Virus record (IMG/VR): IMGVR_UViG_3300029288_000072
Location: 64,001 to 128,000 of that record
DNA from: a virus
Taxonomy: Duplodnaviria > Caudoviricetes
Length of the DNA stretch: 64,000 bases
Direction: 5' to 3' (one strand)
In this document: positions 1 through 64,000 of the stretch, in pieces
Layout: each line of letters begins with the position of its first letter
How positions within the stretch are numbered: position 1 is the stretch's first letter
The notes under the pieces: model-generated
Database searches by the model: none
Told to the model about the DNA's origin: nothing
What the model saw: the letters and a program-made list of their open reading frames with translations, nothing else
Translations under genes and position numbers: made by a program

Positions 1-84
1 AATCAAAAGGTAGATAAGATAAACTCTGCTGGAGGGAATATAAAACGTATAACCGAAAAAGAATTTTTCGAATTGATTAAGTAG
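1..84 (+). CDS. 3' end of a gene, BRCT-like C-terminus (e.g. NAD-dependent DNA ligase or exonuclease BRCT)
   Basis: Frame 1 is open from the window edge: NQKVDKINSAGGNIKRITEKEFFELIK*. I-x-E-x-E-F-x-x-L is typical of BRCT C-termini. Confidence 0.5.
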   Translation, partial: NQKVDKINSAGGNIKRITEKEFFELIK

Positions 85-98
85 GAATAAATACTATT

Positions 99-365
99 AT
101 GCGGAAACAAAAGAATAAACCAAAACGTTTTAAAACCTATTTGGAATATTTAGAATCGTGTCCAGGAAAGAAAGAATATTATACGCATTTTTCCAACCAA
201 AAAGAAGCAGATGAATTTGGTGAGGGATTACGTCAAAATCTTTGTAAAGAACTTGAATGTGGATATTACGAACTAGACACATTTGTTGAGGTCAGAATTT
301 CTCAATTAGCAGTAAGATGTTATTTTGTGAAATATTCTAAAGAGGAATCTCTTAGTTTAGTTTAA
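99..365 (+). CDS. hypothetical protein
   Basis: 88-aa ORF preceded by AGGA and AATAAATA (86-93). Confidence 0.6.
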   Translation: MRKQKNKPKRFKTYLEYLESCPGKKEYYTHFSNQKEADEFGEGLRQNLCKELECGYYELDTFVEVRISQLAVRCYFVKYSKEESLSLV

Positions 366-1587
366 TAGATACTAGATAATCTGCAATTTCGTCATATAAT
401 TTTGCTGAATCTGGGCTATATATTATAGCATTAGATTCTACTACCCATCCAGCACTAGGATTATCAATATCACTTTCCATTGTAACTAAATGAGGAAATC
501 CTATTATTATTTTTGTTCCATTATCATTTGTATCAAAAAACAATGATAAATCATTTTTTAAAGCTAGATCCATAGAAATTTTTAAACCCATTCCAAAATT
601 ACTATTATTTTCTTTTGTTGTAAAACATGTATTAAATAATTTATGTTTGTTTTCTGAGGAGATTCCAGGACCATTATCTTCTATTACTAAATAAAATGGA
701 CTTGCATAACGTTTTTTACCAAATGGACCATAAACATGCGGTTTTAAACTTATTGCTGTATTCTTTTTATATGTTTTAATACATCTCAATTTTAATGATG
801 GTTTATAATTTTGTTTTGTTTTATTTAACATATCATATGAATTATATATTGCATCGCCTGCATTTTTAAATACATTTATTAAAATTCGTGATAAGTCATT
901 TGTATTCATTGGAACATGAATACCATCAAAATCTGGTGAGCATGCATATGAAATAGAAGAAAATACTTTCATTGTTCTTGAAAATGATGGTGCGGTGGAA
1001 ATAATTTTATTTAAATATGGTTGTAATTCTATTATTTTTAATTCTTCTGCATTTTTAGATGATACATATCTTCCATATTCTGTTAGATTATGTATACAAG
1101 ATTCAATTATTTTTACTTGTTCATCAATTGTTTTTATTCTATCTTTAATATTTTTTATCATTAAAATATTTTCAGTATTATTTGAAATTAAATTAAATAT
1201 TAATTTTAAATCATTTAATTGTGCAAGAGAACAAGAATTTATAACTGCTAATGGGGATCTGATTTCATGACTTATAGTAAAAATATGTTCATCATACATG
1301 TTTTCAAGGGATCTTTTGTATTTTAATGATAATTGTTCAAAATCAAGATTTTTTTCTCGTACACAATTCATTTTAAATTTTCGTTTTTGATTATTTGTAA
1401 ATAATGACATTACTAAAGAAAATATTAAGAAATATAACAATATTGATGCGACTTTCAGATATAATGGAAAAATAAATATCATGTTTATTATAACAAATAG
1501 ACATGATACAAATATTATAATACTGGAAAATATTTTAATATTTTTAAAATATTTTTTTATATGGTCATAACATGTCAAATGGGTCAT
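352..1587 (-). CDS. membrane sensor histidine kinase (HisKA + HATPase_c)
   Basis: Two N-terminal TM helices; H-box SHEIRSPL, N-box NVFKNAGDA, G1 EDNGPGI, F-box LFNTCFTTK, G2 NFGMGL. Confidence 0.93.
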   Translation of the reverse strand: MTHLTCYDHIKKYFKNIKIFSSIIIFVSCLFVIINMIFIFPLYLKVASILLYFLIFSLVMSLFTNNQKRKFKMNCVREKNLDFEQLSLKYKRSLENMYDEHIFTISHEIRSPLAVINSCSLAQLNDLKLIFNLISNNTENILMIKNIKDRIKTIDEQVKIIESCIHNLTEYGRYVSSKNAEELKIIELQPYLNKIISTAPSFSRTMKVFSSISYACSPDFDGIHVPMNTNDLSRILINVFKNAGDAIYNSYDMLNKTKQNYKPSLKLRCIKTYKKNTAISLKPHVYGPFGKKRYASPFYLVIEDNGPGISSENKHKLFNTCFTTKENNSNFGMGLKISMDLALKNDLSLFFDTNDNGTKIIIGFPHLVTMESDIDNPSAGWVVESNAIIYSPDSAKLYDEIADYLVSIKLN

Positions 1588-2047
1588 TTTCTATTATTTG
1601 TTTTTCTAATAAAAATTTATTTTCTAATACGGATTCTAACCATGATATAACTCTTACTATATTTGGTTTAGGAATTACTATTGCATCTCCTTTTGATTCT
1701 GATGCTAGTGCTTCTGCTTTTTGACGAGCGGCATAACTTTTTTCGACACCAGTATAAATGCATAATTGTGGTCTTAATGAAGCATTAAAATCTACTATAA
1801 ATTTATAAAGATCAATTCCTGTATGACCATTAAATACCAAATCGAATATACAAATATCAGGAATAAATCCACCTTTAACAAATGTACTACCATGTTCATA
1901 TGCATGTTCTGTAAATGCTTTATTTATGGTAATATTATTTTGTGATATTCCGTATTTAGCAAATGTATTTAAGATATTTTGTTCTATTGTTAAACAAAGA
2001 TCCCCATTATCATCTGCAATTAATACTCCGATTTTTTTGTCTGACAT
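1565..2047 (-). CDS. single-domain response regulator (CheY-like receiver)
   Basis: VLIADD acidic pocket, CIFDL phospho-acceptor Asp, IYTG, IPKP; RBS AAGGGG; overlaps the kinase start. Confidence 0.88.
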   Translation of the reverse strand: MSDKKIGVLIADDNGDLCLTIEQNILNTFAKYGISQNNITINKAFTEHAYEHGSTFVKGGFIPDICIFDLVFNGHTGIDLYKFIVDFNASLRPQLCIYTGVEKSYAARQKAEALASESKGDAIVIPKPNIVRVISWLESVLENKFLLEKQIIENDPFDML

Positions 2048-2056
2048 TTGTTCCCC

Positions 2057-2641
2057 TTAGAAGAATATTTTAAAAATAGCCTTGATACATGTTGCGATAG
2101 GTGCCCAGCCAAAAATTGATGCAAATAACATTAAAAAGAACAATGTAAATATAAAAAATTTAGATGCTGGAGGGGTGAATAATAATTTTATTAATGCACC
2201 CCGTTTACCACCAACAGATGTTGCATATTTTTCTACCTTTCGTATAAAAGTTTTTTCATTTAATCCTCTTTCTATTATTAATTCATTTAATGTTTGACTA
2301 AAATTTTCTTTAGTAGTTTTCAATTCATTTATATTTGTTGAATACATTTCGTATAGTTGAGCATATTCTTTTTCTAATTCTTTTACTTTATTTTCCGCAT
2401 TTACTTTATTTTCCGATAAATCATTATATCTTTTTTCTATTTCTTCAAATGCAATTTTTTGATGTTCTAAAATAGCCTGTAAATTCTTTATTTTTTTATT
2501 TCTGACACTAATAGCATCAATAGCATAAACATTATTACCTAACATATCTTTAGATGCTTGTAACATGTCCATATTAGCATTAGATTTTAACTTAGAATCT
2601 GTCATGTAAAACCTCTTTATAACACTATTTATATTAATCAT
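2057..2641 (-). CDS. coiled-coil protein with C-terminal membrane anchor (likely start 2605)
   Basis: Heptad-rich core and hydrophobic FFIFTLFFLMLFASIFGW; GAGG RBS before ATG 2605; first gene of the kinase operon. Confidence 0.7.
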   Translation of the reverse strand: MININSVIKRFYMTDSKLKSNANMDMLQASKDMLGNNVYAIDAISVRNKKIKNLQAILEHQKIAFEEIEKRYNDLSENKVNAENKVKELEKEYAQLYEMYSTNINELKTTKENFSQTLNELIIERGLNEKTFIRKVEKYATSVGGKRGALIKLLFTPPASKFFIFTLFFLMLFASIFGWAPIATCIKAIFKIFF

Positions 2642-2643
2642 GC

Positions 2644-2671
2644 TTGACTTTTGTTTCTTAGTAGGTATAAT
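2644..2671 (+). promoter_or_regulatory. sigma70-like early promoter TTGACT-N16-TATAAT
   Basis: Near-consensus boxes followed by AGGAG RBS of the 2690 gene. Confidence 0.75.
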
Positions 2672-2689
2672 TACTAATTAGGAGAATTT

Positions 2690-3454
2690 ATGCGATTTAG
2701 TCATTCAAAACTTGAAATAGCACGCAAATGCATGAAGCAATTTCACTACAAATATATATTAAAATATCCAGTATTAGATACAGAACCAACCGAGTTTGGA
2801 AACTTAATTCATGAAATAGCACAAAATTATAAAGGTTCTGGAAAAAAGGAATTGATGTGCTTATATGAAAAATATAGACCTAAATATAAATTTGAGTCTA
2901 AAACATATAAAAATAAAATTAAACTTGCATTAAAAAATATACATGACTTCTGGCAAATAAATTTAAAAAATCAAAAATACGAACCAGAACAGGAAGTAAC
3001 AGAAAGTTTAACCGAATCTATATCATTAAATGGAAAAATAGATGTAATCATATTTAATGATAATAAAGTCAGAATTATAGATTATAAAACAAGTAAGACA
3101 GACAAGTATTCAGATCATACAAACCAATTGGCAATGTATAAAATACTTGTAAATAAAAAATACAATATACCATATGAAAATATGAGTTGTGAAATTGTGT
3201 ATCTTTCTATGGATGAAGTAGATAAATCCGGAAAACATATATTAAATGAAGGATATAATAATATTGTTAGGGAATATGATGTTGATGAATCTGATATTGA
3301 TGTATTAATAGAAGAAATTGAATCAGTTAAACATAGAATAGAAAGAGCAGAAAAAAATAATATTTGGAGAGCAAATCCTACGTGGTTTAATTGTACATAT
3401 TGTTCATTTAATGAACATTGTGATGAAAAATATAAAGATAAAAAAGACTCTTGA
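2690..3454 (+). CDS. PD-(D/E)XK Cas4/RecB-like exonuclease
   Basis: S-x-S...C, GNLIH, GKID, IIDYKTS, QLAMY, C-terminal CTYCSFNEHC (Fe-S type). Confidence 0.9.
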   Translation: MRFSHSKLEIARKCMKQFHYKYILKYPVLDTEPTEFGNLIHEIAQNYKGSGKKELMCLYEKYRPKYKFESKTYKNKIKLALKNIHDFWQINLKNQKYEPEQEVTESLTESISLNGKIDVIIFNDNKVRIIDYKTSKTDKYSDHTNQLAMYKILVNKKYNIPYENMSCEIVYLSMDEVDKSGKHILNEGYNNIVREYDVDESDIDVLIEEIESVKHRIERAEKNNIWRANPTWFNCTYCSFNEHCDEKYKDKKDS

Positions 3455-3478
3455 CTTTTAAATATTCCCATATATAAT
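3451..3478 (+). promoter_or_regulatory. early promoter TTGACT-N16-TATAAT
   Basis: Boxes lie upstream of the HNH gene. Confidence 0.7.
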
Positions 3479-3507
3479 TCGTAAACATTTTAGAAAAAAG
3501 GATTTAT

Positions 3508-4110
3508 ATGCGTACTATACTTCTTGATGCAACTTATGAACCTCTTGGAATAATTTCCTGGAAAAATGCCTGGAAAAAAGTCTTAGACATTAAAGATCCA
3601 AATGGAAAATCTCTATTTGATCCAAAAGCTAATGTTTTGTGGTCATATCCAGAAAAAAAGATTAGATCCGAACATAATTGTTGGGATTGGCCAGCTATAA
3701 TCATTTTAAATAAGCCTTCTCGTAGAAAAAGAAATCATAAAATGATTAATCCGAGTAAACGATCAATTCTTGTTCGTGACATGTATACATGCCAATATTG
3801 TGGGAAAAAATTGTCTAATACCTCTGGTACTAGAGACCACGTTTTTCCTGAATCTAGAGGCGGAAAAACTACCTGGGATAACATGGTTGCTGCATGTAAA
3901 ACTTGTCAGCATAAAAAAGGAAACAAAACCTGCGACGAAGTTAATATGTATCCACTACGTATGCCACAAGAACCAAACCTTATAGAAAGATTTAGAAACT
4001 CTATTAGGATCGCAAGCGCAGTAGAACGTAGAACATGGATCACTGGTCTTAAAAAACTAGGTTTGGATTATATTCTAAACGAAGAAATTAAAGAAGAGGT
4101 ATTGTCATGA
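3508..4110 (+). CDS. HNH endonuclease (McrA/HNH_5-like)
   Basis: RDMYTCQYCG...TRDHVFPESRGG...WDNMVAACKTC; N-terminal LLDATYEPL typical of this family. Confidence 0.92.
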   Translation: MRTILLDATYEPLGIISWKNAWKKVLDIKDPNGKSLFDPKANVLWSYPEKKIRSEHNCWDWPAIIILNKPSRRKRNHKMINPSKRSILVRDMYTCQYCGKKLSNTSGTRDHVFPESRGGKTTWDNMVAACKTCQHKKGNKTCDEVNMYPLRMPQEPNLIERFRNSIRIASAVERRTWITGLKKLGLDYILNEEIKEEVLS

Positions 4111-4871
4111 AAGCATTATTTGCTACTCTTGTTGGAAGTAAATTATACGGTATTTCAACCGAAACAAGCGATACAGATATCAAAGGTATCGCATTAGGAG
4201 AAATATCTCAATTAATTGGACTAGAAAACTTCGAACAGCAAGAGTTTAAAAATGATGTAGAAGACGGACCTTCTAAAATAGAAGGCGTATTATATGCAGT
4301 TGATAAATATTTAAACCTATGTTTTAAAGGAAACCCAACCGTAATTGAAATAGCATTTGCTGATCCAAAATATCATTTATACTCAACTCCAATCGGAGAA
4401 GAGGTTTGTGACTTTGTTCGTAAACATATGTTAACAAAACATTTGTTTAAGCCATATTCTGCCTATCATATGGCCCAAATGCGTAAACTCCAATCACAAG
4501 AAAGAGTTGGAAAACGACAAAAAATTGTTGAAGAACATAATTTTGATCCAAAGTTCGCAGGACATTCGTATCGTCTTGCTAGACAATGTGTTATAGTGAT
4601 GAGAGAAGGAGTTTTGCGTCCAACATTAGATCCAGAAGACAGGGAAATTTGTCTTAAAATAAGACAAGGTAAAAAGTATTTTACCAAAGAATCTGTTTTA
4701 GAATTATTAAAATCTGTCGATACTGAAATGTACGATGCATATAAAACATCTACATTAAAGGAATCTCCTGATTTTAAACTTATTAACAATTTTGTAATAG
4801 ACATACATTTAAGATATATTAAAGGTGAGTTTGATAATCAATTTAAGGTTCCATTTGTTTTCCCAACCTGA
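4107..4871 (+). CDS. pol-beta superfamily nucleotidyltransferase (RlaP/Nuc-transf-like)
   Basis: GSKLYG...SDTDIKG, KGNPTVIE, helical C-terminus FDPKFAGHSYRL. Confidence 0.85.
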   Translation: MKALFATLVGSKLYGISTETSDTDIKGIALGEISQLIGLENFEQQEFKNDVEDGPSKIEGVLYAVDKYLNLCFKGNPTVIEIAFADPKYHLYSTPIGEEVCDFVRKHMLTKHLFKPYSAYHMAQMRKLQSQERVGKRQKIVEEHNFDPKFAGHSYRLARQCVIVMREGVLRPTLDPEDREICLKIRQGKKYFTKESVLELLKSVDTEMYDAYKTSTLKESPDFKLINNFVIDIHLRYIKGEFDNQFKVPFVFPT

Positions 4872-4900
4872 TTTAACAGTTTACGAATTATATATTAAAA

Positions 4901-4938
4901 CCTCTCTTCAATCAATTTTTGAAGAGGGGATTTCTGTT
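4901..4938 (+). terminator. putative intrinsic terminator
   Basis: CCTCTCTTCAA-7nt-TTGAAGAGGGG stem (one GU) then ATTTCTGTT, downstream of the nucleotidyltransferase. Confidence 0.55.
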
Positions 4939-5068
4939 AATAAAATGGAATTAAAATTACTAATTATTAATAAAAATTTAATATTATTAAAGACACATTA
5001 TGGCAATAAATATACAAATGATATTATATGTAAACATAATTTGGAAGATATAGGAATAAAGAAATATA

Positions 5069-5095
5069 TTGACTCTTAAAGTTTTCTGATATAAT
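5069..5095 (+). promoter_or_regulatory. early promoter TTGACT-N15-TATAAT
   Basis: Boxes lie upstream of the 5131 gene; short spacer. Confidence 0.5.
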
Positions 5096-5130
5096 GTCGT
5101 TCTTGATTATTATTTTTAGAAGGAAGAATT

Positions 5131-5787
5131 ATGACAAAGCAACCGATTAAACGACCAAGAGGAAGACCACGAAAATATCCATTAGGAAAACCGCATAAAA
5201 GAAAATATACAAAACGAAAAATAAATAAACAATATATAACACCAGATGAAAATCTGACTAATTTAGAATTGTGGAAACTAGGAAAAAATCAAAAATTTAA
5301 AATTGGTGATGTTGTAGAAAGAAGTACAAATATAGGCGTAATTTATGATATTGGTGATAATTATAAAGAGTATAAAATAAAATGGCATATTGGAAATAAA
5401 TGGGATTATATAGAAGGTTCTGGCGATGAAGATCAACTAAAATTATCTAAAAAGCCAAATCCATTAGTAGTAAATTCATGGGATAGATATCCTGGTCCAT
5501 CATCAAATATGATAAAAAATATAGAAGAAAAACGTAGGAAACAAATTTTAGAACAAGAAAAAAATAAATCTGCAAAAGATGTTGATAAGTTAGTTGAAAG
5601 TATTGAAGAAAGTCATAAAAAATTAAAATATTTAGTGGAAGAAGAAATAGAAGAAGTTGTAGAAGATAAAGCAGAAGATATAGATTGTGTAGTAGATCCT
5701 ACCATAGAAGATGATATTGAAATAATAAATGACCTATCAGTTGAAGAAATGTATAGAAAGATTAAAGAAGAATTGGAGGAAATATAA
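5131..5787 (+). CDS. AT-hook protein with acidic C-terminus
   Basis: KRPRGRPRK motif, basic N-terminus, E/D-rich tail. Confidence 0.7.
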   Translation: MTKQPIKRPRGRPRKYPLGKPHKRKYTKRKINKQYITPDENLTNLELWKLGKNQKFKIGDVVERSTNIGVIYDIGDNYKEYKIKWHIGNKWDYIEGSGDEDQLKLSKKPNPLVVNSWDRYPGPSSNMIKNIEEKRRKQILEQEKNKSAKDVDKLVESIEESHKKLKYLVEEEIEEVVEDKAEDIDCVVDPTIEDDIEIINDLSVEEMYRKIKEELEEI

Positions 5788-6419
5788 TGTTCTTAACAAT
5801 ATTAATCTGTATATTTGTTTGTTATGGAATAACAAATATAATAGTAAATGGAACAATATTTGAAGACATAAAAAAATATTTAATAACAAAATCATCACTA
5901 TTAAAAGATTCATTAACATTTAAATGGGAAGAACAAGGTTGTCCATCGGAAAAATATTTTTTAAACTCCAAAAAAGCAAAAAATATAATTAAAAAATTAG
6001 AAGATATTAAAAAGTCAATAATGTTAGAAACCGATTCACAAAAGGAAAATTCTTTTAATGCTCTATTTCAAATTCATAGAGAATCTTTAGTATTATTATT
6101 TAATAGCGAAGAAAATCTAAAACGTCATATCTCCTTTATTTATAATAAGTTATATAAATTGTCAACATGTATGATGTGTTCTGGGTTTTGGGTTGGATTA
6201 TTTTTAGTAATTTTAACTAGTATAATAAATATAAATCTATTTGGAATGACAATTATATTAATTGGAAATTGTGGTGTAATCTCTTGGTGTATATCAGCAT
6301 TTTTATTATCATGTTTATTTAGTGGAACATCATGGTTTTTAGGTGTACTTTCAACATATTTTGGTAATGGGGAGACGCCCTCTGCTGTAATACATAATTA
6401 TGACCATCAGGATTTATAA
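5787..6419 (+). CDS. membrane protein (DUF1360-like, CxxC-GFW motif)
   Basis: YGITNIIV N-terminal TM, CMMCSGFWVG, further TM helices. Confidence 0.65.
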   Translation: MFLTILICIFVCYGITNIIVNGTIFEDIKKYLITKSSLLKDSLTFKWEEQGCPSEKYFLNSKKAKNIIKKLEDIKKSIMLETDSQKENSFNALFQIHRESLVLLFNSEENLKRHISFIYNKLYKLSTCMMCSGFWVGLFLVILTSIININLFGMTIILIGNCGVISWCISAFLLSCLFSGTSWFLGVLSTYFGNGETPSAVIHNYDHQDL

Positions 6420-7534
6420 TGGCTATTAGTTTTAACAATACATCTAAAGGAACTAATACTCAATTAAGTGAGTGTCTGAAGGATTTATTGTTTGCTTCTG
6501 GAGGGTCTGGTAAATTAGTAGAAATAATAAATAGCATAAATACAGCAGATTTAGAAGGGTTAGGGTTATCTAATATTACCAGAGGAACAGATTTTATTGC
6601 ATCAAATTTACAAAAATTTCAGGATGGTTTACCATTAAGCGATGTATTACCATCAAGCCAATTGCGTCCACCAATCAATATTACAAAAACTGCAACCGAT
6701 ATCGTAGCAGATCTACAAAATAGATGTACAGATTTTTTTCTTGCTGCATTAGATAGAATAAGTCCGATAGATAGACTTGAGCAATTATTAGATTTAGTAA
6801 ATGATTTGTGTGGACAATTGAATTTTTCATCTTTAAGAAAAGTAATTGATAAAATAGAACAAACTCAACGTGATATTATAAGAGAATCTTTAGACAAATT
6901 GACAACTCCATTACAAAAAGCAGCGCAATTAAATGATATGTTAGTTGATGCTATTAATAGTGGTTCACAAGATGCAATTAACAGAATAAATGATGCTATA
7001 GATGAATTAAAATATAACCAACTTTATGATTATGTTAATTCATTAGATCCATTAGAAGCAATAGGAAGATTACAAGCAGAAATAAAAAAACGTACACAGT
7101 TAGGTAACATTCAAGGTATTCAAGAATTGATGGGTGCAATAAATTCTATAGAAGCAACTATAAAATCATCATTAGATAATATAACATCTCCTATACAAGA
7201 TATATTTGATACTCCAGAAAATATTTTAAATGCTGCACAAAATAAAATAGATGATGCATTAAATCTTGGTAATTATGAGGAGATACAAAATATTATTACT
7301 GCATTCGATAATGTTCAAAATGAAGTTCTTTCTACATTACAAAATTTAGATCCTAAAACAATGTTACAAAAAGGATTAACATTATTAAATGATGCATTAA
7401 AAGAAGCAAATATTGCAAAATATAATACTATATTAGATGAAATGGCTAGAAAACTGTGTTCTGAATCACAATTAGGTACTATTCCAGAATTGCCCAACAT
7501 TCCAAATATTCAATTACCATGGATATTAACTTGA
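6419..7534 (+). CDS. helical repeat protein
   Basis: About five degenerate ~47-50 aa repeats (L-x-x-L-D/T-P...A/T-x-x-x-G-N). Confidence 0.7.
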   Translation: MAISFNNTSKGTNTQLSECLKDLLFASGGSGKLVEIINSINTADLEGLGLSNITRGTDFIASNLQKFQDGLPLSDVLPSSQLRPPINITKTATDIVADLQNRCTDFFLAALDRISPIDRLEQLLDLVNDLCGQLNFSSLRKVIDKIEQTQRDIIRESLDKLTTPLQKAAQLNDMLVDAINSGSQDAINRINDAIDELKYNQLYDYVNSLDPLEAIGRLQAEIKKRTQLGNIQGIQELMGAINSIEATIKSSLDNITSPIQDIFDTPENILNAAQNKIDDALNLGNYEEIQNIITAFDNVQNEVLSTLQNLDPKTMLQKGLTLLNDALKEANIAKYNTILDEMARKLCSESQLGTIPELPNIPNIQLPWILT

Positions 7535-7935
7535 TAATACAACATGATGTTTATACATTACGACTTAAACGGTATATTCAAACCGTTTTAAGAAAAGCTA
7601 TTAAAAATAATAATCCATATAAAAAATATATAAAACAATTAATTAAATTAGATATTGTTTTGAAAATGAATTCTAGATTAGCAGAAACTTGGGCATATTG
7701 TACATATGAAGAAAATAAAAGAAAATTTAATGGATTCGAAGTTAACTTTAATTTAGAACTATTTTATGGAATTTCTTCTACTAAATTTAGAAGAGAAATA
7801 ATAACACATGAATTGGCACATTGTATTGATGTGTTAATACGTGGGGATTCATTCCATGATACTGAATGGAGAAATATTCATATTTCATTGGGTGGAACAG
7901 GGGGAACATTTGCCGACCGAAAAGATTTTTCTTGA
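7519..7935 (+). CDS. SprT-like zinc metalloprotease
   Basis: ITHELAH...HDTEW...LGG. Confidence 0.85.
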   Translation: MDINLIIQHDVYTLRLKRYIQTVLRKAIKNNNPYKKYIKQLIKLDIVLKMNSRLAETWAYCTYEENKRKFNGFEVNFNLELFYGISSTKFRREIITHELAHCIDVLIRGDSFHDTEWRNIHISLGGTGGTFADRKDFS

Positions 7936-7965
7936 TTTTTATAATACCTTGATATAATTTCACAT

Positions 7966-8736
7966 ATGAAAATACTTTTAATTGGCGATGTACATGGAAG
8001 ATTTCAAAGATTTGGTAATCATATTTTGAATACCATTAATAGAGGTATTGAATTTGATGCTATAATTCAATGTGGAGATTTTGGAATATATACTGGAGCA
8101 AAAGAAGAATTAAGAAAATTAATGTTTAAAATAAAATTAAATAAATTAATTTATTTTATAGATGGCAATCACGAAGATCATTATACATTATACTTAGTTA
8201 AAAATAAATTAGATAAAATGGGTGTAATTTATCAACAACGAGGAACTATTTTAAAATTAAAAGATGGAACAAAAGTAGGATTTATGGGTGGAGCGTTCAA
8301 TGTAGATCGTCCTCAACAAAACTATTTAAATGGTACTTATAATTTTCCTCATAAATCACAAATAGAAAATTTTTCTAATCTTCTTAAAAAAGAAGGTGGT
8401 GTAGATTTAATGATTACTCATTCATGTCCTTCCAATATTGGTATAGGAATAAAAGGACATCAAGAATTTTTTGAAAGTGGACAAGTATTTATAGGAAAAT
8501 TGGGATTTCCTGTTTCTCCTGTACATGATATAGGCGATTCGTTTTTAACGGATTTGTGGAATCAAATAGAAGGATTTAGACCTAAACATTGGGTATTTGC
8601 TCATGTACATAAACATCATCTATCAAAAGTAGACAATACTGAATTTTGTTCTGTTGGTTGTTGTGATGGAACTGATGAATTACCACAACCAAAAATTTAT
8701 ATATACGATACAGAAACTAAAGAAATATTAATTTAA
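7966..8736 (+). CDS. calcineurin-like metallophosphoesterase
   Basis: GDVHG, CGDFG, DGNHED, ITHSCP, AHVH motifs. Confidence 0.92.
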   Translation: MKILLIGDVHGRFQRFGNHILNTINRGIEFDAIIQCGDFGIYTGAKEELRKLMFKIKLNKLIYFIDGNHEDHYTLYLVKNKLDKMGVIYQQRGTILKLKDGTKVGFMGGAFNVDRPQQNYLNGTYNFPHKSQIENFSNLLKKEGGVDLMITHSCPSNIGIGIKGHQEFFESGQVFIGKLGFPVSPVHDIGDSFLTDLWNQIEGFRPKHWVFAHVHKHHLSKVDNTEFCSVGCCDGTDELPQPKIYIYDTETKEILI

Positions 8737-8752
8737 AAAGGTATAATAGTTT

Positions 8753-9097
8753 ATGAAAAAAATAATAAAACAATATTCCACCGATATATTATGGGCGTTA
8801 TTAGTAACTCTTTTTGAATTATCATGTTTAACAGTATGTTTATTCTTAATTGTTAATTATATTCCGCATGAAATATCTTGGTTGCCAACATCATTTTTAT
8901 CATGGTTTGTTCTGTTGGCAATTTATAGAGTTATAACATATAAATTATCAAATAATAATATTTCACAACCAGATATTCCATCTGGATATAATTCTACTCC
9001 ATATAAGGATAGTACAGATCAACCAATACCTGTTAGAAATGTAATACCAATAGAAGAAGCAGATGAACTTGACAGAGAACATTCCGTCAGAGAATGA
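8753..9097 (+). CDS. two-TM membrane protein
   Basis: Two hydrophobic segments. Confidence 0.65.
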   Translation: MKKIIKQYSTDILWALLVTLFELSCLTVCLFLIVNYIPHEISWLPTSFLSWFVLLAIYRVITYKLSNNNISQPDIPSGYNSTPYKDSTDQPIPVRNVIPIEEADELDREHSVRE

Positions 9098-9521
9098 ATT
9101 CCCTTGGCAATTAAACCAAGGAGAATTAGATGCTAGAACTGGACCTTCAATAGAAGAAGGGCCAGAATTAAAAAACTCTCCCCAATGGTTTAGGTATAAT
9201 AACCAGATGGGAGGAGAAACGGAACAAGAAAAATCTGAAAAACAAATATGTATACAAAAACAACTTGATATGGGTATATTACGCAAAAAAGTTGCACCAA
9301 ATATACAATCTCCAATAGAAGAAGATGTGAAAAAGAAATTTGTTAATTTTACAAATTTATTAAAACAAGATCCTAAATCATTAATACCAGACGTTAAAGA
9401 TACTTTTAAACCGATGGTTGTTGATAAAAATGGAAACAAAAGAAAATTGGGTCCGAATGACAAATGTCCATGTGGATCAGGTAAAAAGTTTAAAAAATGT
9501 CATGGGATAGGGAAGTTTTAA
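9063..9521 (+). CDS. SEC-C metal-binding motif protein
   Basis: C-terminal KLGPNDKCPCGSGKKFKKCHG. Confidence 0.88.
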   Translation: MNLTENIPSENEFPWQLNQGELDARTGPSIEEGPELKNSPQWFRYNNQMGGETEQEKSEKQICIQKQLDMGILRKKVAPNIQSPIEEDVKKKFVNFTNLLKQDPKSLIPDVKDTFKPMVVDKNGNKRKLGPNDKCPCGSGKKFKKCHGIGKF

Positions 9522-9556
9522 TATAAGTTCTTTGTCTAAAAAGACTTAAAAAGTGC

Positions 9557-9584
9557 TTGACATTTAAAATATATATATTATAAT
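9557..9584 (+). promoter_or_regulatory. early promoter TTGACA-N16-TATAAT
   Basis: Perfect consensus hexamers; AAGGAG RBS follows. Confidence 0.8.
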
Positions 9585-9603
9585 GTGCGCAAGGAGATAA
9601 ATT

Positions 9604-10194
9604 ATGAAATATTTTATCATATTTCTACTATTGAATTCAGGAATAGTAGTATCAGAGGAACCAAAAAAAGAGGAAATTAAACTTCCATTATCTGTAGAAA
9701 AGGCAGATGCCACATTAATAAAAGAATTAGAAGCAGCAACATCTGCATATAACAAATCCGTTGAAGAATCAATGAAAAAATACAATGCTGTTATTAAAAA
9801 AGAAAAAGATAAATTGAAATTATTAACAGATGCTCCTATAGTGGAAGAATTAGATAAAAAATTGGCAGGAGCAGAAGCATTACTTGCTGCTGCTAGGGAA
9901 ATGCAAGCTATTAAATTAGAAGTTCCTACATCTACAAATGCTCAACCACAACCAAAATTTAATATAATTGGACTTACTTTGATTTTTAAAGGAAAAGGAG
10001 AAATAACATTTGAGAAAGAAGAATTTTCTATGACATGGGATAGAGTTCATAAAAGAAAATGGACTAGCGAAGTTGTAAATAATCAGATAAATATAATTCT
10101 AAAATGGGAAAGAGGCGATGAACGATTAGTATATAATCCCACAACGAATACATTTACAACAGAGTTGTGGGGAGAAGCAACAATTAAGAAATGA
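9604..10194 (+). CDS. exported/periplasmic hypothetical protein
   Basis: Signal-peptide-like N-terminus, coiled coil, small beta domain. Confidence 0.7.
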   Translation: MKYFIIFLLLNSGIVVSEEPKKEEIKLPLSVEKADATLIKELEAATSAYNKSVEESMKKYNAVIKKEKDKLKLLTDAPIVEELDKKLAGAEALLAAAREMQAIKLEVPTSTNAQPQPKFNIIGLTLIFKGKGEITFEKEEFSMTWDRVHKRKWTSEVVNNQINIILKWERGDERLVYNPTTNTFTTELWGEATIKK

Positions 10195-10861
10195 TTTTAT
10201 AATCTAATATCATGTCATTATAGTTTTTAAATATATAATGCATACCATAGCAATTAGATTTAAACTCCTTAATTTGTGATATTATAGTTTTATCTATTAA
10301 GTTATATGAATTACAATATTTTAGATCAACCATTTCTTGTAAGCATGGTTGATCTAAAAGTTTTGGTTGTGATGATATACGATTTTCAATTTTTTGCGAC
10401 CAATCAATATAGAAATCTTTAAACTTATTAGGGTTAAAATATATGAAACCAGAACAAACCTTATTTCTTTTTAATTTTCTAATTTTATATCCTTCGTGTG
10501 ATATATGAATAAAAGAATCTGATAGTGTATCTAAATAATCATTTATGTTTTTAAAATATAATATATCAGAGTCAGAATATATAATTCTATCAAAGTTGTA
10601 AATATCAACTATATTTGGTAGTTGGCTTTTTAACCATTTACAAATATTATGAATTCCATATTCATAATATTTTTGTGGTATTATATTTTCCGCATTAATA
10701 TAAACAACTTCTGTTCTATTAATTTTATTTTCTATTTCCGTTGGTGAAACTATATATATTTTAATATTTTTATTATAAAATCTTAAATAACTTTCTATAC
10801 TAATATTCGTAATATTTGATATATTATTAGATGATATTGTATAATATAAAGTAGTCATCAA
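10184..10861 (-). CDS. GT-A glycosyltransferase (GT8/nucleotide-diphospho-sugar transferase-like)
   Basis: IIYSDSDIL (DxD), CSGFIYF, LDQPCLQ, MHY. Confidence 0.8.
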   Translation of the reverse strand: MMTTLYYTISSNNISNITNISIESYLRFYNKNIKIYIVSPTEIENKINRTEVVYINAENIIPQKYYEYGIHNICKWLKSQLPNIVDIYNFDRIIYSDSDILYFKNINDYLDTLSDSFIHISHEGYKIRKLKRNKVCSGFIYFNPNKFKDFYIDWSQKIENRISSQPKLLDQPCLQEMVDLKYCNSYNLIDKTIISQIKEFKSNCYGMHYIFKNYNDMILDYKIIS

Positions 10862-11460
10862 TAATCAACATCACTTTTTAAATTATATTGTGCGGTTAAT
10901 GTTACATTTGTTCTATAACTTAATATTTTAAAATCATGAATAGATCTATCTATAATTGTATTTTGTGTTTTTATAAAATTCATATAGTCAGTATTTATTA
11001 ATAGATCTTTATTTATTGAATAAAAATGTGATCCATATTTTTTTGTATGATTTATTAATTTAAGAGATGGTATATCTGTTATGAATTTTTTATTTTTCTT
11101 TCTAAAATATGGTTTCTCATTATGAAAACTTACTATATACCAATCAATATTTTTTATAATATTTATGTATTCCATAAAAATATTTTTAAAATTTGGATGA
11201 AAAATACAATCATCTTCTGCAATTAAACTATATTGTGAATTTTCTTTTAATATAGTTTCATAACATAGCAAATGACTTTGCTTACACCCATTTGCACCAC
11301 TCTTTCTAATCTTTTTATTTCTAGTATCTATTGCTTCTATTCTAACAATATCATTTTCATGAAAATTAAATGACATCAATGTATCATGTAATATATTAAA
11401 TTTTTCTATTCTATCATGTAAATTTATAATATAAATTTTATTAAAATATCCACATATCAT
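10858..11460 (-). CDS. glycosyltransferase family 25
   Basis: IYIINL...R, RIEAID, GCKQSH, LIAEDDC. Confidence 0.88.
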   Translation of the reverse strand: MICGYFNKIYIINLHDRIEKFNILHDTLMSFNFHENDIVRIEAIDTRNKKIRKSGANGCKQSHLLCYETILKENSQYSLIAEDDCIFHPNFKNIFMEYINIIKNIDWYIVSFHNEKPYFRKKNKKFITDIPSLKLINHTKKYGSHFYSINKDLLINTDYMNFIKTQNTIIDRSIHDFKILSYRTNVTLTAQYNLKSDVDY

Positions 11461-12683
11461 AAAGTTATATTATCCTTTTTATTATATAATAAACACAATC
11501 CTTTTTCTGTATTATATATATGACATTTTATATCTGGATTGTCGTTCATTATTTTTTGTATACTCTCTTTTTCTCCTGACCTATGGCAATCGTGTATAAT
11601 TACAATTTTTGAAGAAGATATTGCATAGTGTAATGTATTATATCTTGATAAATGTTTTGTTCCTTTTGGTGAATCTACTAATGATAAATCATACATTTTA
11701 TCAGTTATGATATTTAATCCAGGAACATCATAAAATATGGTACTATCTATATTATATATTTTTTTATAATAATCCATATATTTTTGTACATATTCATATG
11801 AATCAATATTACATTTCATATTTTTGAAAAATACTGTCGATGTTCCAGGACCAAATTCTAACACAGATTTTATATTGTTATTATTAATGATTTTTTGTAA
11901 AATTTCAAATTCTATTTTTGTTAAACTACATTTTTGTATAGGTGGTATTATAGATTCTTCTATAGAAATATTTTTTGAATATTTTTCATATAGAATTAAA
12001 AACTCGTTACAGTAATCAAAAGATTTTAAAAAAGAAAACACATCAGGTATATTCAGTTTTTGATGTAATACTTTCGGAGTTTCTTTCAATGTTTTTAATG
12101 TTTTTCTCCAATTTCCACACATATTAAATCTATATGGAAAATCTTTATTATTGACTATATTAATATTTGTATGATTATCTATAACATACCGACCAAAAAC
12201 AAACATAAATCCATTGCGTTTGTCTCTATTTTTATATTTTTCATAAAAATTTTCAATAATCGGTATCATATTTATGGAGAAAAAACTACTTTGATCTGAT
12301 ATTTTTCTTTTATGTAATTTTCCAGCACACACAAAATCATATTGTCCTAATATAGACTCATATTCAAATTTTTCTATTTCATAACAGTCATGATCTTTCA
12401 AATATACAGAATCTTTATATGATTCTAAAATATATTTAACGCCTAGATATTTCGCCATACAACTTCCTATAAACCCTTTAAATATTTCTTCATTATTAAT
12501 ACATTTTATTCCCATATATTCATGATCAAAATTTGTAATTATTTTAATGTCATCTTTATTCCAACCAATTCTTAATGAATTTTCTATTTGTAGATTTATA
12601 TATGGAATTACATTTTCAATAGATAATGCTCTTTTCCATGAATTTTCTTTTGAATCTACTGTATATACAATGACGTTTTTCAA
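11457..12683 (-). CDS. putative glycosyltransferase-like domain fused to class I SAM methyltransferase
   Basis: N-terminal LKDHDC (DxD); C-terminal VLEFGPGTST, LVDSP, IIHDC. Confidence 0.7.
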   Translation of the reverse strand: MKNVIVYTVDSKENSWKRALSIENVIPYINLQIENSLRIGWNKDDIKIITNFDHEYMGIKCINNEEIFKGFIGSCMAKYLGVKYILESYKDSVYLKDHDCYEIEKFEYESILGQYDFVCAGKLHKRKISDQSSFFSINMIPIIENFYEKYKNRDKRNGFMFVFGRYVIDNHTNINIVNNKDFPYRFNMCGNWRKTLKTLKETPKVLHQKLNIPDVFSFLKSFDYCNEFLILYEKYSKNISIEESIIPPIQKCSLTKIEFEILQKIINNNNIKSVLEFGPGTSTVFFKNMKCNIDSYEYVQKYMDYYKKIYNIDSTIFYDVPGLNIITDKMYDLSLVDSPKGTKHLSRYNTLHYAISSSKIVIIHDCHRSGEKESIQKIMNDNPDIKCHIYNTEKGLCLLYNKKDNITL

Positions 12684-13399
12684 ATTGGAGTTCCTATATA
12701 TTCATATGATATATTTAAATTTTTTAATATTATTTCCGATTCATTTTTATATTTGTAGAATGATCCCCATGGTTTTGATGATATATGTTTATGCAATCTT
12801 TTATCATATTGATGACCAAATTTTTCTTTTGTTATTTCTTTATTTAATCCATCGCACCCAATAAATTTAATATGTGATATTCCAGTAAAAAAACAAAAAA
12901 GTAATGCTGTTTTTATTGTTCCTATATGAGTTGGCAACCAATTTCTTTCCGCCATTATGTATCTTGATATATCTGTAAATTTTATATTACACGTTTCATA
13001 TTTATATGGATATCCACAAAGTTCAGGGGAATCTTTCATCAATCCTTTATTCCTATTATATAATACACAATAATCTTTTATTTTTATACCATTTTTATCT
13101 ATAAAATCTGGATAATATTTTGATTCTTTCTTTGATTCCCATGACGGAAGAATACATGTATAAAACTTATTATTTTCTACTACATTTTTTGTCGCAATAT
13201 CATGCGCAAACATAAAATTATTATCTTTATCTTCTAATAAATATTCTTTACATAATAATGCACTTTCATTAATAAACAATTTAACAGAGTTTATATTTTT
13301 TAATTCAGAATAATCAAATAGTGTTGGACCTTTACCGACTATCAAACATTCTTGGTGTTTAAAAACATTAATATATGGAGATATAGTTAGTGAAGTCAT
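12680..13399 (-). CDS. Maf/DUF115 (MptE-like) sugar transferase-like protein
   Basis: CLIVGKGPT...INES...GISHIKFIGCD. Confidence 0.7.
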   Translation of the reverse strand: MTSLTISPYINVFKHQECLIVGKGPTLFDYSELKNINSVKLFINESALLCKEYLLEDKDNNFMFAHDIATKNVVENNKFYTCILPSWESKKESKYYPDFIDKNGIKIKDYCVLYNRNKGLMKDSPELCGYPYKYETCNIKFTDISRYIMAERNWLPTHIGTIKTALLFCFFTGISHIKFIGCDGLNKEITKEKFGHQYDKRLHKHISSKPWGSFYKYKNESEIILKNLNISYEYIGTPI

Positions 13400-14367
13400 T
13401 TTTTATCATCTATTTTTCTATCATATAATCCGGCGGTTTTTTCTGTAATTATATCTGGTATGTATTGTGTTGATTCTGTTATACAATCAATGAATGATTT
13501 ATATGGAAATGCTTTTAATTTAGATTCTTTATTACAATTATAAATATTAAAATTATTTTTTTCAAATATTGGTTGTAATTCAGCAAATCTTGATTTTAAT
13601 GCATCATATGTCTGCTTATTACTATTAATTGAATTTCCTGTTCTATCTTGATCAAAATGATATTTCTTATTTTCTGACATGTCTAAATCACATCCTAATA
13701 AATATACTTTTCTGAACCCCAATTGATATAATATTCTAATTGCTGCTAGCATAACAGATCTTTTACCACCAAGATCTTTATGACATCCCCAATTTACAGT
13801 ATCTTCCCATAGAAATTGATCTGCATTGAAATGGTTATTTCTTCTATAATATATTACATTAGGACATATACTTGGTGTAATATCACTAACTTCCCATTTT
13901 TCATTATCAAATATTTTTTTATTCGTATGGCATAATGGTATTATTTTTTGTATTTTGGGGTCTAAAAAAATGCTTTTTATAAATCTTTGAGGATGATCAA
14001 CTGATACCCATAAATTTGATCTAAATGTTTTAATAGAATTATTTACACCCATTGTACAATGTCCTGGATAGTCTAATAATTCTTTTGTAGTATATTCTTT
14101 ATTTCTAAAGAAAAATTTTTGAGCCATTAACTCTCCAAATGATGGTCCACCAAGAATCAAAAAACACGAAAATCCTTTATATAAATCTCCTATCCATAAA
14201 TTATGACCATCTTGTGTAAAAAATATTGGTGATGGTTGTAAAAACTGATTAATTGGATATCCAAATGTATTATCTCTTGCATGACGCAATTGTGCCCAAT
14301 CTTGTTTGTCTGTCTTTTCACTTTTTGGAAAAGAGTCTTTACTTCTTGTTAAAAATTTAAATTCCAT
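13396..14367 (-). CDS. Maf/DUF115 (MptE-like) sugar transferase-like protein
   Basis: FLILGGPS, MGVNNS, WVSVD, LGFRKVYLLGCDL, IYNCNKES; ATG at 14367 is coupled (TAATG) to the upstream stop. Confidence 0.75.
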   Translation of the reverse strand: MEFKFLTRSKDSFPKSEKTDKQDWAQLRHARDNTFGYPINQFLQPSPIFFTQDGHNLWIGDLYKGFSCFLILGGPSFGELMAQKFFFRNKEYTTKELLDYPGHCTMGVNNSIKTFRSNLWVSVDHPQRFIKSIFLDPKIQKIIPLCHTNKKIFDNEKWEVSDITPSICPNVIYYRRNNHFNADQFLWEDTVNWGCHKDLGGKRSVMLAAIRILYQLGFRKVYLLGCDLDMSENKKYHFDQDRTGNSINSNKQTYDALKSRFAELQPIFEKNNFNIYNCNKESKLKAFPYKSFIDCITESTQYIPDIITEKTAGLYDRKIDDKK

Positions 14368-15212
14368 TATATTATAGCACCTTCTATATTTAACCAATCT
14401 TTATATTCACGTATTTCTATATTAATTTTATTTACACATTGTAATAAATCAACATTTACATTTATATCTTTTGCATATTGCACAATCGCATTTAAATCTT
14501 TTACTAAACATTTTCCACCAAACCCATATTCTCCATCCGGCCCAGGAACAGAACTATGGGAATTTCCTATTCGTTCATTATCGAATTCAACACACCGTAT
14601 TATATGTTCCCAACTATCAGAAGTTTTTGATAATTTTACAATATTATACATCTGATTCATAAAAATAACTTTTGTAGCCAAAAAACAATTTGTTATATAT
14701 TTTACAAGACTTGCTCCAACCAAATCACAAATTCCTATTTTATAATTATTATTACAGTTGCTATATTTTTTAAATAAATCTACTATTTCTAAACAATCTT
14801 CTAACTTTCCTCCAATGATCAATGACTTCATATTAATCATATCGTGAAGATAGTTTTTTTCTGTTAAAAATTCTGGACACATAACTAGACGAAATTTATA
14901 TTTCTGATGATATTCTTGTAATTTATCTGGTGTTACAGTAGACTTTATACAGATTATAGGATTAACCTGTTTATTAATATAATTATTTAATTTTAATAAT
15001 ATAGAATCTAATATTTCTGTATTAATTTTACCAGTATTTAAATCCATTGGCGTCGGAACACATAAAAATATAATTCTACTATTCGTGACTAAATAGTTTA
15101 TATCTGTACTATTTGTATATTTTGGATCATTTAAATAAATTTCAATATTATTTTTGAATGCATGTTCTACTGCTTTCCCTACAATACCGTACCCAATTAT
15201 ACCAATTCCCAT
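14367..15212 (-). CDS. ugd: UDP-glucose/GDP-mannose 6-dehydrogenase (lacks C-terminal domain)
   Basis: GIIGYGIVG, CVPTP, IKSTV, CPEFL, KYITN, FGGKCLVKD. Confidence 0.9.
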   Translation of the reverse strand: MGIGIIGYGIVGKAVEHAFKNNIEIYLNDPKYTNSTDINYLVTNSRIIFLCVPTPMDLNTGKINTEILDSILLKLNNYINKQVNPIICIKSTVTPDKLQEYHQKYKFRLVMCPEFLTEKNYLHDMINMKSLIIGGKLEDCLEIVDLFKKYSNCNNNYKIGICDLVGASLVKYITNCFLATKVIFMNQMYNIVKLSKTSDSWEHIIRCVEFDNERIGNSHSSVPGPDGEYGFGGKCLVKDLNAIVQYAKDINVNVDLLQCVNKINIEIREYKDWLNIEGAII

Positions 15213-15228
15213 GAATATCCTTTTTAAT

Positions 15229-15579
15229 TTAATAAAACAGAATTAACCATTTATCTTCTTTCTGTATAACATTTAAACCATTATAAATCCAATTTTCTTC
15301 TTTTACAACATTTAATAAATTTTTATATATTTCAGCAGATGGTTCTATTTCAATAACATCACCAATAACATTTTTTCCCATTTCATTATTAATAAAAGAA
15401 ATAAATTTGTCAAATTTATCATTATGCAATCTTTTTAATTTACTTATTTCAAATAAAATATTAGATTTTGCATTCGAAACCATTTTAATAAATTTAAAAT
15501 CATTAATATTGTCTTCTGAAATTTTATCTGGATATTTTAATATAAAATTTACTATAGTTTCAAATTCTTTATTTTCCAT
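15229..15579 (-). CDS. hypothetical protein
   Basis: 116-aa ORF, AGGAG RBS. Confidence 0.7.
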   Translation of the reverse strand: MENKEFETIVNFILKYPDKISEDNINDFKFIKMVSNAKSNILFEISKLKRLHNDKFDKFISFINNEMGKNVIGDVIEIEPSAEIYKNLLNVVKEENWIYNGLNVIQKEDKWLILFY

Positions 15580-15625
15580 GAAATTCTCCTGGTTATTATT
15601 TTATCATAATAAAAAAATTTTTAAT

Positions 15626-17575
15626 TTAGCAAGGAATAGATGATAAATTAATTGTCAAATCTATTTCTTGATTCCATTTTTCTAAACTATAAAATGGATT
15701 TGTACTTGGTGTACATTGTTCACTTCCAAATCCAGAATCAACTATTACACCAAAATCATAAAATGCTCTTATTCTAACTATATTTTCACAACATCCATTA
15801 ATATAAAAATATTGACCACTAAACATATAAAATTGATCTGGATATACCGTTGTAAAATATTCTTCTCCCCCCCCATTATCTACATATATATCTAATGCAG
15901 TAACATACAATGCATTGCCTACGAATCCTGTTCCTCCCATTTCATTATCATAATCGGATGAATCAAATACTAAATTTGTTGCAGTTATTGAACCACATGC
16001 ACCAATATTATTACATCCAGAACAAGTTGCTGTTGCTTTTATACTTGAAGAATCTAGATAAACATAAAATCCGGGATATAATGCTCCACTCGTACAATCA
16101 ACTTCACTTGGAATAGTAACAATATGACCGCTAATACTTGTATTAGATGTAGTTAAATTTAATGTTATTGATTGGGAAGTTGATAAATCCCAATCTTCAT
16201 GGCTAGTTCCTGGATTTTCTGGATCATCATATATAGTTGAACACTGATTATAATAATTTAAATATGTACATGGACTATCTCCAGAACAATTACATGCAGT
16301 TACAAATTCTAAGATAGCACTATTCATATAATATTGAATTGTTATATTAGATGCTTGTTCTTCTGGAGTTCCTCCACTTCTGGAAGTATCGCCAAAATAT
16401 TGATCATCTCCACAACCAAGAGGAATAGGACCATATGTTTCTCCTGGGTTAATTTGTAATCCTTCTGTAAATCCCAAATCACTTGTATATATAAATGCAC
16501 ATTCGGCGCTTGTACAAAAAGATGTTGCGTCTATATATAAAGAGGCATCTAATGAAACCTCAAAATATTTATTATTAACTGTTGTACATTCTACACTTGC
16601 AAGATTATCTATTGTAACATTGCTTAATGTTTGTACATCTGCGCATAAACAATCTACAGAAGATGAACTAGATGAGGAACTATCAGAATAGGAAGAACTA
16701 TCAGAAAATGAACTTGAAGATGAACTTGAAGATGAACTATCTGATGAGGATGAAGAACTAGAAGAAGATGAACTATCTGATGAGGATGAAGAACTAGAGG
16801 AAGAACTTTCCGGACAATCGCAGCAAAAACAATATGTATGTCCTTGTAATTTTGCTGCCTGAACAGGCAATTCTTCAAAATGTTTTATAGAAAACCATTG
16901 TCCAGCACCAACTCTTGTAGAACAATCACCAGCAACACCTTCACAATTACCAGCATCGCAATCGCAAGATGAATCTGCTACCTTTGATGTTAAGAATGTT
17001 ATTCCAAAATTATTACAAACATATTCATTATAACAATTTGAACCAGTTGGTTCTAACAAATCATCTCCATTGTTGTAGCATGTATCAGAAACACCAATAT
17101 TTACTACTATATTATCTGCAATTTCCTTAATTGCGTCTCGTATTCTATTTATTGTTATAGCTTTTATTGCTGCACCCTGTACTACTTCTGCCTTTGATCT
17201 TAATGAATCATCAATTCCTTCTGTTAATAATAGTCTTGCAGCATTTATATGAGCACATGTTTCACTTGGAGTACATGTATATTCTTTTGTTGCTTGTGGA
17301 ACATATGAACCAGTTTGTCCTGTATAATTTACTGTCTGCTCTACATCATCATATGTTTGTGTTTCTTCATTATATAAAGAACATGGATACACTATTGTAG
17401 TATTACCTGTATATGTTCCTCCTGTCCATGTTGCATAATTCCATTCACAATCTGTATCATATGATAATGCCTGTTCAGGACAATTTATTGCTATTTCTGC
17501 CTGAATCAATGCGAATATATCAGCAACTTGTTGTATATATGCCTGAATAGTCGTGGCGTCGCAATTACAAGTCAT
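15626..17575 (-). CDS. Cys-rich, acidic, poly-Ser virion/fibre-associated protein
   Basis: Many Cys, ~50-residue Ser tract, coupled to the collagen fibre gene. Confidence 0.7.
   Translation of the reverse strand: MTCNCDATTIQAYIQQVADIFALIQAEIAINCPEQALSYDTDCEWNYATWTGGTYTGNTTIVYPCSLYNEETQTYDDVEQTVNYTGQTGSYVPQATKEYTCTPSETCAHINAARLLLTEGIDDSLRSKAEVVQGAAIKAITINRIRDAIKEIADNIVVNIGVSDTCYNNGDDLLEPTGSNCYNEYVCNNFGITFLTSKVADSSCDCDAGNCEGVAGDCSTRVGAGQWFSIKHFEELPVQAAKLQGHTYCFCCDCPESSSSSSSSSSDSSSSSSSSSSSDSSSSSSSSSSFSDSSSYSDSSSSSSSSVDCLCADVQTLSNVTIDNLASVECTTVNNKYFEVSLDASLYIDATSFCTSAECAFIYTSDLGFTEGLQINPGETYGPIPLGCGDDQYFGDTSRSGGTPEEQASNITIQYYMNSAILEFVTACNCSGDSPCTYLNYYNQCSTIYDDPENPGTSHEDWDLSTSQSITLNLTTSNTSISGHIVTIPSEVDCTSGALYPGFYVYLDSSSIKATATCSGCNNIGACGSITATNLVFDSSDYDNEMGGTGFVGNALYVTALDIYVDNGGGEEYFTTVYPDQFYMFSGQYFYINGCCENIVRIRAFYDFGVIVDSGFGSEQCTPSTNPFYSLEKWNQEIDLTINLSSIPC
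16658..16808 (-). repeat. poly-Ser low-complexity tract with 36-bp tandem duplication
   Basis: GAAGATGAACTATCTGATGAGGATGAAGAACTAGA at 16728 and 16764. Confidence 0.9.
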
Positions 17576-17587
17576 AGAAATCCTTTA

Positions 17588-19582
17588 TCAAGTATATGTA
17601 CAGCAAACATTTCCGCGAGTAACAGTTATTTCTATTGCACCATCACCATTACACGTTGATGTTATGCCAGTCAATGCACAACCAGTTCCTTCTGTTTCTA
17701 TTGTAATTAAATCTTCCAGATTTTTCTTTTGGTATTTAAGTATATCACCACATGCACCTGCATCTTTAGATAAATCAACAATTACATTGAAACATCCACC
17801 ACCAGATGAAGCAACTTCTTCTTCAATATCTGTTATTAATGGTGGTATTTTTTTTGCACGGGCTTCATATTGACAGGTTTCTGCATTCTTAGTTAATGTC
17901 TCTATTACAAAATCACCAGGACATAAATTTTCATTTTCTGGAATATAAAGAATAGTAGGAAATGTTAGTGTATGTTTTGTAACATCAAATCTACATACTG
18001 CATTATTATATTCTATTGTTGAAATAACATCACCAAAACATTGCTCTCCACCGTCAATAATATTTATTGTTGGGGCTGCAACATCGGCATATAATGAATG
18101 TAATGCACCAATACTAATAGTAGATGTTGTTGGAGTTATGGATATTCCAATTTCGCCTTCTACTTTTACTCTATTAACCCCTCCTGCAATACAACCATGG
18201 ATTCCAACTTGATTTACGATAGGAATACCACTTAATGATCTGAAAGACAATATTAATCCTGGACATGACGGAGTAACTACATCTGTACTTTTTTCTGCTA
18301 TTATTGCGGATCCACCACCAGTATTTACATTTGATGATGAATCATTTCCATTTATATTTGCTGTTAAATATGTTGTTGTATAATTTAATACTGCACATCC
18401 ATCAACACCAGTAATTTTGGATAAACTATTTACCGATAATAAATCATAAGAAGTTGGTTCTGTACATTCAATTTCAATGTCTACCAATCCGGTATTTACT
18501 AATGTATCACCATCTCTAATTTCTAATCCACATCCATAGTATAATGGATCATTACAATCTAAACATATACCATCTCTACCATTTTCTCCGTCTTCCCCGG
18601 CAGGACCACGCGGACCAGTTGGGCCTTGTATACCTTGTATACCTTGTTGTCCCTGTGGCCCTTGTATACCTTGCGGTCCTGTGCTACCAGTAGGGCCAGC
18701 AGGACCAGGAGATCCAGCAGGACCAGGAGGACCAGCAGGACCAGGAATTGCACCGGCTGGATCACATACTAATGATGCAACATGCATTGTACCATCCGTT
18801 AATGTTGCTACTAAAATATATCCCGCACTAGATACAAATCCTGATACTTGATATGTTGTTGTATCAATCTGTGTTATTGTTAAATCCCCGCACGATGCAG
18901 TAACATCAGGAACTACACAATCACAGTCTGTTAAATTAACTTCAATACCGTATGTAGATGAACAATCAAGAGAACTTATTTCAGTATCACAATTTCCTGA
19001 CAATTGTACTGTTATTACACTACATTCGGCACAATCGAATGAAATAGTTGGAGTCAAATTGTCTGCAAAATATCCTATTAAATTGCCTTCGCAAAATGCA
19101 CCAACATACTGATGACATGTTCTTTCTACTGGTTGAAATAAAAATCCATATTTTTGTTTTTTACCAACTATTACCTTACAAGATCCCTCTGTAGTAGGAG
19201 GAACGTGTGTTAGTCCTCCAGGAATTATATCGCTTAAATATAATAATTGACCAAAATTGCCAGGAATTTTTGTAGGATCTGGTGAATCATCTTGTACTTT
19301 TCCATTTATGTCTAACGTGAAAAAATCTTTGGTTAATGGAAAGCGATACATCATCGGTGCATCACTTTGTTTTAGATAGAAATAATTATCTCCTTGAAAT
19401 TCCCATACTATACCAGAAATAACAGACTTATTTTCACATGCTAATGCTGGTTTATAATCTCCATCAGTATCTTGGTATACTATTTGACCAATTTCTAATG
19501 TATTTTTTGCATTTATCTGATAAATCAATACTGGATCTGTGTGAAAGTGCCCTGTTGTCTTATCTCTTCTTGATATTGACAT
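17588..19582 (-). CDS. Cys-rich collagen-repeat tail fibre-like protein
   Basis: About 19 Gly-X-Y triplets; N-terminal YLSD..PGGLT..PP motif common in phage fibres; many Cys. Confidence 0.8.
18569..18742 (-). repeat. collagen (Gly-X-Y)n repeat
   Basis: [27 protein letters not shown]...GRDG. Confidence 0.95.
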
Positions 19583-19613
19583 TCGCTACTCCAAACGTAT
19601 AATAATACAATAC

Positions 19614-19625
19614 TATTTATAAATA
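19614..19625. promoter_or_regulatory. bidirectional T4-type late promoter (TATTTATAAATA palindrome)
   Basis: TATAAATA on both strands between divergent genes 19582(-) and 19674(+). Confidence 0.7.
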
Positions 19626-19673
19626 TTTGAGAGACTTGATATAATATATTATACATTAATTTAGGAGATTTTA

Positions 19674-19859
19674 ATGAAAGAATTATACTGTCCATTATGT
19701 CATACTATTATAACTGTTAGATCTACAACAGATAATGTGATTTGTAATAAATGCCTTGTAGAGACAGGAAACTCTGTTATAATGATAGAATCGCCTGATA
19801 CAGCAGAAAATATTAGATATTTAGGCGACGGATTATTTGAGAAAAAACAAAAGGATTGA
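19674..19859 (+). CDS. small zinc-ribbon protein
   Basis: CPLC...CNKC; AGGAG RBS. Confidence 0.7.
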   Translation: MKELYCPLCHTIITVRSTTDNVICNKCLVETGNSVIMIESPDTAENIRYLGDGLFEKKQKD

Positions 19860-20440
19860 ATATGTATATTATATGTTTAGCCGGTCCTGGCGGGGTTGGA
19901 AAATCAACAACCGCAAAAGCATTAGTTAAATCATTTAATAAGTTATTCCCTGAGCTAAAAATAGAAAATATGGCATTTGCTGATCCAATATACGAATTAG
20001 CTAGTAACTTATTAGGTATTCCAGTTGAATTGTTAAAATCTCAAGAGTATAAAGAAGTTGTATGGACTAAAGAAACAAGTCCTATGCCAAGTTTAATTGG
20101 ATGGACCCCGAGGAAATTTTTACAAATCGTTGGTACAGAAGGGTTTAGAAACAATGTTGCAAATGATTTTTGGGTCGAAGTAACTATTAGAAAAGCACAA
20201 ATAAAAAATTTAGATTTTGTAGTAATGGAAGATGCTAGATTTAGTAATGAATATGATAAATCGTCATTAACAATTGAATTAAAAAGAGATAATATACAAT
20301 ATAAATGTAATCATGCATCTGCTATGCCACCAGATCCTAAATACATATCATTTATTTTAGAATTGATAAAAGATATAAACTATGATACAATAGTACTTAA
20401 GATAGTCAAAACATTAGAGGATATAAAATGTGGGATGTAA
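19856..20440 (+). CDS. deoxynucleoside monophosphate kinase (T4 gp1-like)
   Basis: GPGGVGKST, AFADP, TPRKFLQIVGTE, DARFSNE, HAS. Confidence 0.9.
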   Translation: MNMYIICLAGPGGVGKSTTAKALVKSFNKLFPELKIENMAFADPIYELASNLLGIPVELLKSQEYKEVVWTKETSPMPSLIGWTPRKFLQIVGTEGFRNNVANDFWVEVTIRKAQIKNLDFVVMEDARFSNEYDKSSLTIELKRDNIQYKCNHASAMPPDPKYISFILELIKDINYDTIVLKIVKTLEDIKCGM

Positions 20441-20634
20441 TTAAAACTAAAATAAGATGTAAAAAATGCGGAGAAATATTAATGCCAGAAAATAACACAG
20501 AATGGTTGGAATGTGCTTGTGGTGCAGTAAAAGTATTAGGAAAAGGAACTTTTAAAGTTATTAATGCAAAAAAAGAAGATTATGAAGATTTGACAATATC
20601 AAATTTCAATTCCGTCCCACCCCATAAAGTTTAA
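20428..20634 (+). CDS. small zinc-binding phage protein
   Basis: KIRCKKCGE...CACGAV. Confidence 0.75.
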   Translation: MWDVIKTKIRCKKCGEILMPENNTEWLECACGAVKVLGKGTFKVINAKKEDYEDLTISNFNSVPPHKV

Positions 20635-20648
20635 AAAGGAAAAACTTA

Positions 20649-21359
20649 ATGTCTGAACAAATACAACTAAGTCCAGAACAACAAAAAGAATTAGAAAAAC
20701 AAATTAATAAAGAATTGGAGAATCAACAAAATAATCAAATACAATTAATGCCGCATCAAATATTAGAACAAGCTAATGCATTAGTATTAGATAAGGTTTT
20801 TTTAGTTGGAGAATTGACAGAAGAAGTAGCAGTAAATGTGTGCCGACAAATGCTTTTAATAAACGAAAGAAATCATTTAATGGGAATAGAAGAACCATTA
20901 CATATGATTATAAACTCTCCTGGTGGGGATTTAAATGCTGCATGGATGATATGCGATTTAATGGATACAATTGATTGTCCAATAATTACATATGGATTTG
21001 GGTCTGTTGCGAGTGCAGGATTAATTATATTTATGAATGGTAATTATGGGTTTAGATATGCAACAAAAAATACTCAGTTTATGAGTCATAGATTTTCTAT
21101 GATTACAGGTGGTAAACATTCTGATTTGATATCACATAAATCCGAAATTGACAGAATTCATAATAGAATAGTCGATCATTATACAAAATGTACAGCATTA
21201 ACTAAAACACAAATATATGATAATCTTTTAGCTGAACATGATATTTGGTTTAATGCTGCACATGCCAAAAAAATGAATATTGTAGATACTATTATGCCTA
21301 TTAAAAAACGTCATATTAAACAAAGAGATAAGAATGCAAAACGAAATAATAAAAAATGA
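20649..21359 (+). CDS. clpP: ClpP-family protease subunit
   Basis: INSPGG, ASAG (Ser), MSHR (His), HDIWF (Asp). Confidence 0.9.
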   Translation: MSEQIQLSPEQQKELEKQINKELENQQNNQIQLMPHQILEQANALVLDKVFLVGELTEEVAVNVCRQMLLINERNHLMGIEEPLHMIINSPGGDLNAAWMICDLMDTIDCPIITYGFGSVASAGLIIFMNGNYGFRYATKNTQFMSHRFSMITGGKHSDLISHKSEIDRIHNRIVDHYTKCTALTKTQIYDNLLAEHDIWFNAAHAKKMNIVDTIMPIKKRHIKQRDKNAKRNNKK

Positions 21360-22002
21360 AAAATCTGATATATTAACATTAATAGAAGAAAAAAATCTTT
21401 TAGATCCATCTACTCAACAACAATTAATGGAAGCAAAAGAATTTATCGCAGAAACATATACTGATGTTCCTATGTATAGACCATTGCCAGTAAAATTATT
21501 TGGTGTGCTAAATGATAAAGATTTTCCTACACCAGAACAAAAATACTGGCAATGTAAGGTTGAAGCAGAAGTTCATGCAAATGAATTAATAAGAGATTTG
21601 CATGATCTTGAATTACAAAAACTTGAAATAGAAAAAATAGAATTGTTAATAGAAAAAATAAAAACAAAAATTGATATGACAAGCACAGATTTAGATAGAA
21701 AATTAATAGAATTGGATATAAAAGAACAATTAATTTATATTTCAAGAAAACGATTTGAAATAAAGCAAACAGAAAAACGCATTAAACATAGAATTCTTGA
21801 AGTGGGTGAGTGGAAAAAAATATCAGATGGATTAAAAGAAAATAATAATATAAATTTACATGATTATATACAACATTATTCAGATAAAATAAAATATAAT
21901 TTAGAGAAAAAATTAACATCAGATAAAACATCTGATGTTGATAAAAATGGAATTAAAACCCAATTACAAATAATTGAAACCGTTTTAAATAAGTTTAATT
22001 AA
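21334..22002 (+). CDS. coiled-coil hypothetical protein (PT-x-x-x-KYWQC motif)
   Basis: 222-aa ORF, long helical region. Confidence 0.75.
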   Translation: MQNEIIKNEKSDILTLIEEKNLLDPSTQQQLMEAKEFIAETYTDVPMYRPLPVKLFGVLNDKDFPTPEQKYWQCKVEAEVHANELIRDLHDLELQKLEIEKIELLIEKIKTKIDMTSTDLDRKLIELDIKEQLIYISRKRFEIKQTEKRIKHRILEVGEWKKISDGLKENNNINLHDYIQHYSDKIKYNLEKKLTSDKTSDVDKNGIKTQLQIIETVLNKFN

Positions 22003-23354
22003 TCTGCTATACGTACAATTGTTACTGTATTATGTGCGGCTTCAGCAACATATTTGGTTGATGTATACGAACATCTAAAAGTTATATAATCTGTAGTTAA
22101 TAATTTTAAACATGCATCAACGGTTGCTATATATCCTGGATATGTCGATCTTATAGATTGTCCCCACTTAACTAAATTTCCATTTTTGTATATTCCAATA
22201 GAAAATCCATCATATGATTCATTTATTGCCACCGATGCATTAATAGAATATATACCACTTGACGGAGGATTAAATTTATTATTGCTTACCCATAATAAAT
22301 CATCATCTGATATTACTTGTTCATATTCAATATCTGTTGTATAACCAGATAATGATTGAGAAGAAATAGCGTTTACATGTGTAAAAATACCAGGACTTAC
22401 ATTTTTAACTATAGAATGCCAAACATTTGCTGTTCTACCATACAATAATAATGTTCCGTTTTTTGTCATATCTATAGACGAAACACCATCTAGTAAATCT
22501 GATCCACTAGCATTTACTGTTAAAGGACCACTTGAAGTATTTAAACGTATTCCTATTACATTCCCAATATTTTCACTTGCTAGTGGAATATTAAGAGTTC
22601 CTGCAGTTCCTAAAGTAAAATTGACATAATGATATCTATTCGGAGTTGCATTATATGTTGCTCCAACACCAGTTAATGAAATTGGAGAACTATTTGTTAT
22701 TTTTCCCCAAAACTCGGCTTCTGGTTCATTTTGTAAATCAATTATAGATGCACTCATATCAGATATATTTGTTTCTATAATATTTACATCTGATGAAATC
22801 GTAATTACTGATGTTTGTAAATCTTGAATTGAAATGTCTGTAATATCAGAAGAAATATGGTTATGACCAATATCAGTCTTATTATTTATTTGTGATTGTA
22901 AATTACTTGTTATATTTGCAACTTGGGTTTCTGTTATGACAACATTATTATTCATATAAATGTTGCTTGCTGATAAAGAAGCAACACCACTCATATTATT
23001 ATTAGAATCTATTGTTATTCCAGTTGATATAAGATTTCTTCCTGTACCACTTGATTTTAGCAATCTATTTGTTGTTCCAAATGGATTTGGTGCTGTTGTT
23101 AAAACTGATGTATCAGAAATTCCATGAACAGAAGATGTTGCGTCAGTATGGTCAACCATTGCTAATTGGACTGCACCATTAAAATCACTAACACTCTCAA
23201 TAAATGAGTTTATACTTGCTAATAACTCAGATAAAGTTATTCCTGATGGATTTAATAAGTCAGTAAATATTAAATTTCCGGCAGAATCGGATGATATAGC
23301 ACTTGTTATTCTATCAATTGTTATTGATGTTGCTTTGAAATTAAGATCTGCCAT
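21999..23354 (-). CDS. tail fibre-like protein with C-terminal C1q-like domain
   Basis: GHNH-x-x-SDITD fibre motif, coiled coil, FNPPSSGIYSINASV C1q-type signature. Confidence 0.75.
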   Translation of the reverse strand: MADLNFKATSITIDRITSAISSDSAGNLIFTDLLNPSGITLSELLASINSFIESVSDFNGAVQLAMVDHTDATSSVHGISDTSVLTTAPNPFGTTNRLLKSSGTGRNLISTGITIDSNNNMSGVASLSASNIYMNNNVVITETQVANITSNLQSQINNKTDIGHNHISSDITDISIQDLQTSVITISSDVNIIETNISDMSASIIDLQNEPEAEFWGKITNSSPISLTGVGATYNATPNRYHYVNFTLGTAGTLNIPLASENIGNVIGIRLNTSSGPLTVNASGSDLLDGVSSIDMTKNGTLLLYGRTANVWHSIVKNVSPGIFTHVNAISSQSLSGYTTDIEYEQVISDDDLLWVSNNKFNPPSSGIYSINASVAINESYDGFSIGIYKNGNLVKWGQSIRSTYPGYIATVDACLKLLTTDYITFRCSYTSTKYVAEAAHNTVTIVRIAD

Positions 23355-24709
23355 TATGCAACTCCTTCAGTCTTCAACTTCAATACCGACCAATCCACTG
23401 TTCCTGTAAACTTCTTTTCTGCTCGTATAGTAAATTCGGTTGATTTCTTGTTAGTGTACCATATATTTATATTTTTATTACATGAAATCGTGATTTGATA
23501 ATCTGCATCACTAAATGCTGTTTCGAATTTGACTAAATATAAGTCATTGTTGGTAAAAGAGATAGATCCACTCTTTCTGCCTACATTATCTGTTCCACTA
23601 ACATTATATAAAATGACATCAATACTTGAATTTGTTATTGTTTCATCTGATATTGTATTAGGCAACCCAATTATTCTTCTCTCCAATCCTACATATTTTA
23701 CAACATCTATTGTTTCTAATACACAATTTCCCCCTGATGCATTTGCAGAATATGAAGGAACAGAGACCGAATCTGTTAATATTTCATCAACATAAAATTG
23801 TACTATTAATGTGTGGGCTGGTTCGTCTGTTAAAATATCTTGTTGATCTGTATTTGGACATTGACAATTTATTTGTTGTAATTCTTCTGATATAGGAGTT
23901 AATTGTCCAATTTGTGTTAATGTTATTTGTTGTTCTATACTATCACTAGAATCATTTGCAATTGCAACCCTATCTAATTCAATATCTGCTGTCAAATCAT
24001 ATAATCTAAATATTATAGGTGTCTCTGTTTTAATTAATCTTACATTTAATTTTGCAAGAATATGTGCAGACATATTTAAATCTACTGGAGGAATAACAAT
24101 TTGTAAATTTGGAATGTTATGCCATCTCCATTCGTTTGTGGCAGTTCTTCTAAATGTTCCGTCAGAGAAATCCCCATTTGCCTCAGATTCTAATAAATAT
24201 CTATCAATTGAGAAAACTTTTGTACCAGAAGACGCATTAATATAATTTCCATCAGTATCTTTTACAAAATATCTTCCTTCTTCTGTATCTATAGGATATG
24301 TAGGATCTCCTGTTATATCTATTTTTATATTGTTACATTCTGATGAATTTATTTGGGTTCTTCCTATCCAAAATATTCCTCCATTTGTTAATTTATTTTT
24401 CCATTCATTATAAGCACCAATTATTTCATTTAATGAATATGCTCTTGTTAGTGAAGAATCGTACAGATATAATTTTCCATCTTTAATATATACACCTTTC
24501 ATTCTATTAAGTAAATCTTGTAACTTTATAGAATCTATTGGATCTCCTAATATGTCAGTAAGAGTCCTTATATATTCATCTCTAAAGTGTAATTCTCCAT
24601 TTTCATCAAGAAATAATGCATTATCTATTTGAGAAACTTCTGATGCATCGGAATTTGGTATTCCAAGACTTATACCATCACATATAAAGGGAGTTAATTC
24701 TTCTGTCAT
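23354..24709 (-). CDS. virion structural protein, short paralog of 24719..29899
   Basis: Shares FWIGR, WHNIPNLQI and the C-terminal ~65-aa module with the neighbouring gene. Confidence 0.7.
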   Translation of the reverse strand: MTEELTPFICDGISLGIPNSDASEVSQIDNALFLDENGELHFRDEYIRTLTDILGDPIDSIKLQDLLNRMKGVYIKDGKLYLYDSSLTRAYSLNEIIGAYNEWKNKLTNGGIFWIGRTQINSSECNNIKIDITGDPTYPIDTEEGRYFVKDTDGNYINASSGTKVFSIDRYLLESEANGDFSDGTFRRTATNEWRWHNIPNLQIVIPPVDLNMSAHILAKLNVRLIKTETPIIFRLYDLTADIELDRVAIANDSSDSIEQQITLTQIGQLTPISEELQQINCQCPNTDQQDILTDEPAHTLIVQFYVDEILTDSVSVPSYSANASGGNCVLETIDVVKYVGLERRIIGLPNTISDETITNSSIDVILYNVSGTDNVGRKSGSISFTNNDLYLVKFETAFSDADYQITISCNKNINIWYTNKKSTEFTIRAEKKFTGTVDWSVLKLKTEGVA

Positions 24710-24718
24710 AATATATTC

Positions 24719-27700
24719 CTATTTATCAAATATATATCCATCTAAAGGGTCTAAATTGTTAATATCTTCTTCTGTTACAGTCATTTCCGCCGTTGCAATA
24801 TAATCTATTTTACCAGTCCACGAACTTAATTCCACTGTAAGAATAAATCCATTGATAGTCTTATTTTGCCACCATGTTTTAATATTATCATTTGGCATTA
24901 AAGAAATACTATAATTTGTTCCAATTTCTTCTGGCATTGGAGAATCAAATTTTACGGTTATCGTGTTTATATCAACAAAATCTACGGTTCCCATTCGTTC
25001 TACGACAATATTGGAACCTGCTTCAAATATTGTAGTACCAAATGTCGTTTTTACTCCACAAGGAACAATTATACCATTAGAATCTACATAATATGTCCAC
25101 AATCTTCTTCCAATATAATTTTTAGAATATGTATCTTCTGGCGGAATCTGTGCAAAATCCCAAATAAATATACGTTTGCTTGTAGGATGAGCATGCAATC
25201 CTATTTTATTTGAAGATGGATTTATTTCATGTCCACCAACAACAACTGCTCTATCTGGTGTGCCAAATGCCATTTGTCCAATATACCAAGATCCTATATT
25301 TCCCCATTCGTTGACTGATTTTCGTATTCCTTCTAAATCAACAATTGTAGAATAGTCTGGAACATCACCGCCTAACCCAACACCATCCATGAATCTCTTC
25401 CAAGGATTTTTAATATATGAAATTAAATTATTATTCCCTATTATACCTTCACTATTTGATGGTATAAAATCATCTACGGCATTAAATCTTTCATCAGATC
25501 TATATTCTTGTATAAAAGATGATGCCCATTCAGAATATCCATAATCTTGTGCGGAAATATCTATTGATTGACTTGTACTTGCAGTTACCGATTCGCAATA
25601 ACTATATAAATTTAATGCAGCAGATAAATCATCTACGAACATTGTATCATTTATGGCAGTAAATGTATGAGTTTGTTTTGTTGTTGTTCCTGCTATTAAA
25701 AATCTATTATTTACAATAGAAGAAATATCATTAATTTCTAGATTAATATTACTTACTTCAAATATATTTTGTCCTTCTGTAGAAGTAGATTCGGCCAATT
25801 TTGTAGAATAATCATATTCTATTCTAAAGAATCCGGATATTTCATCTACTAATCCTTTTACCCATAATGGATATCCCCAACGTTGATTGTTGTCATCATA
25901 ATAATTAAAATCAAATGTTATGAAATCCGAAAGAGTAAAATCGCAATTTTGAGAACCCCAAGTTTCTTCTATGTTTTCTACACCAATTAATGTAGTACTA
26001 TCAGTTATTATATTAAATGTTAACGTACAATTTCCTGTTATTGTTTCGTTAATTAAATCAGATGATTCTGTCGAATCTAATATTGTAAATGAATTGCTTA
26101 CAGCAGATATAGATTCATTATTTTTAATTGATTGCCAAATTTCTTCCATTGAGTTAAATGTTAAAATCCCATATCCGCGTAAATTGAAATTTGTATTAAT
26201 ATGTATTATCTCATAATAAATTAAAACTTGACCACCATTAATAACTCGTATATCTGTTAAATTAAAACTTATAGATCCACCATATGATGCGGTAGGATAC
26301 ATATCATAATCAAGTGATGTTAAATTTAAAACCAAATTACTTACAAAAATATTTCCTTGTATAGTTTTGGATGTTACAAGATTATTTTCTAAGACATACC
26401 CAATAGCTATAAATTGTGCTTCTGATGGAGAATAAGTTTTCTCAACAGATAATTTATTTGGAGCAGAAATTGTAAATGTATATCCACTAGTATCTTGTGA
26501 TGTAAATGACGTTGGATTTATAGGTCCAACGGTTGCCAAAATTATTTCTGGAAAATTGGGATCTGTTGCATATGCAAGAGTAGCCTCACCAGTTCTATAT
26601 CTTGGATCATTTGTTTTAGACCCTGTTATTGCTGATGTTTCCCATGTAGGAATATTCCAGCATTCAGAATTTTCTAATATTGGCAATTCTTCATATTCTG
26701 AACCAAATAATTCTGTAGTTTCTATAGAAGATGTTTTATTTTCTTGACAAGAAAATGCGGATACTGACATTGCCGAAACGTCTGCAGTCTCAATATTTAC
26801 ATTATAACTAAATGTATTTAGAGTATCATGCAATCCACCCCAGAATATTGCATTTTCTGATGTTCCTACTCCTGTATGGTAATACACAGATTCAAATAAA
26901 TTTTGTTTTCTTATCCATGTTACACCATTATATTCATATACAAGATCTAATACTCTATTGGATTCCAATTCATTTTCTAATATTGAATCCGTAGTGCATG
27001 AATTTTTTGCTATTAATCCATATTTTTCTCTTAAATTGCACTCTATATTTGAAATAGTGTTATATTCTGTTCTTCCACCAGTAGATATACCAGAATTGTT
27101 ATCTCCTACATAACACGCACCATGACAACGAACTGGATAATTCTTTGTTGGATCCAGTGTTCCATATGTTATTGCAATATCAGATTGAGTAGTATCTGCT
27201 TCTTCATCAAGAATACATGAACATTCTTGCGTTCCTAAATAATATAATCTTGCATTTACAAATCCGCCATTATTTTCAATGTTAGAATCTGATATATCTA
27301 ACATTTTTAATCTTAATGTAGAATTTGGAAGGCCAACACAGAATGTATATTCTTTTTGTGTTGGTCTTGCATTTATATAATTTTCAACATTTGTTTGGGA
27401 AGTCATTATCCCAGAATTAAATGTATTCGTAATTGTTTGTTCATTTAATAATACTTCTGTATTTGATCCATATGCATTTAAATCTGAATTGCATGCGCTA
27501 CATCCGGAAGTACCAGAATACACTACCTTAACGTTTACCGATCCACCATTATCATCAAATTTCCAGTCTGATACAGTTAATCTTAATTCTGATCCTTCTA
27601 TATCATTACAGAAAGTATATTCATTAGCAGTTCCACCAGAAATGTCTACTGTTGCAAAAATAGGATTTGCTATTACATTGTTGTTTAATAAAACCATTAA

Positions 27701-29899
27701 TGCAGTATTATCATATGGGGCCGAATTAAAATTTTCTGTCCATTGACCATTTATGTATGTTATAGTATATTTTCCACAATATGGAAGTGTTACCCGTTCA
27801 CCATATGCAATATTTGATCGTATAGACATTACTTCGGCAATTACTTCTCCATCTCTTGATGCAGAATCATTATAAATGTACGATCCTTCTGTAAATAATA
27901 GTCTATATTTTCCACATTGTTCAAGATTTAACGTAATTCCATCTTCTGAATTTCCAGGAATCATTATTACAGAATTAATAACATCTTCTACTTCACCAGA
28001 ATCTATACTATTTAATAATCCTTCTATACTTGAATCTGTTGCTGATGAAATTATATTTTGAGATACATCAACATATGTTGTATTTATTTTTTCAAATTTA
28101 TCAATAATATCATCTGATTCTGGAACATCTAATAAATAAACCTTTCCAGTAGTATTACCAGAATAAACAAATCCTTCTATATTTGAAACGTTATATCTTC
28201 TGAAATTTGATGGAACAGGAATATTATTTAGTGTATCATTTGATGCATCATTTACAAATTCTAATATTTTTTGTTCATCATTCGGTGTTATATTATATCC
28301 TTTAATTAGATCTTCTACTTCATATTTGTCTTGTCTAACTTCTGTTTTTACTTGTAACGAACCTGCTGCTTCTCCTCTTGCAACCGCCATAGAATAATCA
28401 GTAATTGTTTTAAAATATGATATTCCTAAATCATCATTTTTTGTTAATGATTCCATATCATCTCGTACAGCAGTTTTTCCAAATTTTGAGAATTGTGATA
28501 CATCAAGAGTATTCATTTCACTGAATCCACCAAGAATAACACAAGAAGATGATCCTTCTCCTCCTTGTAGATGGAAACATCTTGGAGAATTTAAATTAAT
28601 TGATACATCTTTTACGAAAGTATTATTTGACCATATTTCTGCATTACTTAATACACTCGTTACACTAGTTTCTGTTGTTTTTATACCACCAACTACTATA
28701 CCATTATCAATATTTCCGCTTGCAGAACCAAATGCTCTATCTTCGTTTAGTGCTCCTATTTTATGAGGATTTTCTGTTTCTGATGTATTAGCACTAATCC
28801 AATTTATAGGATCTATTGTTCCTAAAAATTCTATTTCATCTGATGAATAATCTGGTTTTATTGATATTTGTGCATCTATAGCATGCGATAATTTATTTTC
28901 TAAAGAATCTTCTGGTATATTATTAATTTCATTTTGTTTTAATATACATGAATCTTCTGTATATGTTCCAATTGGACCTAATGTAGTAATATTATTTGTA
29001 CTTGTTAATGTTCCTATCCAATGTGATATTATTGTATCAGAAAATAAACTTGAATTTTGTGTATTTTTCTTTTGAGATGAATCTAATACTAAACTAGATG
29101 TGTTATCTTTAATTCGTACTGCAAGTTGGCTATTTAAGCCATGATAATTACCAAAATGTTGTGGGTCAAATATATAATTTATGTTTAATAATATTTCTGC
29201 AATTTTTAATTTTTCAAATGGTTTTGTTGATATTCTTAAATGTGGTATGGATAACCACCCACCATTTCTAAATTCATCAGATGTTAAAAATCCTGAATAT
29301 TGTGATGGATTTGAAACGTATTTTTTATATTCATCATTAATATATTTATCAGGAGACCAAAATTTTATAAAATCAGTTGCTTCTATATTTTCTGTACTAT
29401 TATTAGGAATTATTACATTTGAATATTGAGAATCGTTATTTTGAAAATCTACTTTAACCCTTCCTACCCACCAAACATTTCCAAATTTGTTTAATTTATT
29501 AAAAACTAAAAACGAGTCTAAATTTGATAAAAAATCTTCTAAATTAGTTTCTTCGACTTCTATATCTTGTAACGACAATTTTTCTTGAAAATCATCCCAT
29601 TTTACATTTGATTCTGGATATGTCCATAAATCTCTCAAAAATACTTCATTTAATCTATCAGGTTCCCCTGCAACTAAAAATGTATTAGAAGACCATGAAT
29701 CTCTAAATGTCATAACAGTACCAGATGTTGGTAATGTTACTGTTTCTCCTCCTGCACTTAATCTTTCGGTGGTAGAATGGGCGATATTAGAATATGTAGG
29801 AACGAAAATCTGGCATTCGTCTTTTTTTATTGTAAAACGAACGCCAGAATATGCTTTATAAAACTCGCCCCAATTTATCCCTTGATCGTCTAATGACAT
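24719..29899 (-). CDS. large virion protein with Kelch-like blades and lectin-like inserts
   Basis: Dispersed G-x(5-7)-hhGG blade motifs, two DN-G-G lectin-like domains, C-terminal shared module. Confidence 0.75.
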   Translation of the reverse strand: MSLDDQGINWGEFYKAYSGVRFTIKKDECQIFVPTYSNIAHSTTERLSAGGETVTLPTSGTVMTFRDSWSSNTFLVAGEPDRLNEVFLRDLWTYPESNVKWDDFQEKLSLQDIEVEETNLEDFLSNLDSFLVFNKLNKFGNVWWVGRVKVDFQNNDSQYSNVIIPNNSTENIEATDFIKFWSPDKYINDEYKKYVSNPSQYSGFLTSDEFRNGGWLSIPHLRISTKPFEKLKIAEILLNINYIFDPQHFGNYHGLNSQLAVRIKDNTSSLVLDSSQKKNTQNSSLFSDTIISHWIGTLTSTNNITTLGPIGTYTEDSCILKQNEINNIPEDSLENKLSHAIDAQISIKPDYSSDEIEFLGTIDPINWISANTSETENPHKIGALNEDRAFGSASGNIDNGIVVGGIKTTETSVTSVLSNAEIWSNNTFVKDVSINLNSPRCFHLQGGEGSSSCVILGGFSEMNTLDVSQFSKFGKTAVRDDMESLTKNDDLGISYFKTITDYSMAVARGEAAGSLQVKTEVRQDKYEVEDLIKGYNITPNDEQKILEFVNDASNDTLNNIPVPSNFRRYNVSNIEGFVYSGNTTGKVYLLDVPESDDIIDKFEKINTTYVDVSQNIISSATDSSIEGLLNSIDSGEVEDVINSVIMIPGNSEDGITLNLEQCGKYRLLFTEGSYIYNDSASRDGEVIAEVMSIRSNIAYGERVTLPYCGKYTITYINGQWTENFNSAPYDNTALMVLLNNNVIANPIFATVDISGGTANEYTFCNDIEGSELRLTVSDWKFDDNGGSVNVKVVYSGTSGCSACNSDLNAYGSNTEVLLNEQTITNTFNSGIMTSQTNVENYINARPTQKEYTFCVGLPNSTLRLKMLDISDSNIENNGGFVNARLYYLGTQECSCILDEEADTTQSDIAITYGTLDPTKNYPVRCHGACYVGDNNSGISTGGRTEYNTISNIECNLREKYGLIAKNSCTTDSILENELESNRVLDLVYEYNGVTWIRKQNLFESVYYHTGVGTSENAIFWGGLHDTLNTFSYNVNIETADVSAMSVSAFSCQENKTSSIETTELFGSEYEELPILENSECWNIPTWETSAITGSKTNDPRYRTGEATLAYATDPNFPEIILATVGPINPTSFTSQDTSGYTFTISAPNKLSVEKTYSPSEAQFIAIGYVLENNLVTSKTIQGNIFVSNLVLNLTSLDYDMYPTASYGGSISFNLTDIRVINGGQVLIYYEIIHINTNFNLRGYGILTFNSMEEIWQSIKNNESISAVSNSFTILDSTESSDLINETITGNCTLTFNIITDSTTLIGVENIEETWGSQNCDFTLSDFITFDFNYYDDNNQRWGYPLWVKGLVDEISGFFRIEYDYSTKLAESTSTEGQNIFEVSNINLEINDISSIVNNRFLIAGTTTKQTHTFTAINDTMFVDDLSAALNLYSYCESVTASTSQSIDISAQDYGYSEWASSFIQEYRSDERFNAVDDFIPSNSEGIIGNNNLISYIKNPWKRFMDGVGLGGDVPDYSTIVDLEGIRKSVNEWGNIGSWYIGQMAFGTPDRAVVVGGHEINPSSNKIGLHAHPTSKRIFIWDFAQIPPEDTYSKNYIGRRLWTYYVDSNGIIVPCGVKTTFGTTIFEAGSNIVVERMGTVDFVDINTITVKFDSPMPEEIGTNYSISLMPNDNIKTWWQNKTINGFILTVELSSWTGKIDYIATAEMTVTEEDINNLDPLDGYIFDK

Positions 29900-29911
29900 T
29901 TACCTTCCTAA

Positions 29912-30475
29912 TTATTCCTTTGGTGTAGCAGAATCGGGAGTTATTTTTTCTTTCAATAATTTTTCAACTAATTCTCTACCACGTTGTTCTATTTTAGCTT
30001 TTAATACTTCATTAGTTGATGCTTTTTCTAAAGCAAATCTTATAGTTTCTGCCATTTTATTTTCTGATGTAGGCTTTGCTGCTTGAACTTTTGCCCAATT
30101 TTCTGTCCAATTAATTCCTTTAACAAGAAGTCCTTCTGTCATCTGTTCAACTGCTTCTGGTGCATCTACACCATATTTCTTTTCAAGTTTCTTTATAACA
30201 ATTTTTACAATTACTACAACTAATGCACCAAATATAGGAATTAAAATTGCAAGTAAACTTAATAATAATCCCTGCCATGCACTCGTTGTCGGTACTGCTG
30301 GTTGAGTTTGTGCCTGTCCAGATACAGTTAAGTCTGTTTTAATATCAGATGATTCTACAGCATTATCAATAACAATTGTTTCTGTTACTGCTGGTAGAAT
30401 TGTATCTTCTGCATAAGACATTTGTCCAAATAGACTTAGGTTTAGTGCCATTAGGCCGATCAATATGTATTTCAT
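29912..30475 (-). CDS. membrane protein, possible LL-H-type holin
   Basis: Signal-like N-terminus, long TM helix, basic helical tail (GINWTENWAK...ENKMAETI). Confidence 0.45.
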   Translation of the reverse strand: MKYILIGLMALNLSLFGQMSYAEDTILPAVTETIVIDNAVESSDIKTDLTVSGQAQTQPAVPTTSAWQGLLLSLLAILIPIFGALVVVIVKIVIKKLEKKYGVDAPEAVEQMTEGLLVKGINWTENWAKVQAAKPTSENKMAETIRFALEKASTNEVLKAKIEQRGRELVEKLLKEKITPDSATPKE

Positions 30476-30514
30476 AATATTCTCCTTATTTTAATTATAT
30501 TATATCATAACAGT

Positions 30515-32263
30515 TTAATTTATACAGTCTTGCCCCTCTCCAATAAATAAATCTTCGTGTTCACCTGCAGAAGGTTGGTCATCAGGAGGAACAGCAATAC
30601 CTATTTTTGTTCCTAAAATGATGAGATTACCTTCAAATGTATCTGCATCATTTTCTGCATCTCTTGATATTGTAAAATATACTAATGATCCTCTATTTGA
30701 TGTCAAATCTTCATAAAAGTTTCCGTACATTTCAAAATATCCAAGTCCACCCTGTAAGTATCTTGATAGAATAGGAACATTATATGTATATCTAGTATAA
30801 TCAATTAAACTTGGGTTTGCAAAATCGTTTGTATTTACTACTTTTACCCATATATCAAATTTTACATACCCACAAATAGTGTCTAAATCTGATGCGCTTG
30901 TACATGCCGATGTTCCAGAGAACTCATTTTCACTAACTGCAAACGTAATACCCATAAATGACAGACCAGGATCCGGTCCATCAACTCTCATATCAAAATG
31001 GGCATATCGTGTAAATTCTGGATCAAATTCTAATCCATGCGTTGCCGGAATACTAAATGGTACATCAGCACCAAATGATAAATCAACACTTCTTGGCCCA
31101 TTTTCTTGATCCCAATCTAACTGATCCACGTTTTTAACAAATTGTGTTAGACAAATCCAATCTTGTTTTGTCATTAAATTAGGTAATAATACATTTCCGC
31201 ATCCATTACCAACATGGCGACCATTTACAGTCGTAACATTCCATTTTGTTATTCCATTTATATAATCATAAAATTCATTAATATCTGCATTTGTAATGTT
31301 ATATTCTTCAAATGGATGAGGAAGACCACCCATAAACATATTAGAAATTGCTATTGCTCCGTCTACTTTTGTTCTTCTAATTCTTATTTTTATTGTTTCT
31401 GTATTTTTACCAACTTTAAATTTTAAAATATTTGTTCTATATTTAGGTAGCCAGTTATCATGTTTTGCATACAGATCGTGATGTGGCCATGGACCAAGAA
31501 CAATTACTTCTTGAATTGTTCCAACTGCGCCTACAATTTCAATACCAACATCTTCATATCTTGCATAACAATTTGTTGATAAATCTGGTTCACATGTTCC
31601 ATCAGCAGGAGATCCTGTTGTAGCACTCGTTCCGCTTGTTCCAGTTCCACTTGTTCCGCTAGTCCCCGTTCCTGTTGTACCAGTCGTTCCAGCAGATAAA
31701 CAATTTGGTATTCCTACAAATTCTACATTTGTAATAGTAGAACTATCACAATATGGTATTTCACTGTCAAATGGCACATTAGGTACTAATGAGTTTAAAT
31801 ATACACCCGTTCCTTTAATAGCAAATATTAATTCCCCACCACGCAAGAAAGTTGGAATATAAAAGTCTCTTTCTAGCCAAATTCCATGAGATCCATTTGT
31901 ATCGGTATATGATATACCACCTTTATATACTAGTAAATCGCTAGCACCTTCTAATTGGATATCTGTTTCATTTGAAACTGACCCATCATTAATTGCTAAC
32001 CATGAATGTTTTTTCTCAAAACAATCGAATTTTCCGCCATTAAAAAATATTTTGTTTCCAGAACTATCATAATCTAAAATATTACCATATATTAAACTTA
32101 ATAATTGGCTATTATTTGAAGACGAATTGTTTAATAAATTTAATAAAAATTGTTGATTATGTAACAATTCTAAATGAGGAAGATTCGCGTTTTCGTCTGT
32201 AACGTTAACGCTAGGATTTAATAATGATATGTCTTGAATGAACGAATCGCCAAAATTTGTCAT
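30515..32263 (-). CDS. virion structural protein with GT/GS-rich linker
   Basis: Lies in the baseplate operon; GTTGTTGTGTSGTSGTGTSG linker. Confidence 0.7.
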   Translation of the reverse strand: MTNFGDSFIQDISLLNPSVNVTDENANLPHLELLHNQQFLLNLLNNSSSNNSQLLSLIYGNILDYDSSGNKIFFNGGKFDCFEKKHSWLAINDGSVSNETDIQLEGASDLLVYKGGISYTDTNGSHGIWLERDFYIPTFLRGGELIFAIKGTGVYLNSLVPNVPFDSEIPYCDSSTITNVEFVGIPNCLSAGTTGTTGTGTSGTSGTGTSGTSATTGSPADGTCEPDLSTNCYARYEDVGIEIVGAVGTIQEVIVLGPWPHHDLYAKHDNWLPKYRTNILKFKVGKNTETIKIRIRRTKVDGAIAISNMFMGGLPHPFEEYNITNADINEFYDYINGITKWNVTTVNGRHVGNGCGNVLLPNLMTKQDWICLTQFVKNVDQLDWDQENGPRSVDLSFGADVPFSIPATHGLEFDPEFTRYAHFDMRVDGPDPGLSFMGITFAVSENEFSGTSACTSASDLDTICGYVKFDIWVKVVNTNDFANPSLIDYTRYTYNVPILSRYLQGGLGYFEMYGNFYEDLTSNRGSLVYFTISRDAENDADTFEGNLIILGTKIGIAVPPDDQPSAGEHEDLFIGEGQDCIN

Positions 32264-32278
32264 TTTTTATTATCCCTT

Positions 32279-35200
32279 TTAGATTATTTCATTCCACCAT
32301 TCGATGCCATTCTTGATAACTGCCCAATGTACGATGCAATTTACTGGTGCGCTTGTTTTTATGTTAAAACTATTCATTTCTTTTTCTGTCCAGTACATAT
32401 TTATATTTTCGTTGGAGGATAATAGGATTGAATATCCTGGATCTGTTGGATCTATGGACATTTCCCCTGGATCTAAACCAACTTCTGGTTCTATTATAAG
32501 TTCGCTATCTACCCAATAATTTAAATTTGGTTCTAATACAACAGGATCACCAGATGTTCCGGTTGTTCCTGTCGTTCCGGATGTTAATGCTGATCCATTT
32601 GTTATTTCTCGTTTGCCAACATATAAACTATCTGGTGTAAATATACCACCAAACATATCTTTATGGAATGCCATCCAACATACTTCTCTTGTCAAATAAT
32701 GACTTGATGATATGGTAAAACGGTCTTCACATAATTGATTCCAATATAATTTATCATTTGTTGGTGAACAAATAAACATATAATAATCAGTATCTTTAAA
32801 TGGTGATATAAATTTAATTGTTTCACTCTTAACTTTTCCAGATATCTTAAAAATACCAGATTTAAATACGCTAGAATTGATTGGCTTTGCAATTACCCAA
32901 TCAATTAGTTTGTTATATCCATTATATGAAGTTTTTAGATCAAATGTATTATTTGATAAACGTTCATAAAATGTATTTACGTTTTCATTTGCTGATACTG
33001 CTATCAGACCAGAAAGATTTTTATTGGTTGCCACACCAGCACCCCCTTCTCCTGCTTCCAAAATTTCTATACCAGATATTTTTACATCATTTACTTCTGT
33101 ATATGCGGGTTTAAATACTGAAGCTACATTTTTAATAAATTCAGTAAATTTTAATTTTTTATCATCATCAAATAAAAGACCATCTTCTGTCGGTAAATCC
33201 ATATCTATATTAAAGTAATTAGATTTATAAACTTTAGCTAATCCATAAAAATATTCTTTTTCTATTTTTGTTAATCTTAGTTGATTATCAAATGATTTTT
33301 CATATATTAATGGATCACCAACTTCAAATATTGCACCATTTACGAATGATGTTCTACTATCATCAATAATAAAATCAAAGTGCCATGCACCAATAAATGC
33401 CGTTAAATATAGATTATTTTTTAAATATATATATGAATTTTTTATATCTATATAATTATCTGTTTTATTTATTTTATCATAAAATAGATATAATCTGTTT
33501 GTACTTATACCAAAATCTTTTAATTTTATCCATAAAACTACCATATCTCTATCATAATCATATGTAGAAACTTTAAACTCTAATGGAGTTTTTTGGTTAT
33601 TTTCAGAATAGATTCTTATAGTTTTATCATTTATTGATAATTTATTAAAATCAAATGGGTATTTTACTTCTAAATTATAATTAATAGCAGAATCCGATGC
33701 AGAAACATATGCATTTCCATATAATACCAATGGTATTACTAATTCACCAGATTGTTCTTGCCCTGCTCCTGCTTGTATTATATTATCAATATCAATGATT
33801 CTATAATATTTAAATTCTGATTGTTCAATTTGTCTTTGTGGATTTACGGGCAATTCTTTACTAATATTAATATCCAATTCATTTAATAATATTTTTTGAA
33901 TATTAGGAATATAGTAATTTTTAACAATCCCAGATGAATTAAACACATCAAAATAATTCATATCCATAGAAAATTCTTTTTCTGGATTAATAAATAAATA
34001 ACTTATATTTTTTATATCATTTGAATATGTTGTTACTTCTATTATTGGTTCTGTATTTCCTTTAAAATAAACTTCATATCTAATCATAAACTTATTAACA
34101 TTAAACGAATTTGAATATATATTTCGTATTCCTATATTTACAGATATTGTTTGATAATGATCTAATTCAAAAATATATTGTAAATCTTTTCTAATCAAAG
34201 ACGAATATTCTTTTCCAATTTCAGAATCAGATGATTGACCATCTAACAAATTGTGTATAGTTATAACTTCTTCTAAATTAGTATCTAATGTTTTTGTTCT
34301 CCAAATATTTCTATAAAAATTATATTCAAGTGTAAATGGTACTAATATATTTTCCGATTCTGGAATTGATGATATTATTGGAATCCATATATCTTTATAA
34401 GTTCTATCTATCCAATATTTAGGAATTGACAATGATCCTGCATCAGATAAATCAATTATATTTTTTTGAAACCATGCCAATTCTACTATATCACCATCAA
34501 TAATATTTTCCATTGTATTTGTTGTTAAATATACATCATTTAAACTATTATAAATTGATGTATCATTTCTTATTTTTATAGATGTATCTACAGTAATAGA
34601 CTGCGTTTGTTCTATATCAACAGGCAATTCGTAAGTAACAAATCTATTACCTATTTTAAACTCTTTTCCATGTATTGAATTAATATCTACATATCTACTT
34701 CCATCTAATAAGTATTTTATTTCTCTTGTAGATGATATATCTCTTGATATTTCAGTTGATTCTGAAATTATTAAAGAATTATATTTATTTTTTGCATTAT
34801 TAAATGATGTTATTTGTGATATAGTTGGTATAGAATTTGGTAATAATCTTTGAGAAAATACTTCAGCGTCTTCCCCTGGATAATTATTAAATGAACTATA
34901 TTGTTCAGAGTTATCTAAATCTTTTTCAAAAATATATAATAATTGATTTCTATTTAAATTAACAGATTCTAATTCCAATAATGCTTTATTTTTTGTGTTT
35001 TGTGTAAATAGAATAAATAGATCATCAATTTGTTGCATATTTATAAATGTAGTATATTTTCTTATAATTTTATGATCTAAAACATTATATGTTTCTATTC
35101 TTCTATTATCCCATCCAGTTGATAAGTTTACAAATATTGATGATGTCCAAATATGTGTAAATAATTCATCTACTGATATTCTATCATATCTATCATAATA

Positions 35201-36277
35201 TCCAAAGTAAAATAATGTACATAAATCATTTACTGATACTTCTTCATTCCAAAAAATATAAAATTTATTTTGATCATAATATGATTTTTTTATATCTATA
35301 ATATCTTTTGATACATGTTTTTCTTTTTCAACTAATCCAGAATCAAATACTAGACGTACTTGAACATATTTATTATTGTCTGAAATAGATGATGGTTCTA
35401 TAACCAATAAATAATATAAAGTTGTTAGAGATCCTGTTAATAATTGCGAATAAAATAATAATATCTTATCATCTACAGAAAATATTTGTTTAATATTAAA
35501 CTCAGATACATCTACTTCTTTTGGTATTAATTCTTTCAATATAAATGTTGATCCATCACCAGAAGTTATTGTATAATCAAACCAATTTGATAACGAAACT
35601 CGACCTTTTAATTTTTTATAATCAATTTTTAATGCTGTTGTATCCAGAGTATCATATTCTATAACATTAATTGTAAATGATTCAAATGCTTCATTTTCTG
35701 GCATTTCTGTTTTATCAACAACCAATTCTCTTTTTATCCATAATTTCAAAACGCTATTTGCAGGAATTTCTGATGGTAAATCCGGAAGAGTTAATGTTTT
35801 TGCAAATGTTAATGCTGATAATTTTTCTGTGGAATCATACTCATCATCTAAAAATGATGATGGATTTTGTGGTCGTCTAAAATCAGCAGGAATTGGTCTT
35901 GAAACCTCTGCTAAAGTATAAATTGCTTCTGCTGCAATAGATACATCTGTTAATGTCACCCCAATAAAAACATCCTGTACAACATCACCAACATTTATTT
36001 CATTTAATTGAAAACTTTCCTCTCCGCTATTTAAAATGTATATACATCTATAATTAATATTATTTTTTATAAAATCTGATGGAACAATAGGGTCAAATAA
36101 TTCTTGACTATCGTTTTCTAATTGATGTTCTACTACATATATATTTTCAAGTGTTTCGCTTGTAAATATTTGACCGCCTAAAGATCTACCAAAAACAATT
36201 TTATCAACACTCATTCCTACAGGAAAATTGTCTTTATTACCTCTTGTTAAATGAAATTTAATGTTTTCGTTTGACAT
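32279..36277 (-). CDS. large baseplate-associated protein (DUF2341-like domain, KPAYT motif, three C-terminal modules)
   Basis: SLGG..LFD..YRCIYILN N-terminus; FDF...IRIYS...LWIKL...LYLFYD...GAWHF DUF2341-like; coupled to upstream gene by TGATG. Confidence 0.75.
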   Translation of the reverse strand: MSNENIKFHLTRGNKDNFPVGMSVDKIVFGRSLGGQIFTSETLENIYVVEHQLENDSQELFDPIVPSDFIKNNINYRCIYILNSGEESFQLNEINVGDVVQDVFIGVTLTDVSIAAEAIYTLAEVSRPIPADFRRPQNPSSFLDDEYDSTEKLSALTFAKTLTLPDLPSEIPANSVLKLWIKRELVVDKTEMPENEAFESFTINVIEYDTLDTTALKIDYKKLKGRVSLSNWFDYTITSGDGSTFILKELIPKEVDVSEFNIKQIFSVDDKILLFYSQLLTGSLTTLYYLLVIEPSSISDNNKYVQVRLVFDSGLVEKEKHVSKDIIDIKKSYYDQNKFYIFWNEEVSVNDLCTLFYFGYYDRYDRISVDELFTHIWTSSIFVNLSTGWDNRRIETYNVLDHKIIRKYTTFINMQQIDDLFILFTQNTKNKALLELESVNLNRNQLLYIFEKDLDNSEQYSSFNNYPGEDAEVFSQRLLPNSIPTISQITSFNNAKNKYNSLIISESTEISRDISSTREIKYLLDGSRYVDINSIHGKEFKIGNRFVTYELPVDIEQTQSITVDTSIKIRNDTSIYNSLNDVYLTTNTMENIIDGDIVELAWFQKNIIDLSDAGSLSIPKYWIDRTYKDIWIPIISSIPESENILVPFTLEYNFYRNIWRTKTLDTNLEEVITIHNLLDGQSSDSEIGKEYSSLIRKDLQYIFELDHYQTISVNIGIRNIYSNSFNVNKFMIRYEVYFKGNTEPIIEVTTYSNDIKNISYLFINPEKEFSMDMNYFDVFNSSGIVKNYYIPNIQKILLNELDINISKELPVNPQRQIEQSEFKYYRIIDIDNIIQAGAGQEQSGELVIPLVLYGNAYVSASDSAINYNLEVKYPFDFNKLSINDKTIRIYSENNQKTPLEFKVSTYDYDRDMVVLWIKLKDFGISTNRLYLFYDKINKTDNYIDIKNSYIYLKNNLYLTAFIGAWHFDFIIDDSRTSFVNGAIFEVGDPLIYEKSFDNQLRLTKIEKEYFYGLAKVYKSNYFNIDMDLPTEDGLLFDDDKKLKFTEFIKNVASVFKPAYTEVNDVKISGIEILEAGEGGAGVATNKNLSGLIAVSANENVNTFYERLSNNTFDLKTSYNGYNKLIDWVIAKPINSSVFKSGIFKISGKVKSETIKFISPFKDTDYYMFICSPTNDKLYWNQLCEDRFTISSSHYLTREVCWMAFHKDMFGGIFTPDSLYVGKREITNGSALTSGTTGTTGTSGDPVVLEPNLNYWVDSELIIEPEVGLDPGEMSIDPTDPGYSILLSSNENINMYWTEKEMNSFNIKTSAPVNCIVHWAVIKNGIEWWNEII

Positions 36278-39200
36278 CAGATTATATCCTCAAAAATTAT
36301 ATTCAATCTATTATCATTTATATAAACATTGCTAATTATTTTATTAGAAATATCTAAATATTCTGTCAGGCTATCTGTATAAAAAGTTTTATCTTTAATT
36401 AATATTGGATATTCTTTTGTAAATCCTTCATGATATGCCCTTACAAATAATGAATATCTTGCCCACGTACCATTTAATGGCCAATTTATAACTCTATCAC
36501 CAGATATTGTTACTATAACTTCATCATTCACTGTTATCACACTATTAGATCCAGTAATTTCTCCTGATGTACCAGATACATACCCTACCTCTCTTGTAAC
36601 AATATTACCAGTTTCAAATGTTCTATTTATTGTTATTTTAGAAGCATTTGGTATAGTTTGTAATAATTGTTTATATTGTACTACACCATAATTATTTGTA
36701 CCCGCTTCTATAGACCAAGTAAATGTATTGTCTCCTACTGTAAATCTGTTTATACCTATTCCGCTATCACTTAATAATTTTTTCTCTACAATTATAATTT
36801 TGTCATTGACAACTTTAAAAGAATCTACTTTATTTGGATATTTTTCTGGATATGATGTATCAAATTGATAAAATAAATCATCATCAATCAATATTAATAA
36901 CATTCCATTTAGAGTAGAATCGACATTTCTTATTTCCACGTCTGTTTCTAATGTGAATCCACTTTGAATTTTATACAATAAATCATTAAATGCTACTACA
37001 TCAAATGCGGATCCATATGTATATTTTTTAGATACATTTGATGAATATTTAACATTTGATATATAAGTTTTATCGTTAAATACTCTAAAACCACAATATT
37101 GTCCATTTATTGGAAGTGTTGATGCAAATTCTTCTGAGAATTTATCAAATGTAAAGTCTTGGCTTACTTTACTGCTAAGTTTATCTGGATATGTTATTGT
37201 CAATTCTTCTAAACCTATTAATATTGATTGTAATGTTTCATACTCACCTTTTAGATATCTTTCAGTCAATTTCTCATATTTTTTGTTGATGTTATAATTA
37301 ATAATTAATTTTTCTCCATCTCCTTTTTCATTAAAATATATTTTAATATTTTCTGTAGAAACATCTGCTTTAATAGAATACCATTTATCACTTACAACAT
37401 TTCTCATATTATAATCACCAAATGATACTAAGAATGTATCATTTACGATATTTCCATTGATATCGTAAGATCTCATTCCAAGACCAACATCAAACCCATT
37501 AGTTCCTGTTCCTACATAATAAAAATCTGTTATTCCCCATTCGTTTGCGACGGGAATAAACTTAGAATTTGCATTTAAAATTAGTTCAAAATTTCTACTA
37601 TATGGATATGTAGTAATTGTTTTATCAAATATGAAGTCGCATGAAATAGAATAATTATTAGACTCGGTTGTTATTAATTCCATTATATTTCTAAATCCGA
37701 CATTATTAGTAAATCCTACTGTTTTACTATCTATTGATGTATCATTTGATCCAGCAAATTCTTTAATAGTTGTATTATCGAATTTATCTAATGCTTGATA
37801 GACATTACTATTTTTATATTGAGTTATATTGTAAGGAAAAGAGGATCCTGTATATTTTAATTCTGTATCAACACTACGAGTTCCTACAACATAATATTTA
37901 CTATTATCTACACACGTCATCCAATTTATTTCTCTATTATTGTAAAAATCATCATATAATGATGTTGTAGTAGACTCTGATAATGATGGATCAATATATA
38001 ATGACATACTAATATCAGATCCAATAAATTTATTGAAACTATATTTGTCAGTATATAATAATATATTACCATTATCAACATTATATTGGTCTTTATCAAT
38101 AGTATAATAATTTACATTTACAGAATTTATTTGTTTTATCCAATTTATATAATTTTCTAATATAACTGGTATAGAGAAAAATCCTTGATATCCGTCAGAT
38201 GATCCTAATGTAATAGTCTGTTCAATTGCGTCTGGTGTATTATCACCATCTATCTCATAGCAATTTCTGTTACTATATATTATGTTAATTTGGGATCCAA
38301 TTGGAGGAATAGACGTATCATAAAATGCCCAATATTTATTCATTTCAAACACTGGATCTGTTATTTTATAATAAACATTTTTTACTTTAAAACAATTAAT
38401 AAATTGTTGGTTCCAATCTGTTACATCCCATCCAACCATTTCACTTCCAGATATACCATCAGAGTGTGTATGGAACCAGTTAAAAGAACCGACAGGACTA
38501 AAAGTTCTCTTTCCTATGGTTTCAATATTATAATAATTACCAAACATCAGATATTCTTTATTTTGTTCTGTTACCAATTCTAATGAAATTGGTGCAGACA
38601 TAGTATCACCAATTTCTATTATATTGAATGTTCCTGTTATTCCGTTAACATCAAAATATGTTGAATCCCATGATGAAGACGAAACACACCATTCGCCATC
38701 AACAATATATGTACCCAAATCCGCATTAAAATCGTCATCTAATGATAATTTTATTCCAGCAGAATCTATAGTTTGACCATAAAAAGATTCTCCTATATCA
38801 GAATATCCGGTAAATAAAATATTATTACTATTATTTGGATATAACGGGGTTGTCTTTCTACGTAGCCAAATGTTTGTTGGCATCCACCAATTAAACTGAT
38901 TTTCAAACTCATCATCAATTACATTATTTTCCATTACAGGATATAACACTTCAAAATATTTTACTATATTTTGTAATTCATCTGGTAGAAAATATGCATT
39001 TGATACAAAATTTGTACATTCTGTATTGGAAGAATCTCTATATAGATAATTTCCGCTATTACATTCTTCTGGAATATTTTGTTTTATAACAGCATTATTA
39101 TATTTTGTTATTTTTGCTATTAGTGGAATGTCATAATCAATATGATATGTACACTTTACTTTTGATTTATATTGTATTTCAAATGTATTTAAAGAGTCTA

Positions 39201-42200
39201 TTATAAAACATATGTTATTTGTTGTATCTGCAGATGTAAAATGAGATGAATCTAAATGAGCATATACTCCTATTAAATTAATTCCAATATTTGATGATAA
39301 AATTGCAGCAGGAGGCATAAATGTCATATTAGACGAATCTAATTTACCTATAGGTATAAAATATTCTATAGTATTAACATAACTTCCATCTATTTCTATT
39401 GATGTTTCTGGTAATGTTAATTCATATAATCCATAAATTATAGCATGTTCGCAGTATCTACATTGTAATTTTGTAAATGCTTGTGTATTATTTATCTGAA
39501 CTCCAATCTTTTCAGAATTTCTATTTATTATTGTAAAAACTGGGTTTTCTACAATTCCAAGCGTAGGAACTGTTATTGTTTCATTTGCAGAATACGGTAA
39601 TACTTCTTCAAATACACCATTAAATGTTCCTGTATTTGTAGCTTTTATTAATGTATTTAATGTAGTTTCAAGAAGTAATTTTGTATTTTCATCTTCATCT
39701 CTTGTTATACTACTAATATATTCAATAACCAAATCATCATTTTCTCTTAATGCAGCAATTGTATGGGGTCTTATTTTTGCAGATTCCGATATATATTGAT
39801 TGACTGTTATAAATGGATTTTGAGAATATTGTCCAATTGATTCTGACCATTCTACAAATGGCTCATAGAATTTGCCAATCGGAATGACTATAGAATCTAA
39901 AACATCATTAATTGAAGAGAATCTTTCATTTATAAAATCCTCATTAAATAATAAGTTTAAACGAGAACCATCCGAACTTACTACAACATTATCTGTAAAT
40001 ATTTCATTAACATTATTATTTGTTATTGAGTTTAAATATGATGGCAATTCAATTATTGTTTCACCAGCATAATCATCTTTTACTCTTGTTTGAAATTCGG
40101 TATTTGTTGGTTTTGATGAATCATTTATACCATAAGAATTATAATATAATACATCAGATGATCTATTTTCTTGATATTGTGGTTTTATATTTTTCCATTT
40201 ATCAATTGTCGTCAATCTATTATAATCATCATTATCTTTTGATTGTGTTATAAATCTATTGATTTTGAATATAGAATCTACAGAAAAGAATCCATAATAA
40301 CCCTTTTCTGTTATTGGTTCATATTTTTGTGGTATATCAAGTATATTTTTATCAAAATCTAAAGTTTCTGTTTGGACATCATCTTGTAATAAATCAATAT
40401 TTTCTAACAATAGTTGCCATGATTCGGATGCAAAATCATATGTTTTTAAATCAATAGAAATTGATTTTCTAATTTTATCAACTGCTTCTGTAAAAATAGA
40501 ATTTGGTCTATAATATACTGAAACTTTATTATCAGTTACAACCAATTTAAAATCATAATATGTATCATCTTCCATTTCAAGTTGGTGGTCGAGTTCATCA
40601 ACTATATTTTTATAAAATATTCTTTTATCTAAATCAGAACTCTCCGTATTCAAATTTAAATATCTAAAATATGTTGTTTCTATCTCGTCATTATATTCTG
40701 CATTTATTAACGAATATTCTCCGGTATATCCATTCATTATAAATGCATAATATGAGTCTACTGTTGCATATAAATCTTTACCGGAATTGTATCCTCTAAA
40801 TAATATACCAAACGTCTTTTTTGGAATATTAACATTTATTATCGAATCTGTGTTTGATATACTTACTGGAGAAATTCTTATTTCAATATCTAAATCTTTA
40901 TACTTATAATCTGTTGAAATAAATCCGGAAAGATTATTATTTGTATTATGAGAGTTAAAATATACTACTTTAATAGCGTCTCCACCTTCCAATATAGATG
41001 ATGGCATTATTAAATGCCCTTTTCCTATGCTATCTTCAATATCTTTTGAAAATTCATCAAGAGTAATTAATGCAGTAGATGGAATAATAGTTTTTGGCTG
41101 AACCGCCTCAAAAAATGTTCCTGCTTCTCGTATTACTTCATTCCATATTTTCCAGTATAATTTTAATTTTTTTGTAGCAAGAACATTATATGTTGTTTTC
41201 AATTCATATGCATAATATCCTGGCGATAATAAATAAAAGCCAGAATCTTGTGAATAATCATTAAACTCGGAATCCTGATATTCATTCTGTCTTAACTCTA
41301 TTAATCCATATTCCCCAGCTTTACCATATATTGATCTACTTACATCACCATCCGTAACTGTATATGAAAGATCGCCAGATGCTCGTATAAAAGTAAAATC
41401 ATTTAATGAATCGTATTCATTTAATTGATCTTCCGTATATGATACAGTATGTTTTAAACTAAATAGTGCAATGTGATTATTATCAGAATCATCACCATCA
41501 TTTCCAATATCCACAAAGAAATTATAATATCCTTGTGTCGTAACTTTTATAAATCCTCTACATACAACAAATAAATCTCTACTTGAATCTACTTTAGTTA
41601 AAGATGTAGAAAATAATTTATTATTTGTATCTGAGGTTGAAGAATTTATTAATGGTAATATAAACTGATCAGACGGTTTAAAGAAATTAATATCTGTATA
41701 TCCTGGTATATCTGGAGCATGTAATATTCCACTTTTCCAATTTGCCCATAAATAATCATCTGTATTGTTTATAGGATTTTCATCAATTTCGTCATCGCCA
41801 GATGGTAATCTTCCATAAATATTAATCAAACTACTTACATAATTATCCCTTACTCTCCACATTTTTACATTTGTTCCAGATGTTATTTTTCCTATTCCTG
41901 GCCATTCTTCATTAGCCACAATCATTGCACCAGAATCCGTACATGCTTCTCCATCATGTACTGGACAAACTGGCGTACTAAATGATCCACAGGTGGATAT
42001 ATTAGAAATTGATCTTCCATCTTCTCTAATTATTTTTATAATATTTGGAGAAGTTTCGTTTATTTCAAATTTTGCTTCGCATGAATCTTCTGAAATATTA
42101 TCCGTTGGGTATACATGTTTTGTTGAATAATGAAAGTTATCTAATATTAAATTAGATAAATTTGAACTTATATTTGCTGCAGAATTATTAAATCCAGAAA

Positions 42201-43128
42201 CAGATATTTCTTTAAACGCAAACGTATTTTGACTATCTTGTAATGGAATATTATTTAAAAAATTATCTGTTATAGCAGGATATGGTGTAGTACCAAAATT
42301 TGTCGTCCACATTTCTTTAATATCAATTACAAATCCATATAATTTAAAAAATGATTCTAATGCATGTTCTGATCCATTTTCTTTAAACAGTTTTGCAGTA
42401 TTTAATATAAAATTTCTAAATATGTTAAGTTCTTCATCGGTTGCAACATTACGAGAAATTCTGTCAAATATATCATAATCCAAAAATTCGTCTGGATATA
42501 AACTATTTTGTTGAGCAGAGTATCCAACCTTTTTTGCATAAAAGTTTTGATGCCCCAATGTATTAGAAAATATTTCTAAAAATTTTGGAGCAACCTTTTT
42601 AATATCAATTAAATTTAATGTCTCTCCAATTTCTTTATACATTCTGTCAAACATTTTTCCGGTTGATGATACTAAATCATTAAATCCTTGACTTGTTTCC
42701 ATTGCTACTAAGTGTGGTGTTGTCATGTGCTGTTTTAACCAAGCAACGCTCACAGATCCAACATCTACTTCTTTTGTGAAACTGTTCTTTATTCTAAAAA
42801 ATATATTTAATGTTTCGTGATATATTTCTGCCGAATATATAGTTAATTTCACTGGATACAAATTTGTATTTTGATATATATTAGATGGATTTTCTTCTAC
42901 TGATATATTTCCATCACCAAATTCCCATTCATATCTATCAATAGCAGTAACATTAACATTTTCTATATCAATATCAAATAAATCTACTTCATTGCCATCA
43001 GAATCTATTGCTTGTGTAAAATTATCATTAATAGGATTTCCTACTGTAGATCTATTATCAAATCTAACATTTGCAGGAGCATAAATTGCTAATGGATATG
43101 TAGAAAAGTCTGCTTGAAATCGTGACAT
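36277..43128 (-). CDS. giant baseplate wedge protein (gp7/P2 gpI-like) with PKD and PA14-like/lectin domains
   Basis: YEWEFGDG..NPSNIY PKD; LIDIKKVAPKFL...KENGSEHAL gpI-like; RGFIKVTTQGYYNF PA14-like; directly follows gp6. Confidence 0.75.
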   Translation of the reverse strand: MSRFQADFSTYPLAIYAPANVRFDNRSTVGNPINDNFTQAIDSDGNEVDLFDIDIENVNVTAIDRYEWEFGDGNISVEENPSNIYQNTNLYPVKLTIYSAEIYHETLNIFFRIKNSFTKEVDVGSVSVAWLKQHMTTPHLVAMETSQGFNDLVSSTGKMFDRMYKEIGETLNLIDIKKVAPKFLEIFSNTLGHQNFYAKKVGYSAQQNSLYPDEFLDYDIFDRISRNVATDEELNIFRNFILNTAKLFKENGSEHALESFFKLYGFVIDIKEMWTTNFGTTPYPAITDNFLNNIPLQDSQNTFAFKEISVSGFNNSAANISSNLSNLILDNFHYSTKHVYPTDNISEDSCEAKFEINETSPNIIKIIREDGRSISNISTCGSFSTPVCPVHDGEACTDSGAMIVANEEWPGIGKITSGTNVKMWRVRDNYVSSLINIYGRLPSGDDEIDENPINNTDDYLWANWKSGILHAPDIPGYTDINFFKPSDQFILPLINSSTSDTNNKLFSTSLTKVDSSRDLFVVCRGFIKVTTQGYYNFFVDIGNDGDDSDNNHIALFSLKHTVSYTEDQLNEYDSLNDFTFIRASGDLSYTVTDGDVSRSIYGKAGEYGLIELRQNEYQDSEFNDYSQDSGFYLLSPGYYAYELKTTYNVLATKKLKLYWKIWNEVIREAGTFFEAVQPKTIIPSTALITLDEFSKDIEDSIGKGHLIMPSSILEGGDAIKVVYFNSHNTNNNLSGFISTDYKYKDLDIEIRISPVSISNTDSIINVNIPKKTFGILFRGYNSGKDLYATVDSYYAFIMNGYTGEYSLINAEYNDEIETTYFRYLNLNTESSDLDKRIFYKNIVDELDHQLEMEDDTYYDFKLVVTDNKVSVYYRPNSIFTEAVDKIRKSISIDLKTYDFASESWQLLLENIDLLQDDVQTETLDFDKNILDIPQKYEPITEKGYYGFFSVDSIFKINRFITQSKDNDDYNRLTTIDKWKNIKPQYQENRSSDVLYYNSYGINDSSKPTNTEFQTRVKDDYAGETIIELPSYLNSITNNNVNEIFTDNVVVSSDGSRLNLLFNEDFINERFSSINDVLDSIVIPIGKFYEPFVEWSESIGQYSQNPFITVNQYISESAKIRPHTIAALRENDDLVIEYISSITRDEDENTKLLLETTLNTLIKATNTGTFNGVFEEVLPYSANETITVPTLGIVENPVFTIINRNSEKIGVQINNTQAFTKLQCRYCEHAIIYGLYELTLPETSIEIDGSYVNTIEYFIPIGKLDSSNMTFMPPAAILSSNIGINLIGVYAHLDSSHFTSADTTNNICFIIDSLNTFEIQYKSKVKCTYHIDYDIPLIAKITKYNNAVIKQNIPEECNSGNYLYRDSSNTECTNFVSNAYFLPDELQNIVKYFEVLYPVMENNVIDDEFENQFNWWMPTNIWLRRKTTPLYPNNSNNILFTGYSDIGESFYGQTIDSAGIKLSLDDDFNADLGTYIVDGEWCVSSSSWDSTYFDVNGITGTFNIIEIGDTMSAPISLELVTEQNKEYLMFGNYYNIETIGKRTFSPVGSFNWFHTHSDGISGSEMVGWDVTDWNQQFINCFKVKNVYYKITDPVFEMNKYWAFYDTSIPPIGSQINIIYSNRNCYEIDGDNTPDAIEQTITLGSSDGYQGFFSIPVILENYINWIKQINSVNVNYYTIDKDQYNVDNGNILLYTDKYSFNKFIGSDISMSLYIDPSLSESTTTSLYDDFYNNREINWMTCVDNSKYYVVGTRSVDTELKYTGSSFPYNITQYKNSNVYQALDKFDNTTIKEFAGSNDTSIDSKTVGFTNNVGFRNIMELITTESNNYSISCDFIFDKTITTYPYSRNFELILNANSKFIPVANEWGITDFYYVGTGTNGFDVGLGMRSYDINGNIVNDTFLVSFGDYNMRNVVSDKWYSIKADVSTENIKIYFNEKGDGEKLIINYNINKKYEKLTERYLKGEYETLQSILIGLEELTITYPDKLSSKVSQDFTFDKFSEEFASTLPINGQYCGFRVFNDKTYISNVKYSSNVSKKYTYGSAFDVVAFNDLLYKIQSGFTLETDVEIRNVDSTLNGMLLILIDDDLFYQFDTSYPEKYPNKVDSFKVVNDKIIIVEKKLLSDSGIGINRFTVGDNTFTWSIEAGTNNYGVVQYKQLLQTIPNASKITINRTFETGNIVTREVGYVSGTSGEITGSNSVITVNDEVIVTISGDRVINWPLNGTWARYSLFVRAYHEGFTKEYPILIKDKTFYTDSLTEYLDISNKIISNVYINDNRLNIIFEDII

Positions 43129-46100
43129 TTATGGAACCACCTCTATAATTATATCACCTAATATCGGAAATTCAAATTTATTTAGATTTATATTTAATGT
43201 AAATACCCATGTACGTTCATTTGTTTCTGTATTTGTCACATCAAATAATGGTTCTACTATTGTTAGTAGAGAAGGATCTTTGGCCAACAATTCTAAAATT
43301 TTTGCACGTTTAACATCTTGAACAGTTTTTGTACTCGTTGCAACAGCATCTATATCATAATCAGTTTCTTTTAATACATCGCCAACATCTTTGTGCATTG
43401 CGACTTCGACATAATCAATTCCGGTCAATACAGAAATATCTGTTAATAAATCAGAATGTTTTATTTCTTCTCCCATTTCATGATTGTTTTCATCAAAGAA
43501 ATTATTAATTATTGTACGAATAGACGCATCAATTGATTCACGGGAAGAATATGATAATGGTTTATATCTTACACGAACATCAATAGGTACTTTTGTTGCA
43601 CTAAAAACTTTATGTTCCACGGTAAGCATAGTTGTTATATTTGAATTTAAAGACTCTGTTATCAAATCCATAACATCTTTTGATAATGATTCCGTATTTC
43701 TTGGTAATGCGATTACAAATATTGTATTAAACCAATATTGTTCTATATCATCCTCTGGCAAAAATCCAGATTCTTTTAACTCATCATATGATAGAACTTC
43801 TGCCTTTATTATATAATCATTAAATGCTTGTTCAATAAATCCTTTATAGTCTCCAAGAGATACTAATCTATTTTGTCTTAGATTTGAAGTAGATGCATTT
43901 CTTCTTAATTCTTCTACTGTTTCAGGAAATGCTCCTCCTATTGCAGAAGTAGGTTGTTTAATTGTTAATTCTTCACTAGTTAGTCGTGTACCATCTGCAT
44001 CATATAATGCTGTTGGATCTGTTCGTTCGTTAGCAGCAACATATGATGATTTTCTTTTCAATCCGAGCAATTGTATAAATTGTGCTTCAAATTGTAAAGT
44101 TATATTATCATCACCTAATATTTGTTTTGATAATGTCAATGATTCTGATAATGTATTAGGTGGTATATTTCCATATTGACCTACAGTTTCAAGCCCAAAT
44201 ATATAAATTTCGTTTCCATATGGGTTTGTACCAAAAGATTCTCCATCACCAAAAGATATTTCTATTTTTTGATACTCATTTACTCTAATAAAAAATACTT
44301 TACTTCCGACATCTATTTCTGTACTTGAAATTAATGCAGATCCTTCTGACCACTCTTCCCAATCACCTGCAGTATTTTTAACAAATACCCTAATATCACT
44401 ATATGATATATTTTCTTGATCACAATATAATTTTATTTCTTGGAATGATGTTCTATCTGCTGTATATTTTAAATTTAAAAAATTATTTTCTTCATTTATT
44501 GCTCCATTACTATTAATAAATGAGAATAATATATTACCTTGTTTTAAATTTCTTATTTTAAATGTTTCTGGAATATTTACAAATCTTAATCCTGGTAGTG
44601 TTCCATTACTACTAACTTGTCCTAAGAAATTTACCATTCCATGTTTTTGATATCTATATTCTGTTGAATAGTCTGCAAACCAATCAATTGTTACTTGTCC
44701 TTCTACAGAATCTTCAATATTAATAGTAAATCCAGATGATGTTTTATTTGTATAGTATACATTAACATTTTTATTCGCTATCATATGCAATCCATAACTA
44801 TCATCAGGAAATACAACATCAAATACTATATCTTTTGTTTTATTTTCATCTGATAAAATTGCTGTTCCTCGTTTTAATGTAGCAGCATTTTGTTCAGAAA
44901 TAACATTTTCGTCTGTGCTATCAAAAACAAAGGTTGACCATGTTACGGTTCCATTAAATGATTTTTCTACATTTATTTTAAATCCCTCTGATGTTTTTTC
45001 TGATGCCCATACTTGAACATTATCAGATGGTGTTAAAAATATTGTATAATCAACATCTTCTCCATCAATTTGTGGGATTGCTTCATCGAAAGAAACATTT
45101 ATTTCTCTTGTTAATGTTGTATCGAATTGTGTTGCTAACCAATATACTTTTCCATCAAATCCAGAATTTGGTTCGACATTTATTATAAATCCATCTTCTG
45201 TTTTGCTAGATACCCATACCTGAACATTGTCGGATGGCGTTAATGATACAACATAATCATCTGGATTTGTTGTAGTAGTATCAGAAAATTTATCAGAGAA
45301 TGTTACATAAACTTTTTCTACACCACTTGCAACTTCAACATATCCTGTTTTTTGTTCTGCTGTATTAAGTTCAATACTTGGAACAGCCTGGAAATCACCA
45401 AATCTATTTCCGGTTGAACGAATAATTGTACTTGTTGATGTTGACGAATCTACATATGACGGATAAATTCTTGCTATAGTTGCTTGATTTGTTCCGGGTT
45501 CATCTGCCGTAACAATTAATTCAGCATTATAATTTAATTGAGATTTTGTTGGACTTACTATACTTAAATTTACATTATAATATTCCGCATTAATATCCCA
45601 ATTATTTCTATTGAAAATTTGTGAGCTTATTCTTCCAGACTCAAACGTGTAAATTGCTCCATCAACTAATATCTGTAATGGTGGTTTATCACCACTCTTA
45701 TTAATATCTAAATGTATTTGTTTTATGCTGTTTGATGTGCCTTCTATAATGTCATATTCAAATGAAACAGAATCTAAATTTGATGCACCAAGTACACCAA
45801 TATAAAATCTGCGCTTAGAATTGTTTTGAACTTCTTTTAAAGTATAATATCCATCAATAGAAGAGGATGGTTCTAAAATTATAGAGGTAATTATATCATC
45901 TCGTCTTTCTTCTAATTGTTCTCCCTCTTCTATAATTGATAAGAAAGGAGCACCTTCAAGTTCATTATAATTCCATATTATATAATATATTGTATTAATA
46001 CTTAATGAAAATGCTGGATCGTTTACATTTATGTTTCTTGTAAATGGCTGTCCTATAGAATTTGAATTGTTTGGGTCAAATAATGGAGCATTATCAGTAT

Positions 46101-46794
46101 CATATCCCCTATAATTATTAGGATCTAATCTATCTAATATAGATAATGGTGCAGTATCAGAACATACCAACTCAATATTTGATGCCAAAAACAATATTGG
46201 TGTTCCAGAAGTTCCTGTTGTTCCAGTAGTACCAGTTGTACCAACGCCAGTCGTTCCTTCTGTTATTCCCCAAAAACTTGCGGGTTTAGTTAATGGTAAT
46301 TGTGATCCACTATAGATAAAATCTGATTGTTCAACAGAATGTATTCCAAATCCTTTTACAATATATGGATATAATGTAGGATTTGTAAAAGCAAAATTTT
46401 GTCCTTCCGGTGTCTTTTTTATAGATGGAAAAATTGAATATGATGGTATTTCAAATCCAATATCTTCTTTTCCTAAACAATATTCGGCAGATAATGATCC
46501 AATAGCATCTACTGTTGCTGCTTTATCTCCGCGTGGATAATATGCTAATAAACTACATATTCTATTTAAATTTTTATAACGCTTTGCTGATGGTAAAAAT
46601 ACTTCATTTGCAACAGAATTAGTATAATAACCAAATAATGATCCTAAATATGCATATAATCCGACAAGTGTATTAATATTTGATGCTTGAAATTCTGCAT
46701 CTTTAAACGTTTGTGTTTCTCTTAAATATTCAATTAATTCATTTTTAAGAACATCAAAGTCATATGCTGTATAATCAATAGTTATTGCACCCAT
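43129..46794 (-). CDS. baseplate wedge subunit gp6 (enlarged by insertions)
   Basis: YDFDVLKNELIEYL, NEVFLPSA, ISFGDG..FG..P, GGAFPETVEELR, QNRLVSLGDY. Confidence 0.92.
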   Translation of the reverse strand: MGAITIDYTAYDFDVLKNELIEYLRETQTFKDAEFQASNINTLVGLYAYLGSLFGYYTNSVANEVFLPSAKRYKNLNRICSLLAYYPRGDKAATVDAIGSLSAEYCLGKEDIGFEIPSYSIFPSIKKTPEGQNFAFTNPTLYPYIVKGFGIHSVEQSDFIYSGSQLPLTKPASFWGITEGTTGVGTTGTTGTTGTSGTPILFLASNIELVCSDTAPLSILDRLDPNNYRGYDTDNAPLFDPNNSNSIGQPFTRNINVNDPAFSLSINTIYYIIWNYNELEGAPFLSIIEEGEQLEERRDDIITSIILEPSSSIDGYYTLKEVQNNSKRRFYIGVLGASNLDSVSFEYDIIEGTSNSIKQIHLDINKSGDKPPLQILVDGAIYTFESGRISSQIFNRNNWDINAEYYNVNLSIVSPTKSQLNYNAELIVTADEPGTNQATIARIYPSYVDSSTSTSTIIRSTGNRFGDFQAVPSIELNTAEQKTGYVEVASGVEKVYVTFSDKFSDTTTTNPDDYVVSLTPSDNVQVWVSSKTEDGFIINVEPNSGFDGKVYWLATQFDTTLTREINVSFDEAIPQIDGEDVDYTIFLTPSDNVQVWASEKTSEGFKINVEKSFNGTVTWSTFVFDSTDENVISEQNAATLKRGTAILSDENKTKDIVFDVVFPDDSYGLHMIANKNVNVYYTNKTSSGFTINIEDSVEGQVTIDWFADYSTEYRYQKHGMVNFLGQVSSNGTLPGLRFVNIPETFKIRNLKQGNILFSFINSNGAINEENNFLNLKYTADRTSFQEIKLYCDQENISYSDIRVFVKNTAGDWEEWSEGSALISSTEIDVGSKVFFIRVNEYQKIEISFGDGESFGTNPYGNEIYIFGLETVGQYGNIPPNTLSESLTLSKQILGDDNITLQFEAQFIQLLGLKRKSSYVAANERTDPTALYDADGTRLTSEELTIKQPTSAIGGAFPETVEELRRNASTSNLRQNRLVSLGDYKGFIEQAFNDYIIKAEVLSYDELKESGFLPEDDIEQYWFNTIFVIALPRNTESLSKDVMDLITESLNSNITTMLTVEHKVFSATKVPIDVRVRYKPLSYSSRESIDASIRTIINNFFDENNHEMGEEIKHSDLLTDISVLTGIDYVEVAMHKDVGDVLKETDYDIDAVATSTKTVQDVKRAKILELLAKDPSLLTIVEPLFDVTNTETNERTWVFTLNINLNKFEFPILGDIIIEVVP

Positions 46795-46807
46795 TTAAAT
46801 CTCCATC

Positions 46808-47194
46808 TCACAAGCGTTCTATAGAAAATAGTACAGTTTCGGGTTTACTTGCATTAATTATTTGATATGTTAATTCTACTTCGTATGAATTATATTGTTG
46901 GTTCATAATAACATTTATATCTAAAATAACAATTCTCTTCTCATAATTTGTTATGCTTTCTCTTAATTCTTCACCAATACGTTTTGCGGTTGAAATGTCA
47001 AAAGGTTCAAATAAAAATCCTCTAATTCTACAACCATAATTGCTCAGAAATACCCTAGATCCTTTTGCCGTTTCTATTATCATTTGCAAACTTTGTTTAA
47101 TTGATTCTTCATTATCGACTGTAGATATATCTCCGGTCGATGTTATTGATATATCAAGGGGTAAATCTCTAAAAAATATTTCTTTATTTGCCAT
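46808..47194 (-). CDS. baseplate wedge subunit gp25
   Basis: SIKQSLQMIIETAKGSRVF..NYGC.I...LFEP...ITNYEKRI; start at 47194 after GAGG RBS. Confidence 0.93.
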   Translation of the reverse strand: MANKEIFFRDLPLDISITSTGDISTVDNEESIKQSLQMIIETAKGSRVFLSNYGCRIRGFLFEPFDISTAKRIGEELRESITNYEKRIVILDINVIMNQQYNSYEVELTYQIINASKPETVLFSIERL

Positions 47195-47210
47195 GAATGA
47201 CCTCACAGCA

Positions 47211-47218
47211 TATTTATA
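47211..47218 (-). promoter_or_regulatory. T4-type late promoter TATAAATA
   Basis: Exact motif just upstream of gp25. Confidence 0.75.
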
Positions 47219-47238
47219 TTTTTTTATATTTTAATTAA

Positions 47239-48870
47239 TTATTTTTCTTTGTTTTCAACAGTTTCTTGTTTGGCTATGCTTGCGGCTTGCGCTTGTGATG
47301 GGGTAGATGGAGAATTTGCTCCTGCACCCGTTCCGCTTCCTTGTCCGGTAGAAACTATTAATCCATGGGCAATTACAGGAGAACCTATGTCAGCAATCCC
47401 TCTATTTCTTAGATATCCACCACAATCTATTCCTGTTTGAACATACATATTTTGTCTAATTCTTGCTGTTCCCCCAATATCACAGTTTCCTCCTATAATA
47501 TTATTTCCACCAATATGAAGATTTCCACTTATTTTTACTTCGGCTGCATTTATATCCATATTATTAGTAGTTAATTTTGTATCACCATTAATTAATATGT
47601 CAGCATTTTGTGCATTAATCTTTGCATCTTTTTCTATTAATATATCACTATTTCCTTTAACCGTGGCTTTTAAATCTTTATCAATTAATAAATTTGCGCT
47701 TCCTTCAATATGGGCATTTAAATTATTTTTAATTCTTGCGTCTACATAACCATTTTGTACATCTATATTTAAATTTCCTTTTTCTAATATTATATCACAA
47801 TCACCAGTACGCGATACTATTCCAACACTCTTTCTGGCATCTATCTGTACATGTTCATCACATTGTATATGTGTTCTACCCTTTATATACATGTCATAAT
47901 TACCAAATACATGCAAAATATGGTTTCCTTCGACACCAATTTCATAATTTGTATTAACATCAGGATCTTTAATCAACGGATTTACAGGATTTTTACTGTT
48001 TTCCGGTTCATTATGATTTCTTTTTCCGATATAAACCTTTCTATTTCCTTCGTCATCAGTATTTTCCATGTAATTTTTATGTATTATAAATATTTGTTCT
48101 TTTCCGGAACTATTATCAACAATAATAGATGTACCATTTAAACTTGTTAAACATGATACATCTCTATTTGGTGTATCTACGTCAATAGGCTTAATTGATA
48201 ATTTTGGTTTTTCTACCAACGCATCAACTTTAGCGTTTTTTGCCCAATCATCACCGATTGCTTCTTTTCTTGGTTCAAATTGTTGTTTAAATCCATCAAT
48301 CTGATTTATTTTTTGATTTATTTCACCAGATCTAAATGATTTTTGGGTGTTCCAATCTGTTCCGCTGGGTGCCATTGCGAAATAAATTGGTTTCATATGA
48401 TTACCGTTTTCAAAGAATAAAAATACCCAATTTCCTCTCTTTGGTACTGTAAAAAATCCACCAGTTCCGCATACATTACCGAAATTATCATAAAATTCGG
48501 TTTGCGTTTTGGTTTTTCCAGAATTTGAGTCTGTTCCTTTATCAAAAATTGAATTTGCAGAAGGAAGTGTTTGTGTTTCTGGACTATCACCAGGAGGACT
48601 TGGATTATATCTTATATCATTTTGATCAGGAGTTTTACCAGAATGATCTTTATTTAAAATATTTCCACCACCAGACCAATATAACCCTAATGCGGGTTCT
48701 GCCCATGGTAGAGAATCTACTGGCAATTCTTTTCCATCTTCTGTATGTAATTGCCATATTCTGACTCTAACTCTTCCAGAATCAAGAGGATCCGAATTAT
48801 CTTCCACAATTCCACGAAATATTCCAGTGAAGTTATAATTAATTTTATTAAAATTATTTAATTCTACCAT
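47239..48870 (-). CDS. baseplate hub/central spike gp5-like (OB fold + beta-helix, no lysozyme)
   Basis: GIVEDNSDPLDSGRVRVRI, LPWAEP, VPKRGNWVFLFFENG; 8-residue beta-helix repeats. Confidence 0.9.
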   Translation of the reverse strand: MVELNNFNKINYNFTGIFRGIVEDNSDPLDSGRVRVRIWQLHTEDGKELPVDSLPWAEPALGLYWSGGGNILNKDHSGKTPDQNDIRYNPSPPGDSPETQTLPSANSIFDKGTDSNSGKTKTQTEFYDNFGNVCGTGGFFTVPKRGNWVFLFFENGNHMKPIYFAMAPSGTDWNTQKSFRSGEINQKINQIDGFKQQFEPRKEAIGDDWAKNAKVDALVEKPKLSIKPIDVDTPNRDVSCLTSLNGTSIIVDNSSGKEQIFIIHKNYMENTDDEGNRKVYIGKRNHNEPENSKNPVNPLIKDPDVNTNYEIGVEGNHILHVFGNYDMYIKGRTHIQCDEHVQIDARKSVGIVSRTGDCDIILEKGNLNIDVQNGYVDARIKNNLNAHIEGSANLLIDKDLKATVKGNSDILIEKDAKINAQNADILINGDTKLTTNNMDINAAEVKISGNLHIGGNNIIGGNCDIGGTARIRQNMYVQTGIDCGGYLRNRGIADIGSPVIAHGLIVSTGQGSGTGAGANSPSTPSQAQAASIAKQETVENKEK

Positions 48871-48871
48871 A

Positions 48872-49495
48872 TTATTCTATCCGCATTTTATTAAAGGCAT
48901 CAAATATATATATCTTTTTATTTTGTATTGTTTTAGATTTATTGCAAATTAGTTCTAAATTAGTCAATAAAGAATTACAACATTTAATAATTTCACTTGG
49001 GCACAAATATGGTTTTCTTTCAATTCTATTTAATCGTATAGTTCCTACTAATGCAATATTGGACAATCTTTCTTTATATTCGTTTCGTGTATTTTCTGTC
49101 TTAGAATTTTTAAATTTTCTATATATTTTAATTAATTCTTTAATAGTATAAGGAAGTTTACATGATTCGTCCCAACACCAATCATAATATATTTTAAATA
49201 TATCTGTCGCAATAGAATCATTTAAACATATAGAATCAATATCCACTTCAAATGTTGTCTCTTTTGTACCATCTTTTAATTCTACATGTTCAAATTCTGG
49301 TTTATCTTGAAACCACCATTTTATATCTTTTTTAGATGGTAAATTATTAATACTATATTTTTCTATGAGACGACATTTCTCAATATATTCTTCTACAAAC
49401 CCGTCGATTTTCTTTTCAAGATCTTTTTTATTAATATGTTGTTTTAATCTTGTTAAAAGAAGTCTACGAATTTTCTCTTTATCGTTACTTGCCAT
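48872..49495 (-). CDS. hypothetical protein heading the gp5 operon
   Basis: 207-aa ORF; GGGGA RBS inside a hairpin. Confidence 0.75.
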   Translation of the reverse strand: MASNDKEKIRRLLLTRLKQHINKKDLEKKIDGFVEEYIEKCRLIEKYSINNLPSKKDIKWWFQDKPEFEHVELKDGTKETTFEVDIDSICLNDSIATDIFKIYYDWCWDESCKLPYTIKELIKIYRKFKNSKTENTRNEYKERLSNIALVGTIRLNRIERKPYLCPSEIIKCCNSLLTNLELICNKSKTIQNKKIYIFDAFNKMRIE

Positions 49496-49503
49496 AAAAC
49501 ATG

Positions 49504-49534
49504 ATCCCCATTGTATTTATTATACAACGGGGAT
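49504..49534 (-). promoter_or_regulatory. RBS-sequestering hairpin/terminator with late-promoter-like AATAAATA in the loop
   Basis: ATCCCCGTTGTAT-AATAA-ATACAATGGGGAT, 13 bp with one GU. Confidence 0.7.
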
Positions 49535-49567
49535 TAAAATTATAAATTTTAAATATTTAAAAATTAA

Positions 49568-50539
49568 TTATTTAATAGCATTAAGAGTGTGTAACATTAT
49601 ATAATAATTTTTTATTCTTTGGTAATCCATTATTACGGAATCAATCTCTATAGGAATAGGTTCTTCTGATGAATCTAAATTAAATTCTAAAATAGTATCA
49701 ACATTATAAATTGATTTTAAAATCTTTAGATGGTCTACAATTAATATTGCTCCTGATATTATTCTAGAAATAGTTATCGAATTTCCTTCTACATCGTTGG
49801 ATGATTTATTTCCGATGGAAATACTATCAAGATTAATTCCCTTAAATTGATCATGTTTTATATTTTCTCTCAAAGAGAATATATTTTTTTCTAAAATTGG
49901 CATTAAATTAACATACCCCATCATCATATCATAATCACCAGATATTAAACTTATTCCAAATTTATTGTCTGGTTTTTTATATGCAATTATGTATCGTAAA
50001 ATATCAACTGCGTTGTCACCTACATCGGTAACGATTCCCCTACTCATCACATAATCTATATCATTTTTATCCGTATATTGTGTCGGTATAACATTTTCAA
50101 AAATTTTACGAGGATTTGAAGAAAACTTAAATCTTCCTGCTAATGCCGCACATATATTACCATTCGTATATTTTGCGAATAATTGATGCGTAGAATATAT
50201 TCCTAATTTTTGAAATTGCGCTTCTGAACGATGGTCTCCCCCAAACTTCTTTGGATATGTAAGTTTTATACAAGAACTAGGAGAAATACATACAGGAATA
50301 AATATTTCATTTGCGACTATTGTATTATCTATAGTTGGTTGTTTTTCTTTTCTCTCATTATATGCTTTCATTAATGAAGGATATAATATTAATGAATGAT
50401 TTATATATTCTAAACATGATGGAGAATTTGACTTTTCTGTTCCTATATTATTATTTGTATTAATATTGATCATTGTTAGATCAATATTATCAATCTCTGC
50501 ACCGAAAAATAATTTCAATTCTTTTTTTGATGAACTCAT
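49568..50539 (-). CDS. hypothetical protein coupled to MoxR ATPase
   Basis: 323-aa ORF, ATGA overlap. Confidence 0.75.
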   Translation of the reverse strand: MSSSKKELKLFFGAEIDNIDLTMININTNNNIGTEKSNSPSCLEYINHSLILYPSLMKAYNERKEKQPTIDNTIVANEIFIPVCISPSSCIKLTYPKKFGGDHRSEAQFQKLGIYSTHQLFAKYTNGNICAALAGRFKFSSNPRKIFENVIPTQYTDKNDIDYVMSRGIVTDVGDNAVDILRYIIAYKKPDNKFGISLISGDYDMMMGYVNLMPILEKNIFSLRENIKHDQFKGINLDSISIGNKSSNDVEGNSITISRIISGAILIVDHLKILKSIYNVDTILEFNLDSSEEPIPIEIDSVIMDYQRIKNYYIMLHTLNAIK

Positions 50540-51783
50540 GATATGTTACCCAAAATCCTTTCATTTTGTTTATATTCTTTAATTGAATCTAATGCATCTA
50601 AAATATTAGATTCAAGTATTTTTACTAGAAGATTTGGTTTGTTGAATGTTATTATCTTTGACAATAATGATACAATTGAATCTTTTTGAACTACAGGAAT
50701 TGAAAAGAATTTTAATAACCAATCTATATTATCAATTCCATCTTTATATTTATTATTCAACCATCCAACAATCTGATCTTGTGCTCCTTCAAAAATATCA
50801 TTTTTAACTTCTTCTTTTCCTTTAACTATAGTAGTTATAGTTTTCTTTATTATTTCTTCGTTTTCATCAAAATTCATAAGTGTAAATAAATCTAACGCTT
50901 CTAGACGTTCTGTATATTGTGATAACCAATCATCGCGGAAATTTGATCCTAAATATATTCCTAAAATAATACATGCTCGTTCTTTAATCCATTTTGCATC
51001 TTTTTTATCTATATGTGACATTACATTTATTATACTTCTACGCGATGGTTCTACTTCAAATGGCATAGAAAATTGTTTAATTTCAATATATGATGTATTT
51101 TTATGTAGAACCTTCATAGTTGTTCTACCAATCTTATTTTTTGCAAATGCCAAAAATTCATCTGTAGATGGTTCAAGAATAAGGTGTCCGCATCTATCTC
51201 TCAATGCATCATCTGCTTCAAATGAATCATTTACGTTATAATTTCCTGTTGTTGGATTGCATGCCGCAACTACGAAATCGTCTTGTCCAATTTTATGTGT
51301 ATGAATTTTTCCTTCAATTAAAAATGGTAACATTGCGGCAAGAACGAATTGGTTCCCTCGGTTAAATTCGTCAAGAAAATAACATGTCTTAATACCATCA
51401 TTCTTTAACCATTCTGGTTTAGCCCAAATTGTTTTACTTTGTGTTGTTGCACCATCTTTAAAATACGCAGTAATATATTCTTTTTCGTCATGATCTAATG
51501 ATTTTCCAGAAATTGCTTTTGAAAACAAAGAATAAACTTTTTCAGAATCACAATCTCCAGGAACAACTTTCATCATACCAATTAAATCAACAACATCTTG
51601 TGTTGCTAAATGTAATACTACACATCTATATCCACGTTTATCACACCATTGATAAACACCTTGTGTTTTACCAACTGCTTTTATACCCCATACACAAAAT
51701 GGTACTTTTGATTCAGCAGAAAAATCTAATGCATAGTGAAATTGATGCATATCGACTATTTGAACATGTTTTGATTCGCCCAT
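50536..51783 (-). CDS. MoxR-like AAA+ ATPase
   Basis: WGIKAVGKT Walker A, FLDEFNRG Walker B, VAACNP, DALRDR. Confidence 0.9.
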   Translation of the reverse strand: MGESKHVQIVDMHQFHYALDFSAESKVPFCVWGIKAVGKTQGVYQWCDKRGYRCVVLHLATQDVVDLIGMMKVVPGDCDSEKVYSLFSKAISGKSLDHDEKEYITAYFKDGATTQSKTIWAKPEWLKNDGIKTCYFLDEFNRGNQFVLAAMLPFLIEGKIHTHKIGQDDFVVAACNPTTGNYNVNDSFEADDALRDRCGHLILEPSTDEFLAFAKNKIGRTTMKVLHKNTSYIEIKQFSMPFEVEPSRRSIINVMSHIDKKDAKWIKERACIILGIYLGSNFRDDWLSQYTERLEALDLFTLMNFDENEEIIKKTITTIVKGKEEVKNDIFEGAQDQIVGWLNNKYKDGIDNIDWLLKFFSIPVVQKDSIVSLLSKIITFNKPNLLVKILESNILDALDSIKEYKQNERILGNIS

Positions 51784-51812
51784 TTAAATCATATTCCTTT
51801 CTTTCTTTAAAA

Positions 51813-51840
51813 AGTATACAGTATTAATATAAGAAGTCAA
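51813..51840 (-). promoter_or_regulatory. early promoter TTGACT-N16-TATACT
   Basis: Upstream of the ATPase. Confidence 0.7.
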
Positions 51841-51846
51841 ATAATT

Positions 51847-53730
51847 TTAATTCCACCAATCATTTTCACCATCCTGATGAATAACTTTAAATCCTCTATC
51901 ATGTAGAGATTTACATACCCCCTCGTTTCCAGATGCACTTATGAAAACAACTATTGGATAATCATATGTATTATTTAAATCAGATTCGACCCATCCATCA
52001 GTAAAAACAACTACCAATTTTTTATTTCTTTCGTTTCTAAGCATATCTAATGGTATGCAAAGATTGGTTCCTCCTGTTTCTGGAATACCTATTTTTTTAA
52101 CTTGCTTTAATGGAACTGTTACATCCAATGACACTGTACTATGAAATTGAATATATCTAACATGAGGATGATCTATTTGTTTTGCAATTTTTTCTATTTC
52201 ATTCACGAATCTATTATAATCTTCCATATTAATAGAACCAGAAACGTCCATAACAATTATAAGATCAAAACTTTTTAACCTTGCTTTTCCAGGAAACATT
52301 CCCGGTGCTCCTCTTGCTTCTCGTTTCATAGTATAATCATGAGTTTTTGCACCTAAACATCTCATTATTTGGTTTTTTAATAGTCTATCCCAATCTTTTG
52401 TATCTGTTTTGTATAATCCTTCAATTGCTTTTATAAATGATTTATTTAAATTAAATGGTTTTAAACGTTCAAGATCTGATATATCTTTTATTTCTCCTCT
52501 TGCCAACATTTCATCAACCGTTCTTTTAACATCATTACTTAAAACCTTTTTCATTTCTGATGAAATAGGATTGAAATTTTCAAATTGTGTTTTTCCATTA
52601 TCAGATCTTCCAATACCACCCAATGCATTTTTTATTGCCTCTGCCTTTTCTCCTTCTGACATGTTATCCCATTCATCCGAATCTCCGTCATTTTCTTTTC
52701 CCAAAACGTGTTGGAAGAAATCATACATATCTCCGTCTTCTCCATCGTCTATATCCCCATTATTTTCATCTTTTGATGATTCTTCATTATCATCATTTTC
52801 ATTTTTCTCACCCTTTGCCTTTTTACTTTTCATTCCTTTCTTTAATTTTGATTTTTTTAATACGTTTCCTAAACTTTGTCCTGCTTTTATTAATAAAGAA
52901 TAATAATATTCAAATGGTTGATTTAAAAATAAAGGATCAAACTGTTCAATATTAATTAATTTTATTTCGTTAGATACAGATAATTTGTTTTTTATTCTTT
53001 CTCCTATAAATGCATATAAATTTTTTATTTTCTCATCATCTTTTAATGGTGCCCCGCCTTCATAAAATGTATATAATAATTCTTTATTTAAAGTAGTCAT
53101 AAACATATCATTAAATTCTGCAAAATCTAGCGTTTGATTAATTGCAAAATCTTGTGCAATGTTAGCTATTTTATGTTCTTTTGCTTTTCTATCTTTTGAT
53201 AAATGGTTCCATGCACAATGCATGACTTCATGAACTATAACTGACATAAAACATCGTACTAATGATGTTTGCTGATACCTATCAGAAGTAATAATTTCTT
53301 TAGATGTTAATAAATCTATCCATCTTGAAAATCTATCGGGTAGCCATCCACCATCATGAAATGCATCATTTAATTCTCTATCAATACCATTTATGTATTC
53401 ATTTTTTAATTTTCCAATGCATAGCGGACGAAGTATATAAAACCAAAGTTTATATGGATTTATTCGAATTGTTATTCTTCTAATAGAAGGATTATATTGA
53501 CAACATGCGATTGCATCATGCCAAAAATCATCAATTAAATTAAATCTATTAATTAAACGTTTAATAAACATTCCTGGATCATATACAGAATGTTTATTTA
53601 TAAGTGTATCAACTGTACTAAGATATACATTTACTAACGGGTTAACAGTTAATTTTTTAACTTCTTTTATTTTACCTTTTTCTTCTTCTGAATTAACCTG
53701 TTTATCTACTTTATCAAATTCAACAGACAC
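51847..53730 (-). CDS. DUF2201-type metallopeptidase-like + VWA protein
   Basis: HEVMH, NIAQDFAIN, MIDAS DVSGS, GGT, VFTDG; GTG start at 53730 after AGGAG (the track's TTG start is the -35 box). Confidence 0.88.
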   Translation of the reverse strand: MSVEFDKVDKQVNSEEEKGKIKEVKKLTVNPLVNVYLSTVDTLINKHSVYDPGMFIKRLINRFNLIDDFWHDAIACCQYNPSIRRITIRINPYKLWFYILRPLCIGKLKNEYINGIDRELNDAFHDGGWLPDRFSRWIDLLTSKEIITSDRYQQTSLVRCFMSVIVHEVMHCAWNHLSKDRKAKEHKIANIAQDFAINQTLDFAEFNDMFMTTLNKELLYTFYEGGAPLKDDEKIKNLYAFIGERIKNKLSVSNEIKLINIEQFDPLFLNQPFEYYYSLLIKAGQSLGNVLKKSKLKKGMKSKKAKGEKNENDDNEESSKDENNGDIDDGEDGDMYDFFQHVLGKENDGDSDEWDNMSEGEKAEAIKNALGGIGRSDNGKTQFENFNPISSEMKKVLSNDVKRTVDEMLARGEIKDISDLERLKPFNLNKSFIKAIEGLYKTDTKDWDRLLKNQIMRCLGAKTHDYTMKREARGAPGMFPGKARLKSFDLIIVMDVSGSINMEDYNRFVNEIEKIAKQIDHPHVRYIQFHSTVSLDVTVPLKQVKKIGIPETGGTNLCIPLDMLRNERNKKLVVVFTDGWVESDLNNTYDYPIVVFISASGNEGVCKSLHDRGFKVIHQDGENDWWN

Positions 53731-53756
53731 AACAAAATCTCCTAAATAGATGTTGT

Positions 53757-53784
53757 ATCTTAACCTTAGATATTTTAAAGTCAA
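53757..53784 (-). promoter_or_regulatory. early promoter TTGACT-N16-TAAGAT
   Basis: Upstream of the VWA gene RBS. Confidence 0.55.
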
Positions 53785-54279
53785 TTAAAAAATTGCTAGA
53801 ACAGGAATAACAGTCTTTAATGCAGTAGCTCCAGCCCTGACACCAATATCTGTTAGTTTATTTAAAATAACATCTAAAGTATTTTTAAATTCATTCCAAA
53901 ATGAATGTAGTTGTTCTGCTACTGCTGGACCAAGCATTGATGTTTTAGTAATCAATTGTCTATATTGTAATAACTCATCAACTGTTAACTTGTCTAAATC
54001 CTTTATCGACATTAAAAATGCTAAATTTATTGCATATTCTTTTTGTTCTTTCGTTAGTCCTAATAAGACTTTTCCATTGTCTTTTAAAAATTTTATACTC
54101 TCTCCAATAATAACATCTTGTGCATCATCTTTCATTGCAGATAATAATTCTCTAGCCTGAAATTCTCTTTTACCAGCATCAATATCAGTTGATAATTGTA
54201 CAACCTCTTGAGAAGTAGTATTATCAAATAAATCTGCAATAAATTTAAATATTGCTCTTAATATTTTTTGTAAACTCAT
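53785..54279 (-). CDS. hypothetical helical protein
   Basis: 164-aa ORF coupled to the lipoprotein gene. Confidence 0.7.
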   Translation of the reverse strand: MSLQKILRAIFKFIADLFDNTTSQEVVQLSTDIDAGKREFQARELLSAMKDDAQDVIIGESIKFLKDNGKVLLGLTKEQKEYAINLAFLMSIKDLDKLTVDELLQYRQLITKTSMLGPAVAEQLHSFWNEFKNTLDVILNKLTDIGVRAGATALKTVIPVLAIF

Positions 54280-54518
54280 TTACCACCACCATTTTTGATT
54301 GTTTCGGATGTTGCTTTGATTAATTTATTATCTTCTTCTATAATCATACGATATATTTCAAGTTTCTTTTCTATTGGATATTCTTCTGTCTTTTTTAACA
54401 ATTCTTCATTAGTCTCTGCGGCACGATCTAAAATATAAGTATAATTTTCTGGCATCCTCACACACGATGAAGATACTGCTAATAAAATTATTACAGTTGC
54501 TAATAGTGTATTTCTCAT
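54276..54518 (-). CDS. putative lipoprotein
   Basis: MRNTLLATVIILLAVSSSC signal with Cys. Confidence 0.65.
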   Translation of the reverse strand: MRNTLLATVIILLAVSSSCVRMPENYTYILDRAAETNEELLKKTEEYPIEKKLEIYRMIIEEDNKLIKATSETIKNGGGK

Positions 54519-54535
54519 ATATATCCTTTTGTATA

Positions 54536-54880
54536 TTATAACTCTTTTAAATGATTTTTAGTTTTTTCGTCATCTGTTAAACAACAGTCTTTTGTCCAAA
54601 CCTCTGTAAATGTTGCTATTATTTTTTCAAAAATATAATTCCACAATTCATCAGACACACCAGGAAGTTTTTGTTTTAAATCGTCTTTACACTTATTTGC
54701 TGTTTCTTTTATTGTTTGTTTCAATGTTTCGTTATATTCTTCTCTATAACCTTTAGCAAATGTTTGTACCCATTCAGTAATTGCCTCTTTTCCTGGGTCT
54801 CTTCCCATTTTTGTACCTTTAATCCATTTATATTTCATCATCTCATTAACTTGATTTTCAAGATACTTTTTAAGGTCCAT
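54536..54880 (-). CDS. DUF4032-like protein
   Basis: E-x-x-KYKWI...GRDPG..A..EW motif. Confidence 0.6.
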   Translation of the reverse strand: MDLKKYLENQVNEMMKYKWIKGTKMGRDPGKEAITEWVQTFAKGYREEYNETLKQTIKETANKCKDDLKQKLPGVSDELWNYIFEKIIATFTEVWTKDCCLTDDEKTKNHLKEL

Positions 54881-54892
54881 GCAATACCTCTT

Positions 54893-55852
54893 TCAAATAT
54901 TTTCTGGATGTTCTGCTGGTTCTTCTTCTATATCTACATCTTTTAATGCAATTTCAAACAATCCTATAGAATAATGTCCTACATTTCCTTGTGTATGATG
55001 TTGTGCATAATCGGCAATTTTAATTCCATCATAATCAGATTCTTCTATTTTTTTAAATAAATTATACTTTTGATATTGCAAATCTGTTAAATCTGATTCT
55101 ATTGTTTCTCCATCGGTCATATCATATATTTTTAAATCCCTTTTTGGTATTATTGTTAATAATCTACCTTTTTCTTTAAAACTTGCAGGATTTAATGTAT
55201 TTCCAGAAGTTTTCAGTTCCCATCTATGATTTTTATCATGAGAACTTTCTTGTTTGGGTATATATCCTAATTCTTTTAATTTAACATTAATATATTCATT
55301 AATTTTATATTCGGGAGAAGTATCATAATATTTTTGTTTTAGTTCTTTTACTTCTTTTTCAAGTTTTGCATATAATTCCATTTTTGATGCAAAAACAGAT
55401 TTTTCGTCATTATATTTAATGCTTTTTTCTAATTCTTTTAAATCATTTTCTTTTTTAATAAGTTCTCTTGATAATTGATTATGAGATTTCCATAAATCTT
55501 GAAATATAGAGGGATATCTAAAACTTTTTGCTCTACCAGTCTGGTCAAATTCTACATCATTATAATCGTATTCTATTCCAATTATCTTTTGTATGTTTTG
55601 GATTGTTTTATCTAATGATGGACCTGCAATATGTTTCGTGTTTAAATGATTTGTTCCTGCTGATACTGGAATATAACTACTTGATATTTTTTTATTTAAA
55701 GAAGTCCAAAAAACATCATCTATTCCTGGTGCTATTTTTTCTTTTTCGTATTGTTCAACTGTCCCATGATATAACTTTGTCCCTTTTGGAACAACTAATG
55801 TATGTCCATCATTTTCTAAAAGTATTTTTAAAACTTTTTTTAGTAACATCAT
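54893..55852 (-). CDS. ADP-ribosyltransferase-fold-like protein with coiled-coil insertion
   Basis: KLYHGT, FWTS..ISSSY, LKIYD, YDGIKI; likely start MMLLKK downstream of the late promoter. Confidence 0.55.
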   Translation of the reverse strand: MMLLKKVLKILLENDGHTLVVPKGTKLYHGTVEQYEKEKIAPGIDDVFWTSLNKKISSSYIPVSAGTNHLNTKHIAGPSLDKTIQNIQKIIGIEYDYNDVEFDQTGRAKSFRYPSIFQDLWKSHNQLSRELIKKENDLKELEKSIKYNDEKSVFASKMELYAKLEKEVKELKQKYYDTSPEYKINEYINVKLKELGYIPKQESSHDKNHRWELKTSGNTLNPASFKEKGRLLTIIPKRDLKIYDMTDGETIESDLTDLQYQKYNLFKKIEESDYDGIKIADYAQHHTQGNVGHYSIGLFEIALKDVDIEEEPAEHPENI

Positions 55853-55860
55853 ATAATTTT

Positions 55861-55868
55861 TATTTATA
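55861..55868 (-). promoter_or_regulatory. T4-type late promoter TATAAATA
   Basis: Exact motif immediately after a terminator. Confidence 0.7.
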
Positions 55869-55869
55869 C

Positions 55870-55909
55870 AAAAAAACATTAATCCGCTAAAGCATAGCGG
55901 ATTAATGTT
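55870..55909 (-). terminator. intrinsic terminator
   Basis: 15-bp perfect stem AACATTAATCCGCTA/TAGCGGATTAATGTT followed by a U tract. Confidence 0.85.
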
Positions 55910-55942
55910 ATGAGTCTATCTAAATTGTTGTTCCGATCTATT

Positions 55943-56146
55943 TCACTTGCCTTGATGTGGATGCTTACCAGGATTGCGATCCTGCTTTGGCATTGGAGGC
56001 ATTGACTTATCGCCCTTGCCTACACCCTTATATCCCTCATTCTTATGAGGATGTTCACGAACTGACTTATCCTTACAAGGACAACCTTTACGGACATCAT
56101 CACCACCAACTTGCTTTGTGCATGGCTTATCTTCTTTAGCTTTCAT
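55943..56146 (-). CDS. small basic Lys/Pro/Gly-rich protein
   Basis: AAGGAG RBS, own late promoter and terminator. Confidence 0.75.
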   Translation of the reverse strand: MKAKEDKPCTKQVGGDDVRKGCPCKDKSVREHPHKNEGYKGVGKGDKSMPPMPKQDRNPGKHPHQGK

Positions 56147-56184
56147 TATATTCTCCTTAGTCCTTTTGGACGTTCTTATGTATT

Positions 56185-56192
56185 TATTTATA
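56185..56192 (-). promoter_or_regulatory. T4-type late promoter TATAAATA
   Basis: Exact motif upstream of 56146. Confidence 0.7.
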
Positions 56193-56201
56193 TTTAAAAC
56201 C

Positions 56202-56879
56202 TTAAATTTCTATTTCTTCTTTTTTAGGAAATCTCAATATTTTCATGTGTGCATCTGGATTAGTACCATATCTACATATCCATTTTTGTAACCATTTTAT
56301 ATATAAATGTTTTTGATTATTTTCAAACTCTTTTATATTATCTACTTTAGAAAACTCTTTCCAATGATCTAATAATACATCATATTCTATTTTTAATGCA
56401 TAATCTTCTACCATATGATCTAATGCATAATCTTTATCTATTATTCGTGTCATTGTGCATAAAAACGCATATGCAGCAAATTCTAAATTGGTATATCTAT
56501 CAACTTTTACAATTGTCTCCCTAAATGGGGCTAACGATTTTAAATATCCCATATAATATTTTTCACCACTTAATCCAATTCCTCTAAAAATATGTGTTCC
56601 GTTTCCAGGAACCACAAAATTAGTATCATCCTCGTCCCATATTATAGGCTCTCCTGTAGAATCTACTGGAATTATAGGATAATCAAAATTTGGTACATAT
56701 ACACCTATATTAAATTCTATTATAGGATCTTGTAAATTATCATTGTTGATATCTGGTTTACCATGTAAAACATCTTCAATTACCCGTAATGCTTCTATTT
56801 TACGTTGTTCAGAATCAAAGACATATATGCCTTTTTCAATATTCTTTAATGCTATTCTAGCTAACGTTTTTGGCTTCAT
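56202..56879 (-). CDS. hypothetical protein
   Basis: 225-aa ORF behind a TTGATT-N16-TATAAT promoter. Confidence 0.75.
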   Translation of the reverse strand: MKPKTLARIALKNIEKGIYVFDSEQRKIEALRVIEDVLHGKPDINNDNLQDPIIEFNIGVYVPNFDYPIIPVDSTGEPIIWDEDDTNFVVPGNGTHIFRGIGLSGEKYYMGYLKSLAPFRETIVKVDRYTNLEFAAYAFLCTMTRIIDKDYALDHMVEDYALKIEYDVLLDHWKEFSKVDNIKEFENNQKHLYIKWLQKWICRYGTNPDAHMKILRFPKKEEIEI

Positions 56880-56887
56880 AATAGTTA

Positions 56888-56915
56888 ATTATACCACATA
56901 AAAATACAAAATCAA
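56888..56915 (-). promoter_or_regulatory. early promoter TTGATT-N16-TATAAT (near-leaderless)
   Basis: The -10 box lies 8 nt from the ATG at 56879. Confidence 0.6.
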
Positions 56916-56919
56916 GTTA

Positions 56920-57123
56920 TTATTTCAATCTTGTTTCTAATTCTTCTATAAAGTAAAAGAACCATTTTTCTTCTGGTGTTTTATCATCAGACCGATAATC
57001 GGCATTAGATTCTGCCCCTTTTATAAGCGATCTTGCTAACTTCCTGTTAGAACTATACTTAGATAATAGATCCTTTTTTAGCTTTTCTGCTTTTTCTTGT
57101 AAAAAAATTAAAGTCTTCCCCAT
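56920..57123 (-). CDS. hypothetical protein
   Basis: 67 aa, AAGGA RBS. Confidence 0.7.
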   Translation of the reverse strand: MGKTLIFLQEKAEKLKKDLLSKYSSNRKLARSLIKGAESNADYRSDDKTPEEKWFFYFIEELETRLK

Positions 57124-57166
57124 ATAATTTTCCTTTTAAAATTAAAAATATAAATTAGGTTTTATT

Positions 57167-57394
57167 TTAAACCGTCTTAAATCTTTCTAAAAATCTTTGA
57201 TACGACTTTTCTGTAAAAAATATTTGTCGTGCTTCAATCCAGTTTTTATTATAAAATGCTTCTATTACTCCATTATGTTCTCTAAATAATATTTCTTTCA
57301 TTTCTACACCTTTTATTTTACAATAACATGCAATTTTTATCCGTTTTGTTTTTTGTGGATTTAATCCTAATAAAGATTTTATCCAATTAAACAT
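57167..57394 (-). CDS. hypothetical protein
   Basis: 75 aa, AGGAG RBS, TATAAATA at 57421-57428. Confidence 0.7.
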   Translation of the reverse strand: MFNWIKSLLGLNPQKTKRIKIACYCKIKGVEMKEILFREHNGVIEAFYNKNWIEARQIFFTEKSYQRFLERFKTV

Positions 57395-57420
57395 CTCGGA
57401 TTTCTCCTACCTAATAAATT

Positions 57421-57428
57421 TATTTATA
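57421..57428 (-). promoter_or_regulatory. T4-type late promoter TATAAATA
   Basis: Exact intergenic motif. Confidence 0.65.
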
Positions 57429-57728
57429 TCATTGTTGTGTTGTGTATAACGTAATTGATGTTCCGCATTCTGTTGTATGTTTATACAATAGCTCATCGGT
57501 AGAATCACTACATGTGGTCCACATAGGAGGATTTAGCTGCCAGGGATTTATAGGCGTTGCCCATGGATTTGTAGGAGTCACTGGAATAGAAGGAATTACT
57601 ATCTCTTTCTTACCAAATAATCCCTCTAATTGTGTGAATAATTCTTTTGCTTCTTCTAGTGGTAATGACATAGTAGTACCATCTTTTAAAGTTATTTCAA
57701 TTTTTGTTATTTTAACTGTTTTACTCAT
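57429..57728 (-). CDS. hypothetical protein with Pro-Trp-rich tail
   Basis: L.LEEAKELF..L..LFG followed by PxW repeats, a common phage pattern. Confidence 0.7.
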   Translation of the reverse strand: MSKTVKITKIEITLKDGTTMSLPLEEAKELFTQLEGLFGKKEIVIPSIPVTPTNPWATPINPWQLNPPMWTTCSDSTDELLYKHTTECGTSITLYTTQQ

Positions 57729-57967
57729 TTTAAATCCCCTTCAATTTGTTCTAAAATCAATGCGGTAGATAATTCTTTTGGTGTTATAGATCTTTTTAAA
57801 ACATCTGATAAAACTTTACATATTTCTAATTCACAATTTTTGCGAACAAAACCAGCATACAAAGTCTTATCTACTGTATATATAAGTTTTTCATTTAAAT
57901 AAAGATTTGTTTCTTCATCTGTGCCTTTATACTCTTTTTTTAATTGTATTTTATATTTAATTGACAT
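57725..57967 (-). CDS. hypothetical protein
   Basis: 80 aa, coupled overlaps. Confidence 0.65.
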   Translation of the reverse strand: MSIKYKIQLKKEYKGTDEETNLYLNEKLIYTVDKTLYAGFVRKNCELEICKVLSDVLKRSITPKELSTALILEQIEGDLK

Positions 57968-58217
57968 CTTTATCTGCTACTATTATTTTTTTATCGGTTA
58001 AATATTTAACTAAATTTTCTGGATTTATATTTACGCCAATTTCTTTTGAAACGGCATTAGCCAATTTCTCTACTTCTGTTTTTCTTCCATGTATTTCATC
58101 CTCAAATAATGATTGTAAAGACATATTATATATGACTTTACCATTAATTGCATATGGTCTAACGGTGTTTCCTGTCTGGTCAGAAACACATGGTAATGCT
58201 TCAAACGAATATTTCAT
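57957..58217 (-). CDS. hypothetical protein
   Basis: Likely start MKYSF at 58217, downstream of the promoter at 58225-58252. Confidence 0.65.
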   Translation of the reverse strand: MKYSFEALPCVSDQTGNTVRPYAINGKVIYNMSLQSLFEDEIHGRKTEVEKLANAVSKEIGVNINPENLVKYLTDKKIIVADKDVN

Positions 58218-58224
58218 GATAATG

Positions 58225-58252
58225 ATTATAACATCTAAAAAATAAAAGTCAA
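58225..58252 (-). promoter_or_regulatory. early promoter TTGACT-N16-TATAAT (near-leaderless)
   Basis: Consensus boxes 7 nt from the ATG. Confidence 0.65.
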
Positions 58253-58255
58253 TAA

Positions 58256-58293
58256 TTAAAAATGCTCCCATTAAGTTTTTAAGTTAATGGGAG
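58256..58293 (-). terminator. intrinsic terminator
   Basis: CTCCCATTAA/TTAATGGGAG 10-bp stem then CATTTTT, after the 58301 gene. Confidence 0.7.
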
Positions 58294-58300
58294 TTTAAAA

Positions 58301-59878
58301 TCACATCTTTTTAATCTGTTCTAATAGAGGAAGATATCTTATACCAACCTCTAGAGCAAGCAACTTATATGTATGTAATAATACAGAGGAAGTTTCTGCT
58401 CCATGCCATTCTTCTTTTTCGTGTTTCCATGTGCCATCATAGCAATCTTCTGTTTTGTATTGAGTTTGAACTAGCCAAGGAACGAAACCACTTGTAGGAT
58501 TTCCCCATGTTTCATCCCAATGCTTTCCTTTAATTTGGAAAGATGCTAATGATGCATAATATAATGCATAGCTATTATTTCGATATTTGTTAGTTACAAA
58601 CCATCTATCAGTCATGTCATTTGCTAATGTATCCAATAAAATATCTCCTGGCTTATATCCTAAGAATACACCAGCTAATGCACCGACAAAACTCAAATGG
58701 TCTCTGCTGGTCTTACCATCAATACTGCATGTATATGGAAATACACTTTTTCCATATGGATCAAGATTTTGCCAGTTTGGATTTGCTGACTTCCATGCTA
58801 ATTCTAAGAATTTTTTAGATCCTTCTAATCCATCTTGTACATTCAGATTTGATGCGACAGCAGATTTTAGTGCCATTATATTCCACCCTGAAACGCTTAT
58901 ATCCATACGAGCAGGATTTGGTCTAATATAGTCCCACCCCAATGGATATCCGTCGTTGTCTTTCGTTTGTCTTGCAAGTACAATATCTACTGCTTTCTGT
59001 GCTGGTTCTCTTAATGCTATATCTCCAGACATTGCATATGCTTCTGCTAATGCCATTGCACAAACTGGATGCTCATAATTTCTTTCTCCAATTAAACCAT
59101 CTGCTCCTTGTCTTGCTAATAACCATTCAATTCCTACTTTAACGGTTTTTCTCCACTTACTCATATGTTTGTGATCATAACCAGCACCTAAGAAACAAAG
59201 AGTTGCCAGTCCCGTCATAGCAGCATTTTCATCACCAGCAGCAGTTTTTCCTGGTTCACATTTTGGATTTATTTGGCAGTTTAGGTAATAATTTACACTA
59301 TCCCAATGCCCATCGGGGGATTGGTGAACGGCTAACCATTTTAATGCTGCTTCCATAGTGGATGAAGCAGATTTTGCATTTGGACCATAACAACTTGTCC
59401 ATCTCTTTTTATTTCCCCCTTTTTCTCTTCCGAATGCACCAGATGCCCCGCCACCAGCCCCCATTACAAATGCTACACCTTGACCAGCCATTTCAGCAGT
59501 TGATACAGCATTTTCTCTTCCTTTGATATCGTTATTATTTTCTTCATCTTCTGATTCTAATTTAATATCTTCAAGATCCAAGGTATTAATTAATGTAACT
59601 TCGCTATCAACAGGTTTTGTATGAGGAACAATTATTGGTTTTTCGACAATATCTCTTGTAGGAGGATCTTTTAATTCTGGTGGTAAATCTATTTGCACTA
59701 ATCTAACATTAGGTTGTTCTTTTATCATTTCTTTTACAACAATTAATGTTCCTAAGACTAGTAATATTAATATATGTAAACTTAAAGATATTCCCCATCC
59801 TGTTATTCCGCTTTTTCGTTCGTCAAGTTCTGCATCATTTTCTTCAACATATTCATCTATTTTTTCTAATTCTTCCAT
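58301..59878 (-). CDS. membrane-anchored prenyltransferase/squalene-oxidase-repeat (alpha-alpha toroid) protein, Planctomycete-type
   Basis: TM WGISLSLHILILLVL; ALKWLAVHQSPDGHW, TGLATLCFLGAG, WLLARQGADG, YEHPVCAMALAEAY, GWDY..D.SVSGW..MALKSA; start 59878 after AAGGAG. Confidence 0.85.
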   Translation of the reverse strand: MEELEKIDEYVEENDAELDERKSGITGWGISLSLHILILLVLGTLIVVKEMIKEQPNVRLVQIDLPPELKDPPTRDIVEKPIIVPHTKPVDSEVTLINTLDLEDIKLESEDEENNNDIKGRENAVSTAEMAGQGVAFVMGAGGGASGAFGREKGGNKKRWTSCYGPNAKSASSTMEAALKWLAVHQSPDGHWDSVNYYLNCQINPKCEPGKTAAGDENAAMTGLATLCFLGAGYDHKHMSKWRKTVKVGIEWLLARQGADGLIGERNYEHPVCAMALAEAYAMSGDIALREPAQKAVDIVLARQTKDNDGYPLGWDYIRPNPARMDISVSGWNIMALKSAVASNLNVQDGLEGSKKFLELAWKSANPNWQNLDPYGKSVFPYTCSIDGKTSRDHLSFVGALAGVFLGYKPGDILLDTLANDMTDRWFVTNKYRNNSYALYYASLASFQIKGKHWDETWGNPTSGFVPWLVQTQYKTEDCYDGTWKHEKEEWHGAETSSVLLHTYKLLALEVGIRYLPLLEQIKKM

Positions 59879-59886
59879 AAGTTGCT

Positions 59887-59938
59887 CCTTGTTGTTTACG
59901 TTAAAGATTACCATGGCGACATGGTAAACGCAACAAGG
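59887..59938 (-). promoter_or_regulatory. structured 5' leader occluding the RBS
   Basis: CCTTGTTG/CAACAAGG, CGTT/AACG and TACCATG/CATGGTA nested stems. Confidence 0.65.
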
Positions 59939-59959
59939 TTCATTTAGTTCAAAATTTTT

Positions 59960-59967
59960 TATAAATA
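59960..59967 (+). promoter_or_regulatory. T4-type late promoter TATAAATA
   Basis: Exact motif upstream of a small + strand ORF. Confidence 0.55.
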
Positions 59968-59974
59968 CTTGTGT

Positions 59975-60187
59975 ATGAACTGGTTACGAAACTTACCGGA
60001 AGAACATCAGAATGCAATAAAAGAAATCCATGAAAACTCAAAAGGATATATTATATTAGTAGTAGATCCTTGTTATGTTGGTCCAATAGAGTCATGTTTA
60101 AAATCGTTTTATAATATTAAAATTATATCAAGTGGTTCTTTATGCGAATTTACTAGAAAAATTATTAATGAATTTAAAAAGAATTAA
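59975..60187 (+). CDS. hypothetical protein
   Basis: About 70 aa from ATG 59975, fills the gap. Confidence 0.55.
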   Translation: MNWLRNLPEEHQNAIKEIHENSKGYIILVVDPCYVGPIESCLKSFYNIKIISSGSLCEFTRKIINEFKKN

Positions 60188-60719
60188 ACATTTCTATTTG
60201 TTCAATTAATTCATCGAAAGAATTTTTCCAATCAGGATCTCTAATATTAATTAATTTAATATTATTCTTTTTAGCTATTCTGGCAGCCATTCCTGTTCCA
60301 CCTTTAATGTTTCCAGAAGAATATCTATCAGCACAACATATAACGAAATCTACTTTTGGATATATATCATATCCAAAAACTTGATGATAATTTCGTGCAT
60401 GATATTTTAAACTAAATTCATCAAGCTTATCATGCAACGGATGCAATTCTTTTGCTACTTTAATTCCTTCTGGACTATCACCAAGTACAAATGAGTCTAA
60501 ACTATTTGAAATATTGTAAAATTTATTATTAAAATTATTATATGGAAGCATTAAAACGCATCTCCCATTCGATGCCATTTCAAATGTTATATCCGATCCG
60601 GTTGCATTACCAGAAAATAAAATATATTCATATGACCACAATTTTCTACCAATATATGTTATATCATTTTCTTCTTTTTTAGATATATTTCTACTACCTA
60701 TTCCCGCAAAAGTTTTCAT
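60174..60719 (-). CDS. SLOG superfamily (DprA/YpsA-like) protein
   Basis: FAGIGSR, SGNATGSD, ARNYHQV, GGTGMA. Confidence 0.82.
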   Translation of the reverse strand: MKTFAGIGSRNISKKEENDITYIGRKLWSYEYILFSGNATGSDITFEMASNGRCVLMLPYNNFNNKFYNISNSLDSFVLGDSPEGIKVAKELHPLHDKLDEFSLKYHARNYHQVFGYDIYPKVDFVICCADRYSSGNIKGGTGMAARIAKKNNIKLINIRDPDWKNSFDELIEQIEMFNSF

Positions 60720-61132
60720 ATTTTTTCCACCGAATCAAACAATTTTGATATTTCTTCCCATATATCTTTATGTTCAAGATTTGGGTAATCATTTTTATAC
60801 ACGATTCTTTTTATACCTGCATTTTTTAATGCACCAATACACCGATGGCATGGTTGTAAAGTTATGTATATTGTACATCCTTTTGTATCAAAAGGACAAT
60901 TCATAATTGCATTTATTTCTGAATGAATAACAAATTGATATTTTAATGGTCTTTCCCATTTTTCTGGTGTTTCTTGAATTCCAGCAGGAAATCCATTATA
61001 TCCAATTGCACATTGTCTATTATCAGGCGTAACAATAACACATCCTACTTTGGTAGTAGGATCTTTAGATAATTTGGAAGTGACTTCCGCGATTTCAATC
61101 CAGTGTAAATCCCATTGTTTTTGTGTTGGCAT
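60716..61132 (-). CDS. dCMP deaminase
   Basis: SKDPTTKVGC, GYNGFP, HSEINA, PCHRC. Confidence 0.93.
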   Translation of the reverse strand: MPTQKQWDLHWIEIAEVTSKLSKDPTTKVGCVIVTPDNRQCAIGYNGFPAGIQETPEKWERPLKYQFVIHSEINAIMNCPFDTKGCTIYITLQPCHRCIGALKNAGIKRIVYKNDYPNLEHKDIWEEISKLFDSVEKI

Positions 61133-61542
61133 TATAATTCCTCAATATTTATTATTATCTCATTTTCTTCCATCCATGTCCAATGTTTCCATACCATTAC
61201 AAATTTATTTGGAATATCTTTATTAATATAAAAATCTCTTACATCTTTAAAGTCGTTAAATTCTAAATATTTTTTATATAAAATAATTAAATTATTTTCT
61301 AGTTTTGAATAACCTATACTATCAGTAATAGTATTTGATGAAGTTTCTCTTTTTGATTCGTATAATAATGCATGTAGCCAAGGTAATGATTTTACATACC
61401 TTCCTTCTTGTTTTGATTCTTTTAATAATTCTTTAAATCTTTTAACTTCTGGTGGTATTCCGCCAGAATTTAAAGCATTATTCTTGTTTTTCTGGGTCAT
61501 CTTTGTGTAGGTAGTGGGTAGCAAACGATCCAAGTTCATCAA
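61132..61542 (-). CDS. hypothetical protein
   Basis: 136-aa ORF; start uncertain. Confidence 0.6.
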   Translation of the reverse strand: MMNLDRLLPTTYTKMTQKNKNNALNSGGIPPEVKRFKELLKESKQEGRYVKSLPWLHALLYESKRETSSNTITDSIGYSKLENNLIILYKKYLEFNDFKDVRDFYINKDIPNKFVMVWKHWTWMEENEIIINIEEL

Positions 61543-61681
61543 TCACTCCTTGTCTAATAGGATGAAAAAATTCCCTTATTATAGAAGAACCATATTCATT
61601 AAAAAGAGTTCCTATGAACCCCTTCATTGAAGGAGTGTTTATTTCTTTTATTACTATTTTTAGTTTAGGTTTGTTTTCCAT
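61478..61681 (-). CDS. hypothetical protein
   Basis: 67 aa directly after guaC. Confidence 0.5.
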   Translation of the reverse strand: MENKPKLKIVIKEINTPSMKGFIGTLFNEYGSSIIREFFHPIRQGVIDELGSFATHYLHKDDPEKQE

Positions 61682-61682
61682 G

Positions 61683-62645
61683 TCAGTTTACGCTAACCAA
61701 CTTCATATTTCCTAGTGAGGTTAAATCTTTTCCTCCTGCATAACTAATAGATGATTGTAAATCTTCTTTAATTTCATTAAGAAGATTTTTCATGTCACCT
61801 TTATAATCTAATAATATTTTTTTACCTTCTATTCTATTATATGATTGTTTATTATGTTCCGATGCAGATCCAAAATATACACATCGTAGTTTTCCATCAA
61901 TCTCAATTTTTTCTGAATTACTTTGATCATAACCACTAAACAAACTTCCTGCCATTACCATTGTAGCACCACATGAAATTGCTAATGCAATATCTCCATG
62001 ATGTTCGATACCACCATCTGCTATAATTGGCTTTTTTGCTTCTTCTGAACATTCTAAAATACAAGACACCATCGGCCTATAAACCTTTGTCTTATAACGA
62101 GTTATGCAACTTTTGCCCCCCGCTATGCCAATTTTTGTACAATCCGCCCCCCATTCTTCAATATCTAATAGAGCATCAACTGTGTTATAATTTCCTACAA
62201 TTAAATATGTATTAGGAAATTTGTCTTTCATAAATTTTATCATGTTTTCTGCTTTTGGAGAATGACAAAATGCAATATCTAAAGTTGCATAATGTAATTC
62301 TTTTTCTAATCCTGCATCCTTTATGTTTTTTAATTGATTATATGTGTCTTCGTTTACACCAATTGATATACTTGTAAAATGATTATTAGTTCTCATAAAA
62401 TCAATAAATTTTACTTGATCTACATTAAATCTATGCATAATATAAAACCAGTTATTATCTGCAAAAAATTTGCATGTATTTTGATTAACAACTGCTGGCA
62501 TATTTGCACATATAACAGGAACCGCAAATTTCCTTCCACCGAAAATAACAGAAGTATCACATTCGTTTCTGCTATTAACTACACATTTATTTGGTACTAA
62601 ATATACATCACTATAGTTATATTCTCTTGTTATTGTTTTTTGCAT
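61683..62645 (-). CDS. guaC: GMP reductase
   Basis: YSDVYLVP, ANM, MHRF, KIGIAGGKSCITRYKT, IIADGGI..HGDIA, YFGSASE, EGKK, LQSSISYAGG. Confidence 0.93.
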   Translation of the reverse strand: MQKTITREYNYSDVYLVPNKCVVNSRNECDTSVIFGGRKFAVPVICANMPAVVNQNTCKFFADNNWFYIMHRFNVDQVKFIDFMRTNNHFTSISIGVNEDTYNQLKNIKDAGLEKELHYATLDIAFCHSPKAENMIKFMKDKFPNTYLIVGNYNTVDALLDIEEWGADCTKIGIAGGKSCITRYKTKVYRPMVSCILECSEEAKKPIIADGGIEHHGDIALAISCGATMVMAGSLFSGYDQSNSEKIEIDGKLRCVYFGSASEHNKQSYNRIEGKKILLDYKGDMKNLLNEIKEDLQSSISYAGGKDLTSLGNMKLVSVN

Positions 62646-62649
62646 TGTA

Positions 62650-62669
62650 ATTCCCCTTAATAGGAGAAT
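62650..62669 (-). promoter_or_regulatory. RBS-occluding hairpin upstream of guaC
   Basis: ATTCTCCT-ATTA-AGGGGAAT, 8 bp with one GU. Confidence 0.5.
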
Positions 62670-62698
62670 ATTATAACATCAAAAAATTGAGATATCAA
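62670..62698 (-). promoter_or_regulatory. early promoter TTGATA-N17-TATAAT
   Basis: Upstream of guaC. Confidence 0.6.
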
Positions 62699-63129
62699 TT
62701 AAAATTTCCAAATATTCTTTTATGATTTTCTTTTACAGCAAATACAAAATCATTTATTTTAGAATCAAATTTTGCTTCTAATACACCTTTATCAACCAAT
62801 TGACTACACAATTTTAAATATATTATTCTTGTCAATTTTTTTATAATTTCGTCGCATTCATCATTTGTTATATAATATAATTTATCATCTGTTACTTTTA
62901 TTAATGGTGTTAATATATCTAACATAACATTATATTCTACGTATTCATTACATTCATCGTCTGACATTTCTCTTATATGAGAATATTTTTCTTGAAATTC
63001 TTCTTCTGTTTTTGGATATTGTTTTAATAATTCATCAAGTTTTAATAAAAAATAAATAATTGCCTCTTTTCTAACACATATGAAAATATCTTCATAATCT
63101 GGTGATAGATATGCATAATTTTCAGACAT
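62695..63129 (-). CDS. hypothetical protein
   Basis: 144 aa, LVDKGVLEAKFDS motif. Confidence 0.7.
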   Translation of the reverse strand: MSENYAYLSPDYEDIFICVRKEAIIYFLLKLDELLKQYPKTEEEFQEKYSHIREMSDDECNEYVEYNVMLDILTPLIKVTDDKLYYITNDECDEIIKKLTRIIYLKLCSQLVDKGVLEAKFDSKINDFVFAVKENHKRIFGNFN

Positions 63130-63131
63130 TT

Positions 63132-63653
63132 TTATATCTTCTTTTGAAAAATTATTTTATAATCTGATCCTGTAACAACATGTTTTTTAAAAACTAAATT
63201 CATTTTATGTTTATTTAAAAATTTAGGAATTTCTTTTTTTGTTCCTTCTGTTAGTGTTATATGTGGTTTATATATTTTATAATCACTATCTGGGAATCCA
63301 CAATCTATGATAAATTTATTAATTTGTTTAAACCATTTATGTATTTCTGGTGAATCTACTTCCATAACTAAGCATTTGTCTTCGCCAAAAATATTAAAAT
63401 TTTTTGTTACAGCAGATAGTTTTGGCAATTGTATTGCATTTAAATAATCTATTAATGGATCTGGCGACTTATTAGTTTTAACATACCTAATTGTAATATG
63501 GAATTTATTCTTATCTGTTAATTCACCATCTAGATCTAATTCTTTTTGTAATTCTTTTAATTTTGTAGAATATGGTTCGTCTGCATACAACATATAACAA
63601 AATGTTGATACTTTTGCTTCATTTAAAAGAAAATATTCTTTAAAATTGTGCAT
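63132..63653 (-). CDS. 2H phosphoesterase (Acb1/T4 gp57B-like)
   Basis: Two HxT motifs: FHITIRY and YKPHITL. Confidence 0.85.
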   Translation of the reverse strand: MHNFKEYFLLNEAKVSTFCYMLYADEPYSTKLKELQKELDLDGELTDKNKFHITIRYVKTNKSPDPLIDYLNAIQLPKLSAVTKNFNIFGEDKCLVMEVDSPEIHKWFKQINKFIIDCGFPDSDYKIYKPHITLTEGTKKEIPKFLNKHKMNLVFKKHVVTGSDYKIIFQKKI

Positions 63654-63658
63654 TATTT

Positions 63659-64000
63659 TTAATCTTTTTCTTCTACTGATGTTGCAACTTTTGGTTTTTT
63701 ATTTTTAATTGGATCCATATCAGCAGATTTTCTAGATTTTTCTAGATTTTTTTCTGCCTGTGTTTTTTCATCACCTTTTGGTGTATTTTTTGCTGCTGCT
63801 TTTCCTTGTTTTTCAGATTCTTTATTTATCTTTTCCATTACATCAATAATATTTTTTAATGCTTCTTTTTGATTTTCTGGCAACTCTTCATTTTTTTCTG
63901 ACATTGCTTTTCCAGGACTGGTATTTGCTGTTAACATTCCTAAAAACCAGAATGGAAGTTTATCTTTAATTAAATTCCATGATTTAGAAATTAAATTTTT
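63659..64000 (-). CDS. partial hypothetical protein (5' end beyond the window)
   Basis: The frame stays open from 63937 to the window edge. Confidence 0.7.
   Translation of the reverse strand, partial: KNLISKSWNLIKDKLPFWFLGMLTANTSPGKAMSEKNEELPENQKEALKNIIDVMEKINKESEKQGKAAAKNTPKGDEKTQAEKNLEKSRKSADMDPIKNKKPKVATSVEEKD

Follow-up and report, generated by a model that had tools for sequence, protein, structure and literature searches.

Bacteria rely on two-component signalling as their chief means of sensing. To our knowledge, virulent phages are thought to follow fixed programmes and at most to interfere with the systems of their hosts, and we found no described phage-encoded cognate two-component system in the open-access literature. 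Three genes near the start of the window (the whole 64,000-nucleotide stretch of viral DNA analysed here) raise the question of whether a phage can carry a working phosphorylation module of its own, and of what a membrane-anchored coiled-coil protein would do in such a module. An initial annotation had described three tightly spaced minus-strand genes, and all three open reading frames (ORFs) are present on that strand, together with two upstream signals:

352..1587, minus strand: histidine kinase (HK), 411 aa, with two N-terminal transmembrane (TM) segments, a HisKA-type DHp domain, and a CA domain

1565..2047, minus strand: single-domain receiver (REC), 160 aa

2057..2605, minus strand: tail-anchored coiled-coil protein (CC), 182 aa from ATG 2605; the listed ORF reaches 2641 (2057-2641, 194 aa)

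2612-2617, minus strand: Shine-Dalgarno (SD) sequence AAGAGG ahead of CC, preceding ATG 2605

2626..2633, minus strand: TATAAATA, a T4-type (gp55) late-promoter motif, 20 nt upstream of ATG 2605 and 8 nt upstream of the SD

By the ORF coordinates, CC and REC are separated by 9 nt, and the end of REC overlaps the start of the kinase gene by 23 nt, which suggests translational coupling. The start of CC is most likely ATG 2605 and not 2641, because ATG 2641 lies upstream of the TATAAATA box and ATG 2605 stands behind the SD. Both the TM segment and the coiled coil previously ascribed to CC were recovered, whereas its start at 2641 gives way to the likelier 2605. The position of the TM segment also required correction, as it is C-terminal and the protein is tail-anchored.

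Is this a phage system at all? The window belongs to a 198,442 bp virus record (CheckV completeness 84%) that encodes homologues of gp55, gp43, gp32, gp41, UvsX, and gp5, marking it as T4-like; a lytic jumbo phage is a plausible source. The lineage is a distant one, with a gp41-like helicase only ~30% identical to that of any cultured phage. No counterpart emerged among GenBank phages when the region, HK, REC, and the adjacent nuclease were used as DNA and protein queries, and a scan of IMG/VR with the REC profile disclosed no relative. A search for the trio in related jumbo phages, as the initial annotation had proposed, recovered related loci on nine independent contigs of 7.6 to 379 kb from different samples. 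The order nuclease(-)-CC-REC is kept in 9/9 of these loci, the nuclease being a divergent PD-(D/E)XK gene, and a kinase follows REC in 8/9. In one lineage, comprising L004 and a 38-kb contig, CC and REC are present with no adjacent kinase; the kinase is hence not strictly obligatory at the trio locus.

Viruses can carry histidine kinase genes, as illustrated by agrC in the temperate C. difficile phage phiCDHM1 and by the hybrid kinases of the Ectocarpus virus EsV-1. In contrast to the trio, these are host-type genes that have no cognate stand-alone receiver with a novel partner and do not form a T4-like late operon. A generic PAS-HisKA query matched 97 of 50,697 'phage' records, with bacterial contigs or unannotated fragments as the top matches, and genuine phage kinases appear, roughly, to be rare. 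This rarity, and nothing else, favours reading the trio as a fragment taken from a host, a chimeric assembly, or a decaying remnant without function. Against that reading stand the same arrangement in nine independent assemblies, a GC content in line with that of the flanks, dN/dS values of ~0.15 (0.15 for REC and 0.17 for HK), invariant catalytic residues, a conserved late promoter, and the lack of any close cellular homologue, the closest match outside the family having an E-value of 4e-4. We consider it exceedingly improbable, and the earlier concern that the genes might occur only as an unconserved host-derived fragment or a chimera was dispelled by the nine loci and the low dN/dS. Judged by these sequence comparisons, the trio is phage-encoded, conserved, and under purifying selection.

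The kinase consists of the two TM segments, a helical linker of ~40 residues, the DHp domain with H107, the CA domain, and, extending the C-terminus, ~45 further residues that include a conserved S-x-D-S-x-x-L-Y motif; it has no recognisable sensor domain, and HAMP and PAS domains are absent too. Against Pfam, HATPase_c scored 30.2 bits (cut-off 26.4), and HisKA was matched weakly, at 16.2 bits, which is sub-threshold when taken alone. A profile of the kinase family (19 members) matched the DHp and CA domains of T. maritima HK853 with an E-value of 1e-14 and aligned the two H-boxes. An NCBIfam search returned far-sub-threshold kinase matches alone. Alignment of the 19 family sequences, which share 32-52% identity with the window protein, revealed that the H-box H107-E-x-R-x-P112 (H107-E-I-R-S-P112 in the window), N238/N242, D304-N-G-P-G308, F318, and G332-x-G334 are invariant, in agreement with the intact H, N, G1, F, and G2 boxes noted earlier. 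The kinase retains a complete HisKA/HATPase core and is predicted to autophosphorylate on H107.

The window copy was correctly described as a two-TM kinase with almost no extracytoplasmic loop: its hydrophobic segments, at residues ~18-40 and ~46-64, are joined by ~5 residues (PLYLK). This TM pair is also found in L002, L003, L012, L013, and L014. Comparison of the orthologues showed, in turn, that the minimal-loop pair is not a family-wide property of the kinase, as those of L007, L015/L009, and L016 have no TM segment. The proposal that such a short-loop kinase senses within the membrane is weakened, because about a third of the orthologues are without TM segments. Sensor and periplasmic domains are missing from both HK and CC, and the kinase may therefore be constitutive.

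REC was difficult to recognise by sequence. It scored 12.3 bits against Response_reg in Pfam, below the gathering cut-off of 30.2, and 34 of the 37 members of its family matched Response_reg weakly, with a best E-value of 1.6e-4. An AlphaFold2 model (pLDDT 86.8, pTM 0.83) displayed the (beta-alpha)5 topology, and the top Foldseek matches to this model were all receiver domains, at probability 1.00 and with target TM-scores up to 0.78. The catalytic quintet D12, D13, D69, T99, and K127, together with P128, is invariant in the 37 sequences. Invariant residues specific to the family occur in the beta2-alpha2 loop (T46-x-H48-A49...H52-G53) and on the alpha4 surface (E102, R108, A111, E112, and S116). 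The modelled fold, the quintet, and the absence of an output domain agree with the earlier description of a stand-alone receiver with all catalytic residues, and they indicate that REC is a very divergent single-domain receiver. Fused or longer forms of REC were not found in our search, in itself weak evidence; an apparent REC-kinase fusion in L006 was rejected as an artefact of N bases in the contig.

Kinase and receiver resemble a class I HisKA kinase with its cognate regulator, such as HK853-RR468. The kinase shares the H-box, HE(L/I)R(S/T)PL, as well as the N, G1, F, and G2 boxes and the order of DHp and CA; the receiver shares the D-D-D-T-K residues and its (beta-alpha)5 fold; and the kinase and receiver genes are adjacent and overlapping. 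What sets them apart from that pair is their place behind a late promoter in a T4-like phage, a kinase without sensor, HAMP, or PAS domains, and a receiver that falls below the Pfam threshold, lacks an output domain, and has additional invariant motifs as well as a C-terminal tail.

A divergent receiver-like domain near NAD+ and RNA-repair genes also calls to mind the cRec domain of jumbo phages (Iyer et al. 2021, PMC7824862; PMC9503650), and REC could in principle be a cRec-type phosphoesterase of a counter-defence neighbourhood concerned with NAD+ and RNA repair, and not a signalling receiver. Besides the divergence of REC, the flanks of the related loci fit this idea, as they encode a NAD-dependent ligase, RlaP, a tRNA-ligase CPD domain, NUDIX, NAD synthase, NAPRTase, and an RNA ligase, which are themes reported for the cRec neighbourhoods (PMC7824862, PMC9503650). 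These genes are nonetheless located on the strand opposite to the trio, and the nuclease gene adjoining the trio has its own sigma70-like promoter. Moreover, cRec is often fused to Nudix and, by its authors' definition, is never found with a histidine kinase (PMC7824862, PMC9503650), whereas REC is unfused, overlaps a co-operonic kinase gene, and keeps T99 and K127 invariant. The REC profile found nothing detectably related in rV5 or Serratia BF, two phages reported to carry cRec, although this is a weak negative. A cRec-type identity for REC is, on balance, very unlikely.

The third protein, CC, is predicted to form a single 93-residue helix (25-117), followed by a TM segment (147-165) that ends in an invariant G166-W167 and by an amphipathic C-terminus. 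Residues A31, R35, N36, I39, L42, H48, and E55 of the helix are invariant, position 59 is Arg or Lys, and the most conserved part of the protein is its membrane-distal tip. CC is 31% identical to its most distant relative (E 2e-20) and is confined to its own clade, with 36 clusters among 1.84 billion representatives and 0 fused. Comparison with the PDB yielded generic coiled coils only, PADLOC returned coiled-coil noise for CC and nothing for HK and REC, and look-alikes of CC in the ESM Atlas were uninformative, all scoring <0.9. No similarity to DHp or HPt domains was detected, the hhalign probability of CC against the kinase being 0.7%.

Prediction of the REC-CC complex gave an ipSAE of 0.70 (0.71, 0.68, and 0.70 in the individual runs), compared with 0.00 for the best control. 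As a rough benchmark, given that our own alignments were used here, 58 of 80 solved complexes attained a score of 0.70, as did 2 of 110 mismatched pairs. At least 91% of the contacts agreed between runs, and the pLDDT of the partners was at least 79. The predicted interface joins REC residues 14-30, 100-101, and 127-134 to CC residues 37-63, including H48, E55, and R59, so that in this one complex prediction the alpha1/alpha5 face of REC rests on the invariant tip of CC. We predict from the model that CC binds REC through residues 37-63; the score could partly reflect a learned docking of helices on receivers. Along with the synteny of CC in 9/9 related loci, the predicted binding upholds the earlier assignment of the coiled-coil protein to the system.

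In the predicted contact pattern, H48 of CC touches REC residues 17-24 and 130, and neither the active-site loops nor D69. The pair E55-x3-R/K59 occupies the interface end closest to the REC active site. Spo0F-Spo0B/HPt and CheY-CheZ are comparable cases of single-domain receivers docking on helical partners: REC is predicted to place its alpha1/alpha5 active-site face on the long helix of a coiled-coil protein, and the CC helix has an invariant His and an acidic/basic pair at i, i+4 (E55 and R/K59). The CheZ residues D143 and Q147 have the same i, i+4 spacing. CC nevertheless differs from HPt, Spo0B, DHp, and CheZ in lacking detectable sequence similarity, in being tail-anchored, and in having at position 59 an Arg or Lys where an amide residue (Gln or Asn) would be expected by analogy, and it differs from HPt and Spo0B in that H48 is not placed at the REC Asp.

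An alternative role for CC, advanced in the initial annotation, is that of a co-sensor of envelope state. CC would then be an accessory of an intramembrane kinase, like LiaF for LiaS or BceAB for BceS, with sensing through TM-TM contacts and REC acting elsewhere. The window HK and CC are indeed both membrane proteins with almost nothing outside the membrane, they share an operon, and the weak hhalign match between them is restricted to the TM segments. As in LiaFSR and BceRS-AB, a kinase with two TM helices and a minimal loop is accompanied by a co-operonic small membrane protein. The likeness is limited, as the trio has no DNA-binding regulator and no transporter, and neither an ABC transporter nor a LiaF-like gene was present. 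In addition, CC stays anchored where the kinases of L007, L015/L009, and L016 lack TM segments, and its conservation peaks at the distal tip predicted to bind REC. The retention of CC and REC in the L004 lineage without an adjacent kinase likewise argues against CC as an accessory of the kinase only. We regard a co-sensor role as unlikely.

When would the module act? The TATAAATA box is found upstream of CC in 10/10 loci (the window and nine relatives), within a few tens of nucleotides of the likely start, where ~0.01 copies are expected per 60 nt; in five loci it is the sole plus-strand copy. Throughout the genome, 11 of the 25 minus-strand copies of this motif occur 5-45 nt upstream of SD-ATG starts, versus 0.64 expected at random. 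A box near the start, its conservation in relatives, and a gp55 homologue encoded in the same genome are the sequence marks of a T4-type late unit, and the operon is co-oriented with the structural genes. The trio is therefore predicted to be expressed late from a gp55-type promoter, which fits a late function. A direct genetic link to lysis was rejected: the trio has neither a holin nor a lysis gene linked to it, the search for a T-holin came back empty, and the sole lysozyme-like gene lies ~72 kb away.

Taken with the invariant catalytic residues and the CC-REC synteny in 9/9 loci, which support the earlier view of a complete kinase-receiver pair with a membrane coiled-coil partner, these observations make it probable that the trio is a working two-component phosphorylation module of one phage lineage, used late in infection, with REC-CC docking as part of the proposal. 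A single transcript with CC, REC, and the kinase would arise from the gp55-type promoter. The kinase, which has no sensor domain, would autophosphorylate at H107 and pass the phosphoryl group to D69 of REC; both this transfer and the direction of signalling are what we infer from the genes. REC would then dock on the membrane-distal tip of a CC dimer by its alpha1/alpha5 face, the one with which receivers bind DHp, HPt, and phosphatase partners, so that E55 and the basic residue 59 would lie next to the active-site loops while H48 would occupy the alpha1/alpha5 groove. From this docking, we propose that at the inner membrane CC reads out, preserves, or resets the phosphorylation of REC.

A bolder version, which we hold to be possible yet doubtful, is that the trio constitutes a new viral phosphorelay in which CC, despite having no HPt, DHp, or CheZ homology, is the direct phospho-partner of REC, either accepting the phosphoryl group on H48 or serving through E55 and R59 as a cap or a phosphatase, and by which a virulent T4-like phage decides late in infection, for example on the timing of lysis. 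The record, 84% complete, yielded neither a Pfam Hpt match nor a second intact receiver. Our guess at the role is that the module would time or gate a late event at the membrane, for instance lysis. If the module does operate, phages of this clade would measure something in the last phase of infection and then act, and the trio would offer a compact three-protein system for studying the timing of late phage events, with a receiver family that bears a docking tail and, in CC, what may be a new class of receiver partner.

Docking on CC would leave the alpha4 face, the TxHA..HG motif of the beta2-alpha2 loop, and the C-terminal tail of REC free for a further target. The tail reads D155-P-F-D-M-L160 in the window, and DPFD(L/M)L is invariant in the family. 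Such conserved surfaces outside the predicted CC interface, and above all an invariant acidic-hydrophobic tail, could mean that the kinase, REC, or both act mainly on host two-component proteins or other host machinery, REC being a phosphate sink or a tail adaptor (e.g., for a clamp, a protease, or the division apparatus) and CC only a tether. The L004 lineage, where another phosphodonor may serve REC, would suit this idea, and the phage polymerase and gp55 likewise end in acidic-hydrophobic tails. Those tails are only loosely alike, however: ..DPFDML in REC differs from ..EDLFA in the polymerase and ..DLIFGA in gp55, and no tail of this kind is encoded by the gene at the gp33 position. Searches with T4 gp45 and with PF02916/PF09116 yielded no gp45 homologue, and a sliding clamp as the target of the REC tail is neither supported nor excluded by these comparisons. 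The tight coupling of kinase and REC in 8/9 relatives instead favours a cognate pair, and we view a module directed mainly at host proteins as rather improbable. The REC tail is still conserved in relatives where the REC and kinase genes do not overlap. The kinase N-terminus, MTHLTCYD, is also conserved, as a by-product of the frame overlap with the codons of that tail.

The histidine kinase (HK), the single-domain receiver (REC) and the coiled-coil protein (CC) are encoded by three tightly spaced minus-strand open reading frames, as in the initial annotation, and very probably form a working two-component module of the phage, in which CC partners the receiver. The features of the region are as follows.

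Features of the trio region
352-1587, minus strand, ORF for the HK kinase
1565-2047, minus strand, ORF for the REC receiver
2057-2641 as listed, minus strand, ORF for the CC coiled-coil membrane protein (likely start, ATG 2605)
2626-2633, minus strand, TATAAATA late-promoter motif, 20 nt before ATG 2605
2644-2671, plus strand, sigma70-type promoter, TTGACT-16-TATAAT, near-consensus (11 of 12), preceding the nuclease gene
2690-3454, plus strand, divergent PD-(D/E)XK nuclease gene with its own sigma70-type promoter

Nine nucleotides separate CC from REC, which is preceded by the Shine-Dalgarno sequence AAGGGG. The REC and HK genes have 23 nt in common (1565-1587, minus strand), read in one frame as the REC tail (N-D-P-F-D-M-L-stop) and in another as the HK start M-T-H-L-T-C-Y-D. 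The REC tail, DPFD(L/M)L, is also conserved where the HK gene is absent or non-overlapping, so the apparent conservation of the window HK N-terminus, MTHLTCYD, is only an effect of the overlapping frames. The listed CC start, ATG 2641, is 5' of the TATAAATA box, and ATG 2605, preceded by AAGAGG, is the likely start.

The window covers bases 64,001-128,000 of its source, an IMG/VR virus record (198,442 bp; CheckV completeness, 84%) that encodes homologues of the T4 late sigma factor gp55 (E 7e-13), gp43 polymerase, gp32, gp41 helicase, UvsX, and the gp5 baseplate hub. These homologues mark the virus as a distant T4-like phage, whose helicase shares about 30% identity at most with that of any cultured phage. 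Acidic-hydrophobic C-terminal tails of the gp43/gp55 type bind the sliding clamp in T4. In this record the gp43-like polymerase ends in ..IEDIEDLFA (173398-173560, minus strand) and the gp55 homologue in ..KDDDLIFGA (180490-181044, plus strand); no gp45 homologue turned up in the record, which is 84% complete.

Late expression is the best reading of the operon, given the placement of TATAAATA and the gp55 homologue in the genome. The octamer occurs a few tens of nt 5' of the likely CC start in all nine related loci, against a chance expectation of about 0.01 per 60 nt, and in five of the nine it is the sole plus-strand copy within 7-16 kb. Genome-wide, 11 of 25 minus-strand copies lie 5-45 nt 5' of a start with a Shine-Dalgarno sequence and ATG, where 0.64 would be expected, and the trio is co-oriented with fibre and baseplate genes. 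Within the window the motif is rarer than chance (17 copies versus 29 expected; 13 of the 17 on the minus strand), a scarcity that fits selection against stray late promoters. The 48-bp intergenic region combines an early-type promoter with, on the other strand, part of a late-type leader.

The nine distinct loci compared (L002, L003, L004, L007, L012, L013, L014, L015, and L016) represent different samples and assemblers, and their contigs range from 5.9 to 379 kb. The order divergent PD-(D/E)XK nuclease, CC, REC is kept in all nine, with the kinase next after REC in eight. Flanking genes common to these loci include HNH, RlaP, NAD-dependent ligase, and NAD salvage and RNA-repair genes. CC of the window and of the 379-kb contig are 31% identical (E 2e-20), and dN/dS values are 0.15 (REC) and 0.17 (kinase). 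Shared gene order, flanks, and dN/dS across independent loci exclude an assembly chimera or a recent host fragment, and GC (about 25-35% across the window) is no different in the trio from its flanks. That the trio is a non-functional remnant is scarcely credible. The exception, L004 (2320-2799), joined by a 38-kb contig (sample 3300050821) with the same REC, has CC and REC with no adjacent kinase; both proteins retain all invariant residues, and the gene that follows is read from the opposite strand. What looks like a REC-kinase fusion in locus L006 is an artefact of N bases. In L013, L014, and L015 the flanks (e.g., L014 12276-16381) hold a block of NAD+ salvage and RNA-repair genes on the strand opposite to the trio: NAD-dependent DNA ligase, tRNA-ligase CPD domain, NUDIX, PTH2, NAD synthase, and NAPRTase. 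The matching position in the window's own genome is occupied by a 649-aa ORF (62135-64084) convergent with the kinase.

By its sequence, HK is assigned to the HisKA class. HATPase_c scores above the Pfam threshold and the HisKA match is weak; a 19-member family profile matched both the DHp and CA domains of the T. maritima kinase HK853 (E 1e-14) with the H-boxes aligned. Among sequences 32-52% identical to the window protein, H107-E-x-R-x-P, N238/N242, DNGPG 304-308, F318, and GxG 332-334 are invariant, so the boxes described as intact are so across the family. About 40 residues, without HAMP or PAS, connect TM2 to the H-box. The short-loop, two-TM architecture from which intramembrane sensing had been proposed holds for the window copy, where 5 residues separate the TM segments, but not family-wide: orthologues of L007, L015/L009, and L016 begin 7-43 residues ahead of DHp and have no TM segment, and membrane anchoring of HK is thus not conserved across the system. 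In TM-less kinases (L015 8437-9606, L009 808-1977, and proteins P0048 and P0049) a short N-terminal C-x-x-C-P motif replaces the anchor. A role for CC as co-sensor of the kinase, also proposed initially, is rather improbable.

REC was missed by Pfam (12.3 bits), and 34 of its 37 relatives match Response_reg weakly. The family comprises 37 clusters, all about 160 aa, in which D12, D13, D69, T99, and K127-P128 are invariant, bearing out the full catalytic set first noted. An AlphaFold2 model (pLDDT 86.8) has (beta-alpha)5 order, and every top Foldseek match was a receiver domain, including AdeR, CheY, DctD, RssB, Spo0F, and PhoB; by both fold and catalytic residues, REC is a receiver. Invariants peculiar to this family comprise a T-x-H-A..H-G motif (beta2-alpha2 loop), residues E102, R108, A111, E112, and S116 on an alpha4 surface, and DPFD(L/M)L at the extreme C-terminus. 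Iyer et al. (PMC7824862, PMC9503650) describe cRec domains of jumbo phages, which are divergent and receiver-like, lie in the vicinity of NAD+ and RNA-repair genes, and 'never' accompany a kinase. That REC is a cRec-type phosphoesterase is very unlikely: unlike in cRec, the kinase gene overlaps REC here, T99 and K127 never vary in the family, and a search of rV5 and Serratia BF with the REC profile gave no match.

The CC model shows a single 93-residue helix (25-117), with a TM segment (147-165) and an amphipathic end on its C-terminal side, and predicts a tail-anchored protein whose N-terminus is directed into the cytoplasm. Among ten orthologues, invariant residues cluster at the distal end (A31, R35, N36, I39, L42, H48, E55, plus R/K59) and at the membrane (G166-W167). 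When 1.84 billion representatives were searched exhaustively with a profile, only 36 clusters emerged (62-226 aa, none fused), the full-length ones about 160-226 aa. CC resembles neither the kinase DHp (hhalign probability, 0.7%) nor HPt, matches no solved structures other than generic coiled coils, and falls outside every known family.

L004 suggests that CC and REC are the core pair, and REC was therefore modelled with CC(1-140). The ipSAE was 0.70 (runs 0.71, 0.68, and 0.70), with none of the three controls above 0.00. Of solved complexes, 58 of 80 reach 0.70, as do 2 of 110 mismatched pairs; these counts apply only loosely here, since our own alignments were used. At least 91% of contacts agreed between runs, with partner pLDDT at least 79. 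The model supports REC-CC binding, short of proof, and its score may partly reflect learned helix-on-receiver docking; CC has no detectable homology to any known receiver partner. The predicted interface joins REC alpha1 (14-30), the beta4-alpha4 loop (100-101), and beta5-alpha5/alpha5 (127-134) to CC 37-63, and the contact pairs place the CC helix antiparallel to alpha1. By extrapolation, H48 would occupy the alpha1/alpha5 groove, with E55 and R59 at the active-site end. Receivers use this face for DHp, HPt, and phosphatase partners (HK853-RR468, Spo0F-Spo0B, and CheY-CheZ). The REC tail, alpha4 face, and beta2-alpha2 motif lie outside it.

The reading we favor overall, and consider reasonably probable, is that one late transcript would yield CC, REC, and a sensor-domain-less kinase that phosphorylates REC. 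The CC tip and the kinase DHp would compete for REC docking, CC would read, hold or reset REC~P at the membrane, and the free conserved REC surfaces and tail would bind a further target. Under this reading the trio would have a part in lysis timing, an early suggestion, with low probability. As a rival reading, hijacking of host proteins by the trio is improbable. The trio and neighbouring nuclease have no match among 50,697 GenBank phage records; a generic kinase query matches 97 of these 'phage' records, the best being bacterial contigs. No description of a phage-encoded cognate two-component system was found in the open-access literature searched. The HisKA class and the receiver fold with its catalytic residues are already known; new here are a putative two-component system within the late operon of a virulent-type phage and its third component, CC.

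Elsewhere in the genome, an 84-aa ORF (40072-40326, plus strand; L025 1489-1743) aligns with Response_reg over the first half of that domain (E 3e-5; ILIVEDS...FLDHDL), and no C-terminal remainder was found downstream. It stops after about alpha3, abutting an opposite-strand 365-aa TnpB-like gene, and could represent a second receiver gene cut short by this element.

Follow-up and report, generated by a model that had tools for sequence, protein, structure and literature searches.

A collagen-fibre and poly-serine gene pair followed by a variable sugar-enzyme cassette in a tailed phage: a candidate virion glycosylation module

Introduction

The serine-rich repeat adhesins of Gram-positive bacteria (Fap1, GspB, PsrP, SRRPs) carry long Ser-rich tracts that are heavily O-glycosylated in the cytoplasm. 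Dedicated glycosyltransferases (GTs) encoded by neighboring genes, including GT8-type extenders, perform this modification, and the SRRP glycosylation islands vary between strains. Among viruses, Mimivirus and its relatives encode a sugar toolkit beside their surface-fibre genes. For phages, experimentally established virion glycosylation is confined, within the literature searched, to mycobacteriophages. Glycans have been shown experimentally on the C-termini of their capsid and tail-tube subunits (Freeman et al., 2023, in the passages of PMC12619734 and PMC11256854 that cite it). Fibres that bind the capsid are also known, including phi29 gp8.5, which has a beta-tulip base and a trimeric spike, and SPP1 gp12, a collagen-like capsid binder (PMC7602432).

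Here we describe a gene cluster in a 64,000-nucleotide window from the genome of a tailed phage, in which two putative fibre genes are followed by sugar-enzyme genes. The source phage is uncultured. As in the mycobacteriophage system, in the cited passages, GTs are encoded beside structural genes and presumably act on proteins of the phage's own virion. However, the acceptor would here be the poly-Ser tract of a distinct protein associated with the fibre, and the enzymes belong to Maf-fold, GT8-like/methyltransferase and GT25 families. Unlike the SRRP islands, the cluster has no GtfA/GtfB pair and no accessory Sec export, its Ser tract is short and nearly homopolymeric, and its context is viral. 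GtfA/GtfB is a priming pair of family GT4, and no Glycos_transf_1 match was found in the phage genome; such a match is present in the cassette of one relative (L068/G001). Compared to the giant viruses, the cassette is much smaller and its carrier is a tailed bacterial virus. No homology was found between its fibre proteins and giant-virus fibrils, and fusions of GT8 and Methyltransf_24 domains like the one in this cluster are common in Nucleocytoviricota clusters (Atlas, lead level).

Results

Organization of the gene cluster

Nine tightly packed genes occupy positions 10184-19582 on the minus strand, behind the motif TATAAATA. All nine ORFs in a preliminary description of this DNA were recovered at their positions. 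In the order of reading, the features are:

19614..19621, minus strand: TATAAATA, T4-type late-promoter-like motif, 32 nt upstream of the collagen gene ATG
17588..19582, minus strand: ORF9, 664 aa, collagen-repeat protein (Pfam Collagen PF01391, 1.5e-9)
15626..17575, minus strand: ORF8, 649 aa, 36 Cys, with a poly-Ser tract, the proposed glycan acceptor
16728..16804, minus strand: 36-nt tandem repeat encoding the poly-Ser tract (TRF, 2.1 copies, 97% match)
15229..15579, minus strand: ORF7, small ORF of 116 aa with an AGGAG ribosome-binding site
14367..15212, minus strand: ORF6, 281 aa, Ugd/UDP-glucose 6-dehydrogenase-like (Pfam PF03721, 2.2e-17; PF00984, 1.7e-15)
13396..14397, minus strand: ORF5, Maf/MptE/CstII-fold transferase-like (VIA structure match to Maf 5mu5)
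12680..13399, minus strand: ORF4, 239 aa, second, very divergent DUF115/MptE-fold protein (Atlas structure)
11457..12683, minus strand: ORF3, 408 aa, GT8-like and methyltransferase-like fusion (Atlas features and structure, lead level)
10858..11460, minus strand: ORF2, 200 aa, GT25-family glycosyltransferase (Pfam PF01755, 1.6e-10, 41.6 bits versus a 24-bit cut-off)
10184..10861, minus strand: ORF1, 224-225 aa, GT-A nucleotide-diphospho-sugar transferase with a DSD motif (Pfam PF03407)

The first four genes, ORF9 to ORF6, are separated by 12, 46 and 16 nt. The six enzyme genes overlap, as had been described, by 1-4 nt, with the junctions TAATG, ATGA, TTGA, ATGA and TTGATGA. Their GC content is 18-26%, far below the 33-35% of the fibre genes.

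The late-promoter motif was found where it had been reported. It has no overall enrichment in the window. Genome-wide, 15 of its 43 sites fall in the 60 nt preceding an ORF start, versus 1.5 expected (P 6e-12), and in this positioning TATAAATA ranks first among 56 permuted 8-mers of the same composition. It is kept upstream of the collagen-gene homologue in the relatives L067, L068, L069, L070 and L073, and the remaining spacer is not conserved. In its sequence, its position upstream of genes and its conservation, the motif resembles the element at about -10 of a T4-type late promoter. The earlier reading that the run has no terminator needs a correction, as one weak terminator-like hairpin is found inside ORF8 (17053-17040). 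A sigma70-like promoter candidate lies ahead of the enzyme block (15632-15603). Because of these two elements, a single transcript is not established.

The fibre gene pair

ORF9 consists of an N-terminal beta-tulip-like domain (residues ~1-160), collagen triplets (residues 281-340) and a Cys-rich C-terminal part. The collagen segment is Pro-rich and contains 20 uninterrupted G-X-Y triplets, a length sufficient for a triple helix. ORF9 is probably a trimeric virion fibre. The segment has no Lys and few Ser/Thr and is therefore a poor glycan acceptor.

The N-terminal domain of ORF9 was modeled with a pLDDT of 88. The structures that match it best are, with few exceptions, capsid decoration, cement or triplex chains. 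Their Z scores are middling (5-7.7), and they include those of BB1, Adjutor, HFTV1, Pam3, XM1 and TW1, the phi29 gp8.5 base (6qyy) and the herpes triplex. Foldseek found the same decoration-protein families weakly (E at least 0.09). Because of this resemblance ORF9 may be a head fibre, and a capsid fibre is more likely than a tail fibre. A trimeric collagen stalk would fit a 3-fold capsid site. Among the examples in PMC7602432, none combines a beta-tulip base with a collagen stalk and a large distal domain rich in Cys.

ORF8 contains a conserved N-domain (residues 1-255) that ends in Y-C-F-C-C-D, followed by the poly-Ser tract and a C-domain. The tract spans 50 residues (257-306), 44 of which are Ser. 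A homologue search with the C-domain was empty, and this domain is known only in this phage. Another assembly of this phage (L062) shows no mismatches over 21.9 kb, and the sole difference is one 36-nt unit in the poly-Ser repeat.

The pair is conserved in at least six related phages, with full-length ORF9 homologues 39-54% identical. In these phages the collagen gene and an ORF8 homologue are adjacent, in this order, behind the same ClpP cassette. Identity in the ORF8 N-domain is 37-43% for five relatives, all of which pass into poly-Ser at the same point. In each ORF8 homologue of the conserved pair, poly-Ser begins right after a conserved YC(F/W)CC motif. The repeat units differ (S10D, S7D, VSSS, S8K). 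Seven contigs end inside the poly-Ser repeat. One relative, L068/G001, was read through, and its ORF8 homologue contains three large poly-Ser tracts.

The sugar-enzyme cassette

In L068/G001 the flanks are collinear with the window on both sides, and the sugar cassette at the same locus differs. The genes after the ORF8 homologue encode GT9, GT1, GT2/7C, GT8-like, Methyltransf_24, Methyltransf_21 and epimerase/dehydratase proteins. An ORF7 homologue is absent from this cassette, and ORF7 itself has no match in family searches. A gene of the ORF5 family is absent from the relatives G001-G003, so the Maf-fold enzymes are not essential for whatever happens to the conserved Ser tract.

The identification of ORF6 as Ugd stands for its N-terminal and central domains. 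The protein aligns to residues 69-298 of the 450-aa PDB sugar dehydrogenase 3gg2 and has the catalytic motif GGxCxxKD, with GFGGKCLVKD aligned to GYGGSCFPKD of 3gg2. However, it is truncated. It stops at residue 281, equivalent to about residue 298 of 450 in 3gg2, and the C-terminal UDP-binding domain (PF03720) is missing. ORF5 overlaps the end of ORF6 by 1 nt, and the ORF5 N-terminus is conserved within its own family.

ORF5 measures 323 aa from an ATG at 14367 or 333 aa from a TTG. In a VIA comparison its model (pLDDT 82.6) best matches the central MptE-like domain of the Magnetospirillum magneticum Maf flagellin O-glycosyltransferase (5mu5, Z 13.8, 205 residues), followed by the MptE kinase HPPK (Z 10.7) and CstII (Z 10.2). 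ORF5 matches PHROG 4603 (2.8e-9). Against the Pfam MptE-like family PF01973 it scores 18.3 bits (E 0.002), under the 34.6-bit gathering cut-off. It belongs to a large, well-conserved phage family, with 263 homologues at 45-76% identity. ORF4 has no PF01973 match in Pfam. Its structural neighbors in the Atlas are DUF115, Maf and WaaZ_KDO_III clusters (TM 0.60-0.70, residues 1-239), and only GKGP...GCD motifs are common to ORF4 and ORF5. The structures back the fold proposed previously for both genes.

Similar to the Maf system, the proposed acceptor here is the Ser/Thr hydroxyls of a surface filament protein. In contrast to Maf (~630 aa), ORF5 is about half as long, and neither the N-terminal (Maf_flag10_N) nor the C-terminal Maf domain was found by Pfam in ORF5 or ORF4. 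The acceptor would be a phage protein with a homopolymeric stretch of Ser rather than flagellin. No flagellin, nonulosonate synthesis or CMP-activation genes, including a CMP-sugar synthetase (CTP_transf_3), were found in the 198-kb phage record, which is ~84% complete.

The remaining enzymes are transferases. ORF3, which has no Pfam match, appears to combine a GT8-like half (residues ~1-239) with a class I SAM methyltransferase-like (Methyltransf_24-like) half (~240-405, motif LEFGPGTST), so that its description as a GT-methyltransferase holds at lead level for both parts. In the cassette of the relative, a separate gene located directly before the Methyltransf_24 gene matches the N-terminal half at 27% identity (E 3e-9). 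The GT25 assignment of ORF2 is borne out above the Pfam threshold. ORF1 had been called GT8-like. Its match to GT8 itself is weak (0.011), and it is a sugar transferase by its match to Nucleotid_trans (PF03407, 7.7e-7, 29.7 bits versus a 22-bit cut-off).

ORF5 homologues in unrelated viruses

We surveyed 50 other, unrelated viral loci anchored on ORF5 homologues for Ser/Thr-tract ORFs, defined by at least 15 Ser or Thr in 20 residues. Such tracts occur in 17 of 255 ORFs within 2 kb of the homologue, versus 9 of 628 farther away (odds ratio 4.9, P 1e-4), counting ORFs without phylogenetic independence. With random anchors (2000 trials), which have fewer neighbors when near locus ends, the mean was 7.0 and the maximum 14, versus the 17 observed. 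By lineage, a Ser/Thr-tract ORF lies within 2 kb in 10 of 20, for example L021, L033 and L036.

Other neighbors of the homologues include Methyltransf_24/21, GT2, cytidylyltransferase (in 2 of the 20 other lineages), sulfotransferase and structural genes. A natural MptE-like and GT2 fusion exists among the homologues. In two other lineages the module is located inside a tail module or a head module. Around the ORF5 homologues of other phages, the remaining eight cluster genes have no counterpart at BLAST level.

Discussion

The comparisons suggest that the cluster is a virion-fibre module with a dedicated, swappable cassette that glycosylates the phage's own poly-Ser protein. We give this reading a probability of roughly 55%. 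The first proposal, in which phage-encoded transferases add sugars to the Ser tract on a fibre of the same phage, gains comparative support from the conserved fibre pair, the sugar cassette at the same locus, the Ser/Thr tracts beside Maf-fold homologues and the glycan-building neighbors; the glycan itself we infer.

Two particle proteins would be read from the conserved TATAAATA promoter. ORF9 would form a trimeric fibre with a beta-tulip-like, probably capsid-binding base, a collagen stalk and a Cys-rich tip, and ORF8 would display its 50-residue tract. The six translationally coupled enzymes encoded downstream may then act in the cytoplasm. Before assembly, the Ser hydroxyls would be primed by ORF5, ORF4 or the GT8-like half of ORF3. 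Since the phage record has no CMP-sugar synthetase, we propose a host-made CMP-activated ulosonic acid as the Maf-fold donor. The GT-A enzymes (GT8-like, GT25 and Nucleotid_trans) would extend the chain from UDP-sugars, the ORF3 methyltransferase half may O-methylate it, and the truncated dehydrogenase ORF6 may supply or create a uronic acid. These steps would leave the particle with a mucin-like brush of glycans that serves in adhesion or shielding. If the cassette is exchanged, as we propose, the glycan type would differ between related phages. The preliminary description called the glycan methylated and acidic, and both attributes are weakened: the first depends on lead-level evidence for the ORF3 methyltransferase half, the second on an ORF6 that has no UDP-binding domain.

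GT8, GT25, GT9 and the WaaZ (Kdo III)-like DUF115 fold are also classical families of LPS-core assembly, which counts against glycosylation of the phage's own protein. The enzymes could instead alter the LPS core, capsule or another surface glycan of the host during infection, from a variable slot beside the fibre genes, for example for superinfection exclusion or to keep progeny from sticking to debris. This is the usual reading of marine phage GT sets (PMC12801897). Cassette content that varies among relatives, as in a moron or variable island, fits it, as do further GT and deoxysugar genes elsewhere in the genome, beside replication genes. Left unexplained are the Ser/Thr-tract ORFs beside ORF5 homologues in 10 of 20 unrelated lineages, the slot that the sugar cassette holds right after the conserved poly-Ser gene, and the placement within head or tail modules in other lineages, and we consider envelope remodelling unlikely. 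The same three observations speak against a mere accident of a recombination-prone slot, with poly-Ser as an unmodified flexible linker. Low-complexity linkers are common in fibres, the tract varies in length, and the GC content of the enzyme genes sets them apart from the fibre genes. However, the enzyme genes show translational coupling, and the intervals between the fibre genes, ORF7 and the enzyme block measure just 12-46 nt. An accidental neighborhood is accordingly a still weaker candidate.

The fold of ORF5 and ORF4 includes pyrophosphokinases, and the ORF5 score to archaeal HPPK is near its sialyltransferase score. Together with the missing CMP-sugar synthetase, this is compatible with phosphorylation or pyrophosphorylation of Ser into a polyanionic tract, while the GTs act elsewhere. 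The best match of ORF5, however, is a Maf glycosyltransferase, and its homologues are fused to GT2 and have GTs, sugar methyltransferases and, for two lineages, cytidylyltransferases as neighbors, which makes a non-sugar modification improbable. Glycosylation of phage DNA bases is the least plausible, in agreement with the initial judgment that the cassette does not modify DNA. GTs of this kind are known from phages (as cited in a passage of PMC12619734), but the enzymes here, of GT-A and Maf-fold types, are surrounded by late structural genes. A single ThyA-family gene is present, and its score of 353 bits against the Pfam thymidylate synthase model is what an ordinary ThyA would give. No comparative evidence points to DNA.

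More broadly, and tentatively, with odds slightly short of even, many tailed phages may have an undescribed post-translational system that uses soluble transferases, DUF115/Maf-fold enzymes among them, to place O-linked and in many cases methylated glycans on the poly-Ser/Thr 'mucin-like' tracts of their capsid or tail fibres. Exchange of cassettes would let related phages differ in the glycan type of their virions, and in this phage the coat would be carried by a head fibre system with a collagen stalk. If Maf-fold enzymes serve poly-Ser tracts as dedicated acceptors, a large class of 'hypothetical' phage genes gains a function and poly-Ser proteins become predictable glycoproteins. Particles with variable glycan coats would be relevant to adhesion, environmental stability and recognition by hosts or grazers. 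Short-read assemblies are interrupted by the poly-Ser repeats precisely at the fibre gene, which leaves modules of this type systematically under-assembled. The pair of enzyme and substrate is compact enough for a test in E. coli.

We consider the gene run at the collagen gene to be best explained as a fibre module equipped with a dedicated glycosylation cassette, which would act on a poly-Ser tract (probability about 0.55).

Layout and transcription of the gene run

The window covers positions 64001-128000 of an IMG/VR virus record of 198,442 bp, with a GC content of about 27% and an estimated completeness of about 84%. The window encodes a T4-type baseplate hub and very large structural genes. 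No GenBank phage is closely related to this one: neither megablast with the region nor tblastn with ORF5 and ORF8 found a match there. Single-protein scans of IMG/VR with ORF5, the N-terminal part of ORF9 and the C-terminal part of ORF8 likewise returned no match. The nine co-oriented ORFs listed in the preliminary description are present and fill the region.

10184-19582, minus strand: nine ORFs (ORF calls), from ORF9 (collagen fibre) through ORF8 (poly-Ser), ORF7 (small), ORF6 (Ugd-like), ORF5 and ORF4 (Maf/DUF115 fold), ORF3 (GT8-like/methyltransferase) and ORF2 (GT25, Pfam) to ORF1 (Nucleotid_trans GT-A enzyme, Pfam)
19614-19621, minus strand: TATAAATA, late-promoter-like 8-mer, 32 nt before the ORF9 ATG
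15632-15603: sigma70-like promoter candidate (promoter scan), directly ahead of the small ORF

The six enzyme genes overlap at all five junctions (TAATG, ATGA, TTGA, ATGA and TTGATGA), confirming the earlier account. Spacers of 12, 46 and 16 nt lie between the collagen gene, poly-Ser gene, small ORF and dehydrogenase gene, in that order. The GC content is 18-26% in the enzyme genes versus 33-35% in the fibre genes. The run had been described as free of terminators. This holds between the genes, but the scan found one weak terminator-like hairpin within ORF8. Because of this hairpin and the sigma70-like candidate, a single transcript of all nine genes is plausible rather than established.

TATAAATA is not enriched across the window as a whole. 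Genome-wide, 15 of its 43 sites are located no more than 60 nt upstream of a same-strand ORF start, versus 1.5 expected (P 6e-12), and no other of the 56 8-mers with this composition has as high an upstream fraction. In five relatives (contigs with ORF9 homologues that are 39-54% identical), it is found 25-35 nt upstream of the ORF9 homologue, in the direction of the collagen gene, in otherwise dissimilar spacers. The enrichment, the top rank and the conservation make it very likely that TATAAATA is a genuine T4 late-type promoter element. The proposed late promoter is thus positioned and conserved like a true element, and its late type is predicted from sequence.

At 19614-19625, TATTTATAAATA contains TATAAATA on either strand. 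It lies in the spacer that separates the collagen gene from a divergent Zn-ribbon/dNMP kinase/ClpP cassette. This divergent cassette and its orientation are kept in all relatives. A 196-aa ORF convergent with the sugar genes (9604-10194, plus strand) has a signal-peptide-like N-terminus and a coiled-coil-like middle; the syntenic region of the relative G001 contains no counterpart.

The two structural proteins

ORF8 contains 36 Cys residues, and in one 50-residue tract 44 positions are Ser; a 36-nt tandem repeat encodes this tract. A second assembly (L062) differs over 21.9 kb by a single repeat unit only; it represents the same phage and was dropped as independent evidence. The C-domain of ORF8 has no homologue, a word-based search with residues 330-649 returning only the same phage. 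Comparison of ORF8 and ORF9 led us to reject them as paralogues.

ORF9 contains 20 G-X-Y triplets, with no Lys among them, and has true full-length homologues. Its residues 1-160 form a widespread domain. The matches of its model (pLDDT 88; Z 5-7.7) are almost solely capsid decoration, cement and triplex proteins, the phi29 head-fibre base being one of them, and Foldseek placed the same families on top, weakly. By a review of such proteins (PMC7602432), these families constitute the beta-tulip set, and SPP1 gp12 provides a precedent for collagen-like capsid binding. Based on these matches and this precedent, ORF9 is probably a head fibre. In two members of the N-domain family, P0173 and P0149, the domain runs straight into Cys-rich and poly-Ser sequence, so the decoration-like base may often carry Ser tracts itself.

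Conserved fibre pair and exchanged cassette in relatives

All relatives share the same gene order: large structural genes, the ClpP cassette on the opposite strand, the collagen gene and the ORF8 homologue. The N-domain of ORF8 is 37-43% identical in them and terminates in a conserved YC(F/W)CC motif, after which every homologue enters poly-Ser, with differing repeat units. Seven contigs stop inside this repeat; the assemblies L067, L069, L070, L071 and L073 and three further contigs without DNA terminate 265-350 codons into the gene, indicating that the repeat breaks assemblies systematically.

Among the relatives, only L068/G001 reads through the repeat. Its ORF8 homologue has 1007 residues and three very long poly-Ser tracts. 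The cassette that follows encodes GT9, GT1, GT2/7C, a homologue of the N-half of ORF3, Methyltransf_24, Methyltransf_21, an epimerase/dehydratase and unnamed genes, and the genes past it are again collinear with window 352-9521. This slot is therefore filled with a different sugar cassette in each of the two related phages. The expected co-occurrence of glycosyltransferases with poly-Ser genes is borne out in this sole read-through contig, but with different cassette content. The only enzyme common to both cassettes is the GT8-like one. Each also has a Methyltransf_24-type methyltransferase; the C-half of ORF3 shows no BLAST similarity to the Methyltransf_24 gene of the relative. An ORF5-family gene is absent from three relatives (0/3), and the missing cassette does not lie at the distal end of G002, a relative of 332 kb. 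The ORF8 homologue in L068 (11938-14961) ends in a Gly_rich_2 domain (PF21722, 5.9e-6) in place of the C-domain unique to the window phage; relatives thus exchange the distal part of this protein.

Enzymes of the cassette

In ORF6, the NAD-binding and central domains typical of UDP-glucose/GDP-mannose dehydrogenases are recognised, with the catalytic GGxCxxKD intact, and the protein ends at the expected start of the UDP-binding C-domain. Its assignment as Ugd holds for the former domains but not for the missing one. The truncation is real, because the N-terminus of the next gene is conserved within its own family. ORF7 was rejected as a detached C-domain on sequence, since the expected motif is absent and Pfam gave no match.

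ORF5 belongs to a large phage family (263 homologues, 45-76% identity). Its model (pLDDT 82.6) best matches a Maf glycosyltransferase (Z 13.8), followed by the archaeal MptE kinase HPPK (Z 10.7) and the sialyltransferase CstII (Z 10.2); its score is below the Pfam threshold for PF01973. A second protein with the DUF115 fold, ORF4, is very divergent and gives Atlas TM 0.60-0.70 to DUF115, Maf and WaaZ-KdoIII clusters. It matches the ORF5 profile at the motif level only, and does not match the companion family described below. ORF3 has no Pfam match; lead-level Atlas evidence suggests a fusion of a GT8-like half with a Methyltransf_24-type half. Both a CMP-sugar synthetase and a GT1 are absent from the record.

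Ser/Thr tracts beside ORF5 homologues in other phages

Loci with ORF5 homologues (anchors) were collected from IMG/VR (56) and other sources (two). With strict HMM anchors and simple ORF calls, ORFs with at least 15 of 20 Ser+Thr number 13/167 within 1 kb of an anchor, 4/88 at 1-2 kb and 9/628 beyond (OR 4.9, P 1e-4; the ORFs are non-independent). Random anchors in the same loci gave 7.0 ± 2.2 (maximum 14 in 2000 trials) versus 17 observed, with fewer neighbours near locus ends. With a looser anchor set, an ORF of this kind is present no more than 2 kb from the anchor family in 10 of 20 lineages, versus 3 of 20 at greater distances. The statistics were recomputed with strict anchors because the first 'paralogue' family was a single-linkage artefact, in which companion families (including a DxD GT-A-like one) had been lumped together with true ORF5 homologues.

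Besides structural families, the commonest matches within 3 kb of anchors are Methyltransf_24/21, GT2, cytidylyltransferase, Glyco_transf_7C and sulfotransferase. The ORF5 homologue is located just after the major head protein in locus L021, and after the tape-measure and tail-tip genes in a siphophage lineage. Neither Pfam nor PHROGs put a name to the tract neighbours, and the N-domains of ORF9 and ORF8 are absent from the other Maf-anchored loci. In tblastn, the other eight cluster proteins had no match in 60 ORF5-homologue loci, indicating that the whole cassette is not conserved outside the window phage.

Two adjoining proteins in L021 (11542-14671; 237 and 713 aa) consist mostly of poly-Ser repeats, several hundred residues altogether. 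They come after three transferase-like genes, a few genes past the major head protein. In L033 (10022-12919), a natural 965-aa MptE-like and GT2 fusion is right behind a protein ending in a poly-Thr/Pro-Thr tract.

Proposed target of the cassette

In the favoured explanation, the cassette enzymes would act on the ORF8 poly-Ser tract of the phage's own fibre module. The conserved tract position, the cassette in the same slot and the cross-lineage association all support the earlier proposal that the phage glycosylates its own Ser tract. Its description of the glycan as methylated and acidic is weakly based, given the domain missing from ORF6 and the lead-level methyltransferase half of ORF3. 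As candidates for the priming step, the Maf-fold enzymes are favoured by the cross-lineage association and the GT8-like enzyme by conservation within the phage's own lineage.

Remodelling of the host envelope by the same enzymes is unlikely, and it is improbable that the fibre and sugar genes share a gene run with no functional link. A non-sugar modification by MptE-fold enzymes appears very improbable. We give almost no credence to DNA modification, against which the ordinary-looking ThyA gene argues, in agreement with its earlier dismissal.

A literature search found no paper pairing phage DUF115/Maf-fold genes with Ser/Thr tracts. Among established cases in the papers searched, virion glycosylation in mycobacteriophages comes closest. 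The locus contributes a collagen-stalked probable head fibre, a conserved Ser-tract position, cassette exchange between relatives and a truncated dehydrogenase.

Sugar genes elsewhere in the genome

Two further groups of sugar genes are both found beside replication genes. Three GT-like genes (GT10-like, Glyco_transf_7C/GT2 and GT2; L063:4278-6693, genome 154277-156692) adjoin a topoisomerase subunit gene. The second group (L064:2740-5479, genome 165739-168478) adjoins a gp32-like gene and encodes a 437-aa RmlC/RmlD-like fusion, a SLOG/LOG-like protein and a 329-aa NDP-sugar 4,6-dehydratase. The phage is probably able to make a 6-deoxyhexose. A similar RmlD-type fusion is located near an ORF5 homologue in another viral locus, L002.
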